Below, piece after piece: positions 1 through 64,000 of a stretch of 64,000 nucleotides of DNA. A program made the translations under genes and the position numbers. The notes beneath the pieces were generated by a model. That model ran no database searches and was not told the origin of the DNA. It saw only the letters and a list, made by a program, of their open reading frames with translations. Location of the stretch: assembly GCA_965243105.1 (NCBI GenBank), contig CBDEUC010000003.1, positions 2,088,370-2,152,369 on the forward strand. The letters are read 5' to 3'. The DNA comes from Gammaproteobacteria bacterium (GTDB lineage Bacteria; Pseudomonadota; Gammaproteobacteria; Eutrophobiales; Eutrophobiaceae). Each line of letters starts with the position of its first letter. Positions within the stretch are counted from its first letter, which is position 1.

Positions 1-1009
1 CGCCGTTTGCACCGCGGGCACCAAATGGTGATACCAGGTGAGCAGAGTCCCCTGCAAAGATTACCCTGCCATGCACGAATTTTTTCATACGCCTGCACTG
101 AAAGGTATAAAGACTGACCCAGTCATATTCGAACTCGATATCCGGCCCGAGAAAAGCACGCACCTTGGCATCGATATTTTCCTCTTTCATGACTTCTTCC
201 TTGTCGATGTCCCAGCCCATCTGGAAATCGATCCGCCAGATATCGTCGGCCTGTTTATGGATCAGGGAGGTTTGTCCGGGGTTGAACGGAGGATCAAACC
301 AGAATCGCCGTATAGCAGGAAAGTCAGCTTTCATTTTCACATCCGCAATAAGGAAGTGATCCTCGAAAATACGACCTTCAAAATCCAGGCCCATCATGTT
401 GCGCACCGGGCTCTTGTGTCCATCGGCTGCAATGAGGTAATCACCGCTGATCCGGTATTCGCCAGCGGGTGTTTTCACTACGGCGGTGACCTTGTCTTCA
501 GCAGTCTCAATGGCGATCACTTCGTTTTGCCAGCGAATTTCCGTATCACTGTAATCGCCGGATAACTCGATGAGGTACTCTTCAGCGTAGAATTGCTGGA
601 GGTTGATAAAAGCAGGGTACTTCTGCTCCTTGTCCATGAGCAGGTCAAAACTGTAGATTGGCTCGGGGTCTTCACCGAAATAAACCAGGCCCTGGTCCCA
701 GACCACGCCTTTTTCCACCATGCGATCACCGGTGCCAATACGATCAAGTATTTCCAGCGTGCGCTTGGCCCAGCAAATCGCCCGCGACCCATCACTTACG
801 CTATTGTATTTTTCCAGCACCACCGAGCGAATACCGCGTTGCGCAAGGCTTATAGCGGTGGCCAGGCCGATGGGTCCGGCACCAACGATGACTACAGGGA
901 AATGCAGTACTTCCCCGCTTTCTATTTCCCCGGGCGCAATGAAATCAAAAACCTGCCGCGCCTGCTTGGAGGTATTTTTTGCTTCGCCCAGTTCGCCATA
1001 CTTCGCCAT
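1..1009 (-). CDS. FAD-dependent aromatic-ring monooxygenase (phenol/hydroxyphenylacetate hydroxylase family); partial, 3' end lies beyond the window start
   Basis: Reverse-strand translation from ATG (complement of 1007-1009): MAKYGELGEAKNTSKQARQVFDFIAPGEIESGEVLHFPVVIVGAGPIGLATAISLAQRGIRSVVLEK... The GxGxxG FAD-binding Rossmann motif and, further on, IAADGHKSPVRNMMG and the GD FAD-contact motif (VIFAGDSAHLVSPFGARG, DSAH, class A flavoprotein monooxygenase signature) are present. The ORF runs out of the window. The plus-strand ORFs 38..565 and 593..1039 are shadow ORFs. Confidence 0.8.
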   Translation of the reverse strand, partial: MAKYGELGEAKNTSKQARQVFDFIAPGEIESGEVLHFPVVIVGAGPIGLATAISLAQRGIRSVVLEKYNSVSDGSRAICWAKRTLEILDRIGTGDRMVEKGVVWDQGLVYFGEDPEPIYSFDLLMDKEQKYPAFINLQQFYAEEYLIELSGDYSDTEIRWQNEVIAIETAEDKVTAVVKTPAGEYRISGDYLIAADGHKSPVRNMMGLDFEGRIFEDHFLIADVKMKADFPAIRRFWFDPPFNPGQTSLIHKQADDIWRIDFQMGWDIDKEEVMKEENIDAKVRAFLGPDIEFEYDWVSLYTFQCRRMKKFVHGRVIFAGDSAHLVSPFGARGANG

Positions 1010-1158
1010 TATGTCTTCATACGCAGGTTATCGAGGTGAAATGACAGCATACACGCGTCAGTCAATATTTCCGTCCCCAGATTTAGGGACAGATGAATAT
1101 CTTGCCTGTCCGCAGACATTTAAGTACTGTATTTTGCCTCGACAAAAGGGTGAAAATC

Positions 1159-2589
1159 ATGGGCGATAAAGAAAATTATCATATGGATCTCGAGGAGTTT
1201 CGCAAGAATGGCTACGCTGCCATCGACTGGGTGGTAGATTACCTGGAAAACGTGGAGACCTATCCCGTGTTATCCCAGGTAGCCCCTGGTGATATTCGAG
1301 CGAAATTGCCGGAATCCGCTCCCACAAAGGGTGAGAGCTTTGAAAGCATGTTGAAGGACGTCAACGATATCGTCATGCCGGGCATCACCCACTGGCAATC
1401 GCCAAACTTCTTTGCCTATTTCCCGGGTAACAGCTCCGCACCTGCCATCCTGGGTGAAATCCTCTCTGCTGGACTCAGCGTGCAGGGCATGCTCTGGGCT
1501 ACCAGCCCGGCATGCACCGAGGTGGAAACCCATATTATGGACTGGCTGGTAAAGATGCTGGACCTGCCGGAGAAATTTCTTTCACACACGCAAGGCGGAG
1601 GCGTGATACAGCATTCCGCCTCGGATGCCACGCTCTGTGCGTTGCTCGCTGCGAGGGAGAAAGTGAGTGACGTTAACAAGGTGGGTGGTACAGGCAAGCT
1701 CATTGCCTACACCTCGGCGCAGGCGCACTCTTCAATTGAAAAGGCCTGCATGATTTCCGGAATAGGAACCGAAAACCTGCGTCTCGTTGAAGTAGACGAG
1801 ATGTATCGCATGAAACCGGAGGCACTGGATGCGCAGATCCAGGTGGATATTGATGCCGGCTTGACGCCTTTCTTTGTTTGCACTTGCGTTGGTACGACTT
1901 CATCACTCGCGCTTGACCCGGTTGCTGACATGGCGGCGGTAACAAGAAAGCACAATCTCTGGCTCCACGTGGACGCGGCCATGGCCGGCCCTGCGGCAAT
2001 ATGTCCCGAGTTTCGCTTCATCAATGATGGGGTAGAGGATGCAGACAGCTACACCTTCAATCCACACAAGTGGATGTTTACCAACTTCGATTGTAATGCT
2101 TTTTTTGTTGCTGACAGGGCTGCGCTGATTAATGCGCTGAGCATATTGCCGGAATACCTCAAGAACGAGGCAACAAACGCGGGCGCAGTGTTTGATTACC
2201 GTGACTGGCATATTCCACTGGGCAGACGCTTTCGTGCTTTGAAGCTATGGTTTGTAATCAGGCACTATGGTGTAGAGGGCCTGCAGCATCATATACGTAA
2301 CCATGTGGCCATGGCGCAGGCGTTTAAAAACTGGATTGTTGAAAGCGATGATTTTGAGCTCGTGGTCGATAACCCGCTCAATACCATCTGCTTTCGTCAT
2401 AAAGGTGGTGATGAATTGACCGAGCAAATCATGCAGGACGTGAATGCATCGGGAAAGGCTTACCTGACTCACACGAAGCTTGATGGGAAGTACACGATTC
2501 GTTTTGCCGTGGGACAAACACGCACGGAAATGAGACACGTGGAGAGTGCTTGGGATTTGATCCAGGAAGCAGCGAGATCAGCTCGTTAA
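1159..2589 (+). CDS. Aromatic-L-amino-acid decarboxylase (PLP-dependent group II decarboxylase; tyrosine/DOPA decarboxylase-like)
   Basis: The ORF 1093..2589 has an internal ATG at 1159 preceded by aaaggg (MGDKENYHMDLEEFRKNGY...). The PLP-lysine motif NPHKW and the HWQSPNFFAYFP motif typical of AADC/TDC family enzymes are present. Length is about 476 aa. Confidence 0.85.
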   Translation: MGDKENYHMDLEEFRKNGYAAIDWVVDYLENVETYPVLSQVAPGDIRAKLPESAPTKGESFESMLKDVNDIVMPGITHWQSPNFFAYFPGNSSAPAILGEILSAGLSVQGMLWATSPACTEVETHIMDWLVKMLDLPEKFLSHTQGGGVIQHSASDATLCALLAAREKVSDVNKVGGTGKLIAYTSAQAHSSIEKACMISGIGTENLRLVEVDEMYRMKPEALDAQIQVDIDAGLTPFFVCTCVGTTSSLALDPVADMAAVTRKHNLWLHVDAAMAGPAAICPEFRFINDGVEDADSYTFNPHKWMFTNFDCNAFFVADRAALINALSILPEYLKNEATNAGAVFDYRDWHIPLGRRFRALKLWFVIRHYGVEGLQHHIRNHVAMAQAFKNWIVESDDFELVVDNPLNTICFRHKGGDELTEQIMQDVNASGKAYLTHTKLDGKYTIRFAVGQTRTEMRHVESAWDLIQEAARSAR

Positions 2590-2745
2590 AAACGATAAAG
2601 CCTGGAACCTGGATAAGTACACGTCACGCGGGGGGAAGTGAAGAGGGGTGGTGAGCGCTTTCCTATCCAGCTCCAGATTGCAGACCATTATGTGGTGGCT
2701 TTGTTACATTCCCTTGACGGCGGCATTACCATAATAAGAATTAAA

Positions 2746-3198
2746 TCACTCCAGGCTGTCCGCCTTATCCTGCAGCCTGCCAAGCAAGCCAGATAGTTGA
2801 TCTTTTTCTGCGGCGGTGAGACCGCTTAGCAGCATACCCTCAAAGCGCTCTGCCACAGGCCTTACTTCGCAATAGACTGCGTGTCCCGTTTTCGACAGGC
2901 GAAGTATGGATCGTCGTCGGTCCTCCTTGTCGAATTCCCGTACCAGCAGGTGGCGACCAAGCAGTTTTGCTACGGAGCGGGAGACCACCGATTTCTCTAT
3001 GCGCGTACGCTGGCACACATCGTCAGCTGCGCTGTCGGGGTATTCAGCCAACACCGCCATGATGCGCCACTCGGGCATGCTGATGCCGAACTTGTCCTGG
3101 TAAGTGGCTGCAATTCGACTACTCACGGTATTCGAAAGCAGTGACAAGCGGTATGGAAGAAAATCTTCTAATATCAGTGGCTTATCTTCTTTATTCAT
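2746..3198 (-). CDS. MarR-family transcriptional regulator, divergent from hpd
   Basis: 150-aa protein with a winged-helix MarR architecture (…EWRIMAVLAEYPDSAADDVCQRTRIEKSVVSRSVAKLL…). It is a paralog of the 13758..14225 MarR, sharing LPYRLS, EWRVMAVL, ADEVC and SREDRRRSIL blocks. Confidence 0.85.
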   Translation of the reverse strand: MNKEDKPLILEDFLPYRLSLLSNTVSSRIAATYQDKFGISMPEWRIMAVLAEYPDSAADDVCQRTRIEKSVVSRSVAKLLGRHLLVREFDKEDRRRSILRLSKTGHAVYCEVRPVAERFEGMLLSGLTAAEKDQLSGLLGRLQDKADSLE

Positions 3199-3223
3199 GG
3201 TCAGGCCCTGTGCTGGTTGACAA

Positions 3224-3272
3224 TAGTTGCAATGACAACTAATATTTATTTAGTTGTATTAGCAACTAAATA
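3224..3272. promoter_or_regulatory. Two adjacent palindromic operator-like sites in the marR/hpd divergent promoter region
   Basis: TAGTTGcaatgaCAACTA (3224-3241) has 6-bp perfect inverted arms. TATTTAGTTGtattagCAACTAAATA (3247-3272) has 10-bp perfect inverted arms. Both share the AGTTG/CAACT core. Confidence 0.6.
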
Positions 3273-3319
3273 ATAACCCATGCCGTTCGTAACAACAGCA
3301 CTAAATTTGGAGTTAAATA

Positions 3320-4396
3320 ATGGCCGATCTTTTTGACAATCCCATGGGACTGGATGGATTTGAGTTTGTTGAATTTGCATCACCGAGGCCCGGTGTTCTT
3401 GAACCCCTGTTTGAACTGATGGGCTTTACCCATGTTGCCAGGCATCGCTCCAAGGATGTCAATCTTTACCGGCAGGGAGACATCAACTTCATCATTAATA
3501 ATGAGAAAAAAAATTACACTGCCTACTTTACCGAGGAACATGGTCCCTGTGCCTGTGGCATGGCGTTCAGGGTAAAGGATGCCCATCATGCCTATAACAG
3601 GGCGCTGGAACTGGGCGCGCAGCCCATCGACATTCCAGTGGGGCCCATGGAATTAAGATTACCGGCAATAAAAGGAATTGGCGGTGCACCGCTATACCTC
3701 ATCGATCGCTACCAGCAAGGTGCTTCTATTTATGATATTGATTTTGAATATCTCGAAGGCGTCGAAAAAAATCCGCAGGGCTTTGGCTTCAAGCATATCG
3801 ATCACCTGACGCATAATGTGTATCGCGGCCGCATGGACTACTGGGCTAACTTTTATGAAAAGATTTTTAATTTTCGCGAGCTGCGTTACTTCGACATCAA
3901 GGGCGAATATACCGGTCTCACTTCAAAGGCCATGACCGCGCCGGATGGTCGCATTCGAATACCACTCAACGAAGAGTCGTCCCAGGGTGTGGGGCAAATT
4001 GAAGAATTCCTGATGGCCTATAACGGCGAGGGAATCCAGCATATTGCCCTTGCCACTGACGATCTCATAGCCAGCTGGGACAAGTTGAAAGAAAGCGGCA
4101 TTTTCTTCATGACACCGCCACCGGCTGCATATTATGAAATGCTGGAGGAGCGATTACCCGGGCATGGAGAACCCGTGGAGGAATTGAAAAAGCGCGGTAT
4201 CCTCGTGGATGGCTCCACCGATGGCGAAGAACCACGATTGCTCCTGCAAATATTCTCTGAAACCGTGATTGGCCCGGTGTTTTTTGAATTTATCCAGCGC
4301 AAGCAGGATGAAGGCTTTGGCGAAGGTAATTTCAAGGCTCTGTTTGAATCCATCGAGAGAGACCAGGTACAGCGGGGGGTTGTGCAGGCAGTCTGA
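3320..4396 (+). CDS. hpd: 4-hydroxyphenylpyruvate dioxygenase
   Basis: 358-aa protein [22 protein letters not shown]... with a two-domain VOC fold. It resembles bacterial HPPD (Pseudomonas Hpd) throughout, including the C-terminal [14 protein letters not shown] motif. Confidence 0.93.
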
Positions 4397-4536
4397 TCCA
4401 GCGGTTCATTCCCGTTCCGGGGGATCCTTACTGAAGCAGGATGCCAAATTTTCCTACTCTGGATACAATTAGCGCACGAGCAAGAAGCTGTTTCCTGATA
4501 ATGGCTTCCTGAGCAAAGCGATACCAGGGTAAATCA

Positions 4537-5076
4537 ATGCCGCTAAGCCTAGAAGTTACAATAACAAGCGATCGTCTCCTGTTGCGCCCCGTGGAAAAGG
4601 ACGATCTCGACGACCTCGCCCTGGTAAACGGGGACGAAGAAGTCACGCGCTACTTACCCTATGAAACCTGGCGCTCAAGGCAGGACGCCGAAGCATGGTA
4701 TGACAAGGTCATGGGTCTTGTGAGCCAGGGCAAAACGCTCCAGCTAGTCGTCGTCATGCAGGAAAACCACAGGGTCATTGGTAGCTGTCTTCTTTTTAAC
4801 TATGACGAGTCATCGGGCGTCGCAGAATTAGGCTATGTCACCGGTCGCGAATTCTGGAGACAGGGGCTCACGGAAGAGGCACTTCGTATGTTGATCGCGT
4901 TTGGTTTTGACAAGATCAAGCTACGAAGATTATGCGCGGTTGTTGAGACGGATAACCGGGCATCCATGTCGCTTCTTAGCAAGCTGGGTTTTTCCAGTGA
5001 AGGCAAGGCCAGCCCCGAGCCTGGAGATAACATTGAGCTCATGAAATTCGGCCTGCTTCGACAGGAATGGTGCTGA
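4537..5076 (+). CDS. GNAT-family N-acetyltransferase (RimJ/RimL-like)
   Basis: 179-aa protein with the GNAT acetyl-CoA binding region (…VIGSCLLFNYDESSGVAELGYVTGREFWRQGLTEEALRMLIAFGFD…). Confidence 0.8.
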   Translation: MPLSLEVTITSDRLLLRPVEKDDLDDLALVNGDEEVTRYLPYETWRSRQDAEAWYDKVMGLVSQGKTLQLVVVMQENHRVIGSCLLFNYDESSGVAELGYVTGREFWRQGLTEEALRMLIAFGFDKIKLRRLCAVVETDNRASMSLLSKLGFSSEGKASPEPGDNIELMKFGLLRQEWC

Positions 5077-5088
5077 GAAACATTTGTC

Positions 5089-6084
5089 ATGAACAGGGTT
5101 CCGCAACTGGATGATATCAGGGAAGCTGCTAACCGAATTACAGGCGCTGTTCATCGCACACCGGTTCTTACCTGCCAGGCACTGGATGAGAAGTGCTCCG
5201 CCAGGCTGTTTTTCAAATGCGAGAACCTGCAAAAGGTCGGTGCTTTCAAGGCACGTGGTGCCACCAATGCCACCCTTGGACTGGATGATGCTTCCCTCCA
5301 GAAAGGCGTAGCAACCCATTCTTCCGGAAATCATGCAGCGGCGCTTTCCTATGCTGCGGGCCTGAAAGGAATCCCGGCCTATATCGTCATGCCGGAAAAT
5401 GCACCGCGGGTAAAAGTGGAGGCGGTGCGATCCTACGGGGGCCACATCACCTTTTGTGAACCCACCCTGCAGGCCAGGGAGTCCGGTCTTGAAAGTATTG
5501 TAGCCACGACCGGTGCCAACGTGATCCATCCCTATAATGATTATCGTGTTATTACAGGCCAGGCCACCGCAGCGTTTGAACTGCTTCATGACGTGGAAAA
5601 CCTCGATGTGATCCTGGCTCCTGTTGGTGGCGGAGGATTACTCAGCGGTACCGCGCTAAGTACGGCGTACCTTTCGCCTTCGACCAGGGTCATTGCCTGT
5701 GAACCGGCCGGGGCGGACGATGCCTTTCGTTCCTTTAAAAAGGGGGAAATAGTCCCCTCGGTCAAGCCGAATACCATCGCGGATGGCCTGCTCACATCAC
5801 TGGGTGACCTGACTTTTCCCATTATCCAGGAATACGTGGATGATATCGTGACTGTCAGCGAAAAAGGTATTGTCCAGGCAACACGTATGATCATGGAAAG
5901 AATGAAATGTGTCGTTGAACCCTCGGCGGCGGTGACGCTGGCTGCTATTCTTGAAGGAAAGATTGATGTCGCGGGCAAGAACGTCGGCCTGGTCCTGTCC
6001 GGGGGTAATATAGAGCTGGAAAAATTCCTGCAGCAGGCCGAATCAATAGAGGCCAATTCAACAGGGGCAGGATCAAGTGTCTGA
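5089..6084 (+). CDS. PLP-dependent fold-type II enzyme of the serine/threonine dehydratase / serine racemase family (no regulatory ACT domain)
   Basis: PLP-lysine motif GAFKARGA, glycine-rich loop PVGGGGLLSG, 331 aa. It starts 13 bp after the GNAT stop. Confidence 0.8.
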   Translation: MNRVPQLDDIREAANRITGAVHRTPVLTCQALDEKCSARLFFKCENLQKVGAFKARGATNATLGLDDASLQKGVATHSSGNHAAALSYAAGLKGIPAYIVMPENAPRVKVEAVRSYGGHITFCEPTLQARESGLESIVATTGANVIHPYNDYRVITGQATAAFELLHDVENLDVILAPVGGGGLLSGTALSTAYLSPSTRVIACEPAGADDAFRSFKKGEIVPSVKPNTIADGLLTSLGDLTFPIIQEYVDDIVTVSEKGIVQATRMIMERMKCVVEPSAAVTLAAILEGKIDVAGKNVGLVLSGGNIELEKFLQQAESIEANSTGAGSSV

Positions 6085-6541
6085 ATATACCGCATGTGTA
6101 AAGTGGCAAAGAGGAGAACAGGATTTCACTGACAACAGTTACAGCCGTGGCCATGAATGGATATTTGATGGTGGTCTCAGCGTGCCTGCCTCATCATCTC
6201 CCCATGTTGTGCCCTTGCCAATGTCAGTGGAATATAACGTGGACCCGGAGGAAGCTTACGTTGCGGCCCTTTCCAGTTGCCACATGCTGTTTTTTCTTTC
6301 CATCAGTGCTGCACGGGGCTTCACCGTGGATCAATATGTCGATAACCCCAGGGGTATCATGGAAAAAGATAGTTCCAACAGGGTCAGCGTTACGCGTGTC
6401 GAGCTTTGTCCTGAAACTGATTTCTCTGGCGAGGAACCTACAGGGGATGTCATTCATGAAATGCATGAACTGGCACATAAAAAGTGTTTCCTGGCCAATT
6501 CAGTCAGGTCGGAAATATCCATCAAGCTTGTTAAGGACTGA
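6077..6541 (+). CDS. OsmC/Ohr-family peroxiredoxin-like protein
   Basis: 154-aa protein with OsmC-family architecture and conserved Cys residues (SSCHMLFF…, …HKKCFLANSV). It overlaps the upstream gene by 8 nt, which suggests an operon. Confidence 0.75.
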   Translation: MSEYTACVKWQRGEQDFTDNSYSRGHEWIFDGGLSVPASSSPHVVPLPMSVEYNVDPEEAYVAALSSCHMLFFLSISAARGFTVDQYVDNPRGIMEKDSSNRVSVTRVELCPETDFSGEEPTGDVIHEMHELAHKKCFLANSVRSEISIKLVKD

Positions 6542-6544
6542 AGC

Positions 6545-7360
6545 ATGCCGATCCTGAATTCGGGGCGGATCAAGATTGATTACCTGGATGCCGGTCGAGG
6601 TCCCGTCGTCGTGCTGGTGCACAGCGCAGCCAGCAACTATAAACAATGGCGAAAACTGGTCGATGATTATCAGCACCGTTTTCGTTTCCTGGCGGTTAAT
6701 CTTTATGGTTATGGAGACACCACTCCCTGGCCGGGCTCAAAGGTTCAGTCCATGGAGGACCAGGTAAAGCTGGTTTCGAGTATTTGCCACCTCGTTGACG
6801 AACCGGTATTCCTCGTGGGTCATTCCTTTGGTGCGTCAGTGGCGGCATGGACTGCGAGGGAACTTCGCGAAAAAATAAAAGCCCTGGTTCTACTGGAAGC
6901 CAACCCGTTTCCCTTGCTTGAAAAGGAAAACAACCGGGGTGGCTACGATGAAATCCTGCTGTTAAGGGAAATCATCAAGAGTGAAGGTGATAACGGAAAC
7001 TGGGACATCGTTGCCGAGTACTTTGTCAATTACTGGCTGGGTGATGGTATGTGGAACAAGCTACCGCCTGATCGAAGAGAGGTGTTTACCGCCGCATTAC
7101 CAAATAATTACCACGAGTGGGATTCCATCATGGGTCTACCGGCGAATGACAGCAGCTGGCTCAGTATCGACGCCAACACCCTGTTTGTTCGAGCGCGCCA
7201 GACCGTAAATTCAATTACCGGGATTTACGAGGTGTTTCAGCAAATGTGTCCGCACTGGGAATTTCTCGTGGTTGAGGAAGGTGGCCACATGGCCCCTGTG
7301 ACACATCCGGATGCGATTAATCCGCACATCATTGACTTCCTGGATCAAAATCGTAGCTAG
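6545..7360 (+). CDS. alpha/beta-fold hydrolase
   Basis: Nucleophile elbow GHSFG, an N-terminal HG-type oxyanion region (VVLVHSAASN) and a late His (GGHMAP). 271 aa. It starts 4 bp after the osmC-like stop. Confidence 0.8.
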   Translation: MPILNSGRIKIDYLDAGRGPVVVLVHSAASNYKQWRKLVDDYQHRFRFLAVNLYGYGDTTPWPGSKVQSMEDQVKLVSSICHLVDEPVFLVGHSFGASVAAWTARELREKIKALVLLEANPFPLLEKENNRGGYDEILLLREIIKSEGDNGNWDIVAEYFVNYWLGDGMWNKLPPDRREVFTAALPNNYHEWDSIMGLPANDSSWLSIDANTLFVRARQTVNSITGIYEVFQQMCPHWEFLVVEEGGHMAPVTHPDAINPHIIDFLDQNRS

Positions 7361-8250
7361 TCAGCCGTGGCAGGTTTATAAAGAACAATATAGTTACCCA
7401 CCAGGATCAGCACAAACCCTGCGATAGCAACAAGTGTCCACTGGTAGTTTTCAAATATCGTGGAAATACCGAGGGCCACAACCGGGAACAACACGGCCGC
7501 GTAGGCGGCCTTGTCTGCACCGATTCTACCCACCAGTGTCAGGTAGCTGCCAAAGGCGATTATGGTTCCAAAGAAACTGAGATAAGCCAGCGAAATACTG
7601 TAGGCCCAGGCCGGGTCGTAATTAAACTCGGAACCCTGGATAAGTGCGTAAGTGAGCATGATAAGGGAGCCGTATGTCATTCCCCAGGCATTGGTCTGGA
7701 TGATGGGCAGGTCATTTTTCTGGTTGCGTGCTGAGAGCAGGTTGCCAAGCGACGCCGAGAAGGTTGCAACAAGGCAATACCATAGCCCGGTCAAGCTGGA
7801 TTTATCATTTTCAATTACGCTGACTTCAGACCAGAACACCGAAGCGATCCCGACAATACCGATCAGTGAGCCAATGACCGTGCGAATCTCAACCCGCTGC
7901 CCCATGAAGATCGCGCCATTAACAATATTCATCAGGATTACCGTGGAGAACAACAGGGCGACGACACCAGAAGTTAACAGGCCAGTGGCCCAGTAGAAAA
8001 TCAGGTAGTTAATGCAGTACAGGCAGAGCCCCTGCAAAAACATGAACAGGTGTTCGCGGGGAGAAAATCGCAGGCTTCGTTTTGTAAGAATACAAAATAT
8101 AAAAAGAATGATTGCCGCTGCCACGAAGCGATACACCAGTGAAACTTCCGGCGCCACGACTCCAAGCTGGAACTTGATAGCAAACCAGGTGGTACCCCAG
8201 ATCAGAACCGAGCTGAGGTACAGGGAAGCGGAATGCATAAGAATATTCAT
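7357..8250 (-). CDS. DMT-superfamily (EamA-like) membrane transporter
   Basis: 297-aa protein with about 10 TM segments and duplicated EamA domains (MNILMHSASLYLSSVLIWGTTWFAIKFQL…). Confidence 0.8.
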   Translation of the reverse strand: MNILMHSASLYLSSVLIWGTTWFAIKFQLGVVAPEVSLVYRFVAAAIILFIFCILTKRSLRFSPREHLFMFLQGLCLYCINYLIFYWATGLLTSGVVALLFSTVILMNIVNGAIFMGQRVEIRTVIGSLIGIVGIASVFWSEVSVIENDKSSLTGLWYCLVATFSASLGNLLSARNQKNDLPIIQTNAWGMTYGSLIMLTYALIQGSEFNYDPAWAYSISLAYLSFFGTIIAFGSYLTLVGRIGADKAAYAAVLFPVVALGISTIFENYQWTLVAIAGFVLILVGNYIVLYKPATAD

Positions 8251-8305
8251 AGCGACGGGCCTGGCTTTTTAACACGGCGCAGCGAGAAACTGCGCCCTTC
8301 CTGGT

Positions 8306-8968
8306 CTAGATGGAAACGGACATTTCCGGCACGTTGTCCGGAACGACCAGTTCCCCTGCGGTCAGCTTGACGATTTCTTCAACGCTGACACCAGGCGCCC
8401 TTTCCACGAGGTGAAACTTGCCATCGCTGATTTCCACGTAAGCAAGATCGGTAACAACCTTTTTTATGCAGGCGGCACCGGTCAGCGGCAGGCTGCACGC
8501 TGGCAGTAACTTTGACTCGCCGTGCTTACTGGCATGGGTCATGGTAACGATGATGTTATCCGCACCCGCAACCAGGTCCATGGCACCCCCCATGCCCTTG
8601 ATCAACTTACCCGGGATCATCCACGAGGCGATATTACCCTGTACGTCCACCTCAAAGGCGCCCAGCACGGTGAGATCCACGTGCCCACCCCGGATCATGG
8701 CAAATGAATCGGCGGATGAAAAAATAGATGCACCGGTAATCGCCGTGACAGTTTGCTTTCCTGCATTGATCATGTCGGCGTCCAGTTCTTCCTCGGTAGG
8801 AAACGGTCCCATGCCAAGAAGACCATTCTCGGACTGCATCATGACTTCCATGCCTTCGGGAATGTAATTTGCCACCAGGGTAGGAATACCAATACCCAGG
8901 TTTACGTAGTAACCGTCCTGCAGCTCCTGCGCCACGCGCATTGCCATTTGTTCTCGTGTCAGTGCCAT
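8306..8968 (-). CDS. scoB: 3-oxoacid CoA-transferase subunit B
   Basis: 220-aa protein with the ENGLLGMGPFP motif carrying the catalytic Glu of family I CoA-transferase B subunits. It sits directly downstream of subunit A. Confidence 0.88.
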   Translation of the reverse strand: MALTREQMAMRVAQELQDGYYVNLGIGIPTLVANYIPEGMEVMMQSENGLLGMGPFPTEEELDADMINAGKQTVTAITGASIFSSADSFAMIRGGHVDLTVLGAFEVDVQGNIASWMIPGKLIKGMGGAMDLVAGADNIIVTMTHASKHGESKLLPACSLPLTGAACIKKVVTDLAYVEISDGKFHLVERAPGVSVEEIVKLTAGELVVPDNVPEMSVSI

Positions 8969-8981
8969 TACAGTAATTCCC

Positions 8982-9683
8982 TCATTCTGCTCGAATCGTG
9001 CGCTGCTCTATGCGCTTCTCAAACGTATTCTCGATAAGACGATTAACATATATGCCCGGTGTATGAATCTGTGACGGCTCAAGTTCCCCGGGCTCTACGA
9101 TTTCTTCAACTTCAACCACGGTGATCCTGCCGGCGGTTGCGGCCATTGGGTTAAAGTTCTGCGCCGTGTGACGATAGATCACATTGCCATAACGATCGGC
9201 TTTCCAGCCCCTGACGATGGCAAAGTCGCCGGTGATGGCCTCTTCAAGAATATAATTACGTCCATTAAATTCGCGCACTTCCTTGCCTTCCCCCACCGGA
9301 GTGCCGTAGCCGGTTGCCGTGTAAAATGCCGGGATGCCCGCGCCGCCTGCGCGCATTTTCTCCGCCAGCGTGCCCTGGGGTGTCAGTTCTACTTCAAGTT
9401 CATCACTCAGGAATTGCCGTTCAAACTCCGCGTTTTCCCCAACGTAGGAAGACACCATTTTGCTTATCTGTTTCCCCTGCAGCAGGATCCCCAGGCCAAA
9501 ATCATCTACACCACAGTTATTTGAAACGACGGTAAGATCATTGACGCCCATCTCCTTGATCTGGGCAATGCACCCTTCAGGAATGCCGCACAGGCCAAAG
9601 CCACCAGCAATGATAGTCATGCCACTTTCAAGGCCCGCCATCGCCTCTTCAAAACTGCCTACAACCTTGTCAAAACCTGACAT
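8982..9683 (-). CDS. scoA: 3-oxoacid CoA-transferase subunit A
   Basis: 233-aa protein [36 protein letters not shown]…, typical of CoA-transferase A subunits (ScoA/AtoD). Confidence 0.88.
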
Positions 9684-9779
9684 AAATTACTCCGTGAAAA
9701 TTTTCTTCAGAACGCCAAAATGGCGCTAGCATAGCAATAACAACACGATTTTATAAATCAAATAGCACTTCCGTAGCGG

Positions 9780-9804
9780 CCTGGATAGTCCACGTCAATC
9801 CAGG
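9780..9804. promoter_or_regulatory. Inverted repeat CCTGGAT-N11-ATCCAGG upstream of scoAB
   Basis: 7-bp perfect inverted arms between the hydrolase stop and the scoA start. It is not followed by a T-tract, so it is more likely an operator than a terminator. Confidence 0.3.
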
Positions 9805-9854
9805 TGCCCTGTACAGCCTCGTTTTCGCGCGCTGAGCCTGGATCAGCGTCAATT

Positions 9855-10634
9855 TTATAACCCGTCTACAAAGCCCTGCATTAACTCCAGGCAGGTTTCT
9901 TGCTGGTCCCTGAAGGGAGTGTGCCTGCAGTTGCCCAGCATATGTAAATCCGAAGGGCCGCTGCATTGCGTTGCAATAGCATCCAGCTGTGCCCGGGTGG
10001 CATACTCATCCTCGTTTCCCTGCACCAGGAGCAGGGGGCAGTGCACGTCGGGAAGTATTTCCTCAATGTTCCATTCAAGCACTTCCGGGTTTGCCCAGAA
10101 GTCATACCATCCAAAAAATGCGCCATCCACATCATCATGGTAGGCCGCCAGTTTTTCGCGCAGGCCAGACTCTTTATAGGCATTGAGCACGGGTACCACG
10201 CTACTCCAGGTCTCTTTCTCTACGAAAGTATGGGGTGCCATCAGCACCATGCCCGTAGTAGTGGGCAGCTGGTTTGTTGCCGCGTAAATCAGAGCAATGG
10301 TGGCACCGTCACTGTGTCCAATCAGTACGGGTTCTTCAATTTCCATAGATACCAGCAGGGGTGCAAGCACATCGCAGGCCTCGTAGCTATGGTAGTCATT
10401 TTGCCTGGGCTCACTTAAACGGCTGGATTTGCCGTAGGATTCCCTGCTGTATAAAAAAACGTCCTGGCCGGTGCGCTCATGTAACTTTTGCGGAAAATCC
10501 TTCCAGGCAGAAACCGAACCCAGCCCTTCATGCAACAGGACCAGGGTCTTTGCCGAATTTTCTTCTCCCCGAATCCAGCGATATTCGATACTGGCATCAC
10601 CAAGACTGCATATGCCGTCTTCCTGGTTTGGCAC
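9855..10634 (-). CDS. alpha/beta-fold hydrolase
   Basis: Nucleophile elbow GHSDG and an HEGLGS-type oxyanion region. 259 aa. It is the last gene of the FAH-maiA-hydrolase operon, with a 7-bp gap to maiA. Confidence 0.78.
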   Translation of the reverse strand: MPNQEDGICSLGDASIEYRWIRGEENSAKTLVLLHEGLGSVSAWKDFPQKLHERTGQDVFLYSRESYGKSSRLSEPRQNDYHSYEACDVLAPLLVSMEIEEPVLIGHSDGATIALIYAATNQLPTTTGMVLMAPHTFVEKETWSSVVPVLNAYKESGLREKLAAYHDDVDGAFFGWYDFWANPEVLEWNIEEILPDVHCPLLLVQGNEDEYATRAQLDAIATQCSGPSDLHMLGNCRHTPFRDQQETCLELMQGFVDGL

Positions 10635-10641
10635 GGCGGCT

Positions 10642-11292
10642 TCAGGCTACCGCGTCGGGTTGCGCTTCGGGGATTGCAGCCTGGAATGCCTCGAGCTCAA
10701 GGCAGTTATTTTCTATCTCCAGCAGTGTCGGGAAATCCTCGAGCGGAACGTCAAAACGGTGTGCGTTGTATAACTGCGGAACCAGGCAGATATCGGCGAT
10801 ACTGACTGAATCGCCCATGCAATAGGGGCCTTTCCAGGAAGAAGCGCCGAGAGTTTTTTCCAGCGCATTAAAACCCAGTACTATCCAGTGTACGTACCAC
10901 GCATCTTTTTTACTGTCGTCTACTTTCAATTCATGCTTGAGATACTTGAGGACCCTCAGGTTATCAAGCGGATGAATATCACAGGCTATGCTGAGCGCAA
11001 GCTGCCTGGTCATGGCACGTTGCTCCGCGTCACCAGCTATTAATGGAACCTGGGGATAGCGCTCATCGAGGTATTCCATGATGGCCAGTGACTGGCTTAA
11101 GGACACATCACCATCAACAAGGGTTGGTACAAGACCCTGGGGGTTTATGGCTTTATATTCATCCTTGTGCTGTTCGCCCCCGTCTTTGAGCATGTGAACA
11201 GCAACAGTTTCATATTCCAGCCCTTTCAGGTTTAATGCAATCCGCACCCTGTAGGCCGCAGATGAGCGCCAGTAGCTGTAGAGTTTGATCAT
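10642..11292 (-). CDS. maiA: maleylacetoacetate isomerase (zeta-class GST)
   Basis: MIKLYSYWRSSAAYRVRIALNLKG… has the characteristic SSxxYRVRIAL zeta-GST N-terminus. 216 aa. It overlaps the FAH stop by 4 nt. Confidence 0.9.
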   Translation of the reverse strand: MIKLYSYWRSSAAYRVRIALNLKGLEYETVAVHMLKDGGEQHKDEYKAINPQGLVPTLVDGDVSLSQSLAIMEYLDERYPQVPLIAGDAEQRAMTRQLALSIACDIHPLDNLRVLKYLKHELKVDDSKKDAWYVHWIVLGFNALEKTLGASSWKGPYCMGDSVSIADICLVPQLYNAHRFDVPLEDFPTLLEIENNCLELEAFQAAIPEAQPDAVA

Positions 11293-12281
11293 TCCGCAGG
11301 AGTGTACTGTTTAACTTTCTGATCGATCTTGCCGAAAATGGACTCACCATTTTTATCAAGCATCTCTATTTCAATGCGGTCACCAAACTGCATGAAAGGT
11401 GTTGAAGGCTTGCCGTCGGCAATGGTTTCAAGACAGCGAATTTCTGCCAGGCACGAGGAGCCATCCTTGCTGCCAACATTGGCAATAGTACCGGAGCCGA
11501 TGACTGTTCCAGCCATGAGAGGCCTTGATTTTGCGGCGTGGTTAATGAGCTGGGGAAAATCAAACACCATGTCGACACCGGCATTGGGTGTGCCTACCTT
11601 TTCCCCGTTCAGGGTGCTGTGCAGGGGCAGGTGCACGCGTTTACCATCCCAGGCATCACCAAGTTCGTCGGGTGTGATCGCCACCGGTGTAAAAGAAGTG
11701 TGGGGCTTGGACTGGTAAAAACCAAACTGCTTTGCAAGCTCTGCCGGGATGAGGTTTCTCAGTGAGACATCATTGACGAGCGCAATAAGCTTGATGTGCT
11801 TGCCGGCATTGTCTACCGACACGCCAGCGGGGACATCATCAGTAAAGACGACAACTTCCGATTCAAAATCAATTCCCCAGGCCTCGTCCTGAACCGGGAT
11901 ATCATCATGGGGACCCAGGAAAACATCGGATGCACCCATGTACATCAGGGGATCTGTCCAGAATGATTCCGGAAGCTCTGCGCCCCTGGCCTTTCGCACC
12001 AGTTCCACATGGGTGACATAGGCACTGCCATCTGCCCAGTGGTAAGAGCGGGGCAGGGGAGCTGCAAGTGTGCTGGTATCAAGATCAAAGCTGTCCTCTG
12101 CCGTACCTTCCTGCAGCTGATCAAACACCGCTTCAAGCTGCGGCGCTTTTTCACTCCACTCGTCCATGGCTGCCTGCATCGTGTGCGCTATTGCCGGCAC
12201 TTTTACAGCCCTTGTCATATCACGGTTAACCACGATAAGCGTGCCGTCACGGCCGCCTTCTTTGAGACTCGCTAGTTTCAC
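11289..12281 (-). CDS. fumarylacetoacetate hydrolase (FAH)-family enzyme, probable fumarylacetoacetase of the homogentisate pathway
   Basis: 330-aa FAH-fold protein (…GSGTIANVGSKDGSSCLAEIR…). It is translationally coupled to maiA and divergent from hmgA. The short form differs from the 430-aa HmgB type, so function is assigned by context. Confidence 0.75.
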   Translation of the reverse strand: MKLASLKEGGRDGTLIVVNRDMTRAVKVPAIAHTMQAAMDEWSEKAPQLEAVFDQLQEGTAEDSFDLDTSTLAAPLPRSYHWADGSAYVTHVELVRKARGAELPESFWTDPLMYMGASDVFLGPHDDIPVQDEAWGIDFESEVVVFTDDVPAGVSVDNAGKHIKLIALVNDVSLRNLIPAELAKQFGFYQSKPHTSFTPVAITPDELGDAWDGKRVHLPLHSTLNGEKVGTPNAGVDMVFDFPQLINHAAKSRPLMAGTVIGSGTIANVGSKDGSSCLAEIRCLETIADGKPSTPFMQFGDRIEIEMLDKNGESIFGKIDQKVKQYTPAE

Positions 12282-12364
12282 TTGTTTCTCCCGCTGTAGA
12301 GCAATACCCGGACCTTACCATCATTCTAGCTCCTGGATTGAGCGAATTCCGGATTCTTGAAATT

Positions 12365-12380
12365 AGTTACATTTGTAACT
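12365..12380. promoter_or_regulatory. Palindromic operator-like site in the FAH/hmgA divergent promoter region
   Basis: AGTTACAttTGTAACT has perfect 7-bp inverted arms. Its AGTTRC half-site is related to the hpd-region palindromes. Confidence 0.55.
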
Positions 12381-12420
12381 ATACTGCTTTTATTCTATAC
12401 GTCAAGCAGAGGTTATCGAC

Positions 12421-13752
12421 ATGGCTACCGTGATGAAAACGGATAATGACGCACAAGCGGATGCTGCCGCGGAACTTGAATACCTGAATGGTTTCGGCAA
12501 TGAACATCAATCCGAAGCCCTTGAGGGTGCCTTACCGCGTGGACAATTTTCGCCACAAAAAGTCCCCTACGGGCTGTATGCGGAGAAATTCTCTGGTACA
12601 GCCTTTACCGCACCAAGGGCAAGCAATTTTCGCAACTGGTTTTATCGAATCCGGCCGTCCGTTGTGCAGGGTGATTTTGAGCGCATGGATAATGGCCTTA
12701 TCAGGAGCGGTCCAATCACCGAGATCGAAACACCGCCAAACCAGCTGCGCTGGGATCCCTTTCCTGTTCCAGAGACGTCCACGGATTTTATCGAGGGTTT
12801 AACTACGATTGCAGCCAACGGTAACGTGGGTGTGACCGGGATCGGTATCCACATGTACCTGGCTAACAGCAGCATGGAGAAACGTTTCTTTTATAACAGT
12901 GACGGTGAGTTACTTATCGTACCGCAACAGGGGACATTTCGAGCCCATACTGAATGCGGTGTACTGGATGTTCGACCGGGCGAGATATGCGTGATTCCAC
13001 GGGGTATCAAGTTCCGTGTTGTATTACCGGATGGGCCGAGTCGTGGGTATGTGTGTGAGAACTATGGAGCACAGTTCCAGCTTCCGGAACGTGGCCCGGT
13101 GGGTTCAGACGGTTATGCTAACGACCGGGATTTCCTTGCTCCCGTTGCAAGCTATGAAGACCGGGAAGGCGAATTTGAGCTGGTAAACAAGTTTATGGGT
13201 AACCTGTTTCGCTGTGATATCGGTCATTCACCGCTCGATGTCGTGGCCTGGGTCGGCACCGCGGTTCCCTACAAGTATGATCTTTCACTGTTTAATACCA
13301 TGAACACGGTGAGTTACGATCACCCTGATCCATCCATCTTCACGGTACTTTCATCCCAGCTTGATTCACCGGGCGTGGCTAACGCGGATTTTGTTATTTT
13401 CCCGGCGCGATGGATGGTGGCCGAGGACACGTTTCGCCCACCCTGGTATCACCGTAACCTGATGAGTGAATTCATGGGTTTGATCCATGGTATGTACGAT
13501 GCCAAGCCCGAGGGCTTTGTGCCAGGCGGTGCAAGTTTACACAACAGCATGTCAGCCCATGGGCCTGATGTTGATGCCTTTGAGGGGGCGTCAAATGCTG
13601 AGCTTAAACCACATCGATACGACAATACCCTGGCTTTCATGTTTGAATCGCGCTTTGTTATCCAGCCAACAAGGTATGCACTTGAGTGTGAGCAGCGACA
13701 GGCCAACTACGTACACTGCTGGCAGGGCCTCAACAAGCATTTCGGTAAGTAA
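12421..13752 (+). CDS. hmgA: homogentisate 1,2-dioxygenase
   Basis: 443-aa protein matching HGO across its length (…[46 protein letters not shown]…, …[21 protein letters not shown]…). Confidence 0.93.
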
Positions 13753-13757
13753 GCAAA

Positions 13758-14225
13758 ATGACAAAGTCGGTGCCAGGCATTCTTGACCTGAAGAACTTCC
13801 TGCCTTATCGCCTGTCTGTTGTGACAAACAAGGTCAGCAGTAACCTGGCCAGTATGTATTCGCTCAAGTTTGACCTGAGCATTGCCGAGTGGCGTGTCAT
13901 GGCAGTACTGGGGCAGCAAAGCGATCTGTCGGCAGATGAAGTCTGTCGTGAAACAGAGATGGACAAGGTGACAGTAAGCCGCGCCGTGACAAAATTGCTC
14001 AAGAAGAAACTGTTGCAGCGCAGTTTTTCCAGGGAAGACCGGCGTCGCTCTATTCTTTGCCTGTCCAGCCGCGGCTACTCTACCTACTCGCAGATAATCC
14101 CCATGGCATTGAGCTATGAGGAATCCCTGCTGTCCGCGCTAAGTGAAAAAGAGGCCAGGCAACTGGATGAACTGCTGCTCAAGTTGAACGGGCAGGCACA
14201 GGCGTTGGCTCAATCTGAAGGCTAA
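13758..14225 (+). CDS. MarR-family transcriptional regulator (paralog of 2746..3198)
   Basis: 155-aa protein that starts 5 bp after the hmgA stop. It has strong block similarity to the hpd-linked MarR. Confidence 0.85.
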   Translation: MTKSVPGILDLKNFLPYRLSVVTNKVSSNLASMYSLKFDLSIAEWRVMAVLGQQSDLSADEVCRETEMDKVTVSRAVTKLLKKKLLQRSFSREDRRRSILCLSSRGYSTYSQIIPMALSYEESLLSALSEKEARQLDELLLKLNGQAQALAQSEG

Positions 14226-14260
14226 CAGGCGAATCGGCGCTGGCGTTGGTCGCCTATGCG

Positions 14261-15982
14261 CTACCCACGCCCTGCATCGAGCAGGTTATTTAACTCCTCG
14301 CTGTGGAACCGTGCGCGTTTTCCCGTGGGTTGCAGCTCTTCTTCGTAAAAGAAAGCGGGTAGCTCGTCATCTTTCTCGGTAAACCCGGCAGCCTTGTTAA
14401 ACTCAGTTTCAAGCTCAAGGGTTTTGCGGCCGAGTTTCATAAAGAAAGAACTGTCAAGGTCAGTGCCATGGGCATCGTTGATGGCATTGGCAACCAGTTC
14501 AAGCTCCGCGGTCGTGACACTGCGTCCAAATAAACACAGGCCAAGGGAATCGGTCGCTGCGAATCCAATTTGCGTATCAAGGCTGGCTTCAAGCACCTCC
14601 TTTGCACCTTTGCCGGTCGCATCAAAACGAGGCAGGTTACCCGCGGTGTGATCCGCACCCTGTGCAGAAAGCATCATGGTCACGCCGGTGACTTCGACAA
14701 CACGTGGATCGTATGCACTGATAGCCTGCTTCTTGATAACCGGTACACGTTCAACGCCATAGTGTTCACCTACACGTGCTGTGCCCTGCGCCCAGAGTTT
14801 TCCGTCCTCACTTCCCTTGCGAATTTCTTCCAGCACGCTGATGATAAAATCCAGGTCACCAAACTTGCCGACGCCGGCTTCCATCAGTACGCCAATCATG
14901 GCACCGGTTTCAATGGTGTCAATTCCCAGGTCGTTGGCGATGTAATTGATATGGGCAAGATCGTCAGGATCGGATAATCCGCAATTGGTACCCATGAGAC
15001 CGATGGTTTCATACTCGACTGGTGACACGACTTCGTTACCATCCTTGTCGGCGTAAATATTACTGCACTGGATCAGGCAGCCAGGCATACAGGCATGGGA
15101 AGGATCGCCGCCACGAGCGATGTTCTGCTCGCGGATGAAATCACCACCCATTTTCATGGTCTCCTTATCTGTATCAACCAGCCGACCGTTACTGAAATTA
15201 TTCACCGGCAGGCCTCCGATATGATTCATATAGTCAGCCATCATGGCCGTCCCCAGTTTTCGATAACTGTCCACCATGCTATCGGTCTTTATTTTGCCGG
15301 CATATTCCTTGATCGCGCCGATCACTTTCTTGCGCTCGTGTAGCTCCGGCATCTTGTGCAGTTCCATGACAATTGCCTTCACCCTTTTACTACCCATCAC
15401 CGCCCCGATTCCTCCCCGGGCTGCGAGACGTGAGGGTCGCAGGTCAGTATCACTGATAGCGATACCTGCCAGGAGTCCCTGGTATTCTCCTACGGGGCCG
15501 CACAGGGCAATACTGGTTTTCTTACCGTACTTTTCATGCAGCTGGGCCGCTGTTTCAAAATTCCCCTTGCCCATGTAGGGCCTGGCATCGTCAAAATTTA
15601 TATCGCCTTCTTTTGATATGTGAATAATCACCCACTCATCAGCGACGCCATAGAGATTCAGTCCCGAGATATGTAACTGGCCCATGGCAACACCCAGCGT
15701 GCCTCCCGCATTGGCTTCCTTGATACCACCTGTCAGTGGACTCTTGCAGCCGAAACTGGTGCGGTTGGCATTGGAAAAGTTGGTGCCTGCAAAGGGGCCG
15801 GCTGAAATAATCAAGGGGTTGTCAGCGGACAGGGGATCCACCTTTGCAATATCGTTCTCACAAAGGGTCTTTGCGATAAGATAACGACCGGCAAAGGCGA
15901 CTTCTTCGCCACTGATTTCCTTCTTGTCGATTTCCTTTTTATCCAGGTCTATGTGCAGGTATGAGCGCGAGACATTTGTCAT
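14261..15982 (-). CDS. aldehyde:ferredoxin oxidoreductase (AOR) family, tungsten/molybdopterin-dependent
   Basis: 573-aa protein. It matches Pyrococcus-type AOR motifs: DPLSADNPLIISAGPFAGT…KSPLTGG, AARGGIGAVMGSKRVKAIV, C-x(3)-C in MPGCLIQC, and C-terminal DSLGLCLF. Confidence 0.85.
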   Translation of the reverse strand: MTNVSRSYLHIDLDKKEIDKKEISGEEVAFAGRYLIAKTLCENDIAKVDPLSADNPLIISAGPFAGTNFSNANRTSFGCKSPLTGGIKEANAGGTLGVAMGQLHISGLNLYGVADEWVIIHISKEGDINFDDARPYMGKGNFETAAQLHEKYGKKTSIALCGPVGEYQGLLAGIAISDTDLRPSRLAARGGIGAVMGSKRVKAIVMELHKMPELHERKKVIGAIKEYAGKIKTDSMVDSYRKLGTAMMADYMNHIGGLPVNNFSNGRLVDTDKETMKMGGDFIREQNIARGGDPSHACMPGCLIQCSNIYADKDGNEVVSPVEYETIGLMGTNCGLSDPDDLAHINYIANDLGIDTIETGAMIGVLMEAGVGKFGDLDFIISVLEEIRKGSEDGKLWAQGTARVGEHYGVERVPVIKKQAISAYDPRVVEVTGVTMMLSAQGADHTAGNLPRFDATGKGAKEVLEASLDTQIGFAATDSLGLCLFGRSVTTAELELVANAINDAHGTDLDSSFFMKLGRKTLELETEFNKAAGFTEKDDELPAFFYEEELQPTGKRARFHSEELNNLLDAGRG

Positions 15983-16143
15983 GTATTTATAACTCCAAAT
16001 TCAATGTTAAGCAGTTACGTGGCAAACACTTGCATTGACAGATTAGCGGACCTTCAGCGGCAGGGATGCCGCTGTTGAGCGTACATGGAAGTATTCACAG
16101 CGCGTCCGCGTTCTGTCGATGTAAGTGCATTCCAGCTTTAGTC

Positions 16144-18027
16144 TTACCAGGCAATTCCATAGTCATCACCGTAGTTGCTCGCCGCGCCCCACATGCTACC
16201 GTGTTCGCGGTCAAACCAGATGGCGGTTATCGGGCCTGAGGTTCGTTCCTTCAGTTCGATTCGGTAACCCATTTTTTCAAGTTTTGATTGTACCTCAGCG
16301 GGCGTGTCATCACGAAGCCTGAGTTTACCCGGCTCTGCAGGATGATCCCTGAAGGAGCCGCGCATCTGGAAGCTGTTGATATTTGCTGCCTCCGCTGCTT
16401 CCTGTGGCCCCATGTTCCAGTGCTGCATATTCAACAGGAATTGCAGCAGGTTCTGGTCCTGGGTATCTCCACCCTGCACAGAAAACGCCAGCCAGGGTTC
16501 GCCATTTTTCATGGCTATACCCGGGGTCAGGGTTGCGCGGGGTCGCTTGCCGGGTGTCACGACATTAAAAGGGTTTTCCGCCGGATCCAGAACAAAGCTT
16601 TGCATGCGCTGGGACAGGCCGATGCCGCTTTTACCTGCAACAAAGGCCGGTATCCAGCCACCGCTGGGTGTCACCGAGATTATCCAGCCTTCTGCATCGG
16701 CAGCCTGGATGGACGTGGTGCCCGCCAGGAACGATTCATCAATGGTCTCATCGCCCAGGGTGATGATATGCCCGTCAGCACCTGTTGATTTTTGTTCGTG
16801 CCATTTATCCAGGTAATGCGTGTAGGGATTGGTTTCTCCCTGGAAAGGGTAGGGGTCACCGGGCTTACTGACGGGATCATTTTTTTCCCAGTTGATTTGT
16901 TGAAATCGTTTTTTTGCGTATTCCCTGGACAACAGACCCTTGAGGGGTTCCTCGGGTGGAAAGTAAGGGTCGCCGTAGTAAAAGTCCCGGTCGGCGAAAG
17001 CCAGGTTCATGGCCTGGTACAGGGTATGGATATAGTCGGCGCTGTTATAGCCCATTTTTTCAAGGTCAACATTCTCGAGGATATTCAGGGTCTGCAGCAA
17101 AACAGGTCCCTGCACCCAGGAAGTTAACTTGTAGACATCAATACCCCTGTAGTTAGTCGAAACAGGCTCCTCTATGTAGACCTGCCACTTGTCGAGATCT
17201 GAAAGACTGAGAAGGCCTCCTGCCTCCCTGGTTGACCTGGCAATCTCACGGGCGATATCACCACGGTAGAAACGCTTGTATGCAGTATAGATTGCCTCTT
17301 TTCGAGATTTGCCTTCGGCAAGGGCTTTTGCTTCGCGCTTGACGAGCTTGCGCAGGGTTGATGCGAGGTCCGGCTGGTGGAATATTTCACCGGCGCGGGG
17401 CCCCGGGTTGTCCCTGTCTTCCGGGTGAGTGAAGAATACTTTCCGCGACGCAGGCCAGGACGCAATATCTTCCGCGTACTTTTTTATGCTCTTCGCGGCT
17501 GCGGCCTCCATGGGATAGCCATCCGCCATTTCAATGGCGGGCGCCAGCACCTGGGCCAGGGACAGGTTTCCCCATTCGGCGAGCATGGTCATAAGACCGC
17601 CCGGTGTGCCCGGAACCACCGCGGCAAGCGGACCCTTGTGGGGAGGATAGTTGTAGCCCTTATCCAGGAAAAATTCGGGAGTTGCGCCTGCCGGGGCAGT
17701 ACCAAGGGCATTGATGCCAATGATCCTTTTTTCTCCTGGATGATAAATCAGCGCCTGTGTTTCACCTCCCCAGCCCAGTACGTCCCACATGGTGCTTGTT
17801 GTTGCCAGCATCGCCATGGCGGCATCGATGGCATTTCCGCCTTGCTGGAACATCATCGCACCGCTTGTCGCTGCCAGCGGTTTACCGGTCACGGCCACCC
17901 AGTGCTTGCCATGTAATGCCGGCTTCTGCGTATCTGCCGCCTGTGAGCCGCCAGAGAAAAACAGGCCAAGCAGGACACACGCTTCTACCAGCTGTCTGGT
18001 TAGTGGATATTTGCCCATGATTAACAC
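16144..18027 (-). CDS. ggt: gamma-glutamyltranspeptidase (secreted)
   Basis: 627-aa protein with an N-terminal signal peptide (…LLGLFFSGGSQA), a GGT fold, and the autoprocessing Thr region (…GTTSIQAAD…). The start may be the downstream Met (MGKYP). Confidence 0.85.
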   Translation of the reverse strand: MLIMGKYPLTRQLVEACVLLGLFFSGGSQAADTQKPALHGKHWVAVTGKPLAATSGAMMFQQGGNAIDAAMAMLATTSTMWDVLGWGGETQALIYHPGEKRIIGINALGTAPAGATPEFFLDKGYNYPPHKGPLAAVVPGTPGGLMTMLAEWGNLSLAQVLAPAIEMADGYPMEAAAAKSIKKYAEDIASWPASRKVFFTHPEDRDNPGPRAGEIFHQPDLASTLRKLVKREAKALAEGKSRKEAIYTAYKRFYRGDIAREIARSTREAGGLLSLSDLDKWQVYIEEPVSTNYRGIDVYKLTSWVQGPVLLQTLNILENVDLEKMGYNSADYIHTLYQAMNLAFADRDFYYGDPYFPPEEPLKGLLSREYAKKRFQQINWEKNDPVSKPGDPYPFQGETNPYTHYLDKWHEQKSTGADGHIITLGDETIDESFLAGTTSIQAADAEGWIISVTPSGGWIPAFVAGKSGIGLSQRMQSFVLDPAENPFNVVTPGKRPRATLTPGIAMKNGEPWLAFSVQGGDTQDQNLLQFLLNMQHWNMGPQEAAEAANINSFQMRGSFRDHPAEPGKLRLRDDTPAEVQSKLEKMGYRIELKERTSGPITAIWFDREHGSMWGAASNYGDDYGIAW

Positions 18028-18135
18028 TCTTGATAGTAATCCCGAAGCCTATTATGCACCGACTTTTGTTGCTGGTCGTTGTAATATTAGCCTGGGTAAT
18101 TGATCTACCAGGATACGTTAACTCGAGGCTTCTAG

Positions 18136-18690
18136 ATGTCGAACAGTTTCTGGGAATTTTCCGTAGCGACCTATGGCAAAGATGGTGTGCCCGCGGCCTG
18201 TCTTGGCCTGCAGGATAGCCTGGATGTGGATGTTAATGTCCTGCTGTTTTGTTGCTGGTTTGGACTGACACGTGGTCATATCGAGGAAGAAAGATTTACG
18301 CAACTGCTGGCAGCTTCTGAATTGTGGGCGAGCAGGGTAGTGAGACCTCTTCGAGGAGCCAGGCGCTGGATGAAGGAAGAAGTCTATGAATCTCTCCAGC
18401 TGGATACAGAGAGCGTGTCGAGCCTGCGTGAAAAAATAAAGAGTAACGAGCTTGGTGCAGAGAAAATCCAGCAGGATTTACTACTGGCAATTGTGGAAGA
18501 TCTTGCGGGTAAGCAGATGAACGTGGAAGAGCAGCTGGATGCGGTGCTTGATAATATACGGCGCTACCTCGGTAAAAAGGAAATCCAGGTTGTTGGCGCC
18601 AGCGCCGCTGACCTTTGTCATGTTATCTCGTCTGCCAGTGACGATTTTGATAGCGCTGCCGTGAGAGCAAGGCTTGAACAACACTCCTAG
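18136..18690 (+). CDS. hypothetical protein, DUF2390/TIGR02444-like
   Basis: 184-aa protein MSNSFWEFSVATYGKDGVPAACLGLQD…. Family assignment is from memory. Its stop overlaps the ubiX stop by 4 nt (convergent). Confidence 0.5.
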   Translation: MSNSFWEFSVATYGKDGVPAACLGLQDSLDVDVNVLLFCCWFGLTRGHIEEERFTQLLAASELWASRVVRPLRGARRWMKEEVYESLQLDTESVSSLREKIKSNELGAEKIQQDLLLAIVEDLAGKQMNVEEQLDAVLDNIRRYLGKKEIQVVGASAADLCHVISSASDDFDSAAVRARLEQHS

Positions 18691-19259
18691 TCTTTACGAC
18701 GGTTTCCTTCCCACCGTTTCACAATACCGGAATCCATGGCAAACAGGTCCAGCACGCGTCCTACCGAATGGTTGACGATGTCATCGATAGTTTCCGGCCG
18801 GTTGTAGAAGGCGGGCATGGGAGGTGCCAGCTGGATCCCCATCTGCGCAGCTTCATAAAGTAAGCGGCAATGCCCAACATGAAGCGGTGTCTCCCGGGGC
18901 ATGAGGACGAGCTTGCGTCCTTCCTTGAGAACAACATCTGCTGCGCGCGATAACAGGTCATCAGCATAGGAATTAACGATCGCTGAAAGGGTTTTCATGG
19001 AGCAGGGTGCGACTATCATGCCATCGGTTCTAAAGGAGCCACTGGATATCGTCGCCGCAACGTCGTTAAAGTTATGCTGTACATCGGCCAGTGCTTCAAC
19101 ATCCTTGATTTGCAGGTCAGTCTCAATGGGGATATTCATCTTGGCCGTAGGCGACATGACAAGATGTGTTTCCACGTCCTTCTGTTCTTTCAGTACCTGT
19201 AGCAGGCGAATACCGTATATCACGCCGCTTGAGCCAGAGATGCCTATAATCAGGCGCAT
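18687..19259 (-). CDS. ubiX: flavin prenyltransferase UbiX (prFMN synthase)
   Basis: MRLIIGISGSSGVIYGIRLL… is the canonical UbiX/Pad1 N-terminus. The start is taken at ATG 19259, because the ORF-track extension to 19337 has no homology. About 190 aa. Confidence 0.88.
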   Translation of the reverse strand: MRLIIGISGSSGVIYGIRLLQVLKEQKDVETHLVMSPTAKMNIPIETDLQIKDVEALADVQHNFNDVAATISSGSFRTDGMIVAPCSMKTLSAIVNSYADDLLSRAADVVLKEGRKLVLMPRETPLHVGHCRLLYEAAQMGIQLAPPMPAFYNRPETIDDIVNHSVGRVLDLFAMDSGIVKRWEGNRRKD

Positions 19260-19463
19260 TGCTGTGGTCCTCTTTTCATCACCAGTGGGAGTATAGCAGT
19301 AAGCCCCTGCGCGTTTACAAGGGGCGAAATATTGCAATGCACCAAATCACTTATTTCGCAGACTGGAACCTGTGCTGAATTCATCTTCAAGTCGTCGTGA
19401 CAAAGGTTATACTTTGAAAAATCCCGACCTGTTTCAGTCAATATTTAATAGAAGGTAATCATC

Positions 19464-20828
19464 ATGGATCTTGCCAAACGCAACTTGATAGACATGCAGC
19501 AGTATCTTGCATTCCTCGAAGAAAACGATCACCTGGTACGTGTAAAAAGCGAGGTTGATCCTTACCTCGAACTGGCAGGTATCGCAAAAAAGTATGAGGG
19601 CGGTAAAGCCGTATATTTTGAAAAAGTAAAGGGAAGCGAATTCCCGGTGCTGCTTGGTTTCTATTGGAACCGCGACATATTGGCAAAGCTTTTCAACGTG
19701 GCTTCCGGCGATTTACCCTTCGTTATTGCAGACGACATCAGGGCCTGGCGACAGTCGCCAATGGAGTCACCGGTACTCAAGCAGGGACCGGCCAATGAAG
19801 TGATTGAAGATGAAGTCGATCTTTATGCATTGCCTATCCCGCATCATTCAGAAGGCGATGGCGGTTGCTACCTCACATCCAGCGTCGTGGTGGCAAAGGA
19901 TCCGGACACCGGTGTGCGCAACCTCTCCGTGCATCGCATGATGGTCGTTGGAAAAAACCGCTTTACGCTGCTGCTGGAAGAACTCGGCCACCTGATGGAT
20001 TATTTCAAGCGGGCGGAAGCGAAGGGCGAGGCGCTGGAATTGACAGTGAGTAACGGAATCGATTTTCCAGTCCTGATGGCAGCCGCTGCCCCTGCGTCCG
20101 CCGCACCCATGGAAATGGATGAAGTTGGCATTGCCAGCCAGCTGCGTGGCGAGCCGGTTGAGTTACTGGAATCGCAAACCGTTGGTGTTGAAGGAATTGC
20201 CAATGCCCAGTTTATTATCGAGGGAAAGATCCTTCCCAACATTCGAGAGCCGGAAGGACCGTACGCAGAGGTCACAGGTTATTATGCAGAGAGGGAAGAC
20301 CGCTGGGTATTTGAAGCAACTGCAGTCACGCGCCGTAAAGACCCCGTTTTCCAGTCCATCCTTTCTGGTAAAGAGGTGTATAACGCCTTTGGAATTGGCG
20401 CCAGCGCAGCCGTATTTGACAAGGTCCACTCGGTGGTTCCGGATGTGACCGCAGTACACTTTTCCAATGGCTCTGTGCCCTATCACCTGGTCGTGCAGAT
20501 TGACAAGAAGCATGAAGGTATTCAGCGTAATGCCATGATGGCGGCGTTCGTGTCTCATCCCTTCGTCAAGACGGTGACCCTGGTCGATCCTGACGTGGAC
20601 ATTTACAGCGTCGACGATGTTGAGTGGGCTGTACAAACACGTTGTCGTTTTGACCAGGACGTGATTTTTGCAGATGGCATCGGACACCGGCTCAATCCCA
20701 GCGTGGAGAATGATCACTGGACGCGTATCGGTTTTGACGCCACCGTGCCCTTGCCAAAAGAGGACAAGTTTGTTCGCGCCACTGTCAAGCAGGTAAACCT
20801 CGAAGACTATGAAATTGAAGGCGGCTAG
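19464..20828 (+). CDS. UbiD-family (prFMN-dependent) decarboxylase
   Basis: 454-aa protein. The N-terminus aligns to E. coli UbiD (…VDPYLELAGIAKKYEGGKAVYFEKVKGSEFPVLLGF…). The conserved EGPYAEVTGYY block (E. coli EGPYGDHTGYY) is present. It is divergent from ubiX. Confidence 0.85.
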   Translation: MDLAKRNLIDMQQYLAFLEENDHLVRVKSEVDPYLELAGIAKKYEGGKAVYFEKVKGSEFPVLLGFYWNRDILAKLFNVASGDLPFVIADDIRAWRQSPMESPVLKQGPANEVIEDEVDLYALPIPHHSEGDGGCYLTSSVVVAKDPDTGVRNLSVHRMMVVGKNRFTLLLEELGHLMDYFKRAEAKGEALELTVSNGIDFPVLMAAAAPASAAPMEMDEVGIASQLRGEPVELLESQTVGVEGIANAQFIIEGKILPNIREPEGPYAEVTGYYAEREDRWVFEATAVTRRKDPVFQSILSGKEVYNAFGIGASAAVFDKVHSVVPDVTAVHFSNGSVPYHLVVQIDKKHEGIQRNAMMAAFVSHPFVKTVTLVDPDVDIYSVDDVEWAVQTRCRFDQDVIFADGIGHRLNPSVENDHWTRIGFDATVPLPKEDKFVRATVKQVNLEDYEIEGG

Positions 20829-20904
20829 ACCCTGCAATCCTGGAAAAATAGTCTACACTTATATATGAGTGTTCCTCACTATAAATGCCACCATTCGTGG
20901 CAGT

Positions 20905-20940
20905 AGCCCCCTTGCGCCGGCGATGGGGGCATTTGTGTTC
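20905..20940 (+). terminator. Probable rho-independent terminator after the ubiD-family gene
   Basis: GCCCCCttgcgccggcgatGGGGGC stem followed by ATTTGTGTT. It is preceded by a smaller hairpin TGCCACcattcGTGGCA. Confidence 0.45.
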
Positions 20941-21087
20941 AACTGTTCAAACTGGCCCCCGGGAGGTGTTACCACCAGTCTGGATTCGAACAGATTCCAT
21001 GTATTAAAATTGGAGCCGTATTAAGGTTGTTTTGTCGCATTCATTTTTTCTGTTAATTGCTGGACGACAATCGCGGGGAAGATAATA

Positions 21088-21516
21088 GTGAAAACAATAA
21101 AAGATTTGCTGAGCAACAAGGGCGGCGAGGTCTGGTCCGTGACTTCAACTTCAACGGTGTTTGATGCCATAGCAATGATGGCGGAGAAGGGTGTAGGTGC
21201 CCTGATGGTAGTCGATGACGGCAGGCCGGTAGGCATACTCTCGGAACGAGACTACGCGCGCAAGGTTATTTTGCGGGAACGCTCTTCAAAAGACACCGCC
21301 GTCAGCGAAATCATGACGTCCCCGGTAATACACACCAGCTCAGACAGGAGCGTGCAGGAATGCATGAAGTTGATGACGGACAACAAGATAAGACATCTCC
21401 CTGTAATGGATAATGATGAACTCACAGGAATGGTCTCCATCGGAGACCTGGTCAAGGCGACCATTGACGACCAGCAGGCTACTATAGAGCAGTTGGAAAG
21501 GTATATTTCAGGATAA
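21088..21516 (+). CDS. CBS-pair domain protein
   Basis: 142-aa protein with two CBS motifs (…GALMVVDDGRPVGILSERD… and …HLPVMDNDELTGMVSIGDL…). It has a GTG start. Confidence 0.8.
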   Translation: MKTIKDLLSNKGGEVWSVTSTSTVFDAIAMMAEKGVGALMVVDDGRPVGILSERDYARKVILRERSSKDTAVSEIMTSPVIHTSSDRSVQECMKLMTDNKIRHLPVMDNDELTGMVSIGDLVKATIDDQQATIEQLERYISG

Positions 21517-21683
21517 TTAACCCCGGCTTTTTTGCCCCTTGGCTTCAGCCCATTCCCAGGGAACGGGTTTAAAAATTGCAGTTTGACCCCATTTATATTT
21601 CCTGTGGTCGCAGTTTCATGACCCTGTAATAGGAAATTTCGTCTTAAGTTTGTATTCTGAATAAAAATAAAAAGGAGAACAGT

Positions 21684-22472
21684 ATGCGCTGTCACGAAGT
21701 GGATTATGAAATTATCGGGCATGACATGCAGGTGGTTGAGGTTGAACTTGACCCCGGTGAAACAGTGATTGCAGAAGCCGGTGCCATGACCTACATGGAG
21801 CAGGACATTGATTTTGAAACCCGCATGGGTGATGGCTCAAAAGCCGACGAAGGATTACTTGGAAAGATGTTTAGCGCCGGTAAACGCATGCTCACCGGCG
21901 AGTCTATATTTACTACTCATTTTACCAATCACGGTGAGGGCAAAAAGCGGGTCGCATTCTCCGCGCCTTACCCGGGTTCTATTGAAGCGCTTAACCTGGC
22001 CGAGCTGGGAGAAGGTATAACCTGTCAGAAAGATGCTTTCCTCTGTGCAGCGCTTGGTACCAGTGTTTCTATCACCTTTAACAAGAAGCTGGGTGCCGGC
22101 TTGTTTGGTGGTGAGGGATTTATCCTGCAAAAACTTGAAGGCGATGGTATGGCCTTTATCCAGGCAGGTGGAACCGTGGTCAGGAAAGAATTAAATGGTG
22201 AAACCCTTCGAGTCGATACCGGTTGCCTTGTGGGTTTTACCGAGGGTGTTACCTACGACATTCAACGTGCCGGCAATCTCAAGTCCATGATCTTTGGTGG
22301 TGAGGGCGTCTTCCTCGCAACGCTCACCGGTACAGGCACAGTATGGTTACAAAGCCTGCCGTTCTCGCGCATGGCTGACCGAATACTTGCCCACGCTCCG
22401 TCCGCAGGAGGAGGCGATCAGGGCGAGGGTTCGGTACTCGGTGGAATAGGGCGTATCCTGGACGGGGACTAG
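21684..22472 (+). CDS. AIM24/DUF124 (TIGR00266) family protein
   Basis: 262-aa protein. The [23 protein letters not shown]… and [24 protein letters not shown] blocks are typical of AIM24 family proteins. Confidence 0.7.
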
Positions 22473-22480
22473 TTCCCCGG

Positions 22481-23152
22481 CTATTGGCCTGGTGCGAGAA
22501 GCTCGGCCAGCGAGGCCGGGCTTCCGTCGCCCTGTTTTGCATCAACGAAATTGTCGTAGTCTGCCGGGAATTGCCGCCTACCGCAGGCGTACTGCCTGGT
22601 GACATTTGCCACGTGCTCTCCGTGTAATTCTGCTGTCCTGATGTCACTGGGTGGTGGCGCATGATCCGTATCTTCATCGATATTGGCCTGTGCCATCACA
22701 CCAAGGTAACCCGCCATGCGATTAAGATCTTCCTCGCTTCCCTGGCTGGAGTAATTACCCCCGGTTATACGCATGGGCACCCAGATCATGCCCATTTGCG
22801 AGGCTGATATCACCAGCTGTTGCAGGCACGCAAGCTTGTCGCCGCTACGCCCGGCGGAGACGGTAAATCCTGCCGCGATCTTGTTAAGCCACATGCGCTT
22901 AAGCCACACCTCTCCAGCCAGCTTCTCGATGAATTCCTTGAACCTGGCAGCTACGGACCCGATGTAGGTGGGAGTGCCAAAGATGATGGCATCTGACTCG
23001 TGAAGCCGCTGCCAGCTGGAATCCACCTCTTCCACGCTGAGCATGCGCACATCAGTTCCTTCAACCTTACCAGCACCGCGTACAATTGCCTCAGCCAGTT
23101 TTTCAGTGGCACCTTTAAAATTGCTGTAGTAAACAACTGTTATCACTGTCAT
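22481..23152 (-). CDS. flavodoxin-like fold NAD(P)H-dependent oxidoreductase (WrbA/NQO-type)
   Basis: MTVITVVYYSNFKGATEKLAEAI… and a GTPTYIGS FMN-binding loop. 223 aa. Confidence 0.7.
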   Translation of the reverse strand: MTVITVVYYSNFKGATEKLAEAIVRGAGKVEGTDVRMLSVEEVDSSWQRLHESDAIIFGTPTYIGSVAARFKEFIEKLAGEVWLKRMWLNKIAAGFTVSAGRSGDKLACLQQLVISASQMGMIWVPMRITGGNYSSQGSEEDLNRMAGYLGVMAQANIDEDTDHAPPPSDIRTAELHGEHVANVTRQYACGRRQFPADYDNFVDAKQGDGSPASLAELLAPGQ

Positions 23153-23263
23153 TAACTTGTCCTCGGTCTCGTTTGCGGCATTATCAACAAAAAATAGTGT
23201 ATACGACGCCTCTTATGGAACATAATCAGGCAAGGCTTCAGCAAATAGTGATGGAGAAACACA

Positions 23264-24433
23264 GTGCAGACAAGTGAATTGGAACAAAACCAGCACGACA
23301 TGCTACCCGAAACGAACCATGATGAACTGGCGCGGCAACAGTTCGTGCGCTCATTCAAGGAACACCTCGTTGCAAACGTGCACCCGGGAAATCGATTGGC
23401 CTATGAGCATCGCGTCAAGCCCGAGTACATGAAGCAACATGATCGTGAACCTGCAGATCGATTTGAAGTGCGCGAGGTAATGACCCGGGATCCTCACTAT
23501 AGAATGTTCAGCTCCCTGCTCAGGACAAGCCAGGAGATGATGTGGTCAGCCGCGCAGAAACCGGTGCAACGCAAGCTTGGTTCCCTGGTGCAAAAGGCAG
23601 GTCAGCAGGAAAGCGCCGGTGGCAGCCTGCAACTGGACCCGGAACTGGAAATACCACGCTACCACAGGGCAGTAGACATCCATTGCCAGCCGGGTGGCTA
23701 TCACACCGAGGTGTGTGAAGACGATATTGCGGCAGGGGCTGTTTATGACCGCGCAGTATTCATTTATGCCATGGGACAGATGGGGCCTGATAATGCTGAC
23801 ATGGGTGCCAGTAATGCCGCCTGGATCAGGGAAAACTACCCGGAGTTTAAACCTGAACGCATCCTTGATATGGGTTGCGCCGTTGGGCACAGCACGCTGG
23901 CCATTGCCGACGCATGGCCGGAAGCGGAGGTGCATGCGATTGATGTAGCAGCACCCATACTGCGTTATGCCCATGCGCGTGCAGAGGCAATCGGGACAAG
24001 CGTTCACTATTCACAGCAAAATGCCGAGAACACTAATTTTGAAGATGCGTCTTTTGACCTCGTTGTATCGCATATCCTTCTTCACGAAACTTCCGAGAGT
24101 GCAATTCACAGGATCATTGCTGAGTGTCATCGGCTTTTGAAACCGGGTGGTCTCATGGTGCATGCCGAGACACCGCCCTATAAAAACCTGGAAGCGTTTG
24201 ATGCGTTCATGCTCGACTGGGACACGAGAAATAATAATGAACCATTCTGGTCCCGCTCCCATGAAATCGATTACAGGGAACTGAGTGAGAAAGCCGGGTT
24301 TGATGGCGACAATGTGTTTGAAACCATGGCGCCCAGTGCCTACCAGGTGGCGCAAGCGAAGCGTTCAAAAGTATTCCAGGGCGGCGACTTTGGCGGGGGT
24401 GGCCTTTGGTTTCTCTATGGATGTCAAAAATAG
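23264..24433 (+). CDS. class I SAM-dependent methyltransferase with a roughly 190-aa N-terminal domain of unknown function
   Basis: Motif I ILDMGCAVG, motif II DLVVSHILLHE, motif III LKPGGLMV. The N-terminal half has no recognisable family. Confidence 0.75.
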   Translation: MQTSELEQNQHDMLPETNHDELARQQFVRSFKEHLVANVHPGNRLAYEHRVKPEYMKQHDREPADRFEVREVMTRDPHYRMFSSLLRTSQEMMWSAAQKPVQRKLGSLVQKAGQQESAGGSLQLDPELEIPRYHRAVDIHCQPGGYHTEVCEDDIAAGAVYDRAVFIYAMGQMGPDNADMGASNAAWIRENYPEFKPERILDMGCAVGHSTLAIADAWPEAEVHAIDVAAPILRYAHARAEAIGTSVHYSQQNAENTNFEDASFDLVVSHILLHETSESAIHRIIAECHRLLKPGGLMVHAETPPYKNLEAFDAFMLDWDTRNNNEPFWSRSHEIDYRELSEKAGFDGDNVFETMAPSAYQVAQAKRSKVFQGGDFGGGGLWFLYGCQK

Positions 24434-24442
24434 AGAATTATC

Positions 24443-24802
24443 ATGCCGGAGAATGCAAAACTGAAACGCAGCGCAAAAGGAGAGCGCCCTTATTTCTTTG
24501 ATGATCCTGCTGTTGATAAATTACTGGCCATGCTGATGGGGCTCGCAGGCGAAGTCTCGGTGATGCGCGATCGCATTGATACCATTGAACGCGTCGCCAC
24601 GGAGAAAAAACTTTTGTCCGTCGAGGACATCGAGGCCTATGAGGCGAGCGAGGATGTCCTGAAGGAACGGGCAGAGAGACGCGAAATATTCCTTGGAGAA
24701 ATTACCCGTATCATCAGCGCTGAGCTTGAAGGCCTTGAGGACGAAAGTGAAGCGTACGATGAGGCTATTAAGCTCGTAGAGGAAACTCGAGAGAACAAAT
24801 AA
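24443..24802 (+). CDS. hypothetical small acidic protein
   Basis: 119-aa ORF that starts 10 bp after the methyltransferase stop, which suggests translational coupling. It ends at the bidirectional terminator. No recognisable family. Confidence 0.5.
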   Translation: MPENAKLKRSAKGERPYFFDDPAVDKLLAMLMGLAGEVSVMRDRIDTIERVATEKKLLSVEDIEAYEASEDVLKERAERREIFLGEITRIISAELEGLEDESEAYDEAIKLVEETRENK

Positions 24803-24830
24803 AAAAACCACCCGAAGGTGGTTATTTCAT
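24801..24830. terminator. Bidirectional rho-independent terminator
   Basis: AACCACCcgaaGGTGGTT stem with an A-tract on one side and a T-tract on the other. It terminates the 24443..24802 operon (+) and tmRNA-strand transcription (-). Confidence 0.7.
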
Positions 24831-24850
24831 TTGGTGGAGGCGGCGGGAGT
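24831..24850. repeat. 20-bp direct-repeat copy of the tmRNA 3' end (att-like scar); partner at 25023-25042
   Basis: TTGGTGGAGGCGGCGGGAGT occurs at 24831-24850 and again at 25023-25042, which is the 3' acceptor/T-arm end of ssrA. Confidence 0.7.
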
Positions 24851-25023
24851 GCTCGCAATCCTCGTGAACGGATTGCTCGGCCTGCGTTTCACTTCGGCCC
24901 GTCGGCCTTTGGCCAACGTCCTGCGCATCGCTGGCGCGATGCTGGTCGAACCGCATACGCGTGATCTCTTCCGCACCTCCTTCATAAACGACAAAAGCCA
25001 CAAAAGTGGCTTTAATCGATTAT

Positions 25024-25385
25024 TGGTGGAGGCGGCGGGAGTCGAACCCGCGTCCGCAAGTACTCTGCCTTTGGTTCTACATGCTTAGCCGACTCTATTA
25101 ATTTAACTGGCTGCTACCCGAACGGCAGGGAAAACAATCAGCGAGTTCGTAAAGTTTTAACGAATCATTCCCGAACAAAAGTCATCGCGAGCTTATGTGA
25201 GTCGACGCCTGGAACCGGGCGCATAAGCACACACCGGGCAGACGGCACCCTACTGGGTATTAAGCAGCGAGTGCGTAGTTGTCGTCGTTGGCAACTATAT
25301 AAAGTGCAGCTGGTTTAACGAGGTAATCTGCACCTCGGCATGCCCCTCGGGTTTCGCTACCCACGTCGAAGCCAAGTGCGCCCCC
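25024..25385 (-). ncRNA. ssrA: tmRNA (SsrA), tag peptide ANDDNYALAA
   Basis: Minus-strand 5' GGGGGCGCACUUGGCUUCGACGUGGGUAGCGAAACCCGAGGGGCAUGCCGAGG… and 3' …GGACGCGGGUUCGACUCCCGCCGCCUCCACCA. The tag reading frame is GCCAACGACGACAACUACGCACUCGCUGCUUAA. Length is about 362 nt. A terminator hairpin AAAGCCACttttGTGGCTTTT follows. Confidence 0.92.
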
Positions 25386-25509
25386 AAATACTAACAAGGG
25401 TTTCCGTTGCTTTAACGCATGAGGAACTGTTTTGTGGATGGGAAGTATAGTACAGCCCGTTCCATATTCTCAATATTGGGGCAGGAACGGGTAAAATCAA
25501 CGGCTGGAA

Positions 25510-26337
25510 TCAGGACTGCGGAGGAACAACGACGAGAATATCGTGATCCATGTGATTCAGGAGCTTGTCGACGATGTTGCCAAAAATACGGTTTGCCAGT
25601 GTGCTGCGAGTAGAGAGTCCCACAACAACGACATCAGCATTGATTTTCTCAGCGATCTCGGTAATAACCTCTTCCGGGTCACCAACCGATGCATGCACTT
25701 TTTCCGTGTCAATGTTCAGTCGCTTTGCTATGTCGGTGACATGCTGAAATTCATCCTGTGACGAGTAGGAATACACCGCGTGTAACTCGCAGTTTTCGTA
25801 GGCACTTGAAGCCGCTGTGCCAAAATCGATGATGGTGTCCATGAGCTTCTGGTACTCCTCGTCCTCGCGCCGGGTATCCACGGCCATCAATACGTTTTGA
25901 GGCTGGTCTGGACGATCTGTTGAAACCAGCAGCACTGAACACTGGGCTGAACTCATTAACGCCGTATCAGAGGAAGTCATCAGCAGGCGGCGCGCCGTGG
26001 AGCGACGATGTGTCGACTTGACGATGATATCGCTTTTCTCACGCACAGCTGCAGAGCCCAGTGAGCCGCGCCAGTCATTACTCCAGTCAAGCTCTCCCTC
26101 GATCTCGATGCCTTCATCCCTCACACCCTGCACAATTTGATCCAACCAGGGCTGGTACCTTGCACGTTCCACGCGTTCCAGTGCCTCGGCGTCGTGTGAA
26201 GACAGCGTTGGCGAGATACACAGATAGGCGTGGATCCTGGCGCCGGTAACGCGAGCAATTCCCATGGCACGTTGCAGTGCAATCTGCTTGTCAGTAGCCG
26301 GGTCGATGACGGTGAAAACGGTGTTGATCTCGGGCAT
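25510..26337 (-). CDS. universal stress protein with tandem UspA domains (UspE-like)
   Basis: 275-aa protein with two USP domains (…VVVGLSTRSTLANRIFGNIVDKLLNHMDHDILVV…). Confidence 0.8.
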   Translation of the reverse strand: MPEINTVFTVIDPATDKQIALQRAMGIARVTGARIHAYLCISPTLSSHDAEALERVERARYQPWLDQIVQGVRDEGIEIEGELDWSNDWRGSLGSAAVREKSDIIVKSTHRRSTARRLLMTSSDTALMSSAQCSVLLVSTDRPDQPQNVLMAVDTRREDEEYQKLMDTIIDFGTAASSAYENCELHAVYSYSSQDEFQHVTDIAKRLNIDTEKVHASVGDPEEVITEIAEKINADVVVVGLSTRSTLANRIFGNIVDKLLNHMDHDILVVVPPQS

Positions 26338-26467
26338 CTTCTTATTCCAGTCTTTTATTATTATTTATCGTAATGGCTAATGATAACGTATCTCGGGCTA
26401 TGATCCAGAGCGCGAATGCGTCAAATAGTGCACAAATTTGAGCTATTTTGGCGAAATAAAGGCCTGT

Positions 26468-26944
26468 TCAGCCCCGCTTCATAATGCGTTGTTTTTGCCT
26501 CTGCCAGTCCCTGTCCTTCAGGCTGTCCCGCTTGTCGTGAGCCTGTTTGCCCCTCGCGATACCGATTTCGACCTTGGCCTTACCTCGTTTCCAGTACATC
26601 GCCGTGACCACCAGGGTAAATCCCTTTCGTTCAACGGCACCGGTCAGGCGGTCAATCTCTTTCTTGTGTAGCAGTAATTTTCGACTCCGCCTCGGGTCCG
26701 GCGTGATATGGGTAGATGCCGTGGGAAGAGGTGTAATCAGGGTGCTTTGCAGGAAAATCTCTCCGTTCTTCAGGTGCACATAGTTATCCCGAATCTGGAC
26801 TTTACCCGCGCGCAGGCTTTTAACTTCCCACCCTTCGAGAACGATGCCTGCTTCCAGCCGATCTTCAATAAAGTAGTCATGTCTCGCCTTCTTGTTCAGA
26901 ACGATCGTGTTGGAACCCTGCTTTTGTTTTTTATCTGCTGCCAT
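26468..26944 (-). CDS. smpB: SsrA-binding protein
   Basis: [48 protein letters not shown]… is canonical SmpB. 158 aa. Confidence 0.93.
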
Positions 26945-27050
26945 GCTCTATTTGAAGGAAGTCGATACCCACCGGGAGTTATTGAAGTGAGTATAACAGC
27001 GCAGGGTAGAACACAACATCTACCGGGATACAGTGGGCAACGGGCGCCCT

Positions 27051-29465
27051 TTAGCGCATCTGGCTTTGCTGAATCGCCATGCTGGCCTGGTTTCTCAGTG
27101 TTTTGAAGAAACCAAGCGCATCCATGGAGATGTTCGTCGATGCATCATCCGTATCGGCGTAAATGACGCCGATACAGCGGTTTTTCAAAAATATCGGGTA
27201 CAGCACAACGGTGTGGGGCGCGGTCAGCTTCCTGAGCCAGTAGGGAATGCGATCGCGGTATTCGCTGGAATTACTGTCCAGCACGATAAAGTCCCGGTTC
27301 CGCGTCACCGCCACGCTGACAATGTCATCCGATGATTCTATTCGCCCTCGAAATTTGCCAGCGATCTCATCGATTTGCTTGCCCAGCCCGAACCTGCCGA
27401 CAACCTGGTTATTGCGCCTGTCATAGATACAGAAGAGCACGCGGGTGAAGCCCATACCGGTATAGATATTTTCCAGGATCATGGCGAGCACATCGTTGAG
27501 CTTGAATTCACCGAGCATGACCTCGGTGATCTCCGCGATACCTCTTACCAGCGCATCCTTGTCGCCCACGCTGGGCGCCTGCGCCGTGGTCGTGCCCTGG
27601 CTTGCCTGGACCACCGCGGTTTCATCCTGTCCTGCATGGGCGGTTTCCCCGGTGGCTGGCATGGGCACCTGGGTAATGGTTGCATCTGCATCGGGAAAGA
27701 TTTCCACGTCACTGATGTCTATGTTCAGCGCCTTGCTGAATTCCTTCATTTCCTTTTTTGAGGATTTAACCAGGCTCCTGATATCTTCCTTCTTGATACC
27801 GATGGATTTTCCATACCTCTCCGTCAGTACTTCTATCGCCTCGTCGTTATCTTCCCTGCCATTCATGCCCAGTTCACAAAGCTCGTTTGAAAAGCAGGCG
27901 AGGTGGGAAATGCGCGTATCGAGGTTTTTTGCCTCGCCAACGGGACCTTCAGGCAGGCGCTTCATACTGTTTACGATGACATCAGGTAATTGCCACTCCC
28001 TCGCGATAGCCATGCCGAGGTCATCGTAGGAGACACCGAGGACTGCCAGCGCGGCCTGTGCCTCTTCCATGCCCTTGTTATTTACCAGTCCCTTTATCTC
28101 GCCGTATTCCTCCGGGAAATAGTAAATAGCCAGCTGTTTGCCGAGCTTGTGAAACATGGCGGCAACAAAAGACGTTTCGACATCATCGTTATCAATGTCG
28201 CCCATGAGCTCAGCCTGTTCACGGGATATGATCCCACTCATCAGGGCACCGCACGCAGCCCCTTTTAATTCTGTTGCCTGCTTATTGTTCTGCAGGTGTT
28301 CAAACAGGATGATGCTGAGCGCCGCTGCCCGCACCTGCTCAAAGCCGAGAATAATCACGGCACGGGAAATAGTCGTTATTTCTCCACCGAATTGACCGTA
28401 AAAGGACGCATTAACAAGACGCAGCAGCTTGGTAGTCAGTGCATAGTCCTTGAGTATGATGTTGGCGAGCTCTGAGGCTGAGGAGTTCGTGTCGTGGGAT
28501 GAACGACGGGTTATCTGCGTAATATTGGTAGATATTGCGGGAAAATCCTGCTTGCGCTGCATGCGCCTGAGTAGAAAATCAACCGTGCCGAGGCCGGCAC
28601 TACCACCCTCATCAACAGCGATGCCGGGGTTCTCGGGCTTTGCATAGCTGTCCAGTTCTGCTTTCATTGTCACCGCGGATTCAAAACGCTGCGAGGTGTC
28701 TTTTTGCAGGGCGCCCATGACTATTTCATCCAGCTTCTTTTCAATAGATTTTTCCCGGCTCGATGGTGGCAATATGTTTTCGTTGGTTATCTTGAACATC
28801 ACTGCCATGCTGTTATCCGCGCTGAAGACCTGGTGAGCGGTTAACATTTCATAAAGAATCAGGCCAATGGCAAAGATATCAACGGAAGGTCCAAGCTCCC
28901 CGTTGGAAATTTGTTCCGGCGCCATGTAGTTGACCGTGCCTATTACATCACTGGTTCTCGATTCCGTATCAAGCATGATGGAGATGCCAAAATCCATGAT
29001 ATGCGGCACGTTCTTTGAATCGATCATGATATTGGCCGGGTTGAGATCCCTGTGCACGATACCGTTGCGATGGGCGTAACCCATCGCATCAAGCAGCTGG
29101 CGCGTGATATCCACGGCTTCGAGAGCTTTCAATCGCCCGTTACGTTTCAGCATGTCCCTGAGGGATTCGCCCTCGCACAGCTGGTAAACAAGGTAGGGAT
29201 TATTTTTCTCGACCCCGATCTCGTAGATTGGAATGATATTGAGATGTTCAAGCTTGCTGACATTGCGCGCTTCCTGGATCAGCTGGCTGTGATCGCTGCG
29301 ATGCTTGTCCAGGGTCTTGATTGCCACCTGCCTGTCCAGTTGCGGATCGTGGGCCAGGTAGACCACGCCCTGCGATCCTTTTCCAAGACAGCTCAGAACT
29401 TCAAATCGACCGATAGATTCGGGTAATTGTGCTGCCTGCAGGCTCGCTGATAACGTGGCGCTCAT
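27051..29465 (-). CDS. multidomain signalling protein: Hanks-type Ser/Thr protein kinase + HDOD domain + C-terminal GAF domain
   Basis: The N-terminus has kinase subdomains: GKGSQGVVYLA…VAIK, HRDLNPANIM, DFG, APE. The middle has an HDOD-like region (…ITQITRRSSHDTNSSASELANIILKDYALTTKLLRLVNASFYG…). The C-terminus is a GAF-like domain. 804 aa. Confidence 0.8.
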   Translation of the reverse strand: MSATLSASLQAAQLPESIGRFEVLSCLGKGSQGVVYLAHDPQLDRQVAIKTLDKHRSDHSQLIQEARNVSKLEHLNIIPIYEIGVEKNNPYLVYQLCEGESLRDMLKRNGRLKALEAVDITRQLLDAMGYAHRNGIVHRDLNPANIMIDSKNVPHIMDFGISIMLDTESRTSDVIGTVNYMAPEQISNGELGPSVDIFAIGLILYEMLTAHQVFSADNSMAVMFKITNENILPPSSREKSIEKKLDEIVMGALQKDTSQRFESAVTMKAELDSYAKPENPGIAVDEGGSAGLGTVDFLLRRMQRKQDFPAISTNITQITRRSSHDTNSSASELANIILKDYALTTKLLRLVNASFYGQFGGEITTISRAVIILGFEQVRAAALSIILFEHLQNNKQATELKGAACGALMSGIISREQAELMGDIDNDDVETSFVAAMFHKLGKQLAIYYFPEEYGEIKGLVNNKGMEEAQAALAVLGVSYDDLGMAIAREWQLPDVIVNSMKRLPEGPVGEAKNLDTRISHLACFSNELCELGMNGREDNDEAIEVLTERYGKSIGIKKEDIRSLVKSSKKEMKEFSKALNIDISDVEIFPDADATITQVPMPATGETAHAGQDETAVVQASQGTTTAQAPSVGDKDALVRGIAEITEVMLGEFKLNDVLAMILENIYTGMGFTRVLFCIYDRRNNQVVGRFGLGKQIDEIAGKFRGRIESSDDIVSVAVTRNRDFIVLDSNSSEYRDRIPYWLRKLTAPHTVVLYPIFLKNRCIGVIYADTDDASTNISMDALGFFKTLRNQASMAIQQSQMR

Positions 29466-29660
29466 GGATTTTTTAACTCTGTAATGCTTTCCCGGTATTC
29501 GTTTTGGCAGGTAGATTTACGCATGCTAAATCACCGTAATATCTATAGAATATAGCGACCGTTCCGGCCCGATCTTAAGTACGAAAAAGGCCGTGAAAAC
29601 AGGCTTCAGGAGTATGGGGGAAGCCGTAAATAACTAAAAAATAAAGAAACAGGAATATTT

Positions 29661-31061
29661 ATGGCTACTAACAGAACGTCAATTCATGGTCAGTGGTCTT
29701 CCCGCTGGGCATTTATCCTGGCTGCCACCGGCTCGGCCGTCGGTCTCGGCAATATCTGGCGATTTCCTTACCTCACCGGTGAAAACGGCGGGGGAATATT
29801 TGTCCTGTTGTACCTAGTGTGCGTATTGCTCGTTGGCATACCTATCCTCATCGCGGAAATCATGCTTGGTCGGCGCGGCAGGCAAAGCCCGATCAATACC
29901 ATGAAAGCACTGGCATCGGATGAAAACCGCAGCCAGGGTTGGCAGGTCATCGGCTGGATTGGAATGTTGACCGGGTTTCTTATCATTTCGTTTTACAGCG
30001 TGATCGCAGGCTGGACGCTCGCTTACATCGTCAGGACTGCCAGCGGGTCATTTGTGGGTGCTGAAGCCTCGGTGGTAACGAGTACCTTTAACGAACTTAT
30101 CAGTGACCCGGAAAGACTTCTCGCCTGGCACACGATTTTCATGATGATGGTTATCATTGTTGTCTCTCGAGGTGTGAAAAGCGGTCTTGAGACCGCGGTC
30201 AAGTACCTCATGCCGGCACTCTTTATTTTGCTCCTTGTAATGGTGGGCTACGCCATGACGACAGAGAAATTCATGGAAGGAATGCGCTACCTCTTTGTGC
30301 CTGATTTTGACGTGATCAGGCAGAAAATACAGGATGGCCAGTTTTTTGGTGACGTTGTGCTTAACGCCCTGGGCCAGGCGTTTTTCAGTCTTAGTCTTGG
30401 CATGGGAGCGATCATGGTCTACGGCTCTTACCTGTCATCACAGTCATCCATTCCACGAACGGCAGTCATCATTGCCCTGGCCGACACCAGCGTGGCACTG
30501 CTGGCCGGTATTGCCATCTTCCCGGTAGTTTTCACATTCGGCATGGAGCCTTCAAGCGGCCCGGGCCTGATATTCGTCACCCTGACCGTGGCATTTGGAC
30601 AAATGGATGGTGGCGCATTTTTTGGCACCCTGTTTTTTTTCCTGTTGATGTTTGCCGCGTGGACTTCGGGAATTTCCATTCTTGAACCCGCGGTGGCGTG
30701 GCTGGTGGAGTATCGCAACATGACGCGAGTACGTGCTGCAGCTTTTGCCGGTTTTGGCGCCTGGTTACTGGGTGTGGGCACGGTGTTATCGTTTAACCAC
30801 TGGGCCTTTAGTTTTACCTTTGCCGGGCAGGAAAAAACATCAGGGCTTTTTGATGTGTTCGATACCCTGACGGCAAATGTGCTGCTACCGGTGGGAGGAT
30901 TGTTGATTGCTATTTTCGCCGCGTGGATCCTGTCCCGGGATGCCGCTGCCGAAGAGCTGGGTATAAGTGACAGGGTTTTTGCCGCCTGGCAGTTTGCAGC
31001 ACGATTTATCGCGCCGGCCGGCGTCATCCTGATTTTCCTGAATGCAATTGGCGTAGTTTAA
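29661..31061 (+). CDS. sodium-dependent transporter, NSS (SNF) family
   Basis: WSSRWAFILAATGSAVGLGNIWRFPYLTGENGGG is the NSS signature. 466 aa, about 12 TM segments. Confidence 0.88.
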   Translation: MATNRTSIHGQWSSRWAFILAATGSAVGLGNIWRFPYLTGENGGGIFVLLYLVCVLLVGIPILIAEIMLGRRGRQSPINTMKALASDENRSQGWQVIGWIGMLTGFLIISFYSVIAGWTLAYIVRTASGSFVGAEASVVTSTFNELISDPERLLAWHTIFMMMVIIVVSRGVKSGLETAVKYLMPALFILLLVMVGYAMTTEKFMEGMRYLFVPDFDVIRQKIQDGQFFGDVVLNALGQAFFSLSLGMGAIMVYGSYLSSQSSIPRTAVIIALADTSVALLAGIAIFPVVFTFGMEPSSGPGLIFVTLTVAFGQMDGGAFFGTLFFFLLMFAAWTSGISILEPAVAWLVEYRNMTRVRAAAFAGFGAWLLGVGTVLSFNHWAFSFTFAGQEKTSGLFDVFDTLTANVLLPVGGLLIAIFAAWILSRDAAAEELGISDRVFAAWQFAARFIAPAGVILIFLNAIGVV

Positions 31062-31089
31062 GCGCCGCAGTCTTGTTGGAGAGCATTTA

Positions 31090-31527
31090 GTGGAGTCCAT
31101 TACAAAGTCAGTGGTGGTGCCGTATACCGCGGAGCAGATGTATGAACTCGTCAATAATGTAAGTGCTTATCCCGAATTTTTACCCTGGTGCAGTGCTTCA
31201 CAGGTTCATGAGCAAAATGAACACTACATGAAGGCCTCGGTTTCACTTGCCTCCGGTGCGGTGAAGCAGACCTTTACCACCGCAAATACCTTGACGCCGG
31301 GAGAAAGAATAGAGGTGGCACTGGTGTCAGGCCCCTTTAAGCAGCTCAATGGATACTGGTCTTTTGAACAAGCCGGTGACGACATGAGCAAGATCGATTT
31401 CAGGATGAGCTACGAATATAAAAACCGGATCATCAAGCTTGCGCTCAACAAAATATTTACTCGCATCGGTGATACGCTCGTCAGCAGCTTCGTAGAGCGT
31501 GCACACAAGCTGTATGGACAGAAGTAA
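31090..31527 (+). CDS. ratA: SRPBCC-fold ribosome-association toxin RatA (YfjG) family
   Basis: 145-aa protein with a GTG start and YPEFLPWC, a motif conserved in RatA/YfjG-family proteins. It is followed by an overlapping rnfH, the conserved ratA-rnfH pairing near smpB. Confidence 0.8.
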   Translation: MESITKSVVVPYTAEQMYELVNNVSAYPEFLPWCSASQVHEQNEHYMKASVSLASGAVKQTFTTANTLTPGERIEVALVSGPFKQLNGYWSFEQAGDDMSKIDFRMSYEYKNRIIKLALNKIFTRIGDTLVSSFVERAHKLYGQK

Positions 31528-31861
31528 GCCGGTGATAACGATCGAAGTTGCCTACGTGAGAGAGGGTTGTTCCTACCTGCTGCCTGTCACACTTTCCCAA
31601 GCCGAGACGGTAAGGGAAGTGATAGACAGGTCGGGTGTCCTGCAGCAATGCCCGGAAATTGACCTGCTGACAAACAAGGTCGGAATTCATGGAAAGGTAT
31701 GTGCACTGGATGACATGGTTGTCGATGGAAATCGAATAGAAATTTATCGACCCCTGCGGGCAGACCCAAAGGACAGCAGGCGCAGGCGAGCAGAGAAACA
31801 AAAAAAATCTGCCCGGCCTCCAGGTCCCGCAGGGGAAGCATCCACGAAGCTTCGAAACTGA
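31514..31861 (+). CDS. rnfH: RnfH-family ubiquitin-like protein (YfjF/UPF0125)
   Basis: MDRSKPVITIEVAYVREG…IEIYRPLRADPKD is the RnfH fold. The start is taken at ATG 31514, which overlaps the ratA 3' end. Confidence 0.75.
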   Translation: MDRSKPVITIEVAYVREGCSYLLPVTLSQAETVREVIDRSGVLQQCPEIDLLTNKVGIHGKVCALDDMVVDGNRIEIYRPLRADPKDSRRRRAEKQKKSARPPGPAGEASTKLRN

Positions 31862-31877
31862 AGAGTGTTGGGCCTGC

Positions 31878-32849
31878 ATGCCACGATTTATTCTTATCCC
31901 TTTAATCCTGCTGGTTTTATGTGGCCTGTCACTGGGATACTCCCTGGCCAGCGGTAGTATTGATATCAGCCTCGGGGAACTTGTTTCAATCCTCCTTGGA
32001 GACAGGGACAGTCACAATGCCCGCGTTGTGATGGAACTCAGGTTACCGCGGGTTATCTCGGGCTTCGTGGTTGGTGGCCTGCTTGCCCTTGCCGGGGCAC
32101 TGATGCAGGTATTGCTAAAGAACCCACTTGCGGAGCCCTACGTACTGGGCGTATCCGGTGGCGCGTCTGTTTTTGCACTTGTTACCATGATGCTGGGTGT
32201 TGCCGGTGCGTGGTTGAATATCTCTGCCGCAGTTGGTGCACTGTTCTCGATTTTCCTTGTGTTTGGCCTGGCCCAGTCTGCGCGTAACTGGAACCCGCTC
32301 AGGGTGTTGTTAACGGGTGTAGTCGTTGCAGCCGGGTGGGGGGCGCTGGTGAGTTTTCTATTGGCCACGAGTCGTGCATCACAGTTGCATGGCATGTTGT
32401 TCTGGCTAATGGGTGACCTGGAATATGCCCGCAGCTATCACCTCGCTGGTGTGACCCTGCTGGCAGGTACACTCATTAGCATGGCAATGGCGAGGGGACT
32501 AAATTTACTTGCCATGGGTGAGGACCAGGCCTTGACCCTGGGAGTCAATGTAAGCCAGCTACGCTACCTGGTTTATTTCCTCGCCTCGCTGCTCACTGCC
32601 GTGGCAGTAACCCAGGCCGGGAACATCGGCTTTGTTGGTTTAATCGTGCCGCACCTGGTTCGCCTGCTGATCGGTAGTGACCACCGGATTCTTTTACCCG
32701 TTGCAGTGCTGGCAGGCGGTTGCCTGCTTGTCGTTGCTGATGGGCTTGCGAGAACCATAATTGCACCTGAGCAACTTCCAGTCGGGGTATTAACGGCCAT
32801 GATAGGCGTACCGCTTTTCCTGGTTCTTCTACACAGGATGACGAGATGA
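31878..32849 (+). CDS. ABC transporter permease, FecCD/BtuC family
   Basis: 323-aa protein with the FecCD signature region (…RLPRVISGFVVGGLLALAGALMQVLLKNPLAEPYVLGVSGGAS…). Confidence 0.85.
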   Translation: MPRFILIPLILLVLCGLSLGYSLASGSIDISLGELVSILLGDRDSHNARVVMELRLPRVISGFVVGGLLALAGALMQVLLKNPLAEPYVLGVSGGASVFALVTMMLGVAGAWLNISAAVGALFSIFLVFGLAQSARNWNPLRVLLTGVVVAAGWGALVSFLLATSRASQLHGMLFWLMGDLEYARSYHLAGVTLLAGTLISMAMARGLNLLAMGEDQALTLGVNVSQLRYLVYFLASLLTAVAVTQAGNIGFVGLIVPHLVRLLIGSDHRILLPVAVLAGGCLLVVADGLARTIIAPEQLPVGVLTAMIGVPLFLVLLHRMTR

Positions 32850-33625
32850 ACGCCAGCCCGGAGCTACTTCAAACCCGCTCATTGCGCGTGGATATTGCCG
32901 GCCGCACAATTTGCGATCAGTTGAATTTCAAGCTGAAGCGGGGAGAGTGCTGGGGAATACTGGGTGGTAATGGCATCGGCAAGACAACCCTGCTTAGAAC
33001 CCTGGCCGGCTTACGTTCCGACTGGCACGGGGAAATCCTGGTCGAAGGACAGGATCTGCGTCGATGGAAGCGTAAACCGCTGGCCCAACGCCTGGGCATG
33101 CTATTCCAGGACAGCATGGATGTCTTTCCTGTCACGGTGCTGGAGACCGTATTATCGGGGCGTTATCCATACATCCCGGCTTTTGCCATGGAAGGAAAGG
33201 AAGACAGGAAAATTGCCATGCAGGCACTTTCGGCAGTGGAACTTGACCAGATGCAGCACAGGCAGGTTGACTCCCTGTCAGGTGGAGAAAGAAGACGACT
33301 GGCTATAGCAACGCTCATCGTGCAGGACCCGGATATCTGGCTACTTGATGAGCCGACCAACCATCTTGATTTACATCACCAGGTCACCCTGCTTGAGCAG
33401 GTGTTGCAAAGGGTGAGTGAACACAATGGTGCGGTGATGATGGTGATGCACGACATCAACCTGCTGACTCGTTTTTGTAGCCACGCGATGCTGATGGTTA
33501 ATCAGGAAAATATTATATGCGGTGACCTTGATACGGTTTTAACCACGGAGAACCTGAGTGCCCTGTACAGGCACCCGGTAAAGAGAATAACGCAGGGGAA
33601 TGATGCGTTTTTTTACCCGGCCTGA
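32846..33625 (+). CDS. ABC transporter ATP-binding protein, FecE/BtuD-like
   Basis: Walker A GGNGIGKTT, signature LSGGERRR, Walker B IWLLDEPT. It overlaps the permease stop by 4 nt. Confidence 0.88.
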   Translation: MNASPELLQTRSLRVDIAGRTICDQLNFKLKRGECWGILGGNGIGKTTLLRTLAGLRSDWHGEILVEGQDLRRWKRKPLAQRLGMLFQDSMDVFPVTVLETVLSGRYPYIPAFAMEGKEDRKIAMQALSAVELDQMQHRQVDSLSGGERRRLAIATLIVQDPDIWLLDEPTNHLDLHHQVTLLEQVLQRVSEHNGAVMMVMHDINLLTRFCSHAMLMVNQENIICGDLDTVLTTENLSALYRHPVKRITQGNDAFFYPA

Positions 33626-33634
33626 AAACCGGGT

Positions 33635-34210
33635 CTACGGCGTTTCAGCGACTTCTTCCACGCTTTCGTCGCTAGCGGCTGTATCTTCTTCCTCATCTTC
33701 CTTGTAGGTGTCGTCATTTTCGTCGGACTTTTCTATGCGCTTTGGTTCGTCGTCACCGACAAAGGGAATAACATTAACAAGCTTGCTGAAAAAGCCTTCT
33801 TTCTTTCTTTTTGACCTGTCTGGAACATCGACGGTCTTTCTTTCCTTGCGATAATTCTCGGGTGGCTTTCGAATACCCTGCACAATACTGCCGTCCAGGT
33901 AGGCAAGCTTGTCGTCCTCAAAAAATATGGTGATATGGCGCTGCTGTCGTCTTTTGCCGCCTTTTGAAAATGTGTAGATGTATTCCCACCGGTCCTGGCG
34001 AAAAGGGTCCACGATGGTTGGTGTCCCCATGATGAAATGCACCTGGTCCTTGGCCATACCGGGTTTTAGTTTATCCAGCATCTCCTGCTCGATAACATTT
34101 CCCTGCTGAATATCGATACGATAGACACCCGGCAGTTTTCGCGTGCCTTCCCCGCTACAGCCCTGAAGAGCGACAAGAAAAATGGTGAGAAAAATAAAAC
34201 GATTAGACAT
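33635..34210 (-). CDS. bamE: outer-membrane assembly lipoprotein BamE (SmpA/OmlA) with an extended acidic C-terminal tail
   Basis: Signal peptide plus lipobox LQGCS, then the BamE core (…LKPGMAKDQVHFIMGTPTIVDPF…WEYIY…). It carries about 70 extra C-terminal residues rich in D/E/K. It is divergent from fur, as in Pseudomonas omlA-fur. Confidence 0.8.
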   Translation of the reverse strand: MSNRFIFLTIFLVALQGCSGEGTRKLPGVYRIDIQQGNVIEQEMLDKLKPGMAKDQVHFIMGTPTIVDPFRQDRWEYIYTFSKGGKRRQQRHITIFFEDDKLAYLDGSIVQGIRKPPENYRKERKTVDVPDRSKRKKEGFFSKLVNVIPFVGDDEPKRIEKSDENDDTYKEDEEEDTAASDESVEEVAETP

Positions 34211-34379
34211 ATCAACAACTTAATTCTGTTACCTTGATTCACTATTGTAGCCCAACATATGAATAATCACACCTTCCTTTGAAAGTGGTGCGACAGGGGT
34301 TGCGCTATTGGTTATACTTTTTACCTTCAATGCCCGGCTCGTACCGGGGCCAACAAAAGCAGGATAATCGTAAGACAAG

Positions 34380-34781
34380 ATGCAACCCAGCGAGTTAAAA
34401 CAGGCAGGCCTCAAGGCGACATTGCCGCGAATTCGAATTCTCGAGATTCTCGAGGCTTCGGACCAGAAACACATGAGCGCGGAGGATGTTTACAAGGCCC
34501 TGATAGGGGCTGGAGAAGATGTTGGCCTGGCGACTGTGTATCGCGTTCTCACGCAGTTTGAAACCGCCAACCTCGTCAAGCGTCACAACTTCGATTCAGG
34601 TCACTCAGTTTTTGAGCTGGATAAAGGCGAACATCATGACCACATGGTTTGCCTGGAAACAGACAAGGTTATCGAGTTTCATAATGAAGAGATTGAACAA
34701 CTTCAAAAGAAGATAGCGGAAGAGCATGGCTACCAGTTACAGGACCATAGCCTTGTTCTCTACGTGACCCCCAAAAAGTAG
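34380..34781 (+). CDS. fur: ferric uptake regulator
   Basis: 133-aa protein LKATLPRIRILEILE…MSAEDVYKAL…ATVYRVLTQFE…HHDHMVCL, canonical Fur. Confidence 0.93.
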   Translation: MQPSELKQAGLKATLPRIRILEILEASDQKHMSAEDVYKALIGAGEDVGLATVYRVLTQFETANLVKRHNFDSGHSVFELDKGEHHDHMVCLETDKVIEFHNEEIEQLQKKIAEEHGYQLQDHSLVLYVTPKK

Positions 34782-34785
34782 CGAA

Positions 34786-36450
34786 TCAGTGTAGTAGCAT
34801 TTCCCTGGCGTGTTCACGGCTTTGTTCGGTGATCTGTATTCCACCAAGCATACGCGCGATTTCTTCAATTCGTTCACTTTCGTCCAGTTCTGAAACTTCA
34901 GTCACGGTGCTGTCTGCAGAACTGGATTTTTGCACCTGCAGGTGGTTATTGGCGAGTGACGCAACCTGCGCAAGATGGGTGACACAAAATACCTGGTGAC
35001 GTGGCGCCAGGCTTTGCAACAGCTTGCCGACAATTTCCGCAGTAGCTCCGCCTATTCCTGCATCAACTTCGTCAAAGACCAGCGTCGGGATCAGCCTTGA
35101 ATTATTGCTGATAACCTGGATGGCCAGGCTGATACGGGATAACTCACCACCTGAGGCGACTTTACGAAGGGCCTGTGGGGCCTGCCCCGGGTTAGCAGAG
35201 ACCAGGAAATCGATGTCGTCACTTCCGTTTTGCAGGGGTTTCTCAATGGACAGTTTTTCAACGTTAACGACAAAACTGCTGCCGGGCATGCCCAGATCGG
35301 CAAGTGAGGCTGTCACGCTTGCTGATATTTTTTTGGCCGCCTTCAGCCTGCATTCATGTAATTCAGTAGAAGCCTGCCTGTACTCTTCCATGCAGGCGTC
35401 ACGCTTTTGCAGCAACTCTTCCAGCAGCCCTTCGCTTTGATTCAGCTGCGACAGCTGTTGCTGCAATTCCTGCAGTAGTTCGTAGACCTGGGATGATGGG
35501 ATGTCATGTTTCCTGGCCACGTCATGGAAACTACCAAGACGCTGCTCCACGTTTTGCAGGCGTTCGGGGTCACTATCCACCTGGTCAAGGTAGTGACGTA
35601 TTTCATCACCGGCTTCACTGAGCTGGATTACAGCGTTGTCGACCAACTCAACAGCGTTGGCCAGGCCTTCATCAAACTGCAGTGCCTCCTGTAAATCATT
35701 TACCGTGGCTGCCAGCATGTTCCCCGCGGAGTATTCATCCTCCCTGATGACCTGCAGGGATTTTTGCACCAGTTCGATAATACGGCTTGCATTATCCAGG
35801 CGCCGAAATTCATCATTCAGGGCTTCGTATTCATTTTCCTCGGGAGCCAGGTTTTCCAGTTCCTCTACCTGGTAAGCAAGCAGGTTTTGCCGCGCCCTGT
35901 GGTCTTCAGTATTACCACTGAGCTGGCTGATACTATCCTGTAGTTCATGCCATTCCCGGCAGGCCCTGTTGACCCGCTCCAGCTCACTGGCATGACCGCC
36001 GAAGTCATCCAGCAGGACTCGCTGCGCATCCCGCTTCATCAATGACTGGTGAGCATGTTGGCCATGGATATCTACGAGGTGTTCCCCGAGTTGACGCAGC
36101 AGGCTGGCCGGTACAGGCGTGCCATTAACAAAGGCACGAGAGCGCCCGTCACTGTTTACCACTCGTCGAAGCATCAGCTCGTTGTCCTCGAGGCTGATAG
36201 CCTGCTCCTCCAGCACTTCACGCAGCTCAGGGATATCAGGTGTATCAAAACTGGCGCTGATCTCCGTTCTCTCGCTGCCATCACGAATGATCCCGCTATC
36301 GGCACGATCTCCCAGTACCAGGCCAAGTGCATCGACCAGGATTGATTTGCCCGCGCCGGTTTCCCCGGTAAACACGGTCATGCCGTTTGAAAAACCCAGT
36401 TCCAGTTCTTCAATCACCGCGAGGTTGCGAATCATCAGCTGCTTAAGCAT
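34786..36450 (-). CDS. recN: DNA repair protein RecN
   Basis: 554-aa protein MLKQLMIRNLAVIEELELGF…FTGETGAGKSIL, an SMC-like coiled coil with a C-terminal signature. It is convergent with fur. Confidence 0.93.
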   Translation of the reverse strand: MLKQLMIRNLAVIEELELGFSNGMTVFTGETGAGKSILVDALGLVLGDRADSGIIRDGSERTEISASFDTPDIPELREVLEEQAISLEDNELMLRRVVNSDGRSRAFVNGTPVPASLLRQLGEHLVDIHGQHAHQSLMKRDAQRVLLDDFGGHASELERVNRACREWHELQDSISQLSGNTEDHRARQNLLAYQVEELENLAPEENEYEALNDEFRRLDNASRIIELVQKSLQVIREDEYSAGNMLAATVNDLQEALQFDEGLANAVELVDNAVIQLSEAGDEIRHYLDQVDSDPERLQNVEQRLGSFHDVARKHDIPSSQVYELLQELQQQLSQLNQSEGLLEELLQKRDACMEEYRQASTELHECRLKAAKKISASVTASLADLGMPGSSFVVNVEKLSIEKPLQNGSDDIDFLVSANPGQAPQALRKVASGGELSRISLAIQVISNNSRLIPTLVFDEVDAGIGGATAEIVGKLLQSLAPRHQVFCVTHLAQVASLANNHLQVQKSSSADSTVTEVSELDESERIEEIARMLGGIQITEQSREHAREMLLH

Positions 36451-36453
36451 GTA

Positions 36454-37314
36454 CTAGCCCCAGTGCAACTTGTTTCTAAGGGTGTTGAAGTGATTGTGGT
36501 GGGCAGGGTGAATCAGGCGCACCATCCTGTCCTTCTTGCGAATTCGAACCCGGTCTGCGGCCATTAATTCGAGTACGATCTCGCCGTCGCAACTCAGCCG
36601 GGCATGGTCTATTTCCGGCGTGCCGACAACGAGATCGACAATGCTGTTGCCATCGATCACGATAGGCCTGTTGCTCAGGCTATGCGGGCATATGGGAACC
36701 AGTACCAGCGCGTCGAGGGAAGGGTGCAGGATTGGTCCCCCCCCCGAAAGCGCGTACGCAGTGGAGCCGGTCGGCGTGGATACGATCATGCCATCCGCTC
36801 GCTGGTTGTGGACGAGGGTGCCGTTAACATGGGTTTCGAGTTCAATCAGCTTTGCGATATTCCATTTCTGGATGATGACGTCATTGAACGCGTCATTCTC
36901 CATGATCACTTCACCGTTTCGATTCACCTCGCAATGCAGCTGGAAGCGAACATCCTCGACAAAATTACCATCGAGGATTTCCCCGAGCTGCTCCTCGACG
37001 CTGTCAGCAGGCACGTCAGTGAGGAAGCCCAGCCGGCCCAGGTTGATTCCCAGCAGCGGTACATCATGGTCAACAAGCAGGCTGGCGGCGCGAAGCATGG
37101 TGCCATCCCCACCTATGGCAATTGCCAGGTCACATTCCTGTGACAGTTTTTGCATATTTGCCTTTTTGAGGCCAGAATCCGGTACCAATTCCGCGCAATA
37201 TTCGTCTAATATTGGGGAAATGCCCCGCGACCCGAGGAAGCGCACCACCGTTTCAACCGTGGCCGCAATGCTGCTGGTGTCGTTGTTGGCAATTAGTATT
37301 ATTTTTTCGAACAT
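36454..37314 (-). CDS. nadK: NAD kinase
   Basis: GGDGTML motif and NE/D short motif. The start is taken at MFEKIILIANN (ATG complement of 37312-37314), because the ORF-track extension to 37389 is not conserved. Confidence 0.88.
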   Translation of the reverse strand: MFEKIILIANNDTSSIAATVETVVRFLGSRGISPILDEYCAELVPDSGLKKANMQKLSQECDLAIAIGGDGTMLRAASLLVDHDVPLLGINLGRLGFLTDVPADSVEEQLGEILDGNFVEDVRFQLHCEVNRNGEVIMENDAFNDVIIQKWNIAKLIELETHVNGTLVHNQRADGMIVSTPTGSTAYALSGGGPILHPSLDALVLVPICPHSLSNRPIVIDGNSIVDLVVGTPEIDHARLSCDGEIVLELMAADRVRIRKKDRMVRLIHPAHHNHFNTLRNKLHWG

Positions 37315-37419
37315 AAGTCGATAATATAGCGACTTGCCGGTCGAAACTAGCCCGTTTCCGGGAATCGGCCAGGTCAGGGTAATATTCAAATTAGCAGGAT
37401 TTAAGTAATAGTAACGAGT

Positions 37420-38484
37420 ATGGCTACACGGTCGATCAATGACTCAACCCAGCTGTCTGAGCGCAGCCTGAGCCTGTTCAAGGCCCTGGTGGAACATTTT
37501 ATCAAGGATGGACAACCGGTTGGCTCCCGCACCCTGGCGAGGGACAGCCGTATGCAGCTGAGCCCGGCGACCATTCGCAATACCATGGCGGATCTTGAGG
37601 ATCTCGGGCTTCTCTACTCCGCCCACACTTCTGCCGGACGTGTTCCGACCGTAAAGGGATATCGGCTTTTTATCGACTCGCTTCTCAGGGTAGGCAGCGT
37701 CAATGACCACGAGATGCGCAGGATTGCCGAGGAGCTGGACTCGCCGCAAAGCACTGACCAACTCATGGAGAGGGTGTCCTCGACCCTGTCAGAGGTCACC
37801 CGGCTTGCAGGAGTTGTGACCTTGCCGCGGGTAGAGCACAAGGCGCTCAAGCAGGTGGAGTTTGTGTCCCTCTCGCAAAACCAGGTGCTGGTTATCCTGG
37901 TGGTGAGCGACCAGGAAATTCAAAACCGCATCATTCATACCGCCCGCCAGTACACGCCTTCCGAGTTACAGCAGGCAGCGAACTTTTTAAACCATACTTT
38001 TGCAGGAAAGGACCTGCCCACGGTGAAAAAAGACCTGGTGAGCGAACTGGAGAACATGAAGTCCAACGTCAACCAGATGATGCAGACTGCAATAGAGATT
38101 GCGCAGCAGGCATTTGCCAGCGGCAATTCCGTCAATGAAAAGGACTACGTCATCTCAGGTGAAACAAACCTGATGGAAGTTGCCGAGCTCGGAGATATCG
38201 AAAAACTGAAAAAGCTCTTCGAGACATTTAACCAGAAGAAGGATGTGCTTCACCTTCTCGAGCAGGCCATCAATGCCAATGGCGTGCAAATATTTATCGG
38301 GGAAGAATCCGGCTATGACGTGTTTGATGATTGCAGTGTCGTCACATCCCCCTACGAGGTGAATGGCGAAATCATCGGTGTCCTGGGTGTCATCGGACCG
38401 ACGCGAATGAATTATGAAAAGGTCATCCCAATCGTCGATGTCACGGCGAAAATGCTGGGCTCGGCCTTGAATTCTCCGAACTGA
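37420..38484 (+). CDS. hrcA: heat-inducible transcriptional repressor HrcA
   Basis: 354-aa protein. The N-terminal winged helix (…LFKALVEHFIKDGQPVGSRTLAR…) and overall length match HrcA. It is divergent from nadK. Confidence 0.88.
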   Translation: MATRSINDSTQLSERSLSLFKALVEHFIKDGQPVGSRTLARDSRMQLSPATIRNTMADLEDLGLLYSAHTSAGRVPTVKGYRLFIDSLLRVGSVNDHEMRRIAEELDSPQSTDQLMERVSSTLSEVTRLAGVVTLPRVEHKALKQVEFVSLSQNQVLVILVVSDQEIQNRIIHTARQYTPSELQQAANFLNHTFAGKDLPTVKKDLVSELENMKSNVNQMMQTAIEIAQQAFASGNSVNEKDYVISGETNLMEVAELGDIEKLKKLFETFNQKKDVLHLLEQAINANGVQIFIGEESGYDVFDDCSVVTSPYEVNGEIIGVLGVIGPTRMNYEKVIPIVDVTAKMLGSALNSPN

Positions 38485-38564
38485 TCCCAACCTAGCTTGG
38501 GGGCATGTTTTAATGCCCAGGCAGGCCTTTTGTTCAAAGAAAACTCTTATGTCGAGGTAAACTC

Positions 38565-39152
38565 ATGGCTGTGATGCAGGAAAATGAGATGGAAAATAGT
38601 GAGGCTGAGGAAGCCCAGGCGCCTGGTGCGGCGGTAGCGGACGAGGAAGCCGTGGTGCAGGAAGAGCCGCTCGGCGAAGAAATCGGGCAGCTTGAAGAGT
38701 TGCAGCAAAAAATTGAGATACTTGAGAAGCAGTCCAGGGAAAGTATGGATACGGCGCTGAGGGCACAGGCCGAGCTCGACAATGTTCGAAAGCGTAGTAC
38801 CCGTGATATCGAGAATGCACACAAGTATGCCCTTGAGAAGCTTGCCGTGGATGTGTTGCCGGTACTGGACAGCATGGAACTTGGGGTAAGCTCGATTGAA
38901 GAATCAGTGGATAATCCCACCCTGAAAGAGGGCATGGAACTAACCCTGAAGCTGTTTCGCGACGTACTTGAAAAATACGGCATCGAGCAGGTCGAGACCG
39001 ATGGCCAGAAATTTGATCCGGAGAAGCATGAAGCCGTGTCCATGCAGGAAAAGGATGACAGTGAATCCGGGGAAATCATCTCCGTATTTCAGAAGGGCTA
39101 TACCCTCAATGGCAGGTTAATTCGTCCTGCCATGGTCGTGGTAGCCAAATAA
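38565..39152 (+). CDS. grpE: nucleotide exchange factor GrpE
   Basis: 195-aa protein with an acidic N-terminus and coiled coil. The C-terminus …ISVFQKGYTLNGRLIRPAMVVVAK is canonical. Confidence 0.93.
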   Translation: MAVMQENEMENSEAEEAQAPGAAVADEEAVVQEEPLGEEIGQLEELQQKIEILEKQSRESMDTALRAQAELDNVRKRSTRDIENAHKYALEKLAVDVLPVLDSMELGVSSIEESVDNPTLKEGMELTLKLFRDVLEKYGIEQVETDGQKFDPEKHEAVSMQEKDDSESGEIISVFQKGYTLNGRLIRPAMVVVAK

Positions 39153-39261
39153 ATAATTAAAAAACAATCACTTGTGAGATACCCGGCACATCCGCCGGGT
39201 GAGATGCGGTGCCGGGACATGGCGCTTCGGCCACCCGGTCCGATTAATTACCGTGCTGGCT

Positions 39262-39290
39262 CTTGAAATCCCGGTAGCCCACCCAAATAT
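39262..39290 (+). promoter_or_regulatory. Putative sigma-32 (RpoH) heat-shock promoter for dnaK
   Basis: CTTGAAA-N13-CCCAAATAT matches the sigma-32 consensus CTTGAAA-N13/14-CCCCATNT. It lies about 100 bp upstream of the dnaK ATG. Confidence 0.5.
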
Positions 39291-39397
39291 AGGCTGTCAC
39301 CAGTTTTTTTATTTTTGAATCAACGTTATGGGAAAACCGGGCTGATGTTTCAATGAACATCAAATCGGCCCCAGATTAGTAACCCTGGAGAGACATT

Positions 39398-41329
39398 ATG
39401 GGAAAGATAATTGGAATTGACCTTGGAACGACCAACTCCTGTGTAGCACTACTGGAAGGTGGCCAGGCCAAGGTTATAGAAAACAGCGAAGGAGGCAGGA
39501 CTACCCCGTCTATCGTGGCATTTTCTGACGATGACGAAGTGCTTGTTGGAATGTCTGCCAAGCGTCAGGCCGTGACAAACCCGGCGAATACCCTTTTCGC
39601 TGTCAAGCGACTGGTCGGTCGACGCTTTGAAGATGATGTTGTGCAAAAAGACATCAACATGGTGCCTTATTCCATTATCAAGGCTGACAACGGCGATGCC
39701 TGGGTGGAAGCCCGTGGCAAGAAGATGGCGCCACCGGAAGTTTCCGCCAGGGTGCTGCAAAAGATGAAGAAGACTGCCGAGGACTACCTTGGAGAGGACG
39801 TCACTGAGGCCGTTATTACCGTTCCTGCCTATTTTAATGACTCCCAGCGCCAGGCTACCAAGGACGCCGGTCGTATTGCCGGGCTTGATGTTCGCAGGAT
39901 CATCAATGAGCCTACAGCGGCCGCACTTGCCTACGGCATGGACAAGAAGCATGGTGATTCCAAGATCGCAGTCTATGACCTCGGTGGTGGTACCTTTGAT
40001 ATCTCTATCATTGAAATTGCCGAGATTGACGGCGAGCACCAGTTCGAAGTGCTTTCCACCAACGGCGACACCTTCCTTGGTGGCGAGGACTTTGACCTCA
40101 GGATCATTGATTTTCTCTGTGATGAATTTAAGAAAGAGCAGGGTGTTGACCTGCACAATGATCCGCTGGCCTTGCAGCGTTTAAAGGAAGCTGCGGAAAA
40201 GGCCAAGATTGAGCTTTCCTCGTCACAGCAGACGGATATCAACCTGCCGTATGTAACAGCAGATGCAAGCGGTCCAAAGCACCTGAATATCAAGTTGAGC
40301 CGTGCCAAGCTGGAATCCCTGGTCGAAGACCTGGTAGAGCGAACCGTCGCTCCCTGTGAAACGGCCTTGAAGGATGCCGGACTTTCCAAGTCGGACATCA
40401 CGGATGTGATCCTGGTGGGTGGACAGACACGTATGCCCAAGGTACAGGAAACCGTTGAAAAGTTGTTTGGCAAGGAGCCCCGCAAGGACGTTAACCCTGA
40501 TGAGGCAGTTGCCTCGGGTGCAGCTATCCAGGCCGGCGTGCTTGGCGGTGATGTGAAAGACGTCCTGTTGCTTGATGTGACACCGCTGTCACTGGGTATT
40601 GAAACCCTTGGTGGCGTGATGACCAAGCTCATCGAGAAGAACACGACGATTCCGACAAAGGCGCAGCAGGTATTTTCCACCGCTGACGATGGACAAACTG
40701 CCGTCACGGTTCACGTGCTGCAGGGTGAGCGTGAAATGGCCGAAGGGAACAAGTCCCTGGGACGTTTTGACCTGGCCGATATACCACCGGCTCCGAGGGG
40801 TGTACCCCAGATCGAGGTTGCCTTTGATATTGATGCTAACGGTATTCTTAACGTGTCTGCCACCGATAAGGCGACGGGCAAGGAACAGTCCATTGTCATC
40901 AAGGCCTCCAGTGGTCTCTCGGATGAAGAAATCGACAAGATGGTGAAGGATGCCGAGACTCATGCTGAAGAGGATCGCAAGGCCAGGGAAATGGTGGAAA
41001 CCCGTAACATGGCCGAGCAGATGATCCATGCGACCAACAAGTCACTGGAAGATCTTGGTGACCAGGTTGAAGAGCAGGAGAAAAAGGACATCGAGGCGGC
41101 CATCGCCGAGCTTGAAGAAGCGGTGAAAGGCGATGACAAGGAAGCCATCGAGGAAAAAACAAAGGCCCTCACTGAAGTGGCCGGCAAGCTGGCCGAGCGT
41201 GCCTATGCCCAGGCGAATGAGCAGCAGGGTGCTGCTGGTCCCGAGGCAGCCGCGGAAGCCGGTGATGCCCCCGCGGATGACAATGTCGTTGATGCCGAGT
41301 TCGAGGAGGTTGATGACGATAAGAAGTAA
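39398..41329 (+). CDS. dnaK: molecular chaperone DnaK (Hsp70)
   Basis: [17 protein letters not shown]…, 643 aa, canonical. Confidence 0.97.
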
Positions 41330-41472
41330 CTGATACTGGAACTGCTTTTCACCAGGCAGTTCCAGTTGTTTTTATTGCCACCCGGGTGAGAGAACGCGTG
41401 GCGAAGTATGTTCATGGCCTGGCAGGCTGAACCCCTGCCAGGCTTGTTTGCGACTAGAGAAGTGAAATAAGC

Positions 41473-42603
41473 ATGGCAAAAAAAGACTACTACGAGGTCC
41501 TTGGTGTTTCAAAGAACGCCACTGACGATGAATTGAAAAAGGCTTATCGTCGCCTTGCGATGAAGTATCACCCTGATCGCAACCCCGATGACAAGAGCGC
41601 CGAAGAGAAGTTTAAAGAAGCCAAGGAGGCGCACGACATACTGTCCGATTCGCAGAAACGAGCCGCCTACGACCAGTTTGGCCATGCAGGTGTTGATGGT
41701 GGCATGGGCGGTATGGGTGGCGGCGCCGGTGCTGCTGGTTTCGGGGACATCTTTGACAGTGTTTTTGGTGATATTTTTGGCGGAGGTGCACGCGGTGGTG
41801 AAAGAGTTTATCGCGGTGCGGACCTGCGCTATGAACTCGGACTGACGCTGGAGGAGGCGGTTGCCGGGACGACGGTTAAAATCCGCGTTCCAAAGCACGT
41901 GGAGTGTGGCACCTGCGAAGGTAGCGGCGCAAAAAAGGGAACCGAACCGGTAAATTGCACTACGTGTAACGGCATCGGACAGGTACGAATGCAGCAGGGT
42001 TTTTTCTCAGTCCAGCAAACCTGTCCACAGTGCAAGGGTACGGGAAAAATGATCAGCGATCCCTGTACAACCTGCAGGGGCCAGGGAAGAGTTCGTGATA
42101 ACAAGACCATATCTGTAAAAGTCCCACCCGGAGTAGATACTGGTGATCGCATTCGACTTTCCGGTGAAGGTGAAGCCGGGCAAAACCGCGGTCCGTCCGG
42201 CGATCTTTACGTGGATGTCTCGGTCAAGGATCATCCAATATTTGTCAGGGATGGCTCAAACCTGCACTGTGATGTGCCTGTAAGCTTTGCTACGGCGACC
42301 CTGGGCGGCGAGTTTGAAGTGCCAACCCTGGACGGCCGGGTCAAGTTGAAAATCCCGCCGGAGAGCCAGACGGGCAAACTTTTTCGGCTTCGAGGCAAGG
42401 GCGTGAAATCCGTTCGAGCATCCAGCAAGGGAGACTTGCTTTGTCGCATCGTGGTAGAGACGCCGGTCAACCTGAACAAGAAGCAAAAGGATCTGCTACG
42501 TCAATTTGAGCAGGCGATGGATGAAGATAGCAAGGAGCACCGCCCGCAGGCCAGTTCCTGGCTCGATGGAGTAAAGAATTTTTTTGACAATATGACCCAG
42601 TAA
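41473..42603 (+). CDS. dnaJ: co-chaperone DnaJ
   Basis: J-domain with HPD (YHPDRNP), a G/F region, and four CxxCxGxG zinc-finger repeats. 376 aa. Confidence 0.95.
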
Positions 42604-42677
42604 ACCAGGCCGGGCTGGAATACTGGCAAGAATCGCATTAGTCTTTGGGTCATATTCCACACGGGAAGAAAACAAAA

Positions 42678-43478
42678 ATGGTAAGAGTAGGGGTTTGTGG
42701 CGCTGCTGGCAGAATGGGAAAAACCATTATCGAAGTGTGTGACGCCAGTGACGGAGTCAAGCTGGGCGCAGCAATTGAGCACCCCGACTCGCCCGCCCTG
42801 GGCCAGGATGCCGGGCTGCTTGCCGGGACAGGTGAATGTGGTGTCAATATTGTTGCTGACATTGAAGAGGTTGCTGACGATTTTGATGTCCTGATTGACT
42901 TCACTTTTGCTGATGCAACCATTGGAAATCTTCTTAAATGCCGCGCTCTGAAAAAGCGCATGGTCATAGGTACAACCGGACTCAACCAGGAACAGCAGGA
43001 CGAGATCGCAAGCGCGGCCGAAGACTGTGCTGTGGTTTTTGCTCCGAATATGAGTATCGGTGTGAACCTGTGTTTTAAATTAATTGAACTTGCGGCACAG
43101 ATAATTGGTGAGGATACCGATATCGAGATTATCGAGGCCCACCATAATCAGAAAAAAGATGCACCTTCCGGCACCGCGGTGAAGATGGGTGAAATTGTCG
43201 CCGAAGCGCTGGGTCGCAATTTGAAAGAATGCGCGGTGTACGGCAGGGAAGGCATTGGGGATGTTCGGGACCGCAAGACCATCGGCTTTGAGACAATTCG
43301 AGCCGGCGATATCGTGGGGGATCATACCGTGATGTTTGCCTCGGCTGGAGAAAGGGTTGAGATCACTCACAAGGCATCAAGCCGAAAAACATTTGCCAGT
43401 GGCGCAGTGCGCGCAGCCAGGTGGATCGTGCAGCATGACTCCGGGTTGTTTGATATGCAGGATGTGCTGGGCCTGTGA
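42678..43478 (+). CDS. dapB: 4-hydroxy-tetrahydrodipicolinate reductase
   Basis: [18 protein letters not shown]… is a Rossmann N-terminus, and [15 protein letters not shown] is the DapB signature. The start is taken at ATG 42678 (RBS GGAAG). dnaJ-dapB linkage as in Pseudomonas. Confidence 0.9.
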
Positions 43479-43972
43479 CGACTGATGCGCCACTAAAACT
43501 TCATTCGGAAACCATTCTCCCTGGCTGGATAGATTACAACGGTCACATGAACGTGGCCTATTATGTACTGGTATTTGACCACGCCACCGACGCTTTCCTG
43601 GATTATATCGGCCTGACCGATAGCCACCGTGCACAAAACCAGTCCTCCACTTTTGCGGCAGAGCTTCACGTCAACTACATTCGCGAAGTCCGGGAAGGTG
43701 ACGAGGTCGAGGTGACGACACAACTTCTCGGGTACGACGAAAAACGTTTCCACTATTTTCACCAGATGTATCACAAGGGCGAAGGATGGCTATCAGCGAG
43801 CAACGAGGTGATGAGCCTGCACATGGATATGTCCGTGCGCAGGGTAGCGCCGATGCCCGGGGACATCCTGGAGAAGCTGGCAGATATTGCGAATGCCCAT
43901 GATAAATTACCCATACCGGAAAACGTCGGAAGGAAAATGGCAATAAAGTCCCGGCCCAATCAGCAAGGCTAA
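43475..43972 (+). CDS. hotdog-fold acyl-CoA thioesterase (4HBT/YbgC-like)
   Basis: 165-aa protein …[24 protein letters not shown]…, a 4HBT-family pattern. It overlaps the dapB stop by 4 nt. Confidence 0.7.
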
Positions 43973-44018
43973 TTCTCATCACGCACCCGGGCTTATCTCT
44001 TCGCATGGCTGAAAAACT

Positions 44019-44576
44019 ATGGAACAGGTACAAGAGCTGAGTTCGTCGGAGTCCCTTCAACATGTCCTTGCCAGGTGCCATTCGCAACTGGACGAATTAT
44101 TCCTGCAACACCAGGAATCCCTGCTGCAGGGAAAACTCGAGGAAGCCCTGTTTTTGCTTGAAATATACTGGTCCTGTCATTCTCTTCATTCCGAGTTTGA
44201 AGATGAGGAAATATTTCCCGTTTATCGGGAATTACCCCGCCCGGGTCGCTGGGATGCAACTTTATATGATAAGGAACATCAAAAAATTAACGATCTTTAC
44301 GAGACACTGCGAAGCTCAATTACTACACTGTTAGATAGGGCCTTGAAAGGCTCTGAATTGAGACGCGGTATCATCCAGTTGATGGACAGGGAAAAGAGTT
44401 TTAAAGGCCTTTGTGAACATCACCAGGAAAGAGAGGAGCAGTCACTGCTTGTGGAGCTCGATACCCAGGCTGACAGTGACTGGAAGATGAATACGATAGG
44501 AAAATTTTCAGATCTGTGGGAAGCGCATTTTGCAGAAAGTGTCCGTTTGATTAATCGTGGAGCAGGTGGTGAATAA
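44019..44576 (+). CDS. hypothetical protein, hemerythrin-like (HHE cation-binding motif pattern)
   Basis: 185-aa protein with spaced H…HxxE and H…HxxxE pairs: H21/H31/E33, H54/H57/E61, and a C-terminal HHQEREE. It is the first gene of a five-gene coupled operon. Confidence 0.4.
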   Translation: MEQVQELSSSESLQHVLARCHSQLDELFLQHQESLLQGKLEEALFLLEIYWSCHSLHSEFEDEEIFPVYRELPRPGRWDATLYDKEHQKINDLYETLRSSITTLLDRALKGSELRRGIIQLMDREKSFKGLCEHHQEREEQSLLVELDTQADSDWKMNTIGKFSDLWEAHFAESVRLINRGAGGE

Positions 44577-45343
44577 TGCTTTATAAAGTAGAAGCGAAAC
44601 TCTCGTTGAGTAGTTACAAATATGCTTTGAAACTGTTCGGACTAATTTCCATTCTCCTGTTTTCCAATGCACAGGCCATGGAAAAAGACTGGAGTGAGGA
44701 CGCCTGTTCCCTTGATTCATCCGAACAGTTCAATCACCAGGATTTTGTTCCGGATTCCTGGTTTGCCTCCTCGGCTGCCAGCGAGGCGGAACTGCAATCC
44801 GAAGTGAGTAGCATTGAGTCCGAGGACGGGGTTTACAGCCCTCGACTCGTGCCCACGCTAATCAGCATGGGTGCCCTGGCCCAGGAGAACAGTAATCACA
44901 CCCAGGCTGCGCAAAACTATGAGCGAGCACTATATATCGTACGTGCCAATGATGGCCTTTACAGCACGCAGCAGCTACCCATCCTGGACAGGATGATAGA
45001 GAGTAATACGGCCAGCGGAAACTGGAAAAGTGTCGCCAATTCCTACGACATGATGAACTGGCTTTACAAGCGAAATTTCAGCGAAACCGATCCGCGTCAG
45101 CTGAAAAGTCTCAAGCGCATCAGGCGCTGGTACATGGAAGCTTACAACAAGGATATTGATCGTACACTGGAAGTGCTGTTTCGAAGTGCAGAGGAAACCT
45201 ACGACAGGGGTATTAAGATCATGTGGGAGTGTACCAATGGTGATTCTGCAAAGTCTCTTTGCCTGTGGCATAAGTCGTGCTGCGCAAGCGGAGATGATGG
45301 CCAGGATGTTTGCCCGCTGGATGTGAAGCTAGAGCGCAGGTAA
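44576..45343 (+). CDS. hypothetical secreted protein, Cys-rich C-terminus
   Basis: 255-aa protein with an N-terminal hydrophobic signal-like segment (…LFGLISILLFSNAQA) and a C-terminal CTNGDSAKSLCLWHKSCCASGDDGQDVCP. It overlaps the upstream stop by 1 nt. Confidence 0.45.
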   Translation: MLYKVEAKLSLSSYKYALKLFGLISILLFSNAQAMEKDWSEDACSLDSSEQFNHQDFVPDSWFASSAASEAELQSEVSSIESEDGVYSPRLVPTLISMGALAQENSNHTQAAQNYERALYIVRANDGLYSTQQLPILDRMIESNTASGNWKSVANSYDMMNWLYKRNFSETDPRQLKSLKRIRRWYMEAYNKDIDRTLEVLFRSAEETYDRGIKIMWECTNGDSAKSLCLWHKSCCASGDDGQDVCPLDVKLERR

Positions 45344-45370
45344 TGAGTAGCAATATTTAATACCGAAGCA

Positions 45371-45946
45371 ATGACGATAAAAGCAAAACTTGTCGTAGTG
45401 ATTTTTCTTGGCTTGTACTTGTCTTCTACTCACGCCGAAGAGGAATCTTTTGTGGATGCCCAGTGGAAGGTTTACCAGGCAACCATGCACTACGCCTCTG
45501 AATTTTCCTTTTACAACTGCGAGGCCATGGAAAGCAAGTTGAGAAAGCTACTGGTCCTGCTTGGGGCGCGCTACGACGTGAGGGTTGAGACAGAGTGTTT
45601 GAATAACATGGTTCGAGGAAGAGTCTCACCCCTGGGGCAGCGATTCCATTTTGTCAGACTGGCCTTTGCATTACCTGTTCCTGCAGACAAGGAAGACCTG
45701 TCACGGGAAGTGTTTCCAGCACGTTGGCAAGACGCTCGAATCAGTGGAACCCAGGCCAGGTATCTGAATGGTGGAGACTGTGAATTGGTCAGGACGTTTA
45801 TTGATCAAATATTGCCTTTTCTTAAGGTGCGAAACAAGAGTGGTGCCATGGAATGTTTTGCCGTGCAACGCACCGCATCAAGGCTCAGGTCGCGAATGCA
45901 TGCACTGATACCGCTTAATGAAGAAGATCGACAGGTAATAAAGTGA
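45371..45946 (+). CDS. hypothetical secreted protein, paralog A of a tandem pair with four conserved Cys
   Basis: 191-aa protein with signal peptide MTIKAKLVVVIFLGLYLSSTHA. It shares AQWKVYQ, LRKLLVLLGARYDVRVE, FALPVP, EVFPARWQDARISG and GGDCELV blocks with the next gene. Confidence 0.5.
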   Translation: MTIKAKLVVVIFLGLYLSSTHAEEESFVDAQWKVYQATMHYASEFSFYNCEAMESKLRKLLVLLGARYDVRVETECLNNMVRGRVSPLGQRFHFVRLAFALPVPADKEDLSREVFPARWQDARISGTQARYLNGGDCELVRTFIDQILPFLKVRNKSGAMECFAVQRTASRLRSRMHALIPLNEEDRQVIK

Positions 45947-46563
45947 TGGCAAATATCCAACGTGGTGTTCCATCGTCTGTAACATGGAGGATAATGATCT
46001 TATCGCTGGTCATCAGCGCAATGCCGGGGCCAGGTTCCGTGCTGGCTGAAGCAGCACCGGTAGAAGCACAGTGGGAAGTTTACCAGGTGAGATTTCGCTA
46101 TACCGGCATGTCTTCTCATTATACTTGCCAGGGTATGGAGAATACCCTGAAAAGATTGCTGAGGTTGATTGGCGCCAGGGATGACATGCGGGTCGAGGCC
46201 AGGTGCTCTTCTTTCAGTCGCATAGAGCGTTTCCAGCGTGTAAACATGGCATTCGCCCTGCCGGTACCCCGGGATACAACGGATATTTCTGATGAAGTAT
46301 TTCCTGCTGAGTGGCAGGAGGTGAGAGTGTCCGGGGTTTCCAGTCGTTACCTTGACGATGGCGATTGTGAGTTACTTGAGGAATTCGAAAGACAGGTAAT
46401 GCCAAAACTCAATATAGAAAATACAGGTAGAAAAATACGCTGTGTGCCCTTTAAGCGAGAATTTAATCGTGTCAATTTACGCGTAAAGGCACTTATAGCC
46501 CAGGAACAACCTGAGCTGGAAGAAAGACCCCCACTGGATATAACAGAAGACGATAAAGAATAA
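45943..46563 (+). CDS. hypothetical secreted protein, paralog B of the tandem pair
   Basis: 206-aa protein with a signal peptide. It overlaps the paralog A stop by 4 nt. It shares the blocks AQWEVYQ, LKRLLRLIGARDDMRVE, FALPVP, EVFPAEWQEVRVSG and DGDCELL. Confidence 0.5.
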   Translation: MMANIQRGVPSSVTWRIMILSLVISAMPGPGSVLAEAAPVEAQWEVYQVRFRYTGMSSHYTCQGMENTLKRLLRLIGARDDMRVEARCSSFSRIERFQRVNMAFALPVPRDTTDISDEVFPAEWQEVRVSGVSSRYLDDGDCELLEEFERQVMPKLNIENTGRKIRCVPFKREFNRVNLRVKALIAQEQPELEERPPLDITEDDKE

Positions 46564-47286
46564 ATGAAAACAGCAATTATCGCCGGCGTTGGACCGGTGG
46601 AGGGGCTGGGTGCGCAGCTTTGCCTGCGTTTTGCCAAGCAAGGTTTACATGTGGCGGTTGCCGGTAGAACCAGTGAAAAACTGGACCTTGTTGTCAGTGA
46701 GATTGAAAAGGCGGGTGGCCAGGCTACTGCGGCTATCTGCGACACTAGACATGAAAGCGATGTCACGCGCCTGTTCGAAGAGACAGCCAGGCTCGGGGAT
46801 ATATCACTGGCCGTATTCAACGTGGGAAATAATTATCCCGGTACCATCGTTGATATGGAGTCCGACTACTTTGAAAACGCCTGGCGCACGGTTTGCCTCG
46901 GTGGTTTTTATTTTGGTCGCGAGGCGGCAAAGCGCATGCTGGATCAAGGACAGGGTACGATCCTTTTTACGGGTGCCAGTGCCTCCCTTCGCGGCAAGGC
47001 CAATTTTGGTGCATTCAATTCCTCCAAGGCAGCACTGAGAACTTTTGCCCAGGCACTTGCTAAGGAGGTTGGGCCCGGTGGTGTACACGTGGGACATGTC
47101 GTCGTTGATGGCCCCATCAACGGGGACAAAATCAAGACCCGTTTTCCTGACTGGGCTGAAAGGGTGGGTGAGCAGGGAATGATCAGTATCGAAGGGATAG
47201 TGGATGCCTACGACTACCTCTATCAGCAGGATAAAACTGCCTGGAGTTTTGAACTGGATTTACGCACTGCCGTTGAAAATTGGTAA
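46564..47286 (+). CDS. short-chain dehydrogenase/reductase (SDR) family oxidoreductase
   Basis: N-terminal cofactor-binding glycine motif with GxGxxG spacing (AGVGPVEGLG, a non-canonical variant of the SDR TGxxxGxG) and a catalytic S…Y…K arrangement (SSKAALRTFAQALAKE). Its start is immediately adjacent to the upstream stop. Confidence 0.75.
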   Translation: MKTAIIAGVGPVEGLGAQLCLRFAKQGLHVAVAGRTSEKLDLVVSEIEKAGGQATAAICDTRHESDVTRLFEETARLGDISLAVFNVGNNYPGTIVDMESDYFENAWRTVCLGGFYFGREAAKRMLDQGQGTILFTGASASLRGKANFGAFNSSKAALRTFAQALAKEVGPGGVHVGHVVVDGPINGDKIKTRFPDWAERVGEQGMISIEGIVDAYDYLYQQDKTAWSFELDLRTAVENW

Positions 47287-47306
47287 GTGGATACTGACTG
47301 CTCATT

Positions 47307-47879
47307 TCAGGGAAATAAAAACTCTACGATACCAGGGATCCATTTTTCAAAACCCTGGAAAGAATGGTCACCCCCTTTTTCCACCAGTTGCCTGCAAGCT
47401 GCATATTTTTCAGTAGCCAGCCGGTAGTCCAGGGTTTCATCGCCGGTCTGAACCATCAGCCAGTAGTTTTCTGTTAGGCTGATTTCTGCAACTTCATGCT
47501 CAAGTAAATCGTGGACATGATGCTCGCGAAGCACGTAGCTCTCATTGGTATGATAGTTATGTAATTCTACGTCGACATAGTCGGGCTTCAATATGGAAGG
47601 CCTGACCGCGGGGTTGATAAGCACAGCGCGTAAATTGTAGGTTTCCACGAGCCAGGTTGCCCAGTAGCCGCCGAGGGAACTGCCAACCAGCCCGATGTTG
47701 CCAGGTAACAGGTTTTCTACGATGCCCTGCAGCGTGTCCCGGGTATCGGCAGCGTAGGGCGTCAACGCCGGGCAATGATACTGAATGTCGGAGCGATTAT
47801 TCCTGAGCCACTCCTTTACCAGTACAGCTTTATGGGACCTCGGAGAGCTGAGGAATCCATGAATATATAGCAGGTGCAT
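47307..47879 (-). CDS. esterase YqiA family (UPF0227)
   Basis: MHLLYIHGFLSSPRSHKA…LVGSSLGGYWATWL is the YqiA pattern. 190 aa. Confidence 0.7.
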   Translation of the reverse strand: MHLLYIHGFLSSPRSHKAVLVKEWLRNNRSDIQYHCPALTPYAADTRDTLQGIVENLLPGNIGLVGSSLGGYWATWLVETYNLRAVLINPAVRPSILKPDYVDVELHNYHTNESYVLREHHVHDLLEHEVAEISLTENYWLMVQTGDETLDYRLATEKYAACRQLVEKGGDHSFQGFEKWIPGIVEFLFP

Positions 47880-47886
47880 TGCACGC

Positions 47887-48534
47887 TTACTTTCCTGCCT
47901 GGAATTCGGTCAGTGCGGCCTGCCAGTCGGCATCAACAGTTTTACAGTGCTCGCGTGCTGAAATAAGCTCGCGTGATTCAGCAAGGCCCTTCACATCAGC
48001 GATGATATCCCAGTCGTAAAATGCCTGCGCGACGTTAGCGGGATAAATAAATGACTGGTAAACAAGAATGTCGGCAAAGGTGAATTCTGAACCCGTGATA
48101 AAGGGATCAAAGTTGGCCAGCTGGTTCAGGGCACGGATTCCTTTTTCCATGATTGGTTTCACTTCCGCAACTGCCGTTTCGTTAATCGCATCGCCAAAGA
48201 ACAGGTGGCTGTAGTGACGACGCGCGCTTAATTCAATATACAATTCGCATACATGCATGATCTCCCTGGCCTTCGCCCGTGCAAGGGGATCTGCGGGAAG
48301 TAAAGGTTGGGCTGGAAACGCATCTTCAAGATAATCCAGGATCACCACGGTTTCGCAAAGGAAAGTGCCATCCACTTCGATGCTGGGTACTTTTCCCATC
48401 GGGCTTTTTGCCAGGTATCCCGGGTCCTGGCTGGGCATGGTGTGTACTTCTTCGAATTCAATACCCTTTTCCAGCATTGCCCACCTGAGCATGTTGTAGT
48501 AATTGCTAACCCTGAACCCATAAAGCTTGATCAT
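47887..48534 (-). CDS. glutathione S-transferase family protein
   Basis: 215-aa protein with an N-terminal thioredoxin-like GST domain (MIKLYGFRVSNYYNMLRWAMLEKGIEFEEV…SPMGKVP) and a C-terminal helical domain. Confidence 0.8.
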   Translation of the reverse strand: MIKLYGFRVSNYYNMLRWAMLEKGIEFEEVHTMPSQDPGYLAKSPMGKVPSIEVDGTFLCETVVILDYLEDAFPAQPLLPADPLARAKAREIMHVCELYIELSARRHYSHLFFGDAINETAVAEVKPIMEKGIRALNQLANFDPFITGSEFTFADILVYQSFIYPANVAQAFYDWDIIADVKGLAESRELISAREHCKTVDADWQAALTEFQAGK

Positions 48535-48650
48535 TTTCGGTCTCCGTGCTTGAGCATTAGAAATATAAATAATAACGCTGCCTGGTTGATGTGATAAATC
48601 TCTCTTGCTTACTTAATTATAATGCTGATATATGCCTCGCTTACTATCAC

Positions 48651-50186
48651 TTATTCCCTGGTATGTTCCAGCCGGTAGAATATACCTACAGCAAAATCAT
48701 TTTTACCGTGGGCCAAGGTCGAAGATTGAAAAATTTCTTCAAAGGACAAAGCTGAATTTTTCATCTGCTTCGGGGAAATATAAAATTTAGCGGATGGAAT
48801 TGAATAATAATACTTGCATCTAATACTTCCACTATCAAGTAACTGATCCTGTCCCCAGTCTGGTAGAAAAGACGGTAACAGCGCATTTGCAGCCACGATT
48901 GAGGCAAAATTACTATAGACACAAGACCCTGGTTCGACGGTATCCTTGATGGTGGAAATATCAAGCATTACCTGTTTTATCACGGAGACCCTTGATATTG
49001 CATCATCTTCGTTCGGAATCCTTGTCCATTCCCGCGTTCGTGAAAGTTCCATGCTTTCAATTCGGGGGGCATTTAGCAATCTCCCAACAGTCCGGCCGAT
49101 GCCATTTTCAAAATTAGTTGCAAGGAAAAAAAGTGTTATTGTGAACAATACCGGGTAACGATACCTGTCAATCTTGAGAACTTGAATAGCGGAAAACATT
49201 GCCACCAATAATGCCGGTAGCAATGCCCAGAGAAGCCTTGGATATTGCCCCGGAAAAGGCCAGGCGGCTATCAGGACGAGGGAAAAAATTGCATACCAGG
49301 CATCCACACGGTTCTTTAACAGTCGTAGATACAGGCCCGGTATTACCAGAATACCAGCTACCAGGCTTGTCGGTATGTTGTCCCACAACCCGATCCATCC
49401 ATTAATAAGCGAGCCGGCTTGTGAAAAAATATAGCTAACTCCGGACGCTTCTATTTCCTGCATGAAAATGGAAATGTAGCCAGGACTTGAGGGGAGACCA
49501 AGGCTGAGATAAAACATCAGCAGCAGACCAGTAACCAGGCCTGGCAGGTAATAAAGGAAGTTATGGAAATTGCGGCCCGCAGCCAGGGCGCAGGGGATAG
49601 CAAGGGCGAGCATCCAGCCTGTACTTCGCGTAGCTATACATAAACCTGTCAAGGCGCCGATTAGCATCCATTTATATGAACTTGTGCTGTCACAACGACA
49701 CAGAAGCAGGACCAGCGTTGTCAGCAACAAAAACAGGTATTCAGAAAGAAGGTAGGCAAGCTGGTCAAGGGCTACAGGTAGAAATATCAGCAGCGACGAA
49801 GCGAGGAACGCTGCGAAAACAGGGACTTTTTCACGAATCAGCCAGGCCATGGAAAGGCTTGCTGCCATTCCGAGAAACACCGCGTTTAGCATCGCGGCCG
49901 AATCCGCATTTACCAGTACATCGCCTGCAAACGAGAGTATGAACGGATATAGAGGAGGATATTGTCTCGACTGCAGCATCAACTGGAGAAAGTCATCCTG
50001 CTCGCCCCGGTTTGAGTACCATTCAGCCATTAGCGCATACCAGGCATCATCCCAGTAGAGACCCAGTGGAGGAGAAGGCAGCATTAGCCATGCACACAGC
50101 AAAGAGAAAGCGGTAAAGGCGACGATCACAACGACAACAGTCCGGCCCGCGGCCGGTTTTGAACCCTGCCTGTATGCTAGTTCCAT
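48651..50186 (-). CDS. polytopic integral membrane protein, possible GT-C-fold glycosyltransferase (ArnT/PMT-like)
   Basis: 511-aa protein with at least 10 predicted TM helices and a C-terminal soluble domain. There is an N-terminal DD/W-rich loop (YWDDAWYALMAEWY). Assignment is from architecture only. Confidence 0.45.
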   Translation of the reverse strand: MELAYRQGSKPAAGRTVVVVIVAFTAFSLLCAWLMLPSPPLGLYWDDAWYALMAEWYSNRGEQDDFLQLMLQSRQYPPLYPFILSFAGDVLVNADSAAMLNAVFLGMAASLSMAWLIREKVPVFAAFLASSLLIFLPVALDQLAYLLSEYLFLLLTTLVLLLCRCDSTSSYKWMLIGALTGLCIATRSTGWMLALAIPCALAAGRNFHNFLYYLPGLVTGLLLMFYLSLGLPSSPGYISIFMQEIEASGVSYIFSQAGSLINGWIGLWDNIPTSLVAGILVIPGLYLRLLKNRVDAWYAIFSLVLIAAWPFPGQYPRLLWALLPALLVAMFSAIQVLKIDRYRYPVLFTITLFFLATNFENGIGRTVGRLLNAPRIESMELSRTREWTRIPNEDDAISRVSVIKQVMLDISTIKDTVEPGSCVYSNFASIVAANALLPSFLPDWGQDQLLDSGSIRCKYYYSIPSAKFYISPKQMKNSALSFEEIFQSSTLAHGKNDFAVGIFYRLEHTRE

Positions 50187-50254
50187 ATTGTGCGAGGCCG
50201 GGCACTGGATTGGCGTGTAAAGACAATCACGGTCGCAATTGAAAAAGGTAAAAA

Positions 50255-53200
50255 CTAATTGGATTTACTCTTGTTAAAGTTCGGGTTGCTGTAGGGGGTA
50301 CGCGGACGTATGTATCCGGCCGGGTTGCGTTTCCTGGTAAGTACGTTATTGATTTGCCATTGCTGGGTTTCACTGACCTCACCAAGGTAATGGATATCAC
50401 CATTAAGTTGTTTCGCTAGTGGTAAGCCATTGCTGAACAAAATTCGGTTTGTGTGAAGTGCCGGGATACGTTCACCGGGTAATATGATACCGACAAGGTT
50501 GAGTGGGTCCGTCGCAGAAATAACGCAATCGGGTAGCCTGGAGTTATTGTTACGTTGTTTTCGCAGGAGTCCGACGGCTTCAGGCAGGGCAAATTGCTCT
50601 CCTCCAAAACCATCTACAAAGCGTCCGCCCCTGATTTCACCGCGGGCTTCCATGCGACGGTAAACATAGAGTAGCTCTCGCCAGGGCGGAAGATTGCTTT
50701 CCCGTTCCAGTACTTTCCTGAAGACCACGCCGTATCTCTTTAACAGGCAATAGGCAACATGGTTCAGGGTTTCTTCATCAGTCTTTATCCACGCGGAGGT
50801 CGATGCAGCGGTAACGTCATTATCGCTGCCCGCTATAATGGACCATCGTCCCGCGTTGTCGATGCCGAAGGTTGCATTGGCTCCACGTCGGCGCCTGTGC
50901 TGTCGGCCGAAAGCCGGTCGCTTGTTGACCGGCGTGATTAAAGCTCGAAGACCGGCGAAACTATCCGAGGTAACAAGTCCGCTGGCAGCCAGCTCGGCCA
51001 GGCCTTCCTCAACATGGGTTCTAAGCATGCCGGTGTGGCCGACGATATCTACAAAGAAACTGGCGCCCTGCTTTTCAAGACACTCAAGTATTGCTTTCGC
51101 CCCTGAAGAGAGCGATACGCGCATGCTGTCGCCGGACTCCTGCAGAGATTGCCAGTCGGAAACATCCTGTCGATCAAGCAGCGTTACCGGGCTGTTTCTC
51201 AGCAGGTTGGCCTTGTTACCAGTCGTTTCGGCATTCCGTTGCCTGTGCAGCCGTGTCCAGATGATTCGGCCACTGCTACAAAGCTGGTCAAGACTGGACG
51301 AAACATAGCCCCTTATTCGAGTCGGTAGAATGTCCTGTTCCCATGCAGCTGCTGCAATGGGAAATCCCTGCAGGCGGTCGATTGCATTGGCCAGCGCTTC
51401 ATCCCCTTCCGGCCTGGTATCACCCATACCGTGCCACTGGAACAGGAAGCGCATGTAGTCTGCGGTCGTCACTGCCTGGATTTCCCTGCGCAGTGATTTG
51501 ATCGTGTAACGATGCATACGTGCCAGCAGTCCGCGTTCGCACCATTCGATATCCTCCGTCGAATTGGTATATTGCCCCTGCATGGCATAGCCTTCATTTT
51601 CCAGCGTCAGCATCGCCTGTCTTAACTCCCCTTGTGAACATTCAAAAAGTTCGGCAAGTGCATTTTCACGAACGGGCCCCGAGCATTCCAGGCGAGCCCG
51701 GGCCAGCTCCACCAGGGCCGGTTCCCTGTCCCAGCTTACAGCTGAACTGGAGCCTGCGGGTTCAATATGCGGGTTCATACTATGATCACTGAACACGGCT
51801 TTCACCTGCGCAAGCCGTTCAGCACAGACCCAGAGCAACTGCTTGCCAGTGTTAACTTGCGTGACTCGGCTGTCACGGGTCAAGGGCTCCAGGAAAGGGT
51901 GATAATTCATCCCGGCCGGGTTGTTTCCCACAAGTTCATCATCAGTGAGAACACCAAGCACCATGATTGCATCATGTAATTCTTCTACACTGCTGACCGA
52001 TGGCCACGCTTCCCTGCAAACCTCGCGTATGGCATCAGCGTCGAGCTTTGCAATTTCTGATGCTTCAGCCGGACTCATGAATCGCCGTGCTGCCACGGCT
52101 CGCGTTCTTCTTTCTTCAGCGGGTGCATCATCGAGAAAGGCATAGGGTCGTGCTGTAAGTATTTCCTGCGCAAGCGGTGAGGGGCTACTCAGGTCGCGGC
52201 AATGGACCGTGATTTCCCGGGCTTCAATCTTTCTAAGGATGCCCTTCAGGGACTCGATATCCATTAATTCATTCAGGCAGTCGTCAACTGTTTGATCCAC
52301 CAGTGGGTGTTCAGGTATTTCCCGTTCACCGGCAATGTTGTCCTGGCAGGCCAACTGGTCAGGGAACACCAGGGCCAGTAAGTCCTCGGAATCAGAGCGC
52401 TGAAAAACCGGGGGAACCTTGCTTCCGGCATAATTCCGTTTTACTGCAAGTGAAATCGTGGCGTTCCAGCGCCAGTGGGTAGGAAACATGGGAGCGCCCA
52501 GCATGGCCTGGCTTACAACCTCCTCGATGCTGTTGGAATGCACAAAACGGATGGCGTCTTCCAGGGGGAAACTGTGCGTCGCTCCAAGTGATATCACGAT
52601 ACTGTCTTCCAGCGCAGCCGCCTGCAGTTCAAAATTAAACTGCTTGCAAAAGCGCTTGCGCATACCAAGCCCCCAGGCCTTGTTCACCCTTGACCCGTAT
52701 GGAGAGTGAATAACCAGGTGCTGATCGCCGGCTTCATCAAAAAAACGCTCAAATACGATGTCTTTCTGAGTAGGTATACAGCCCAGCGCGGCCTGTGTTG
52801 TGGCAAGGTAAGAAACCAGCTGGTCTGCTGCAGCCGTATCCAGCCGCAGTTCGTTTACCAACCATGCCTGTGCAGTTTGCATACCCTGTTCAAGCTGCTC
52901 GCCGACATTTTGCCGAAGCCGGGAAACTGCGTGGCTCAGGGCATCTGAGCGCCCAGGTGCTTCGCCAAACCAGAACGGGATATTGGGTGGCTGGCCCTGG
53001 GCATCCTGTACGCGCACTTTCCCCTGTTCGACCCGAAGAATACGATAGGAGGTATTACCAAGCTGAAAAATATCGCCAGGTAAAGACTCAAAGGCAAAGT
53101 CTTCATTGAGTGTGCCAACAAAATGTCCTTCCGGTTCCATGAATACGTCATAGTCAAACTGGTCTGGAATCGCACCACCATTTGTTACTGCGGTGAGTTT

Positions 53201-54760
53201 TGCCCCTTTACGCGCGCTTACACGGTGATTGACCGCGTCGTGATGAAGGTATCGGCTTCGCCTGCCGCGGCTGGTCGCAAAACCCTGTGACAACATCTCG
53301 ATGATTTCATCAAACTTTTCTCTTGCCAGGTCGCGATAAGGATAGGCCAGCTTGATGTGCGAAAATAATTCAGAAAGTGACCATTCCTCGCAGGCCACCT
53401 CGGCTATGATCTGCTGGCAGAGTACATCCAGGTGACCCTTCGGCACGCTTAGCTGATCCAGCTCATCGCGTCGCACCGCATCGAGGATGGCGCAGCATTC
53501 AACCAGGTCATCACGACTGAGAGGAAAGAGACGAGCCCTGGGTATTGCGTTTACACTGTGCCCGGCGCGACCCGCGCGCTGTAGAAAGGCGGAAATGGAT
53601 TTGGGAGAGCCAAGTTGGCAGACCAGGTCTATGTCACCAATGTCGATACCAAGTTCCAGGGATGCTGTCGCCACCAGCGCCTTCAGTTCACCCCGTTTTA
53701 GTCGTTTCTCAGCCTGTAGACGGTGTTCCCGCGCCAGGCTGCCATGATGGGCCGTGACGTATTCTTCTCCGATTCTCTCGGCGAGGAATCTTGCTGCCCG
53801 TTCAGCAAGACGTCGCGTGTTTACAAATATGAGAGTCGTCCGGTGATTTTCAATGAGTTCTTCCAGCCGTGTATAAATTTCCTGCCAGATCTCACCCGAC
53901 ATGACCGCCTCCAGCGGTGAGCCGGGTATTTCGAGGGCCAGGTCCCTTTCCCGGGAGTGACCGCTATCAATAATATGACAGCTTTCCTCGCGCGCACCGA
54001 CTAGAAAGCGGGCAACTTCCTCTATGGGGCTTTGTGTTGCAGACAAACCGATACGGGTAAATGGATCCTTGCATAGCGCCTGCAGGCGTTCCAGGGACAG
54101 CGAGAGATGTGTTCCGCGCTTGTTGGTGGCGAGGGCATGGATTTCATCGACGATGACGGTCCTGACTGATTTCAACATGTCCCTGCCGGAATCACTTGTA
54201 AGCAGGATGAACAATGATTCGGGCGTGGTCACCAGGATATGCGGCGGGGTCTGTCGCATCCTGGTACGTTCACTTTGCGGTGTGTCACCGCTTCGAACTG
54301 CAGTACGAATATTTACCGCTGGCAGACCAAGCTCCAGCAAATTGTCCGCGATACCATCCAGGGGCTCCTGCAAGTTGATCTGGATATCATTGGAAAGTGC
54401 TTTAAGGGGCGAGACGTATAGTACATAGGTCTGGTTTGACAGGCCCTTTTCGAGTCCCTCAATGACAAGGTCGTCAATCGCGGAGAGAAACGCGGCCAGT
54501 GTTTTACCACTACCGGTTGGTGCAGCAATGAGTGTATGTCCACCTTTCTTTATTGCCGGCCATGCTTGTTCCTGGGAAACCGTGGCGGAACCAAAGGTAC
54601 TGTGAAGCCAGTTTTGAACTGCAGGATGAAACAGGGCTTTTGACATCATTGAATAATACACCAATACTCGCTCTCCATCGCGGTCATAAATCGAAGCTCT
54701 GCTATCAGGAACAGGAATAACAGGAATGAGTGCCTGGGATAAATTCAGCATTAACGACAA
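50255..54760 (-). CDS. lhr: large ATP-dependent helicase Lhr (DEAD/DEAH box, superfamily 2)
   Basis: About 1500-aa protein. It has Walker A APTGSGKT, DEIH in motif II, conserved C-terminal Lhr extension domains, and size parity with E. coli Lhr (1538 aa). The true start may be the downstream Met (MMSKALF…). Confidence 0.88.
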   Translation of the reverse strand: MSLMLNLSQALIPVIPVPDSRASIYDRDGERVLVYYSMMSKALFHPAVQNWLHSTFGSATVSQEQAWPAIKKGGHTLIAAPTGSGKTLAAFLSAIDDLVIEGLEKGLSNQTYVLYVSPLKALSNDIQINLQEPLDGIADNLLELGLPAVNIRTAVRSGDTPQSERTRMRQTPPHILVTTPESLFILLTSDSGRDMLKSVRTVIVDEIHALATNKRGTHLSLSLERLQALCKDPFTRIGLSATQSPIEEVARFLVGAREESCHIIDSGHSRERDLALEIPGSPLEAVMSGEIWQEIYTRLEELIENHRTTLIFVNTRRLAERAARFLAERIGEEYVTAHHGSLAREHRLQAEKRLKRGELKALVATASLELGIDIGDIDLVCQLGSPKSISAFLQRAGRAGHSVNAIPRARLFPLSRDDLVECCAILDAVRRDELDQLSVPKGHLDVLCQQIIAEVACEEWSLSELFSHIKLAYPYRDLAREKFDEIIEMLSQGFATSRGRRSRYLHHDAVNHRVSARKGAKLTAVTNGGAIPDQFDYDVFMEPEGHFVGTLNEDFAFESLPGDIFQLGNTSYRILRVEQGKVRVQDAQGQPPNIPFWFGEAPGRSDALSHAVSRLRQNVGEQLEQGMQTAQAWLVNELRLDTAAADQLVSYLATTQAALGCIPTQKDIVFERFFDEAGDQHLVIHSPYGSRVNKAWGLGMRKRFCKQFNFELQAAALEDSIVISLGATHSFPLEDAIRFVHSNSIEEVVSQAMLGAPMFPTHWRWNATISLAVKRNYAGSKVPPVFQRSDSEDLLALVFPDQLACQDNIAGEREIPEHPLVDQTVDDCLNELMDIESLKGILRKIEAREITVHCRDLSSPSPLAQEILTARPYAFLDDAPAEERRTRAVAARRFMSPAEASEIAKLDADAIREVCREAWPSVSSVEELHDAIMVLGVLTDDELVGNNPAGMNYHPFLEPLTRDSRVTQVNTGKQLLWVCAERLAQVKAVFSDHSMNPHIEPAGSSSAVSWDREPALVELARARLECSGPVRENALAELFECSQGELRQAMLTLENEGYAMQGQYTNSTEDIEWCERGLLARMHRYTIKSLRREIQAVTTADYMRFLFQWHGMGDTRPEGDEALANAIDRLQGFPIAAAAWEQDILPTRIRGYVSSSLDQLCSSGRIIWTRLHRQRNAETTGNKANLLRNSPVTLLDRQDVSDWQSLQESGDSMRVSLSSGAKAILECLEKQGASFFVDIVGHTGMLRTHVEEGLAELAASGLVTSDSFAGLRALITPVNKRPAFGRQHRRRRGANATFGIDNAGRWSIIAGSDNDVTAASTSAWIKTDEETLNHVAYCLLKRYGVVFRKVLERESNLPPWRELLYVYRRMEARGEIRGGRFVDGFGGEQFALPEAVGLLRKQRNNNSRLPDCVISATDPLNLVGIILPGERIPALHTNRILFSNGLPLAKQLNGDIHYLGEVSETQQWQINNVLTRKRNPAGYIRPRTPYSNPNFNKSKSN

Positions 54761-55346
54761 GCAAAACTGGATATTTGACCTTGATGGAACACTGACGGTG
54801 AGTGTGCACGACTTTGACTATGTTCGGGCTGAGCTCGGGCTGGATGATGATGTGCCAATTCTCGAGGAACTTCGAGCCATGCCTGAAGAGCAGGCGGCGC
54901 CGCTCTGGGAGCGGCTGAACGAGATTGAATTCTACTACGCCAGTAAGGCCAGGGTCACGGACGGTAGCGTCGCCCTGCTGGAACGCCTGGCGCAGCGGGG
55001 CGCCAGGCTGGGAATTTTCACAAGGAACATGATGCCGGTCGTGCAGGAAACCCTGCGAGCCTGTGGTATTGACCACCTTTTTTCCGCAGAGGTTATCGTG
55101 GATCGCGATACCTGTACGCCGAAACCCTCTCCCGAGGGTATCTACCATCTACTGGATCTATGGCAAGGTAATACGCAGCAAACCGTTATGGTAGGGGATT
55201 ACCTGTATGACCTGCAGTCCGGAAGAAAAGCCGGGGTGACTACCATTCACGTCGATAACGATCGCGGCGAAAAATGGCCGGAATACACTGACATATATAT
55301 TCGAAATTTTGCCGAAATTACCGAGGTGCTTGGAAAACCTTCCTGA
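54726..55346 (+). CDS. HAD-superfamily hydrolase (phosphatase)
   Basis: Motif I FDLDGTL, motif III K…, motif IV GDYLYD. 206 aa. Confidence 0.8.
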   Translation: MSAWDKFSINDKQNWIFDLDGTLTVSVHDFDYVRAELGLDDDVPILEELRAMPEEQAAPLWERLNEIEFYYASKARVTDGSVALLERLAQRGARLGIFTRNMMPVVQETLRACGIDHLFSAEVIVDRDTCTPKPSPEGIYHLLDLWQGNTQQTVMVGDYLYDLQSGRKAGVTTIHVDNDRGEKWPEYTDIYIRNFAEITEVLGKPS

Positions 55347-55365
55347 GGTCGGGTTACCGGGGCGC

Positions 55366-55878
55366 TTATTTCTTCGCAAATTCAACCAGGCTGGCATGGG
55401 AGAACATGTAATCCTGGCCCTCAAGTGGCACGTGGCAGGCTGCGCACTCGAGGTCGTTCTTTTTCACTGAACCATCGGTATTGTAAATGGCGAAACCCCA
55501 GCCGCCGGCACGATGTTCACCGCCAAAAGACTCATCCCAGCTATCGCGTTTTTCCATGACAGCGATTGCTGCGAACTTGCCTTTTTCAAAGAGACCGTTG
55601 CTGTCCATCATGGCATTGCCGCTTTCGTCCATTTTTGTCTTGTAAATTTCCATAACGATAACGGAACCATCGGCGAGGGTACCACCTGCAGCTGAATCAA
55701 CAGCGGTTTTGTTGGCATAGAGAACCGCGAGCTGCTTGCCATTTCCGCGATTACGTACGTCGTAGTTTGAGAAGCCTGACAGGTAATCACCCGGGAAGCT
55801 GACAAATTCTGGATTACCGCCAGCGAAAGCGGCGATAGCAACTGGTATAAGGGTCATGATTAACAGTGTTCTTTTCAT
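55366..55878 (-). CDS. cytochrome P460 family protein
   Basis: Signal peptide MKRTLLIMTLIPVAIAAFA and a single CxxCH heme motif (CAACH) near the C-terminus. The size of about 170 aa matches P460. The start is taken at ATG 55878 with RBS GAGAGGA. Confidence 0.7.
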   Translation of the reverse strand: MKRTLLIMTLIPVAIAAFAGGNPEFVSFPGDYLSGFSNYDVRNRGNGKQLAVLYANKTAVDSAAGGTLADGSVIVMEIYKTKMDESGNAMMDSNGLFEKGKFAAIAVMEKRDSWDESFGGEHRAGGWGFAIYNTDGSVKKNDLECAACHVPLEGQDYMFSHASLVEFAKK

Positions 55879-55983
55879 TTCAGATCCTCTCAAATATAAA
55901 AATGCTTCGTGCACGAAATATTGTAAAAGCGAGTATAGTGAAGCTAAAATTCAAACACAATCATTTAGTGTACGAAATAAATC

Positions 55984-56427
55984 ATGAGCAAAGCAGACCT
56001 AAGGGCTCCACGTCTCGGGGAACAAGTATGTTACGCGCTTTATTCAACTTCAAGGGAGATCACCCGCGCCTACAAGCCCCTGTTATCGCCATTGAGCCTG
56101 ACATACCCCCAATACGTGGTCATGATGGCCCTGTGGAAGAACGACAACATCATGATTAGCCAGCTTTCAGAGGCGACCGGGATCGGTAATGCCACGCTTA
56201 CGCCGCTGCTTAGAAGACTGGAAACTACCGGGTATATTGAGCGACAGTTCAAGGCAGCTGATGAGCGCCAGAAATTACTCAAACTGACCTCAAAGGGCGA
56301 GGCACTGGCGAAAAAAGCAAAAAAGGCAAGCGAAGCGGCTCTTTGCGCGACAGGTCTCAGCGAGGGGCAGGCCAGGAAACTTTTGTCCCTTTGCGATGCC
56401 ATAAAAGACCGTCTGCACGCAACATAA
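55984..56427 (+). CDS. MarR-family regulator, OhrR-like (reactive-Cys organic-peroxide sensor type)
   Basis: 147-aa protein. N-terminal LGEQVCYALYSTSR matches the OhrR Cys-containing motif (LxxQLCFALY). It has a winged-helix core. Confidence 0.7.
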   Translation: MSKADLRAPRLGEQVCYALYSTSREITRAYKPLLSPLSLTYPQYVVMMALWKNDNIMISQLSEATGIGNATLTPLLRRLETTGYIERQFKAADERQKLLKLTSKGEALAKKAKKASEAALCATGLSEGQARKLLSLCDAIKDRLHAT

Positions 56428-56484
56428 CTTGCGGCCAGGCTGAACCTGTCGCCCTGGTCAACATATCAAAGCTGGAGGAAATCA

Positions 56485-57246
56485 ATGCGTCTTGTATCGT
56501 GGAATGTGAATGGAATTCGAGCGGTGCTAAAAAAGGACTTCGCGTCTTCACTTGCGAGTATGGATACTGACATACTCTGCCTGCAGGAAACCAAGGCACA
56601 GGATGACCAGGTCGCGCAGGCACTGGAACAGCTTGAAGGTTATTACCTGTATTCAAATTCTGCGGAACGAAAGGGATATTCAGGTACTGCCATCCTGAGC
56701 AGGAAAGAGCCGCTGGCGGTGGATTACGACATAGGTGCTAAGGAGCATGATAGCGAGGGCAGGGTCATCGCAGCGGAGTATCCTGACTATATTCTCGTGA
56801 CGGTGTATACGCCAAACTCGGGCAGTGAGCTGAAGCGCCTGGCTTACCGGCAAACCTGGGACAAGGCATTTCTGAAGTACATAAAAAAGCTGGAGAAACA
56901 AAAGCCGGTCATCGTCTGTGGCGATCTCAACGTGGCACACAGGGAAATAGACCTTGCCCGGCCAAAACAGAATTACAACAAGAGTGCCGGGTACATGCAG
57001 GAAGAAATTGATGGCATGGACAACATCATCGCCAGTGGTTTTGTCGATAGTTTTCGTGAGATCAGGGCCGAAGAGATCAAGTACAGCTGGTGGAGCTACC
57101 GCGCAGGTGCCCGGGCGAGGAACATCGGCTGGAGGATCGATTACTTCCTCTGCTCACCTTCCCTGGCAGGAAACATCACCGGGGCAGATATCCTGAATGA
57201 CGTGATGGGCTCCGATCATTGCCCGGTTCAGCTGGACTTAAAATAA
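56485..57246 (+). CDS. xthA: exodeoxyribonuclease III
   Basis: MRLVSWNVNGIRA…LCLQETK…GDLNVAH…SDHCPV is canonical ExoIII/APE. 253 aa. Confidence 0.93.
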   Translation: MRLVSWNVNGIRAVLKKDFASSLASMDTDILCLQETKAQDDQVAQALEQLEGYYLYSNSAERKGYSGTAILSRKEPLAVDYDIGAKEHDSEGRVIAAEYPDYILVTVYTPNSGSELKRLAYRQTWDKAFLKYIKKLEKQKPVIVCGDLNVAHREIDLARPKQNYNKSAGYMQEEIDGMDNIIASGFVDSFREIRAEEIKYSWWSYRAGARARNIGWRIDYFLCSPSLAGNITGADILNDVMGSDHCPVQLDLK

Positions 57247-57294
57247 GCGAGTCATAATGATTAAGGTATAAAAGCCGGCATATTTCCCGGCTTA

Positions 57295-57564
57295 CTATCC
57301 CTTATGTTTTGATTTCCTTGCCAGCAGGAAAACAACAACCCCGGTGGCGGCGGCAATTGTGCCTCCGAACAGCTGGGCTATCGGCCACATTGTCGCACCA
57401 CCGCCAGCGTAGGGTGTGAAGTAAACGGTATAAAGAATAGCCAGCAGAAGGCCAAACCAGGGAACTGCACCAGCAAGGTAGATAGCCCACGGCTTTTCAA
57501 TCAGTAATGCCGTGAGAAGACCTGAGAGTCCGGAAAGCCCGAGTAACAGTAGCCAGGTCAGCAT
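57295..57564 (-). CDS. small hypothetical membrane protein (about 3 TM)
   Basis: 89-aa hydrophobic ORF. It starts 11 bp downstream of the carboxyltransferase gene on the same strand. Confidence 0.4.
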   Translation of the reverse strand: MLTWLLLLGLSGLSGLLTALLIEKPWAIYLAGAVPWFGLLLAILYTVYFTPYAGGGATMWPIAQLFGGTIAAATGVVVFLLARKSKHKG

Positions 57565-57575
57565 TGAAGCGAAGT

Positions 57576-59000
57576 CTAGTTAGGCGCCGCCTCCAGCTCT
57601 TCTTCCTCGGGCTCCGTTTTCCTTACATTGACCTTTGAGTTACCCAGCAGGAAGTCCAGGCCCTTATCACCACAGCTTGCGATGATGAATAGATTTTCAT
57701 CAGTCGTTTCAAGATTGTTTTCCTCGAGTATCTTTGTGGCTGCCGGGATTCCATCTTCGGGTAAATCCAGCGGATCGCCATCATACCTGGGCTTCTTGCG
57801 CTGTTTTTCAGCTTTCTTGATAACCTCGGGGTCGGCAGGTACTGGTGTGCGACCGAAATAACCAAGCACCATGTCACCGTAGTCCGGGGTGATACGTTTC
57901 CATTGACCCATTGCGACATTGGCATAGGCCTGCTGAAAGTAAAATTGCGATACCGGTGTTACCGAGGTACCAAAGCCGCCTTTTCTTACCACCTCCGGCA
58001 TTTCCTTTAATACCTTTGGAAACAGGTGCAGCGTATTGATGTCGCGCATCATCATCGTGTTTGCCGTCAGGGCACCACCTGGCATGGGAGCAATAGCGAC
58101 CAGCGGCGTGACCTGTTTCGCTTCAGGAGGTACGTAGTAGTCTTTCATGCAATCTTCCAGTACTTCCGCGGCAACGATAACTTTTTCATAATCAATATCG
58201 AGTTTGAAATCAGTACCTTTCAATGCATGCCACATGCTGATCATGTCTGCCTGCGAGGTGCCACCGGAGACAGGACTCTTGGCCAGGTCAATTCCATCGG
58301 CGCCGGCTTCGATGGCCGCAAGATAGGAAGGAATACCACAGCCCACGGTGTCATGGGTGTGAAGGCGGATATGGGTTCCCTCGGGAAGTAGCTTTCGAGC
58401 GCCCTTGATGGTGTCGTAAATTTTCCTGGGATTTGAACTACCGGTTGCATCCTTGAAACAAAAGGAATCAAAAGGCACGTCCATATCAAGGATCATCCTG
58501 ATACGCTCGTGGTAAAACTCCGGAGTGTGAGCACCTTCGCAACCGGGCGGCAAATCCATTATCGCCACGACCACCTCGTGATTTAGTCCATGATGCTTAA
58601 TTCTCTCTGCGCTGTACTGCAGGTTACGTATGTCATTCAGGGCGTCGAAATTACGTATCGTGGTTATGCCATGCTTTTTGAATAATTTTGCGTGAAGGTC
58701 AATGATGTCACGGGGTTGCTGGTTCAGTGCAACAACGTTAATGCCTCTTGCCAGTGTCTGAAGATTGGCGTCGGGCCCGGTGGTTTCTCGAAATGCGTCC
58801 ATCATGTCAAACGCACTTTCATTGCAGTAAAAAAACAGGCTTTGAAAGCGTGCGCCGCCACCTGCCTCGAAATGGGTAATTCCTGCTTCCACGCTGGCTT
58901 CCAGGGCGGGGAGAAAATCTTTCGTCAGGACGCGAGCTCCGTAAACAGACTGGAAACCATCACGAAATGACGTATCCATTACCTTAATTTCTTTGGCCAA
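57576..59000 (-). CDS. carboxyltransferase 5S-subunit-like protein (oxaloacetate decarboxylase alpha / pyruvate carboxylase subunit B family) lacking a biotinyl domain
   Basis: MAKEIKVMDTSFRDGFQS… is the PYC/OadA TIM-barrel N-terminus, and a conserved carboxyltransferase C-domain follows. The protein ends at 474 aa with an acidic tail and no AMKM biotin-attachment motif. Confidence 0.75.
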   Translation of the reverse strand: MAKEIKVMDTSFRDGFQSVYGARVLTKDFLPALEASVEAGITHFEAGGGARFQSLFFYCNESAFDMMDAFRETTGPDANLQTLARGINVVALNQQPRDIIDLHAKLFKKHGITTIRNFDALNDIRNLQYSAERIKHHGLNHEVVVAIMDLPPGCEGAHTPEFYHERIRMILDMDVPFDSFCFKDATGSSNPRKIYDTIKGARKLLPEGTHIRLHTHDTVGCGIPSYLAAIEAGADGIDLAKSPVSGGTSQADMISMWHALKGTDFKLDIDYEKVIVAAEVLEDCMKDYYVPPEAKQVTPLVAIAPMPGGALTANTMMMRDINTLHLFPKVLKEMPEVVRKGGFGTSVTPVSQFYFQQAYANVAMGQWKRITPDYGDMVLGYFGRTPVPADPEVIKKAEKQRKKPRYDGDPLDLPEDGIPAATKILEENNLETTDENLFIIASCGDKGLDFLLGNSKVNVRKTEPEEEELEAAPN

Positions 59001-59132
59001 ATCAATTTCTCCTTCGCTGGGTATTTATGTTCGTATTTCGCATTGTCTGTAGCGGGGGCGAAGCTTTCGGATTGTTCTTTATCGTGCTTCCGTTATCATT
59101 GCCCCGAATCTCGCCCAAATAGCGGGGAATAA

Positions 59133-59149
59133 ACTCTTTAATAAAGAGT
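59133..59149. promoter_or_regulatory. Perfect palindrome ACTCTTTAaTAAAGAGT in a divergent intergenic region
   Basis: 8-bp perfect inverted arms between the carboxyltransferase gene (-) and the AGCS transporter (+). Confidence 0.4.
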
Positions 59150-59292
59150 CATGACTTGTTTGAAAGTTATTATTCGAAATACCGTGACCAGAGAAAGAAT
59201 TGTAATACGGATATTGCCACCATTACCACACGCATGGTCGTTATTCGGCCAGGCGAAACAACCTTGTTTGGCAGGGTGAAACGCATTCCAGC

Positions 59293-60645
59293 ATGAGTAA
59301 TTTCAATACATTCTGGTCCCAGTTTGTCAGTCTTGTCTGGGGTATGCCACTGGTCATCCTGTTGACGGGCGCCGGCCTGTATTTCACCATTGTCACGCGT
59401 TTTTTACCATTTAGAAGTTTTTTCCATGCCCTGCAGATCATCAGTGGCAAGTATGACAGGACTGACGATCCCGGTGAGATATCACATTTCCAGGCCTTGA
59501 GTTCAGCACTCTCGGCGACCGTTGGTATGGGAAATATCGCCGGGGTTGCTGTTGCCGTGGCAGTGGGTGGCCCCGGGGCTGTTTTCTGGATGTGGATCTC
59601 AGGCCTGGTGGGAATGACGACAAAATTCTTCACCTGCTCGTTGGCCTGCATGTATCGAAAGGATGATGAAGATGGAATCGCCCAGGGTGGACCGATGTAT
59701 TTTATAGAGGTAGGGCTTGGACGCCGCTACAGGTTCCTGGCGGTATTTTTTTCCATATGTGGCATGGTAGGTACTCTCAGCCTGTTCCAGTCCAACCAGC
59801 TTGCCAACCTGCTGCGACAGGAATGGGGGGTACCACCATTATTTACCGGTAGCGTAGCCATGGTACTGGTTGCCGCCGTGGTACTGGGCGGAATTACGCG
59901 AATCGGGAAGGCGACGTCACGTATCGTCCCAGCCATGTGCCTGCTGTATTTTTTTTCCTGTTGCTGGATTGTCATACTCAACATTGAGCTGGTACCCGGA
60001 TTATTGCTGAGCATCGTAACGAATGGCCTGGGACTGGAAGCACTGGCGGGCGGTGCCGCGGGCCTTGCCTTGCGTGAAGTCATGGTCACCGGCATTCAGC
60101 GTGCCGCTTTTTCCAATGAAGCCGGAATAGGAACGGCCCCCATGGCTCATGGTGCGGCAAAAACCAGCGAGCCGGTACGAGAAGGCCTGGTTGCAATGGT
60201 TGGTCCCTTTATCGACACTCACGTGATTTGTACCCTGACGGCACTTGTTATCCTCATTACCGGTGTAACAAGCGAGTCCGGCGGGATCACCATGACCGCG
60301 GCAGCTTTCGAAACGGCAATGCCGGTTTATGGAAAGATCATACTCAGCCTGGTAGTCGTAATGTTCGCCGTCTCCTCGATGATTTCCCTGTCTTACTATG
60401 GATTGAAATGTGCGCGTTACCTGTTTGGCAAAAAGCGCGGCTGGAACTACATTTATATTTACCTGTTATCAATATTGCTGGCAGCGGTATGGAGCCAGGG
60501 GGTTGTGCTGGACATAGTAGACTCCGCTTATGGCCTCATGGCCATCCCGACCGTGATATCGACGCTTATCCTTTCCCCTAAAGTCGTGAGGGCATTAAAG
60601 GATTACCTGCAACGAATGAAGCTGGCCGATCAGGAATTGCAATAA
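59293..60645 (+). CDS. alanine/glycine:cation symporter (AGCS family)
   Basis: 450-aa protein with the AGCS N-terminal pattern …LLTGAGLYFT…, …ALSATVGMGNIAGVAVAV…GGPGA…. Confidence 0.85.
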   Translation: MSNFNTFWSQFVSLVWGMPLVILLTGAGLYFTIVTRFLPFRSFFHALQIISGKYDRTDDPGEISHFQALSSALSATVGMGNIAGVAVAVAVGGPGAVFWMWISGLVGMTTKFFTCSLACMYRKDDEDGIAQGGPMYFIEVGLGRRYRFLAVFFSICGMVGTLSLFQSNQLANLLRQEWGVPPLFTGSVAMVLVAAVVLGGITRIGKATSRIVPAMCLLYFFSCCWIVILNIELVPGLLLSIVTNGLGLEALAGGAAGLALREVMVTGIQRAAFSNEAGIGTAPMAHGAAKTSEPVREGLVAMVGPFIDTHVICTLTALVILITGVTSESGGITMTAAAFETAMPVYGKIILSLVVVMFAVSSMISLSYYGLKCARYLFGKKRGWNYIYIYLLSILLAAVWSQGVVLDIVDSAYGLMAIPTVISTLILSPKVVRALKDYLQRMKLADQELQ

Positions 60646-60656
60646 TGTGCTGCCCG

Positions 60657-62045
60657 TCAGGCTGCATTTCCCCCAAGCAGGCTGAAAACAAATACGCTGA
60701 GGATGGCGATAGGTGCGATGAATTTAACCACGACAATTACAGCTTTGAACAGGAAGTGATCCACAGGTAACTCGAGTTCACTGGCGAATGAATCCTGGGA
60801 AATAACCCAGCCTGTAAACAGCGCCAGGATCAAGCCACCAACAGGGATGAATACGTTGGCAACAAAAAAGTCCATCAAATCAAAAATGGTTTTCCCCTCG
60901 AGCAGGGCCAACTGCGTGACAGGTTTAAAATCTGCGAGAATGTTGAAAGACAACAGTGAGGGTAATCCGCAAAGCCAGATAATAATGCCCATACCCATGG
61001 CCAACTGGGCCCGGGAGAATCTCTGTTTTTCTTCAAGGTAGGAAACTACAGGCTCGAGCATACTGAGTGCAGAGGTCAGTGCAGCAACGGTCATTAATAC
61101 AAAAAACAGGATCCCAAACAGGATGCCAGCCGGCATCTGGCCAAAGGCCACGGGCAGGGTGATAAATACCAGCCCCGGTCCCTCTCCCGCAGTCAGGCCG
61201 TAAGAAAACACAAGTGGAAAAATGATTAAGCCCATCATGAGCGCCACGCCCGTGTCCGCCAGGACTATCACTGCTGATACGCGCGGAATTGAGATATGAC
61301 CGGGCATGTAGGCGCCATAGGTAATGAGAGCACCTGCGGCAACATTGACTGAAAAAAATGCCTGCCCGACGGCCATGATCAGGGTTTCACCGGTGACCTG
61401 TGAAAAATCCGGGGTAAAAAGAAATTTTGTGGCACCGATGAAGTCGGCAGTAACAGCAGAATATACGAGCAACACCAGCAGTAGAAAAAATAGTCCCGGC
61501 ATCAGGAAGCTTATCGCTTTTTCCAGCCCCTTTCGCACACCCTGGGAGACTATCGCTACTGTAATTGTAATGAACAGCGTATGCCAGAACACAAGGCGAA
61601 GCGGGTTCGATACAAGTGATGAAAAGTTACTGGCGGAGTCTTCGGGGTTTATCTCGTGGAGTTTACCCAGGAGACCAGAGACAGCGTAATCCATGGTCCA
61701 TCCTGCGACAATACTGTAATACATCAGCCCGATAGTCGGGGCAATGATGGCCAACCAGCCAAAGCTCTGCCAGAAGGGTCCGGCGTTTTCCTCTTTTGCT
61801 ACTTTCCTGACAGTAGCCACCGGGCTTTCGCCGCCGCGTCGACCCAGTGCGATCTCAGCCATCACAAGTGGCAGGACAATAATTACTATGCAGGCGCAAT
61901 AGATTAAGACAAACGCACCGCCGCCGTTAACTCCAGTTATGTAGGGAAATCGCCAGATATTACCAAGGCCGATTGCGCTTCCTATGGCGGCCAGCAGGAA
62001 TGCCCGGCGCGAGGACCATTTTTCATGTACAAATTGCTCTGACAT
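60657..62045 (-). CDS. sodium-dependent transporter, NSS (SNF) family; paralog of 29661..31061
   Basis: WSSRRAFLLAAIGSAIGLGNIWRFPYITGVNGGGAF is the NSS signature. 462 aa. Confidence 0.88.
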   Translation of the reverse strand: MSEQFVHEKWSSRRAFLLAAIGSAIGLGNIWRFPYITGVNGGGAFVLIYCACIVIIVLPLVMAEIALGRRGGESPVATVRKVAKEENAGPFWQSFGWLAIIAPTIGLMYYSIVAGWTMDYAVSGLLGKLHEINPEDSASNFSSLVSNPLRLVFWHTLFITITVAIVSQGVRKGLEKAISFLMPGLFFLLLVLLVYSAVTADFIGATKFLFTPDFSQVTGETLIMAVGQAFFSVNVAAGALITYGAYMPGHISIPRVSAVIVLADTGVALMMGLIIFPLVFSYGLTAGEGPGLVFITLPVAFGQMPAGILFGILFFVLMTVAALTSALSMLEPVVSYLEEKQRFSRAQLAMGMGIIIWLCGLPSLLSFNILADFKPVTQLALLEGKTIFDLMDFFVANVFIPVGGLILALFTGWVISQDSFASELELPVDHFLFKAVIVVVKFIAPIAILSVFVFSLLGGNAA

Positions 62046-62182
62046 ATATCCCGGTGCCTGTCTGAAACAGCAATGCTTCGCTTGAAATATTTAAATACTA
62101 CCATGTCACTGTCTAAGCGAATAATATAACCTCTGAACCTGGGCTGCGAAGCGGCGACCAGGACAAGCAAGAGGTCAACGAC

Positions 62183-62692
62183 GTGATACTTGAACTGGAA
62201 GAAAACAACGAACCGGGCAGGGGATACGTGGTCATGCCAAACCAGGCAATGCCCTGGCGGCAGTTGCTGCGCTGGTACCTGCTAATATCAATGATTTCAC
62301 TGGGTATCGGTGTCTATTTTTTCTCCAGGGGTATGATCCTGGTTTTGCCATTTTCGGGCCTGGAGGTACTGGCACTGGGATTTGCGCTTTACGTCAGTGC
62401 CTGGAAAAGTAATGAAAGACAGGTAATCAGGATTGGTAATGACAAGGTCGAAATTGAGACCGGTTTCCTGGCACCCCAGAGAAGTCAAAACTTTCAAAGA
62501 GGCTGGACCCGGGTCATCCTGCAACCCCCGGTTCATCCATGGTACCCGAGTCGCCTGGTCATCGGTTCACACGGTTCCCACGTTGAAATTGGCGCTTTCC
62601 TGAATGAACAGGAAAGACAGGGCCTTGCGCTCGAACTGAAACGTGCCCTGTCACAACGGGATTATCCCGGATCGGCTATTAGTTCACCCTGA
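62183..62692 (+). CDS. hypothetical integral membrane protein (DUF2244-like)
   Basis: 169-aa protein with two TM segments followed by a soluble domain. Family is assigned from memory only. The alternative start is Met18. Confidence 0.4.
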   Translation: MILELEENNEPGRGYVVMPNQAMPWRQLLRWYLLISMISLGIGVYFFSRGMILVLPFSGLEVLALGFALYVSAWKSNERQVIRIGNDKVEIETGFLAPQRSQNFQRGWTRVILQPPVHPWYPSRLVIGSHGSHVEIGAFLNEQERQGLALELKRALSQRDYPGSAISSP

Positions 62693-62708
62693 TAGATGGA
62701 GAAGAATA

Positions 62709-63254
62709 TTGCCTGGAATTTATTTGCCTTCTCGGGCCTGCCTGTGCCTGTGCGTGCTGCTCATGTGGCCATTTAGTTCAAGTTCTGCTGATGCCCTTGC
62801 AGAAGGTGATGTGGCGCCTTCCTTTGATCTTGTCGATCAATACATGAAGCAACATAAATTGAGTGATTACCAGGGAAAGTGGGTAGTCCTCTACTTTTAC
62901 CCCAAGGATGATACGCCGGGATGCACAACAGAGGCGTGCAACTTTCGTGATGATATTTACAAGATAAGGGAATTAAATGCCGAGGTACTGGGAGTCAGCC
63001 TTGACAGTGCCGAGAGCCACGCAAAATTTGCTGAAAAGCATGGATTGCCTTTCCCGCTGCTTTCTGATGCCAACGCTGACGTTGCGAAGGGATATGGGTG
63101 CTACTCGTCACTTGGCCCATTGAAGTTTGCCAGGCGACAAACCTTCATCATTGCTCCGGATGGCAGGCTGGCGAGGATTTATCGAAAGGTAACACCGGCC
63201 AGTCATTCCGAAGAGATCATACAGGAACTGCAGCGGCTACAGGCTGATAGTTGA
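62709..63254 (+). CDS. bcp: thiol peroxidase Bcp/PrxQ-type peroxiredoxin (AhpC/TSA family), probably exported
   Basis: The core aligns to E. coli Bcp: AEGDVAPSFDL…GKWVVLYFYPKDDTPGCTTEAC (peroxidatic Cys in TPGCT). The frame is open from 62643. The proposed start is TTG 62709, which has GGAG 7 nt upstream and gives a signal-peptide-like N-terminus (…ACLCLCVLLMWPFSSSSA|DA). An alternative is ATG 62763 (cytoplasmic form). The start is uncertain. Confidence 0.7.
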   Translation: MPGIYLPSRACLCLCVLLMWPFSSSSADALAEGDVAPSFDLVDQYMKQHKLSDYQGKWVVLYFYPKDDTPGCTTEACNFRDDIYKIRELNAEVLGVSLDSAESHAKFAEKHGLPFPLLSDANADVAKGYGCYSSLGPLKFARRQTFIIAPDGRLARIYRKVTPASHSEEIIQELQRLQADS

Positions 63255-63800
63255 TTCGGCCTCGGGCTTTTTTTGTTTGTATAGCCATTTAACTGGCAGA
63301 CCACGGTCCCGAATATAGTGGGCGACGACCATGCTGTGGGCACTGAAAAAATCGTTTAGCACTATTTCCTGTACGTTTCCGTCAAGTCTTTCAAACTTCC
63401 AGGTGACATAGTCGTCACCGATCAGGTTACTCACCAGGTAGTTATGCTTGTCGCGTCTAAGCTCATGCAAGTTACCCAGGGACACCACCGTTTTAGAAGG
63501 CATGAACCAGCGACCGGTATCAATCGTAATTTGCTCACGGCTTACATGAATATACTCGTCTCCCAGCGACGGCATGATGAGCAGTGGTAATACCAGGGAT
63601 GACACCAGCAAGCCCAGGGATATTTTTCGAATGAACCCACGCCTGGCGATCAACATGGCCAGGATGCTGAACGCGGCCACAAAGCAAAAGACCATACCCC
63701 AGGCCAGCATTCTTTCACGGCTGCTGCTGATCAACATTGAGCCATCGACACCGACACTTATCGTCGCGGCGTAAAACTTGTGTAGTAATATATCGTTCAA
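63237..63800 (-). CDS. hypothetical membrane-associated protein
   Basis: 187-aa ORF with two N-terminal TM segments and no recognisable family. Its stop overlaps the bcp 3' end. Confidence 0.4.
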   Translation of the reverse strand: MNDILLHKFYAATISVGVDGSMLISSSRERMLAWGMVFCFVAAFSILAMLIARRGFIRKISLGLLVSSLVLPLLIMPSLGDEYIHVSREQITIDTGRWFMPSKTVVSLGNLHELRRDKHNYLVSNLIGDDYVTWKFERLDGNVQEIVLNDFFSAHSMVVAHYIRDRGLPVKWLYKQKKPEAESTISL

Positions 63801-64000
63801 TGTTCTGTTTGTTTGAGGACCTTCAAAACAAGCATAGCTTGAAAAAAATACCCTGTTAATTCATCTTTTGGTGAATTTTTGTGTGCAGGCCTGTCTACCT
63901 CAATAGCAGTGAAAAAAACTGGATATATTGTGACTGAGAAACACTACAAGATTTTCTGCCTCGTCCTGCTTCTCGTACTGGCGATCATGGGCGCAACTCT

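What the first reader, a model, noticed from the sequence alone, without database searches (positions are those of the whole stretch)
24801..25385. ssrA (tmRNA) followed by a 20-bp direct repeat of its own 3' end, an att-like integration scar with only about 170 bp in between
The tmRNA 3' end is a classic integration site for genomic islands and prophages. Integrases regenerate the 3' end and leave a partial duplicate at the far island border. Here the exact 20-mer TTGGTGGAGGCGGCGGGAGT (minus-strand ACTCCCGCCGCCTCCACCAA) occurs at the tmRNA end (25023-25042) and again 192 bp downstream (24831-24850). Each copy is followed by its own terminator hairpin: AAAGCCAC-TTTT-GTGGCTTT for the first and AACCACC-TTCG-GGTGGTT plus a T7 run for the second. 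No integrase is present. The pattern is consistent with an island that integrated and was later deleted, leaving attL/attR plus about 170 bp, or with a tiny non-autonomous element.
Basis: seen in the sequence. Interest (0 to 1): 0.55.

Follow-up and report, generated by a model that had tools for sequence, protein, structure and literature searches.

The report
Tiny cargo-less insert at tmRNA gene
The tmRNA gene of this uncultured gammaproteobacterium carries a 192-bp insertion in its last 20 bases that brings a replacement gene end and terminator; it looks like a mobile-element integration site with no integrase or cargo, is present or absent among close strains, and is shared across species, so it is a real but fairly ordinary integration relic with some odd conserved features.

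Summary
The tmRNA gene lies at 25024-25385 (-). Its last 19 nt plus one base recur exactly at 24831-24850, and each copy has its own terminator.

Relatives show a discrete 192-bp insertion. One strain (L001) has tmRNA joined directly to the second hairpin. A strain with 99-100% identical flanks (L019) carries the insert. So the proximal repeat and hairpin 1 came in with the insert, and the distal repeat and hairpin 2 are the original gene end.

The insert was not left by a recent island loss in this genome. The same int-less, cargo-less unit occurs in five other assemblies, in four different downstream contexts. It is 97.6% identical between lineages whose genes are only 76-81% identical. No full-length parent element was found.

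The interior has three parts:
- a terminator module homologous to the native one;
- a decayed copy of the 23 nt of tmRNA that precede the repeat;
- a 94-nt hairpin-rich segment (X) that is far better conserved than neighbouring intergenic DNA.

Best reading: an extremely reduced att-flanked remnant (CIME-like, essentially bare attP arms), now spread by recombination. Rivals are a non-integrase duplication, a functional RNA, and a relic of a T-loop intron.

The parts
25024..25385 (-). ssrA (tmRNA) gene, standard one-piece form, tag ANDDNYALAA
   Evidence: ARAGORN; Rfam RF00023 at 229.7 bits, model positions 1-374
25023..25042 (-). Repeat copy 1 (attL-like core): ACTCCCGCCGCCTCCACCAA. This is the functional tmRNA 3' end (T-loop ACU, T-stem 3' half, acceptor 3' strand, ACCA) plus 1 nt.
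   Evidence: Invariant in all relatives with the standard gene form.
24984..25022 (-). 'termB' module: TAATCGATT, the hairpin AAAGCCAC-TTTT-GTGGCTTT (25013-24994) and a U-rich tail. It is the terminator brought in by the insert.
   Evidence: Terminator scan. Absent from the empty site L001 and present in L005, L008, L016 and L019. It aligns with the native termA module.
24971..24980 (-). GGAGGTGCGG. It is complementary to CCGCCGCCTCC of repeat copy 2 and forms the closing stem of the predicted fold.
   Evidence: There is no covariation support.
24947..24968 (-). Decayed copy (GAGATCACGCGTATGCGGTTCG) of the 23 nt of tmRNA immediately 5' of the repeat (GAGTACTTGCGGACGCGGGTTCG). It includes the T-stem 5' half and TTCG of the T-loop.
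   Evidence: End-anchored alignment: 6 of 20000 shuffles reach the score for the window, 0 of 20000 for L016. It ends where the X-type and Y-type relatives diverge.
24851..24944 (-). Segment X (94 nt): four or five hairpins and four direct GGCCRA repeats. It sits exactly between the pseudo T-arm 5' half and repeat copy 2 (T-loop position 7).
   Evidence: 95.7% identical to L016 against 62-72% for flanking intergenic DNA, and 97.9% to L003 against 84-85%. GGCCGA x4 is reached in 12 of 5000 shuffles. Folds. No Rfam family.
24831..24850 (-). Repeat copy 2 (attR-like core): the displaced original tmRNA 3' end, not part of any RNA gene call.
   Evidence: It decays in relatives: 1 mismatch in L003/L009, 1 substitution plus 1 insertion in L016, strongly decayed in L017.
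24797..24830 (.). 'termA': the native bidirectional terminator AACCACC-TTCG-GGTGGTT plus T7. It served ssrA before the insertion and also ends the convergent 119-aa gene.
   Evidence: It directly follows the tmRNA in the empty-site strain L001 and in L003, L004 and L009.
24443..24802 (+). Convergent 119-aa conserved hypothetical gene whose stop codon lies in the T-run of termA. It marks the outer limit of the feature.

Best explanation
The feature is a 192-bp, integrase-less and cargo-less insertion in the T-loop/3' end of ssrA, bounded by a 20-bp direct repeat. It is most likely the extreme end-product of decay of an ssrA-targeting integrative element, that is, a CIME-like remnant consisting of little more than the two attP arms.

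Proposed mechanism:
1. (Inferred) A tyrosine-integrase element recombined with ssrA inside the 20-bp identity block that starts in the T-loop.
2. (Shown) The insert's own copy of the last 20 nt plus its terminator (termB) now completes the tmRNA gene. The original 3' end and the native terminator (termA) are displaced 192 bp downstream.
3. (Inferred) Integrase and cargo were lost long ago. What remains is a P'-side arm (termB module plus about 50 nt) and a P-side arm (segment X with four GGCCRA repeats).
4. (Shown) The unit is now a presence/absence allele within one population and has crossed species boundaries.
5. (Partly shown) Spread is at least partly by homologous recombination using the conserved tmRNA gene as an anchor. 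Mobilisation by an integrase acting in trans, or in tandem with an intact element, is possible but untested.

The displaced copy is non-functional and decays in some lineages.
For: 1. The repeat starts in the T-loop and runs to CCA+1. This is the classic position and length for ssrA/tRNA att cores: a 20-bp DR with T-loop insertion is reported for Dehalococcoides ssrA islands (PMC3146451)..
2. Empty/occupied pair. L001 has tmRNA-termA. L019 has tmRNA-[termB-XL-X-core]-termA, with 319/320 upstream and 211/213 downstream identity.
3. The same unit occurs in four different downstream contexts: window, L003/L009, L016 and L019.
4. The unit tree is incongruent with the host tree. L016-L019 units are 97.6% identical although their smpB and usp genes are 76-81% identical. 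Window-L019 units are 93.5% identical with genes at 92-93%.
5. Copy 1 is invariant, whereas copy 2 accumulates changes in L003/L009, L016 and L017.
6. The region downstream of ssrA is a variable hotspot with different cargo in different strains.
7. X carries four direct GGCCGA repeats (12 of 5000 shuffles). It evolves several-fold more slowly than adjacent intergenic DNA, as binding-site-rich att arms would.
8. The interior is about the size of a complete attP (lambda attP is about 240 bp; from general knowledge).
Against: - No integrase or full-length parent was found in any of six occurrences, nor in phage, plasmid, IMG/VR or JGI metagenome searches. Those scans needed exact matches.
- The four SNPs that separate L001 from L019 all lie in the last 85 nt of tmRNA next to the insert. 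This points to allele exchange by homologous recombination rather than site-specific crossover at the T-loop.
- The insert's termB module and the following GGTGCGGA.GAGAA motif are homologous to the native termA module. L003/L009 carry a 62-bp repeat. Both facts equally fit a local duplication.
- All four combinations of terminator type and downstream type exist, so the modules recombine independently.
- A 192-bp circle is probably too small to be an efficient recombination substrate by itself (general knowledge).
- The decayed T-arm 5' half lies 94 nt from copy 2 rather than abutting it, so at least one extra event (insertion of X) is required.
Confidence: 0.5

Rival explanations
1. The feature arose by a local segmental (tandem) duplication of the ssrA 3' end, terminator and downstream spacer through replication slippage or unequal crossing-over, with no integrase involved. 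The copies then diverged and spread by homologous recombination.
For: The termB and termA modules and the following GGTGCGGA.GAGAA motif align with each other. L003/L009 have a 62-bp near-perfect repeat covering core, termA and 12 nt. Native DNA after termA in L001/L019 and L016 again starts with the same motif, so the locus looks like a repeat of units. The SNP tract indicates exchange by homologous recombination. No integrase was found anywhere.
Against: The left breakpoint falls exactly in the T-loop, giving a 20-bp repeat. That is expected for integrases but has only about a 1% prior for a random breakpoint within the gene. X has no second copy nearby. The unit is 97.6% identical between species that are about 78% identical, which needs horizontal transfer in any case.
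Confidence: 0.2
2. Segment X plus repeat copy 2 is a functional structured RNA made by read-through of termB from the strong ssrA promoter. It would have a tRNA-like closing acceptor-type stem and an ACCA tail. The repeat would then be maintained because it is part of that RNA, not because it is a scar.
For: X is as conserved as tmRNA itself (95.7% against 94.5% between the window and L016), while flanking intergenic DNA is 62-72% identical. X is also more conserved than the adjacent XL segment (83%). All four variable sites in X lie in predicted loops or give G-U pairs. The fold has z = -3.6, with a 10-bp stem GGAGGUGCGG/CCGCCGCCUCC followed by ACCA.
Against: There is no compensatory change in four sequences, no promoter, no Rfam family, and no ARAGORN call. 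The unit is absent from conspecific strains: L001 has none, and L004, L005 and L008 have a different 'Y' sequence. Copy 2, and with it the closing stem, is damaged in L003/L009, L016 and L017. The high identity can be explained by recent transfer.
Confidence: 0.12
3. The distal half (decayed T-arm 5' half, X, copy 2 and termA) is the relic of an older ssrA 3' end that carried a group I intron in the T-loop. An intron-less 3' end plus termB was later placed upstream of it, and X is the collapsed intron.
For: A relative (L014, usp 79% DNA / 90% aa identity) has a 269-nt group I intron at T-loop position 7 of ssrA (Rfam RF00028, 43.8 bits, E = 9.5e-10). X lies at the same internucleotide position, flanked by a recognisable T-arm 5' half and 3' half. 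X begins with the same five bases (CAGCA) and contains a hairpin resembling the intron's P8. Intron-form tmRNA genes are known, with position 7 as the main site (PMC11915505).
Against: X-intron similarity is not significant: 133 of 1000 shuffles reach the local score and 36 of 500 the global score. X has no group I core, no Rfam hit, no -1 U and no terminal G. At 94 nt it is far too short. A neutral relic should not be 96-98% conserved. The empty/occupied pair L001/L019 shows that X moves together with termB as one unit.
Confidence: 0.08
4. The repeat is a chance repeat or an assembly artefact.
For: None beyond the general possibility. Many metagenome contigs break near this locus.
Against: None of 100 shuffles gives 2 or more hits. 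The same architecture appears in five independent assemblies from different samples.
Confidence: 0.01

Closest known systems
Genomic islands and prophages integrated at ssrA (for example Dehalococcoides ssrA-GIs, PMC3146451; E. coli CP4-57 and the P4-type 20-bp core, from general knowledge)
   Same: There is a 20-bp direct repeat of the tmRNA 3' end starting in the T-loop. The insert regenerates the gene end. The displaced partial copy marks the far border. The locus is a variable hotspot, and an empty site exists in a close relative.
   Different: Only 172 bp lie between the repeats. There is no integrase, integration module or cargo in any of six occurrences, and no parent element was found.
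CIMEs (cis-mobilizable elements): decayed ICEs/IMEs that keep attL and attR but have lost integration and transfer genes (definition in PMC5704250; int-less ssrA islands in PMC3146451)
   Same: The unit is flanked by att-like repeats, lacks an integrase, is inherited and transferred between lineages, and lies in a site where accretion of further elements is plausible.
   Different: Described CIMEs are kilobases long and carry genes. This unit is 192 bp, essentially bare arms. Mobilisation in cis has not been shown, and the one informative pair points to homologous recombination instead.
Intron-form tmRNA genes (group I intron in the T-loop, mainly at position 7; PMC11915505)
   Same: Segment X interrupts a decayed tmRNA 3' fragment at the same loop position. 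A genuine intron-form gene exists in a related species (L014).
   Different: X has no detectable group I core or splice-site rules, and it lies in a non-functional downstream copy. The functional gene here is intron-less.
Partial tRNA/tmRNA gene fragments left as scars of past integrations (general knowledge; Williams' work on integration sites in tRNA and tmRNA genes)
   Same: The distal copy is a non-functional 3' fragment that decays in some lineages.
   Different: Here the DNA between the gene and the scar is itself conserved well above background and is shared across species.

Membership tests
Integrative element at ssrA (genomic island / prophage) | Direct repeat of the target gene's 3' segment at both borders, with the proximal copy completing the gene | tested here: met
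   Exact 20-mer at 25023-42 and 24831-50. The proximal copy is the tmRNA 3' end.
Integrative element at ssrA (genomic island / prophage) | Uninterrupted (empty) target site in a close relative | tested here: met
   L001 against L019, with flanks 99-100% identical.
Integrative element at ssrA (genomic island / prophage) | Integrase gene inside the element, next to one att site | tested here: not met
   The interior is 172 bp with no credible ORF: 3 of 4 substitutions in the only long frame are non-synonymous (my reading of the sequences). No integrase occurs in the neighbourhood.
Integrative element at ssrA (genomic island / prophage) | Cargo genes, foreign composition, kilobase size | tested here: not met
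   The unit is 192 bp, and its GC content is indistinguishable from the surroundings.
Integrative element at ssrA (genomic island / prophage) | Excision to a circle plus a restored attB | not testable with these tools
   This needs reads or PCR across the junctions.
CIME (cis-mobilizable element) | Retains attL and attR | tested here: met
   Both 20-bp cores are intact in the window and in L019. Copy 2 is damaged in L003/L009, L016 and L017.
CIME (cis-mobilizable element) | [quoted passage not shown] | tested here: met
   No genes lie between the repeats.
CIME (cis-mobilizable element) | Derived by decay from an ICE, IME or prophage with the same att arms | tested here: inconclusive
   No parent was found with exact-match junction or internal patterns in IMG/VR and JGI metagenomes, nor by blastn against phages and plasmids.
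CIME (cis-mobilizable element) | Mobilised in cis by an element integrated in tandem | not testable with these tools
   There is only indirect evidence of horizontal spread. The L001/L019 SNP tract suggests homologous recombination.
Group I intron in the tmRNA T-loop (intron-form ssrA) | Insertion within the T-loop (main site is position 7) | tested here: met
   X lies between ...GGTTCGAC and TCCCGCC of a decayed 3' fragment. This is the same position as the L014 intron.
Group I intron in the tmRNA T-loop (intron-form ssrA) | Conserved catalytic core (P3-P9) detectable by a covariance model | tested here: not met
   There is no Intron_gpI hit at E <= 10 on the interior or at E <= 1 on 3 kb. 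X is only 94 nt.
Group I intron in the tmRNA T-loop (intron-form ssrA) | U at -1 and terminal G | tested here: not met
   The -1 base is C (or A), and the last base is C (sequence). The rules are taken from PMC11915505.
Second tmRNA/tRNA-like gene | Recognised by tRNA/tmRNA detectors, with a T-arm and acceptor stem | tested here: not met
   ARAGORN finds a single gene. Rfam gives only a sub-threshold tmRNA_permuted hit of 30.5 bits (gathering score 47), driven by the real 3' end.
Intrinsic (Rho-independent) terminators | GC-rich hairpin followed by a T-run, downstream of a gene end | tested here: met
   Both hairpins pass the scan. Their function has not been tested.

The most novel reading that the evidence does not exclude
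The 192-bp unit is not a dead scar. It would be the smallest kind of integrative element: a self-contained 'naked attP' (core, P' arm with its own terminator, and P arm with four GGCCRA sites) that keeps moving between species by borrowing an ssrA-specific integrase, alone or in tandem with an intact element. Alternatively or additionally, its conserved 94-nt segment together with the duplicated tmRNA end is a read-through RNA with a tRNA-like acceptor stem and CCA tail that has a function linked to tmRNA.
Probability: 0.15. Interest if true: 0.65.

Novelty: new member of a known kind. Interest (0 to 1): 0.38.

Why it matters
Integration scars at tRNA and tmRNA genes are routine. Island-finding pipelines ignore anything this small, so units like this one are invisible in current catalogues.

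- This case shows that a cargo-less, integrase-less att-flanked unit can persist and stay polymorphic within a population.
- It can be exchanged between species, and it replaces the 3' end and terminator of an essential RNA gene.
- If the conserved 94-nt segment proves to be integrase or accessory-protein binding DNA, the unit would be a natural minimal attP. That would be a handle for finding the cognate ssrA integrase, which is useful for targeted-insertion tools.
- If the segment is instead an RNA, it would be a new tmRNA-linked transcript.
- The locus also illustrates how an intron-form ssrA and att-type insertions target the same T-loop position in sister species.

Tried and rejected
1. 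blastn of 24803-25060 against phages and plasmids gave only hits to the tmRNA 3' end. Nothing matched the interior.
2. Exact-pattern scans for both junctions, for an internal X 26-mer and for the commoner termB variant in IMG/VR gave 0 hits. The attR junction in JGI metagenomes also gave 0 hits.
3. A tmRNA-specific 23-mer in JGI metagenomes gave one contig (L012). It has the same tmRNA end, a third terminator type and no repeat, so it was uninformative.
4. The genome-contig scan with the Usp protein returned only L001.
5. Usp homologues at about 60% identity are not linked to ssrA.
6. The unanchored similarity of the interior to tmRNA was not significant. Only the end-anchored test was.
7. X against the L014 intron was not significant, so the intron-relic idea is kept only as a low-probability rival.
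8. Rfam at E <= 10 on the interior gave nothing meaningful: CRISPR-DR46, rsmX and similar families at 7-23 bits.
9. RNAalifold on four sequences showed no compensatory pairs, so structure is neither supported nor refuted.
10. A protein-coding reading of the 52-58-aa ORFs across X was rejected. Substitutions are mostly non-synonymous, the frame is not kept in L016, and the only database 'homologue' is an antisense ORF call on another copy of the same DNA.
11. The 2.3-kb three-gene block beyond termA was considered as part of a larger island and rejected. No further copy of the core exists with up to 3 mismatches, and the block lies outside the repeats.
Full report
OBSERVATION
The window holds one tmRNA gene at 25024-25385 on the minus strand, with tag ANDDNYALAA (ARAGORN). 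Rfam RF00023 matches it full length at 229.7 bits. The 20-mer ACTCCCGCCGCCTCCACCAA (minus-strand sense) occurs at 25042-25023 and 24850-24831 and nowhere else in the 64 kb, even with three mismatches. None of 100 shuffles gave two hits.
- In tmRNA terms the repeat is the last 3 nt of the T-loop, the 3' T-stem, the 3' acceptor strand, ACCA and one extra A.
- Each copy is followed by a terminator-like hairpin: 25013-24994, and 24823-24806 plus a T7 run. The second scores on both strands, and its T-run contains the stop codon of a convergent 119-aa gene.

WHICH COPY IS ORIGINAL
The only GTDB genome hit (L001, a MAG) is 89.8% identical to window 25023-36327. There the tmRNA ends ...CCACCAA and is followed directly by ATGAAAAAACCACCTACGGGTGGTTTTTTT, which is the window's second hairpin. 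The distal repeat and hairpin 2 (termA) are therefore the native gene end. The proximal repeat, hairpin 1 (termB) and the 172 bp came in as a 192-bp insertion.

I made a trick search with the translated ORFs that cross the interior. It retrieved one more contig, L019.
- L019's flanks are those of L001: usp 3' end 201/201, usp plus intergenic region 319/320, downstream DNA 211/213.
- L019 nevertheless carries tmRNA-core-termB-...-core-termA.
- This is a clean occupied/empty pair within one population.

DISTRIBUTION
Contigs encoding the same SmpB, or close Usp or 119-aa homologues, gave further alleles.

| Locus | Relation to window | Arrangement downstream of tmRNA |
|---|---|---|
| L003, L009 (same population as L001) | genes 92-93% identical | core-termA-XL-X-core(1 mismatch)-termA, a 62-bp repeat, then a different downstream sequence |
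| L016 | genes only 76-81% identical | core-termB-XL-X-core(2 changes)-termA, then 1.1 kb of AT-rich DNA with a PEP-CTERM-type gene before the 119-aa gene |
| L017 | 119-aa protein 92% identical | badly decayed second core |
| L004, L005, L008 | same population as L001 | termA or termB, the shared XL motif, then a different 'Y' sequence with only patchy similarity to X; no second core within 1.1 kb |
| L012 | same tmRNA 3' end | a third terminator type and no repeat |

- None of the six occupied loci has an integrase or any gene between the repeats.
- All four combinations of terminator type (A or B) and downstream type (X or Y) exist, so the modules recombine.
- Many contigs break at this locus, as expected for a strain-variable site.

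ANATOMY OF THE INTERIOR (minus-strand order)
1. The termB module (25022-24984). It aligns with the native termA module at about 60% identity.
2. GGAGGTGCGG (24980-24971).
3. GAGATCACGCGTATGCGGTTCG (24968-24947).
   - This is a decayed copy of the 23 nt of tmRNA immediately 5' of the repeat (GAGTACTTGCGGACGCGGGTTCG).
   - In an end-anchored test at most 6 of 20000 shuffles reach the score, and 0 of 20000 for L016.
   - The unanchored test was not significant.
   - The anchor is the point where the X and Y alleles diverge. Because I located it with a motif, the statistic is somewhat favoured.
4. Segment X (24944-24851, 94 nt), which lies between that pseudo T-arm 5' half and the second core.

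The distal copy is thus really a 43-nt tmRNA 3' fragment split by X at T-loop position 7.

X has four or five hairpins and four direct GGCCGA repeats (12 of 5000 shuffles). On the tmRNA-sense strand, the region from GGAGGUGCGG to the second core folds with a 10-bp closing stem followed by ACCA (z = -3.6).

CONSERVATION

| Segment | Window vs L016 | Window vs L003 |
|---|---|---|
| smpB | 75.7% | genes 92-93% |
| usp | 80.6% | genes 92-93% |
| intergenic DNA | 62-72% | 84-85% |
| tmRNA | 94.5% | 99.4% |
| termB | 91.7% | not applicable (L003 has termA there) |
| XL | 83% | 86.7% |
| X | 95.7% | 97.9% |
| core 2 | 95% | 95% |
| termA | 88% | 82.4% |

- Whole units: L016-L019 97.6%, window-L019 93.5%, window-L016 92.3%.
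- Host genes: L016 is 76-81% identical to all the others, and the window is 92-93% identical to the L001/L003/L019 population.
- The unit tree is therefore incongruent with the host tree, which implies at least one transfer between species.
- X is also more conserved than the rest of the unit.
- The four variable sites in X are in predicted loops or give G-U pairs, but there is no compensatory change in four sequences. RNA structure is neither supported nor refuted.
- Rfam finds nothing for the interior.

HOW THE ALLELE MOVES
L001 and L019 differ by the insert plus four SNPs. All four lie in the last 85 nt of tmRNA, while there are no differences in the preceding 258 nt of tmRNA and one in the 320 nt of usp and intergenic DNA upstream of the gene. 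That is the signature of a homologous-recombination tract that carried the occupied or the empty allele, not of a crossover at the T-loop. Whatever created the unit, this pair points to allelic replacement as one present-day route of spread. The conserved tmRNA gene gives the left anchor.

INTERPRETATION
The position and length of the repeat, the supply of a replacement 3' end and terminator, the empty site, the hotspot context and the horizontal spread all match the known behaviour of ssrA-targeting integrative elements. Examples are the 20-bp DR, T-loop insertion, tandem arrays and int-less islands in Dehalococcoides (PMC3146451). The decayed derivatives of such elements are called CIMEs (definition in PMC5704250).

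The simplest account is an ancient integration whose integrase and cargo were lost, leaving about 78 nt of the P'-side arm and 94 nt of the P-side arm. That is roughly the size of a complete attP. I put this at about 0.5.

Three facts keep it from being higher:
- no parent element was found;
- the P'-side arm is homologous to the native flank;
- the pseudo T-arm half is separated from its partner by X, which needs an additional event.

A non-integrase duplication (0.2) explains the homology between the modules. It does not explain the T-loop breakpoint or X. A functional read-through RNA (0.12) explains the conservation of X, but it conflicts with the unit's absence from conspecific strains and with the damaged closing stem in several lineages.

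THE INTRON LEAD
A related species (L014) has its ssrA interrupted at T-loop position 7 by a 269-nt group I intron (Rfam RF00028, 43.8 bits, E = 9.5e-10). ARAGORN misses this gene. Intron-form tmRNA genes, with position 7 as the main site, are known (PMC11915505).

X occupies the same position in the decayed fragment, starts with the same CAGCA and has a P8-like hairpin. However, the similarity is not significant and no group I features are detectable. I keep 'X is a collapsed intron' as a low-probability rival (0.08).

VERDICT
The feature is real and is not an artefact. It is wrong in implying a recent island loss in this genome. The unit is an old, tiny, gene-less allele shared across lineages. 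It belongs with known att-flanked remnants at ssrA (a new member of a known kind). The unexplained points are the strong conservation of the 94-nt segment and the split pseudo T-arm.

Noticed in passing
L014 2061-2329 (ena ERZ893782 k147_1180041): The ssrA gene of a related species is interrupted at T-loop position 7 by a 269-nt group I intron with no homing endonuclease gene. Rfam Intron_gpI scores 43.8 bits, just under the gathering score of 50. ARAGORN fails to call this tmRNA. This is a known gene form (PMC11915505).
   Followed up: partly
window 22481-24802: A three-gene block (flavodoxin-like FMN reductase, 389-aa SAM methyltransferase, 119-aa conserved hypothetical) lies between termA and the AIM24/TIGR00266-type gene. 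It is present in the window and L016 but absent in L001/L019, where only 49 nt stand in its place. It has no flanking tmRNA-like repeat.
   Followed up: partly
L016 3515-4734; L018 950-1312; L004 2700-3820: The space between the ssrA terminator and the 119-aa gene holds different cargo in different strains. L016 has a 269-aa fibrinogen_C-like protein with a PEP-CTERM-type tail. L018 has an RTX-like GGxGxD-repeat protein. L004 has a 151-aa lipoprotein-like protein in AT-rich DNA. The window has nothing there. None of these has an integrase or a second core.
   Followed up: partly
window 24443-24802 (+): The 119-aa acidic, coiled-coil-like protein has about 300 homologues (50-92% identity), almost all from uncultured Gammaproteobacteria. 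It has no Pfam domain. One source labels a homologue 'RecB family exonuclease', which looks like a mis-annotation.
   Followed up: no
window 24958-25058 (-): A sub-threshold Rfam tmRNA_permuted hit (30.5 bits, E = 0.001) spans the real tmRNA 3' end, hairpin 1 and GGAGGUGCGGAAGAGAUCACGCG. The last of these is aligned to a tmRNA 5' acceptor strand. The hit is probably driven by the genuine T-arm.
   Followed up: partly
window 24851-24944 (-): There are four direct repeats of GGCCGA (GGCCAA for the first in the window) within 41 nt of segment X. They could be arm-type protein-binding sites or simply parts of the hairpins.
   Followed up: partly
window 27051-29465 (-): An 804-aa Ser/Thr protein kinase fused to an HDOD domain lies immediately upstream of smpB. 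It is conserved in the same position in L002 and L013.
   Followed up: no
L009 2529-2542: The contig ends in the Illumina adapter sequence AGATCGGAAGAGCA, so its last bases are not genomic.
   Followed up: yes
L001/L002 (GCA_964639535.1, CAZXDV010000045.1): The record is titled 'uncultured Enterobacteriaceae bacterium'. Its tmRNA tag (ANDDNYALAA) and all named close homologues ('MAG: Gammaproteobacteria bacterium') suggest a different, uncultured gammaproteobacterial lineage, so the label may be wrong.
   Followed up: no

Follow-up and report, generated by a model that had tools for sequence, protein, structure and literature searches.

The Locus and Its Genomic Neighborhood

The DNA analyzed here is a gammaproteobacterial stretch of 64 kb, referred to below as the window, in which a minus-strand gene encodes a protein kinase of 804 residues in one unbroken open reading frame (Table 1). 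A database protein that is 100% identical to this product is present in a public protein collection (P0001). The flanking genes were assigned with Pfam as encoding SmpB, an SNF-type transporter of the NSS family, a RatA-type protein, and RnfH. The block that contains the kinase gene comprises recN, fur, bamE, ratA, and smpB, and the other annotated genes in this block have housekeeping or transport functions.

Table 1. Features of the kinase gene, its product, and the surrounding genes in the 64-kb window
Feature	Position	Strand	Evidence or remark
Whole gene, Pkinase–HDOD–GAF protein, 804 aa	27051..29465	-	ORF list and Pfam; stop codon 27051-27053
Hanks-type Ser/Thr kinase domain, residues 19-278	28632..29411	-	Pfam Pkinase; alignment with PknB (1mru)
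HDOD domain with conserved leader helix, residues 296-502	27960..28580	-	Pfam HDOD; alignment with 3hc1
Helical extension after HDOD, residues 503-592	27690..27959	-	AlphaFold2 helices 515-534, 541-555, 559-580; moderate conservation
Variable low-complexity linker, predicted disordered, residues 593-633	27567..27689	-	AlphaFold2 pLDDT and alignment
C-terminal GAF domain, residues 634-804, signatures R691-F-G-x-G695 and Y769-A-D771	27054..27566	-	Relatives, profile, AlphaFold2 and Foldseek
smpB	26468..26944	-	Pfam SmpB, E 1e-58; 106 bp downstream of the kinase gene, same strand
tmRNA	25024-25385		Rfam; no other Rfam element in the intergenic regions
Divergent kinase/NSS intergenic region, 195 bp	29466..29660	.	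Promoter-like match 29578-29549, minus strand; no Rfam family
MhsT-like Na+-coupled NSS (SNF) transporter	29661..31061	+	Pfam SNF, E 4.9e-49; MhsT 4us3, E 1.7e-93; divergent from the kinase gene
ratA-type (Polyketide_cyc) and rnfH, other edge of the conserved backbone	31090..31861	+	Pfam; E. coli K-12 order

An initial sequence-only reading had described the kinase gene, relative to a Pseudomonas-type backbone, as an insertion that separates smpB from ratA and adjoins an NSS transporter gene. The Pfam assignments of the flanking genes bear out this position, although the order used for reference is that of E. coli K-12, where ratA and smpB are immediate, divergently oriented neighbors with no kinase between them. 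The suggestion of a recent insertion did not hold, as the base composition of the kinase gene agrees with that of its flanks and gammaproteobacterial orthologues with as little as 40% identity retain the ratA–kinase–smpB order. This conservation indicates that the placement is old, and the synteny of the three genes is vertically kept. In every gammaproteobacterial locus for which the sequence reaches past the kinase gene, smpB lies directly downstream on the same strand, with spacers that are mostly ~60-190 bp long. No smpB was found in the flanking sequence (at most 10 kb to either side) of the beta- and deltaproteobacterial members or of the loci L086 and L087. Promoter and terminator consensus scans of the intergenic regions gave matches at background level, and the spacer between the kinase gene and smpB contains no terminator-like site in a simple consensus scan, which is not a method that can prove absence.

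The divergent pairing of the kinase gene with an NSS gene is also found at the loci L001, L003, L040, L081-L084, and L088, where the kinases share 50-57% and the transporters 60-70% identity with those in the window. This pairing is limited to the closer relatives (at least 50% kinase identity). The NSS gene is missing from the site at L004, L005, L006, and L038, which have the kinase gene directly next to ratA, and no NSS gene adjoins the kinase gene in the beta- and deltaproteobacterial loci, one of which (L031) has an NSS gene ~8 kb away. A second NSS gene, 44% identical to the kinase-adjacent one, is present elsewhere in the window.

Clustering of the neighboring genes at 27 loci identified no partner gene conserved beyond lineage-specific synteny. 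REC-GGDEF proteins, which are encoded within 10 kb of the kinase gene at 13 loci, were considered as partners. They were not taken as linked because the 13 loci cluster phylogenetically (Dechloromonas/Azonexus), genomes of this type encode many GGDEF proteins, and the kinase gene analyzed here has no such gene nearby. The sequence-only reading had also proposed looking for a cognate phosphatase or FHA-domain gene and for the same architecture in other genomes; the latter search returned many relatives (see below), and the former yielded no candidate in the scans described next, which cover 64 kb of a genome of ~2.8 Mb. A Pfam scan of 21 of the 65 window ORFs identified no PP2C, FHA, or GGDEF domain, and motif expressions for PP2C, GGDEF, EAL, and HD domains run on all 65 ORFs gave nothing convincing.

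Domain Architecture and Active-Site Motifs

The three modules proposed for this protein, a kinase, an HDOD domain, and a GAF domain, were each recovered, the first two directly by Pfam and the third through relatives, profile comparison, and structure prediction. Judged by its sequence, the product is a genuine bacterial Ser/Thr protein kinase that appears intact and carries a conserved regulatory module, HDOD–GAF. No signal-peptide-like stretch was seen at the N-terminus, and the single strongly hydrophobic 19-residue window (mean Kyte-Doolittle value 1.9, starting at residue 370) falls within the HDOD core, both of which are in line with a cytoplasmic location. The full-length AlphaFold2 model has a pTM of 0.52, with low confidence in the first half of the HDOD domain (residues 307-393) and in the geometry between domains.

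The Pfam Pkinase profile (PF00069) matches residues 21-263 with an E-value of 7.9e-57 (193.1 bits; curated cut-off 31.7), and the pLDDT of the modeled kinase domain is mostly 80-95. The closest solved structures are those of PknB, S. aureus Stk1, StkP, and PknA, with M. tuberculosis PknB (1mru) being the closest of all (E 1.4e-47). The translation contains all of the catalytic motifs listed in the sequence-only reading, namely VAIK (K50), HRDLNPANIM (H138-R139-D140 and N145), DFG (158-160), and APE (182-184), to which the Gly-rich loop GKGSQG (28-33), E65, the subdomain IX Asp (D196), and the subdomain XI Arg (R260) can be added. These motifs show little or no variation among 35 aligned family members that span 41-95% identity. 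Invariant side chains in the alignment include those of K50, E65, H138, N145, D158-F159-G160, D196, and R260 together with the glycine at position 33, while G28, G30, R139, D140, and E184 are kept in at least 90% of members. This degree of conservation over such a range of identity indicates that catalysis is under purifying selection in this branch of the family. In the activation loop, S169 and T171 align with T171 and T173 of PknB, and Ser or Thr occupies these positions in 24/35 and 23/35 members, respectively. The NCBIfam model for PASTA kinases (PknB_PASTA, NF033483) reaches 271 bits, well short of its 450-bit cut-off, and covers only residues 19-280, which places the protein outside the PASTA-kinase family.

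The HDOD domain is identified by Pfam (PF08668) at residues 309-502 with an E-value of 2.9e-35 (122 bits; curated cut-off 22.9), and this profile matches all 35 aligned members. Solved homologues include 3hc1 (the closest, E 1.6e-12) and 1vqr (E 1.5e-6), with weaker matches to 9qzk and 3mem. The side chains of F388 and H390 and the glycine at position 442 are invariant among the 35 members, and E389 and H439 are nearly invariant. The HDOD domain is also the most conserved of the three: in members below 50% identity overall it retains 55% identity, against 48% in the kinase domain and 41% in the GAF domain. It is hence not a passive spacer.

The structure 3HC1 has a di-iron site (PMC12075610), and two of its six metal-ligand positions, the only two mapped, are substituted in the HDOD domain of the kinase. 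One corresponds to the first ligand His and is occupied by G406; nearly all members have Gly, Thr, Ser, or Ala in this column, and His is outside its six commonest residues. The other corresponds to the Asp of the HD dyad and is occupied by K440, in a column that varies among Lys, Arg, Leu, Thr, Gln, and Glu. At these two positions the domain thus departs from the ligand set of HD metal-dependent phosphohydrolases (H...HD...D). The domain is accordingly predicted to be a metal-site-degenerate HDOD rather than a hydrolase, which agrees with its earlier description as metal-independent. For this reason, and given that a weak match to the HD profile PF01966 was found in only 1/35 members, a bifunctional protein, with kinase activity and with HD-type metal-dependent phosphohydrolase activity (such as nucleotide hydrolysis) in the middle domain, was rejected as extremely unlikely despite the homology to 3HC1 and the conservation of the two His side chains (H390 and H439).

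The linker that separates the helical extension from the C-terminal domain has a pLDDT of <50 over residues 593-634, shares only 9-27% identity with relatives, and differs in length among them. The Pfam GAF profile (PF01590) matches residues 656-798 of the 804-residue protein itself with an E-value of 1.6e-3, at a score (19.4 bits) below the curated cut-off of 22.4. Stronger evidence for the GAF assignment comes from the relatives, as the same profile matches 32/35 aligned members at E<0.01 (best 1.8e-9) and GAF_2 (PF13185) matches 21/35 (best 9.5e-11). A profile of the C-terminal region compared with PDB sequences retrieved the GAF structures 3oov (1.1e-8) and 4g3v (2.7e-5). The AlphaFold2 model of residues 632-804 (mean pLDDT 89.8) is assigned to the GAF fold (a central antiparallel sheet with flanking helices and long N- and C-terminal helices), as all 50 of the 50 PDB matches listed by Foldseek for this model are GAF domains (top E 1.4e-9; query-normalized TM 0.64-0.81). 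Sequence profile and modeled fold together confirm the C-terminal region as a GAF domain. Polar and aromatic side chains that are invariant (R691, Y769, D771) or nearly so (D714, W743) are candidate pocket residues. The best structural match in the PDB is the GAF domain of PtsP, which in E. coli is a sensor of glutamine and 2-oxoglutarate.

Distribution and Variants of the Family

The kinase–HDOD–GAF combination had been considered unusual, a view that is overstated given the more than 100 full-length relatives (41-95% identity) among the matches listed. The HDOD–GAF module as such is represented by 850 clusters (50% identity) at E<=1e-30. Family members are found in Gammaproteobacteria, in Betaproteobacteria, with Dechloromonas agitata DSM 13637 among the carriers, and in Desulfobacterota. 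The lengths of the best 150 of these 850 representatives fall mainly at 760-860 residues (n=77) and 480-600 residues (n=52), with smaller numbers at 600-760 (n=10), above 860 (n=7), and below 480 (n=4). An N-terminal Pkinase domain was identified by Pfam in all five long module proteins scanned, the one shorter form checked (P0125) is a stand-alone HDOD–GAF protein, and one protein (P0199) has a Guanylate_cyc domain in place of the kinase. The HDOD–GAF pair therefore behaves as a transferable module that is mostly fused to a kinase, is often found alone, and in one case is joined to a nucleotide cyclase. The kinase–HDOD–GAF design is common in environmental Proteobacteria and is not an isolated curiosity but a family that has yet to be studied: literature searches for an HDOD domain combined with a protein kinase found no paper, and a search for Hanks-type kinases combined with GAF domains returned nothing relevant.

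The catalytic loop and DFG motif are canonical in the 804-residue protein and in 114/117 of its closest long relatives. A strict catalytic-motif test was failed by 22/90 distant long members; most of those that were aligned have degenerate motifs, and many distant members are pseudokinase-like. The syntenic orthologue P0012 (from L088) has HGN in place of HRD and a degenerate Gly-rich loop. The loss of catalytic residues in P0012, together with the pseudokinase-like distant members, indicates that part of the function of this family is independent of catalysis.

Proposed Mechanism and Alternative Functions

The protein is probably a soluble, cytoplasmic, and catalytically competent PknB-like Hanks Ser/Thr kinase of the RD class, the activity of which is set by the C-terminal HDOD and GAF domains. 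The gating of the kinase by a small molecule, which the sequence-only reading had suggested, is plausible. We infer the ligand gating, the dimer-based activation, and every downstream target in the following scheme. First, the GAF domain would bind a small intracellular ligand and/or dimerize. Next, the conserved HDOD domain would relay the state of the GAF domain or dock a partner protein. The resulting change in kinase dimerization and in trans-autophosphorylation of the activation loop, for which S169 and T171 are candidate sites, would then allow the kinase to phosphorylate its substrates. The full-length model lends no structural support to the relay step, given the low confidence in the first half of the HDOD domain and in the inter-domain geometry. 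GAF domains can also be pure dimerization domains, which weighs against the scheme, as do the degenerate orthologue P0012, the pseudokinase-like distant members, and the lack of a conserved partner gene, beyond lineage-specific synteny, at the loci covered.

Several other functions can be considered. In the first, the conserved function resides in the HDOD–GAF module, which would serve as an adaptor or receptor, and the kinase domain has mainly a docking or allosteric role with phosphotransfer being secondary or dispensable. SadB, an HDOD protein with an adaptor role that does not depend on pocket ligands (PMC12075610), provides a precedent, and a scaffold of this kind would be consistent with the strong conservation of the HDOD domain, the abundance of stand-alone forms, the degenerate orthologue P0012, and the distant members that fail the motif test. 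The canonical catalytic loop and DFG motif in the protein and nearly all of its closest long relatives, along with the invariance of K50, E65, N145, and D158 and the near-invariance of D140, argue against this function, and it is considered unlikely here.

A broader proposal, to which a similarly low probability is assigned, is that HDOD–GAF is a hitherto unrecognized receptor module of the cytoplasm, through which a metabolite or second messenger would act on different outputs, namely a Hanks kinase, a nucleotide cyclase, or partner proteins. The signal might be a hydrophobic amino acid taken up by the neighboring MhsT-like transporter, or else a cyclic (di)nucleotide that binds to the GAF or HDOD domain. 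If this were true, the 804-residue protein would represent a proteobacterial Ser/Thr kinase under direct ligand control, and the enigmatic HDOD domain would gain a defined signaling role.

It is somewhat less likely still that the kinase is paired with the divergent transporter gene, either sensing through its GAF domain the solute of the transporter (probably hydrophobic amino acids) or regulating the transporter, with the 195-bp control region common to both genes. The retention of the divergent adjacency in the closer relatives, the similarity of the transporter to MhsT, and the top structural match of the GAF domain to that of PtsP are in line with such a pairing. It is countered by the gammaproteobacterial sites from which the transporter is missing, the beta- and deltaproteobacterial loci with no adjacent NSS gene, and the second NSS gene in the window; moreover, when a block of genes is inherited vertically, adjacency within it says little about function.

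A link to trans-translation, in which the kinase gene is co-transcribed with smpB and the kinase controls the SmpB–tmRNA and RatA neighborhood or is controlled together with it, is very unlikely. The kinase gene does directly precede smpB in the same orientation at the gammaproteobacterial loci that reach past it, with no terminator-like site seen in the spacer here, but the limits of the scan noted above apply, and smpB is not found near the more distant members or at L086 and L087. The backbone order is kept in E. coli without the kinase, and hence synteny alone explains the adjacency of the kinase gene and smpB. Finally, an anti-phage defense kinase of the PD-T4-6 or MADS mad6 type was rejected as hardly credible, since the PADLOC matches (PD-T4-6, E down to 2.9e-77; mad6, 1.7e-68) and the sub-threshold NCBIfam matches (MAD6, PglW) listed are confined to about residues 8-394, corresponding to the kinase domain with no more than the adjoining C-terminal stretch, the scores of the NCBIfam models fall far under their cut-offs (for example, 151 vs 460 for MAD6), and the housekeeping block, syntenic over deep divergence, is unlike a variable defense island.

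The HDOD domain is a widespread bacterial signaling domain with a biochemical role that is largely obscure, and Hanks kinases are less well understood in Proteobacteria than in Actinobacteria and Firmicutes. With hundreds of 50%-identity clusters and with kinase-fused, stand-alone, cyclase-fused, and pseudokinase variants, this family offers a tractable system for studying both the role of HDOD and the cytoplasmic gating of a Ser/Thr kinase. For the source genome alone, the result amounts to a regulatory kinase that is soundly annotated, and not to a new mechanism.

Comparison with Known Systems

The similarity to PD-T4-6 and to Mad6 of MADS is found in the kinase domain only, and the HDOD–GAF region is unmatched except by one model that reaches residue 394. 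The GAF domain shares its fold with those of PtsP/EI-Ntr (3ci6, 3trc), the cAMP-binding GAF of Lcd1 (5w10), phosphodiesterase GAF domains, Nlh2 (4g3v), and 3oov. Its identity to the known GAF sensors is only 10-20%, such that a ligand is not transferable from them, and the RFGxG and YAD signatures are the kinase family's own.

The HDOD domain, predicted to be all-helical, belongs with HDOD proteins such as Geobacter sulfurreducens 3HC1, to which its homology is clear, Pseudomonas SadB, and MmoQ (3ljx, 3p3q). Most metal-ligand positions are not kept in SadB (PMC12075610), and both of those mapped here are lost in the HDOD domain of the kinase. The characterized or solved HDOD proteins are stand-alone or are fused to receiver or YbaK-like domains, and none was found fused to a protein kinase. 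The stand-alone and cyclase-fused proteins of the present family (P0125, P0199, and those at loci L035-L037) share the entire HDOD–extension–linker–GAF arrangement, with 31-43% identity over the full length of the module, but lack the N-terminal kinase of the 804-residue protein.

The kinase domain itself is most comparable to those of PknB, Stk1, and StkP, with which it shares the RD character, every Hanks motif, and aligned Ser/Thr side chains in the activation loop. An important distinction is that these enzymes possess extracellular PASTA repeats and a transmembrane helix, whereas the kinase described here has neither and instead carries a cytoplasmic HDOD–GAF region as its putative sensor.

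Domain Organization and Kinase Domain

The kinase gene is a single unbroken ORF with a GC content of 0.49–0.54 and the same base composition as its flanks. The sequence-only reading had proposed a kinase–HDOD–GAF protein with intact catalytic motifs. This make-up is borne out by Pfam, and every motif quoted is found in the ORF translation. NCBIfam models match the kinase domain only, each under its family cut-off (PknB_PASTA, 271 vs cut-off 450; MAD6, 151 vs cut-off 460). The protein is read as cytoplasmic because its sole strongly hydrophobic 19-residue stretch lies within the HDOD core.

Coordinates of features (nucleotides of the window, in gene order, unless stated)
Feature	Position	Strand	Remarks
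Pkinase	residues 21–263		Pfam E 7.9e-57
HDOD	residues 309–502		Pfam E 2.9e-35
Helical extension	residues 503–592		between HDOD and GAF
Variable linker	residues 593–633		between HDOD and GAF; predicted disordered
GAF	residues 656–798		Pfam E 1.6e-3; 19.4 bits, cut-off 22.4 (sub-threshold)
Homogentisate-pathway-like genes	~3320–13752		judged by translations alone
Aldehyde:ferredoxin oxidoreductase	14261–15982	-	AFOR_N and AFOR_C
119-aa ORF	24443–24802	+	next to methyltransferase
tmRNA (ssrA)	25024–25385	-	tag ANDDNYALAA
Usp	25510–26337	-	tandem-Usp universal stress protein
smpB		-	
Kinase	27051–29465	-	804 codons
NSS transporter		+	
ratA		+	
rnfH		+	
FecCD permease, ABC ATPase-like gene	31878–33625	+	ATPase named from translation
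bamE		-	
fur		+	
recN		-	
nadK, hrcA, grpE, dnaK, dnaJ			
Four consecutive ORFs	44019–46563	+	185–255 aa
511-aa ORF	48651–50186	-	
Lhr-type large helicase	50255–54760	-	1501 aa
Na+:alanine symporter	59293–60645	+	
Second NSS transporter	60657–62045	-	
P0012 gene	7001–9430 of locus L088		
Tandem paralogues	8001–10412 and 10429–12825 of loci L081–L083		

The closest solved structure to the kinase domain is M. tuberculosis PknB (1mru, E 1.4e-47), followed by S. aureus Stk1, StkP, PknA and PknE. Across 35 aligned full-length relatives (41–95% identity), K50, E65, H138, N145, D158-F-G, D196 and R260 are invariant, while R139, D140 and E184 are kept in at least 90%. The activation-loop phosphosites T171/T173 of PknB align with S169/T171 in the 1mru alignment, and Ser/Thr occupies these positions in 24/35 and 23/35 members, respectively. 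The protein is an RD kinase and bears the hallmarks of activation through phosphorylation of this loop.

The C-terminal GAF domain is confirmed by three independent lines: the relatives' Pfam matches, a profile search and the fold of a model. PF01590 is matched by 32 of the 35 aligned relatives (best 1.8e-9) and GAF_2 by 21 (best 9.5e-11). The profile of the C-terminal 173 residues matches the solved GAF domains 3oov (1.1e-8), 4g3v (2.7e-5) and 3eea (2.6e-3). The AlphaFold2 model of residues 632–804 has a mean pLDDT of 89.8 and a pTM of 0.85, and all 50 PDB matches listed by Foldseek are GAF domains, including PtsP (3ci6, 1.4e-9), Lcd1-cAMP and PDE GAFs, with query-normalised TM scores of 0.64–0.81. 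Within this domain there is no variation at R691, Y769 or D771, and almost none at D714 or W743.

Distribution and Variants

A word-indexed search recovered at least 120 relatives, nearly all full-length, with identity down to 41%. Most of the matches listed carry precomputed Pkinase and HDOD annotations and many carry GAF as well, under source names limited to "protein kinase", "HDOD domain-containing protein" or "PknD". Searching exhaustively with HMMER, with the HDOD–GAF region (residues 290–804) as query, gave 850 cluster representatives (50% identity) at E<=1e-30, so the description of the architecture as unusual overstated its rarity. By length, the best 150 of these comprise 7 proteins longer than 860 aa, 77 of 760–860, 10 of 600–760, 52 of 480–600 and 4 below 480 aa. 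When ten representatives were sampled with Pfam, the five longest (851–986 aa) all had an N-terminal Pkinase, three of mid-length had kinase fragments only, P0125 was HDOD–GAF only, and in P0199 (748 aa) an adenylate/guanylate cyclase catalytic domain replaces the kinase. Genomes of Desulfobacteraceae and Nitrospirota, too, carry kinase-less HDOD–GAF genes (L035–L037). When genomes were scanned at species level, full-length members turned up in gammaproteobacterial MAGs, Thiotrichaceae, Dechloromonas agitata DSM 13637, Azonexus, Sideroxydans, Sulfurirhabdus, Desulfatiglans and Desulfobacterales.

Since HDOD–GAF is found alone, with a kinase or with a cyclase, it behaves as a transferable regulatory module, and the cyclase fusion suggests a general regulatory input. 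Kinase–HDOD–GAF is, on these counts, its commonest form and not rare. A literature search for HDOD together with protein kinase found no paper.

Under a strict test (canonical catalytic loop plus DFG), 114/117 of the closest long relatives passed and 22/90 more distant long members failed. The 22 include the cyclase-bearing P0199 and a few narrow failures; most are degenerate on alignment, with HGD, HGR, HGN or HRS for HRD, a lost Gly-rich loop, or DLG or NFG for DFG. Among the many distant members with degenerate motifs are P0143, P0161, P0162, P0243 and P0262. P0012, a 57%-identical orthologue at exactly the same locus (recN…ratA–NSS | kinase–smpB–Usp, as in the window), has HGN for HRD and has lost the Gly-rich loop. 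Pseudokinases thus seem to have arisen repeatedly in this family, and catalysis is not essential across the whole family. An adaptor or pseudokinase-type role is the leading alternative for the window protein, albeit an improbable one; catalysis is conserved in its own branch.

In one metagenomic gammaproteobacterial lineage (L081–L083), two Pkinase–HDOD–GAF paralogues stand in tandem, flanked by the NSS gene and smpB. Both have canonical motifs, and the second shares ~37% identity with the window protein. There are IS elements (HTH_Tnp_1 + rve) nearby.

Genomic Context

The identities of the genes from tmRNA to FecCD are backed by Pfam or ARAGORN. Those from the ABC ATPase onward are named from translations, with fur, bamE and recN additionally supported by tblastn matches in related loci. 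In E. coli K-12 the order is grpE–nadK–recN–bamE–rnfH(yfjF)–ratA beside smpB. The placement of the kinase between smpB and ratA is correct because these two genes are directly adjacent there, and divergent; calling it inserted says too much, as the arrangement is old in Gammaproteobacteria. Every gammaproteobacterial locus recovered (L001, L003–L006, L038, L040, L081–L084, L088) has the order recN–fur–bamE–rnfH–ratA–(NSS)–kinase–smpB, and this holds as kinase identity falls from 57% to 40%.

The adjacent NSS gene is MhsT-like (4us3, E 1.7e-93). It lies beside the kinase only in closer relatives (at least 50% identity) and is absent in L004–L006 and L038. A functional pairing with this transporter is compatible with the main kinase model and is slightly less probable than an adaptor role. 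A link to smpB is more doubtful still; the kinase–smpB spacer is 106 bp, and no terminator-like site was found between them. Beta- and deltaproteobacterial members lie in unrelated contexts (RmuC, a >1,100-aa protein, alaS/recX, a MASE1-CHASE-PAS protein), and these loci showed neither a partner that recurs nor a PP2C phosphatase or FHA protein. Neither PP2C nor FHA was seen in a non-exhaustive check of the window ORFs.

The FecCD/ABC pair is a further lineage-specific insertion in the backbone: the same FecCD + ABC_tran pair occurs in L088, but in E. coli K-12 no gene separates yfjF from bamE. The Usp gene of the window lies between ssrA and smpB. A Usp gene also follows smpB in L088, whereas the ~560 bp from smpB to prophage CP4-57 in E. 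coli K-12 contain no annotated protein gene. The window yielded no Rfam elements other than tmRNA.

Elsewhere in the window, the second NSS (SNF) transporter is 44% identical to the first and adjoins the symporter gene. The aldehyde:ferredoxin oxidoreductase, from a family of tungsten enzymes, seemed an unexpected neighbour of the homogentisate-pathway-like genes. The domains of the Lhr-type helicase are DEAD, Helicase_C, DEAD_assoc and an Lhr winged helix; the adjacent 511-aa ORF has no Pfam match. Several of the four consecutive ORFs have signal-peptide-like N-termini. The three scanned (44019–45946) matched no Pfam family, nor did the 119-aa ORF.

Proposed Mechanism and the Role of the HDOD Domain

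The best-supported reading, and a fairly probable one, is that of a PknB-like kinase working in the cytoplasm under the control of its HDOD–GAF module; its domains are observed, and we infer gating, dimerisation and targets. The GAF would serve as a ligand-binding and/or dimerising sensor and the HDOD, under strong constraint, as a relay or docking domain lacking a canonical metal site, while the output would be activation-loop autophosphorylation followed by substrate phosphorylation. A role in anti-phage defence, to which matches to the PADLOC PD-T4-6 and mad6 models might point, is very improbable, as these are confined to ~residues 8–394 and therefore extend no further than the kinase domain and, at most, the sequence directly flanking it.

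The HDOD shows homology to 3HC1, a di-iron HDOD structure from Geobacter (E 1.6e-12), and to further HDOD entries. No other region of the protein is as tightly constrained: among relatives below 50% overall identity, identity is 55% in the HDOD, 48% in the kinase and 41% in the GAF, and 31% of HDOD columns reach at least 90% identity. Two of the six metal ligands of 3HC1 were compared: the His in "LWAHSL" corresponds to G406 (G/T/S/A in nearly all members) and the "HD" dyad Asp to K440, where the column varies (K/R/L/T/Q/E). This makes a canonical metal-dependent hydrolase site unlikely, and an active HD hydrolase, for all the homology to 3HC1, is a highly implausible account.

The window protein is a Hanks kinase with a widespread yet uncharacterised HDOD–GAF regulatory module, and it is of value chiefly as a way into HDOD function. 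In probably lacking a canonical metal site, its HDOD matches the situation of SadB, an adaptor that functions without a ligand in the HDOD pocket (PMC12075610).

Follow-up and report, generated by a model that had tools for sequence, protein, structure and literature searches.

Gene content and junctions of the cluster

Direct reading of the sequence at positions 44019-47286 of the window, the 64,000-nt stretch of gammaproteobacterial DNA that was analysed, revealed five open reading frames (ORFs) on the + strand, here designated g1 to g5. They are given below together with two neighbouring genes that are considered in the following analysis.

43475..43972, + strand: 4HBT_2 hotdog thioesterase, possible upstream member (Pfam 4HBT_2, E = 4e-35; synteny)
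44019..44576, + strand: g1, predicted hemerythrin-like (HHE) protein, 185 aa (PF01814 family matches, ligand pattern)
44576..45343, + strand: g2, predicted secreted TPR-fold protein, 255 aa (TPR fold, N-terminal hydrophobic segment, Cys pattern)
45371..45946, + strand: g3, predicted secreted four-Cys protein, paralog type 1, 191 aa
45946..46563, + strand: g4, predicted secreted four-Cys protein, paralog type 2, 205 aa, or 206 aa from GTG 45943 (recorded 205-aa form; tree)
46564..47286, + strand: g5, atypical classical-type SDR, 3H7A-like, with Phe151 for the catalytic Tyr, 240 aa (Pfam adh_short, 3h7a)
47887-48534: GST gene near the cluster (Pfam scan)

The stop codon of g1 (44574-44576) and the ATG of g2 (44576-44578) share one nucleotide within the sequence TAATG, and g2 and g3 are separated by 27 nt. 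The g3/g4 junction reads ...AAGTGATGG, in which TGA at 45944-45946 is the g3 stop, and g4 may start either at GTG 45943, giving a 4-nt overlap with g3, or at the in-frame ATG 45946, giving an overlap of 1 nt. The protein collection contains the 205-aa form of g4 and lacks the 206-aa form, and ATG 45946 is the more likely start. At the last junction the g4 stop codon TAA (46561-46563) is directly followed by the ATG of g5 at 46564, with a gap of 0 nt. An earlier reading made from the sequence only had listed a 1-nt overlap at g1/g2, a 4-nt overlap at g3/g4 and a 0-nt gap at g4/g5; the first and the last are as it described, whereas the g3/g4 overlap is more likely 1 nt. The stop-start overlap of g1/g2 and the abutment of g4/g5 suggest that expression of these genes is coupled in this genome.

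Homologues were found for each of the five genes, and comparison with the locus L003, a relative of 79-95% identity, gave dN/dS values of 0.26 for g1, 0.10 for g2 and 0.18 for g4; therefore, the five ORFs are genuine genes rather than chance ORFs, and the cluster is under purifying selection. A scan of 42400-48000 for promoters and terminators gave counts not clearly above the shuffled expectation, with no convincing site bracketing the operon. It is highly probable that the region is a real, co-transcribed and conserved operon. For the named relatives obtained from cluster look-ups, the sole annotations are 'hypothetical protein', 'hemerythrin-like domain-containing protein' and 'TPR repeat protein', and the PADLOC anti-phage defence models gave no match to g1-g5 or to the 2-TM protein that is encoded in related loci (see below).

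Predicted products of the five genes

No Pfam or NCBIfam threshold was reached by any of g1 to g4, in agreement with the previous statement that four of the five products have no assignable family. The g1 protein scored 18 bits (E = 0.004) against the Pfam model Hemerythrin (PF01814), the cut-off of which is 25.3 bits, and 16 of the 26 members of the g1 family matched this model at E <= 0.01, the best with E = 5e-6. H21, H57, E61, H87, H134, H135, E139 and the motif KSFKGLCEHHQEREE are invariant in the 26 sequences, as is the di-iron ligand pattern H...HxxxE...H...HHxxxE. An N-terminal hydrophobic segment is absent from g1 and was seen in 1 of the 26 members. The family matches and the invariant His/Glu pattern support the earlier call of g1 as hemerythrin-like, and we predict a cytoplasmic HHE protein of the di-iron type. 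The match of g1 to NF053874, the model of the PA2171 family, was weak (15.8 bits, E = 0.009) and far under the equivalog cut-off of 190 bits, so g1 was rejected as a member of this family of ribosome-binding persister proteins; PA2171 of P. aeruginosa is itself described as hemerythrin-like (PMC13041383).

The predicted structure of g2 is a superhelix of helix-turn-helix repeats, that is, a TPR fold. The closest solved structures are the TPR domains of kinesin light chains, with sequence identity of 12-17%, and the matches to the Pfam models TPR-S, SHNi-TPR, TPR_12 and TPR_1 (E = 0.006-0.03) all fell under the gathering cut-offs. No named family of bacterial TPR proteins was found to be homologous to g2, and profile searches of the PDB with g1 and with g2 gave nothing significant. 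Six cysteines are conserved in the g2 family, one near the N-terminus and the others in a Cys-rich C-terminal tail, C-x9-C[FL]WH[KR]xCC-x9-CP, which was modelled at low confidence. In 17 of 19 family members the N-terminus has a hydrophobic stretch of the kind found in signal peptides, and g2 is predicted to be a secreted protein of TPR fold. A 289-aa protein adjoining distant homologues of g1 was considered as a relative of g2 and found to be unrelated.

The products of g3 and g4 share 41% identity (E = 3e-47), and four cysteines are invariant across 62 members of their family, which bears out the earlier description of the two as paralogs with conserved cysteines, as judged from their sequences. 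In a rough NJ tree g4 groups with the second copies of relatives that have two. Signal-like hydrophobic N-termini occur in 57 of the 62 members; with the figures given above for the g2 family, and against 1 of 26 for g1, this agrees with the previous view that three of the products are likely secreted. The four-Cys protein is alpha/beta in structure and arose by internal duplication, with two modules of about 80 aa. In the model the two cysteines of each pair sit at the N-terminus of a helix and at the end of the next strand, on one face of a beta-alpha-beta unit, and probably one disulfide staples each module. The AlphaFold model of g3 is confident and has no neighbour among solved structures, the only set against which novelty of the fold was judged. 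The check for remote homology that had been proposed did not refute the sequence-only idea: the four-Cys proteins resemble neither lipocalins nor periplasmic binding proteins nor a fold among the solved structures. Pfam scans of the 62 diverse members and of ten unusually long ones returned no matches; the extensions of the long members resemble low-complexity linkers. At 50% identity the family falls into at least 810 clusters, and it has no Pfam model. Its members are frequent among Gammaproteobacteria of marine and sediment origin; a tblastn search of 72,556 plasmids with g4 gave no matches.

The conserved cysteines could also be read as metal ligands. By this explanation the cysteines of the four-Cys proteins and the CxxH/CC tail of g2 would bind Fe or Cu in the periplasm instead of forming disulfides, and g1 would sense or buffer cytoplasmic iron. 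The acidic residues flanking the invariant cysteines (YSC[DE]G[LM]E and GDCELVE), the g2 motif C[FL]WH[KR]xCC and the HHE cation-binding pattern of g1 would all suit such a role, as would the ccm cytochrome c maturation genes lying directly downstream of the cluster in one relative. However, this adjacency is confined to a single lineage, cysteines at helix starts and strand ends fit structural disulfides, and the cluster contains neither a metal transporter nor a metal-responsive regulator nor a known metallochaperone motif (no CxxC). We consider metal handling very unlikely.

The fifth product belongs to the SDRs: it matched Pfam adh_short (PF00106) with E = 3e-29 and 102 bits (cut-off 26.6 bits), and 335 solved SDR structures match it at E <= 1e-5. 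Among solved structures 3h7a is the closest to it (E = 8.5e-46, residues 3-235), and GAFxxxK is present in both. The Rossmann motifs are kept. Where canonical SDRs have the Tyr, g5 has F151, and V110/C111 stand in place of the conserved Asn, while the Ser and Lys155 are retained; an SDR with the full Asn-Ser-Tyr-Lys tetrad (YxxxK) was thus rejected. F151, C111, S139/S141 and K155 are invariant in eight g5 orthologues and likewise in relatives from Bradyrhizobium and Trichlorobacter. The sequence-only reading had taken the SDR as the one obvious catalyst of the cluster; since the catalytic Tyr is Phe in all g5 orthologues, it is not a conventional one. A Bradyrhizobium plasmid carries a 58%-identical SDR within a beta-oxidation-like cluster, which suggests that members of this SDR subfamily are enzymes and not sensors.

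Gene order in related loci

About 15 related loci were compared, and the order g2, four-Cys gene (one or two copies), SDR is kept in all of them; the genes had been expected to be co-conserved if they form a unit, and these three kinds indeed stay together, so that this second check did not refute the sequence-only idea either. Every sufficiently long locus has the order thioesterase-[CBS]-2TM-g1-g2-4Cys(x1-2)-SDR, with protein identities of only 43-64%. One relative, L013, is without g1, its other genes being unchanged. The constant core is thus g2, one or two four-Cys proteins and the cytoplasmic 3H7A-type SDR, and g1 is a frequent accessory gene. Because most relatives carry two extra upstream genes, encoding a CBS-pair protein and a 2-TM protein, both absent from this window, the cluster found here is a reduced version, the CBS and 2-TM genes having been lost in this genome. 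The proposed five-gene unit therefore holds in its gene order and co-conservation, and not in its extent, being the reduced form of a larger cluster.

The 2-TM protein of the relatives is a small inner-membrane protein with a periplasmic domain of about 120 aa. Two of six orthologues match the N-terminus of DgcN/YfiN weakly (E = 0.0017) and one of six matches CHASE8 (E = 0.024), so a resemblance to the periplasmic CHASE8 sensor domain of YfiN/DgcN is a weak lead. Neither a GGDEF nor another cytoplasmic output domain was found in it, and a PDB profile search with it gave nothing significant.

The operon is vertically conserved within one clade of uncultured marine Gammaproteobacteria. Since nearly all cluster-bearing loci lie in one dnaK-dnaJ-dapB neighbourhood, common descent in one clade could account for much of the co-conservation. 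This raises an explanation in which the cluster is a supra-operon of unrelated functions, packed and co-transcribed behind dnaK-dnaJ-dapB by inheritance only. Here g2 and the four-Cys proteins would be the one functional pair, whereas g1 and the SDR would have cytoplasmic roles unconnected with it. The dispensability of g1 in L013 would fit this, and so would the separate occurrence of the genes in other lineages: genes like g1 and the SDR occur alone elsewhere, as do distant four-Cys genes, found between folA and apaH-apaG-rsmA-pdxA-surA-lptD. The sole independent recurrence seen is that of a g2-like gene with a four-Cys gene, beside tRNA-Leu and queA in a high-GC lineage. On the other hand, the SDR follows the last four-Cys gene directly in every locus reaching that far, with gaps of 0-53 nt and in spite of divergence to about 60% identity; divergence is far more rapid in the proteins of the cluster than in the housekeeping genes on its flanks, and yet the order of the cluster is never broken; and the g1/g2 overlap and g4/g5 abutment point to coupled expression. 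We regard the supra-operon as somewhat unlikely.

The 4HBT_2 thioesterase gene shares 4 nt with dapB and ends 46 nt ahead of g1. It is found in front of the cluster in all relatives (L002, L003, L004, L006, L013, L015, L016 and L018), and from this synteny it is a possible member of the cluster. A block that always has a thioesterase at its 5' end and an SDR at its 3' end might serve a small-molecule pathway, in which the thioesterase, g1 and the SDR would act in the cytoplasm to produce or alter a metabolite of acyl-CoA-derived or similar kind, and the secreted TPR and four-Cys proteins would bind or process it in the periplasm. Close relatives of g5 are found in acyl-CoA metabolic clusters and beside GST-like proteins, and a GST gene is also present at 47887-48534 of this window; distant relatives of g1 (42-47% identity) adjoin a VOC-like protein or a CoA-transferase in other lineages; and Y216 and Y220, conserved in g5 relatives, could stand in for the missing catalytic Tyr. 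Points against such a pathway are the absence of any transporter or exporter gene from the cluster, a four-Cys model unlike known ligand-binding folds and the loss of g1 in L013. In addition, the usual role of hemerythrin-like proteins is that of a sensor or carrier and not of an oxygenase, and the typical ligands of TPR domains are proteins or peptides instead of small molecules. We consider this pathway unlikely. It is close to the idea of the sequence-only reading, whose 'periplasmic binding or processing system' stays a conjecture.

Proposed role and comparison with known systems

Our best explanation overall, which we hold tentatively, is that the cluster encodes a conserved envelope redox-responsive structural or sensing module and not a classical binding-protein transport system. 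The TPR protein g2 would be a periplasmic scaffold that binds the four-Cys proteins, and in the relatives this complex would dock on the 2-TM protein. The module would be linked to redox conditions through the conserved cysteines, according to whether these are oxidised or reduced, and through the O2/iron- and NAD(P)-binding proteins of the cytoplasm. The parts of this proposal differ in strength: that g2 and the four-Cys proteins act together in the periplasm is somewhat probable, whereas the redox-sensing or structural role as such is doubtful. The separable parts, namely the lack of g1 in L013 and the g1 and four-Cys relatives that stand alone elsewhere, count against the explanation as a whole. 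So do the metabolic context of the Bradyrhizobium SDR, the neighbourhood shared by nearly all cluster-bearing loci, and a 2-TM protein that has no cytoplasmic output domain and is not encoded in this window. A more far-reaching version is distinctly unlikely. By this version the four-Cys proteins would be a new periplasmic fold family which, joined by a dedicated TPR partner with its Cys-rich tail and by a CHASE8-like 2-TM anchor in most relatives, forms an undescribed redox-responsive partner-switch or assembly system coupled to hemerythrin-like, CBS and Tyr-less SDR sensors.

Conserved operons without an assigned role are numerous in uncultured bacteria, and this cluster is one of them. If its core pair works as proposed, this would open a first way into the function of a large and so far unnamed bacterial family of secreted proteins, which in other lineages is encoded beside the lptD-surA envelope-biogenesis locus. 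It would also place the 3H7A-type SDRs without the Tyr, a subgroup that has a solved structure and no assigned function, in a context. The four-Cys family merits a family model (DUF entry), and its protein is a good target for experimental structure determination, as the confident AlphaFold model has no solved neighbour.

Among known systems, the periplasmic partner-switch signalling system YfiBNR (TpbB) is comparable by analogy only: in it, a membrane protein that has a sensor domain in the periplasm is combined with a small periplasmic protein of alpha/beta type that contains a disulfide, and with a third partner in the envelope. The cluster, in contrast, is without a GGDEF output domain and without an OmpA-like YfiB, and the four-Cys proteins were rejected as homologues of YfiR (DUF4154), to which they have neither a Pfam nor a structural match. 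With the hemerythrin/HHE proteins (PF01814, including single-domain bacterial ones such as PA2171) g1 shares the ligand spacing H...HxxxE...H...HxxxE, and it differs from them in its own invariant KSFKGLCEHHQEREE motif, where a Cys adjoins the His ligands, and in its sub-threshold Pfam score. With the 3H7A-type SDR, a structural-genomics entry from Rhodopseudomonas palustris, g5 shares GAFxxxK, TGASASLRG and the C-terminal AY..LYxQ..AW[ST]FE. This subgroup, which we take to be CDD cd05373 'SDR_c10', has no member with a known substrate, a literature search on '3H7A' found nothing, and its other members lie in metabolic clusters and not beside genes for secreted proteins. Bacterial periplasmic TPR proteins include NlpI, BamD and CcmI/NrfG; compared with TPR scaffold proteins, g2 stands apart through six conserved cysteines in a unique pattern that includes the Cys-rich tail at its C-terminus.

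Layout of the five genes and their neighbours

The sequence-only reading had placed five ORFs on the forward strand, and the coordinates that we found match this placement exactly. Homologues were found for all five and, as judged from sequence, they are real genes rather than chance ORFs. The genes and their neighbours in the window are as follows.

44019-44576, + strand: g1, hemerythrin-like protein, 185-aa ORF
44576-45343, + strand: g2, secreted TPR-fold protein, 255-aa ORF
45371-45946, + strand: g3, secreted four-Cys (4-Cys) protein, 191-aa ORF
45943-46563, + strand: g4, paralog of g3, 206-aa ORF with a GTG start, 205 aa from the ATG at 45946
46564-47286, + strand: g5, SDR, 240-aa ORF
43475-43972, + strand: 4HBT_2 hotdog thioesterase, overlapping the dapB stop by 4 nt (GTGA) and ending 46 nt before g1
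47887-48534, - strand: GST gene, two genes from g5
48651-50186, - strand: 511-aa polytopic membrane protein, conserved (43% identity) between GST and lhr in the syntenic locus L001
25024-25385, - strand: full-length tmRNA gene (Rfam RF00023, 229.7 bits)

Direct reading of the DNA confirmed that g1 and g2 share one base of stop and start (TAATG) and gave a 27-nt gap between g2 and g3; as had also been reported, the ATG of g5 lies directly 3' of the g4 TAA (0-nt gap). The reported 4-nt overlap of g3 and g4 holds for a GTG start at 45943, overlapping the g3 TGA (45944-45946); a 1-nt overlap from the in-frame ATG at 45946 is likelier, because g4 is in the public protein collection as the 205-aa product of this ATG, whereas the 206-aa GTG product is absent from it. 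The recorded g2 protein starts at the ATG at 44576, overlapping the g1 stop; an alternative in-frame TTG at 44606, 30 nt in, would make the n-region of the signal peptide short and more typical (MSSYKYALK...).

Upstream of g1 on the same strand are dnaK, dnaJ, dapB and the thioesterase gene, which sits ahead of the cluster in every relative and which among NCBIfam models best matches carnitine 3-dehydrogenase PRK07531, in the C-terminal region of that protein (E = 1e-39, below cut-off). Downstream of g5, on the opposite strand, are yqiA, the GST gene, the gene for the 511-aa membrane protein (no Pfam or NCBIfam match at E <= 1) and lhr. Against the close relative L003, dN/dS was 0.26 for g1, 0.10 for g2, 0.18 for g4 and 0.02 for dnaJ. 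The limits of the transcription unit were not delineated by a consensus promoter and terminator scan. The operon structure, its conservation and purifying selection are established, and it is highly probable that the five genes form one conserved transcription unit.

Conservation of the cluster across related loci

Gene context was compared by contig look-ups, genome and metagenome scans and by mapping all retrieved loci with tblastn. The order dnaJ-dapB-thioesterase-[CBS]-2TM-g1-g2-4Cys(x1 or x2)-SDR was present in every g2-bearing locus with flanks long enough, the genes being kept together across genomes; identity across the cluster-bearing loci was 43-64% for the cluster proteins and about 80% for DnaJ. 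The CBS and 2-TM genes, found upstream of g1 in most relatives, are absent from the window and from L003 (79-95% identical), and therefore the five-gene operon is a reduced form of the cluster. On a 597-kb contig (L013), g1 is absent and all else is kept. The 4-Cys gene is present in one copy in L002, L015, L016, L017, L018 and L020 and in two in the window, L003, L004, L006, L013 and L022. A rough NJ tree suggests that the gene duplicated early and that copies were later lost differentially. The downstream neighbours vary, with yqiA in the window, L001, L002 and L013 and ccm genes in another lineage. Two taxonomic labels look unreliable: 'Enterobacteriaceae' for the MAG of L003, and 'Planctomycetota' for L004, whose synteny is gammaproteobacterial and whose DnaJ is about 80% identical.

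The 2-TM gene (about 180 aa) was located just 5' of g1 or g2:

L004 7432-7977
L002 381-929
L006 4245-4787
L013 7291-7821

A CBS-pair gene precedes it in L004, L006, L015, L016 and L018. The 2-TM protein of the relatives shows 72% mean column identity, has a periplasmic domain of about 120 aa with almost no cytoplasmic part, and gave weak matches only to the YfiN/DgcN N-terminus and CHASE8.

The only independent context found for cluster genes is L019, from a high-GC lineage, where g2-like and 4-Cys genes lie side by side, immediately following tRNA-Leu and queA. This pair supports g2 plus 4-Cys as the functional core, and the two proteins rather probably act together. Components of the cluster are separable, since distant 4-Cys and g1 relatives occur in other contexts. 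With this on one side and the retained gene order on the other, a supra-operon of unrelated functions is possible, if somewhat unlikely.

Properties of the encoded proteins

The g2 protein has a TPR fold, and the secreted proteins, g2 and 4-Cys, possess conserved Cys residues and signal-like N-termini. The paralogy claimed for g3 and g4 was borne out (41% identity, E = 3e-47). A word-indexed search found only 3 relatives of the 4-Cys proteins and an exhaustive profile search 810 representative clusters at E <= 1e-3 (393 at E <= 1e-10). Across 62 diverse members W32, C50, G65, C76, C137 and C162 are invariant, in accordance with the conserved Cys noticed earlier, and a Pfam scan of these members gave 0 matches. 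All named relatives are annotated as 'hypothetical protein', and neither curated families nor solved structures gave a match to this family. The two halves of the protein are homologous to each other (hhalign probability 94%, E = 1e-7); therefore, it is a tandem duplication of a module of about 80 aa. In the AF2 model, which is confident (pLDDT 86, pTM 0.80), each module has one Cys at a helix N-terminus and a second immediately past the next strand, both on the same side of the beta-alpha-beta unit. These positions fit one disulfide per module, and so the two disulfides proposed at first, although the pairing itself is what we infer from the model. The most valuable outcome of the analysis is the definition of this large unmodelled secreted family, which is built from a duplicated two-Cys module and has a confident model but lacks any neighbour among solved structures.

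Distant members (25-34% identity) were found at:

L005 5646-6281
L010 6001-6648
L012 6001-7149
L023 7001-7588

In several lineages, a solitary gene of this kind is flanked by folA (or kynurenine-pathway genes) on one side and the envelope-biogenesis block apaH-apaG-rsmA-pdxA-surA-lptD on the other. At L003 5100-5585, the g3 orthologue matches residues 71-191 only; its ORF is shortened at the 5' end, reflecting either a frameshift or a misassembly.

The g1 protein matches Pfam Hemerythrin at E = 0.004, below threshold, and PF01814 matches 16 of 26 family members (best E = 5e-6). The HHE ligand pattern (H21, H57xxxE61, H87, H134/H135xxxE139) is invariant in the family alignment, as is the family-specific block KSFKGLCEHHQEREE. 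The matches and the pattern support the assignment of g1 as hemerythrin-like at superfamily level. No signal peptide was found in g1. Periplasmic metal handling is a very improbable explanation of the operon. Membership of g1 in the PA2171 family was ruled out (15.8 against a cut-off of 190 bits; PMC13041383). Relatives of g1 with 42-47% identity adjoin a CoA-transferase or a conserved 289-aa VOC-like protein, encoded directly 5' of distant g1-type genes:

L007 5651-6526, 289-291-aa protein
L008 7115-7984, 289-291-aa protein

This protein (74% identity between the two loci, only a faint Glyoxalase/VOC match) seems to represent another partnership of the g1 family, distinct from that in the cluster.

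The g5 protein, initially regarded as the only obvious catalyst, is a clear adh_short SDR, but alignment to canonical SDRs places F151 at the catalytic Tyr position and the conserved Asn is replaced. F151, C111, S139/S141 and K155 are invariant across eight orthologues. The closest solved structure is that of an R. palustris SDR which is itself uncharacterised, 3h7a (E = 8.5e-46); it shares with g5 the Phe for Tyr and a conserved C-terminal segment, AY..LYxQ..AW[ST]FE. This type of SDR corresponds to CDD subgroup cd05373 'SDR_c10'. Relatives with 43-58% identity are on plasmids:

L026 5183-6711, Bradyrhizobium: beta-oxidation-like cluster, adjoining a GST-like gene
L027 4980-6335, Trichlorobacter: adjoining an HCCA isomerase (GST-kappa-like) gene

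Judged from these contexts, the members of the 3H7A-type subgroup are probably enzymes whose active site departs from the canonical one. A Tyr-less SDR is thus next to GST-like or GST-kappa-like genes on two unrelated plasmids, and a GST gene is near g5 in the window; there could be a functional SDR-GST association. A small-molecule pathway made up of thioesterase, g1 and SDR in the cytoplasm, with handling in the periplasm, would come close to the original idea but is unlikely.

Possible role and comparison with known systems

Evidence for any mechanism is thin. In the periplasm, the TPR protein g2 might be a scaffold for disulfide-stapled 4-Cys proteins, and in the relatives the 2-TM protein would be the seat of this complex. 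A link between the module and the status of O2, iron, adenylates or NAD(P)H might be provided by the hemerythrin-like, SDR and CBS proteins of the cytoplasm. Such a redox-responsive envelope module is a tentative proposal that we hold with low confidence.

Conserved operons of unknown function are common in uncultured bacteria. As an observation the sequence-only reading was confirmed, and its interpretation is supported in part. The g1, g2 and g5 proteins belong to known superfamilies (HHE/hemerythrin, TPR and SDR, respectively), although in at least one respect each lies below or beyond the curated definition of a family. The nearest functional analogy, resting on weak leads, is the periplasmic partner switching of YfiBNR; the 4-Cys proteins, however, have no homology to YfiR and the cluster has no GGDEF domain, so that it does not belong to that system. 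No described system has this composition and the 4-Cys family has no curated or solved counterpart, in agreement with the initial view of the operon as an undescribed system.
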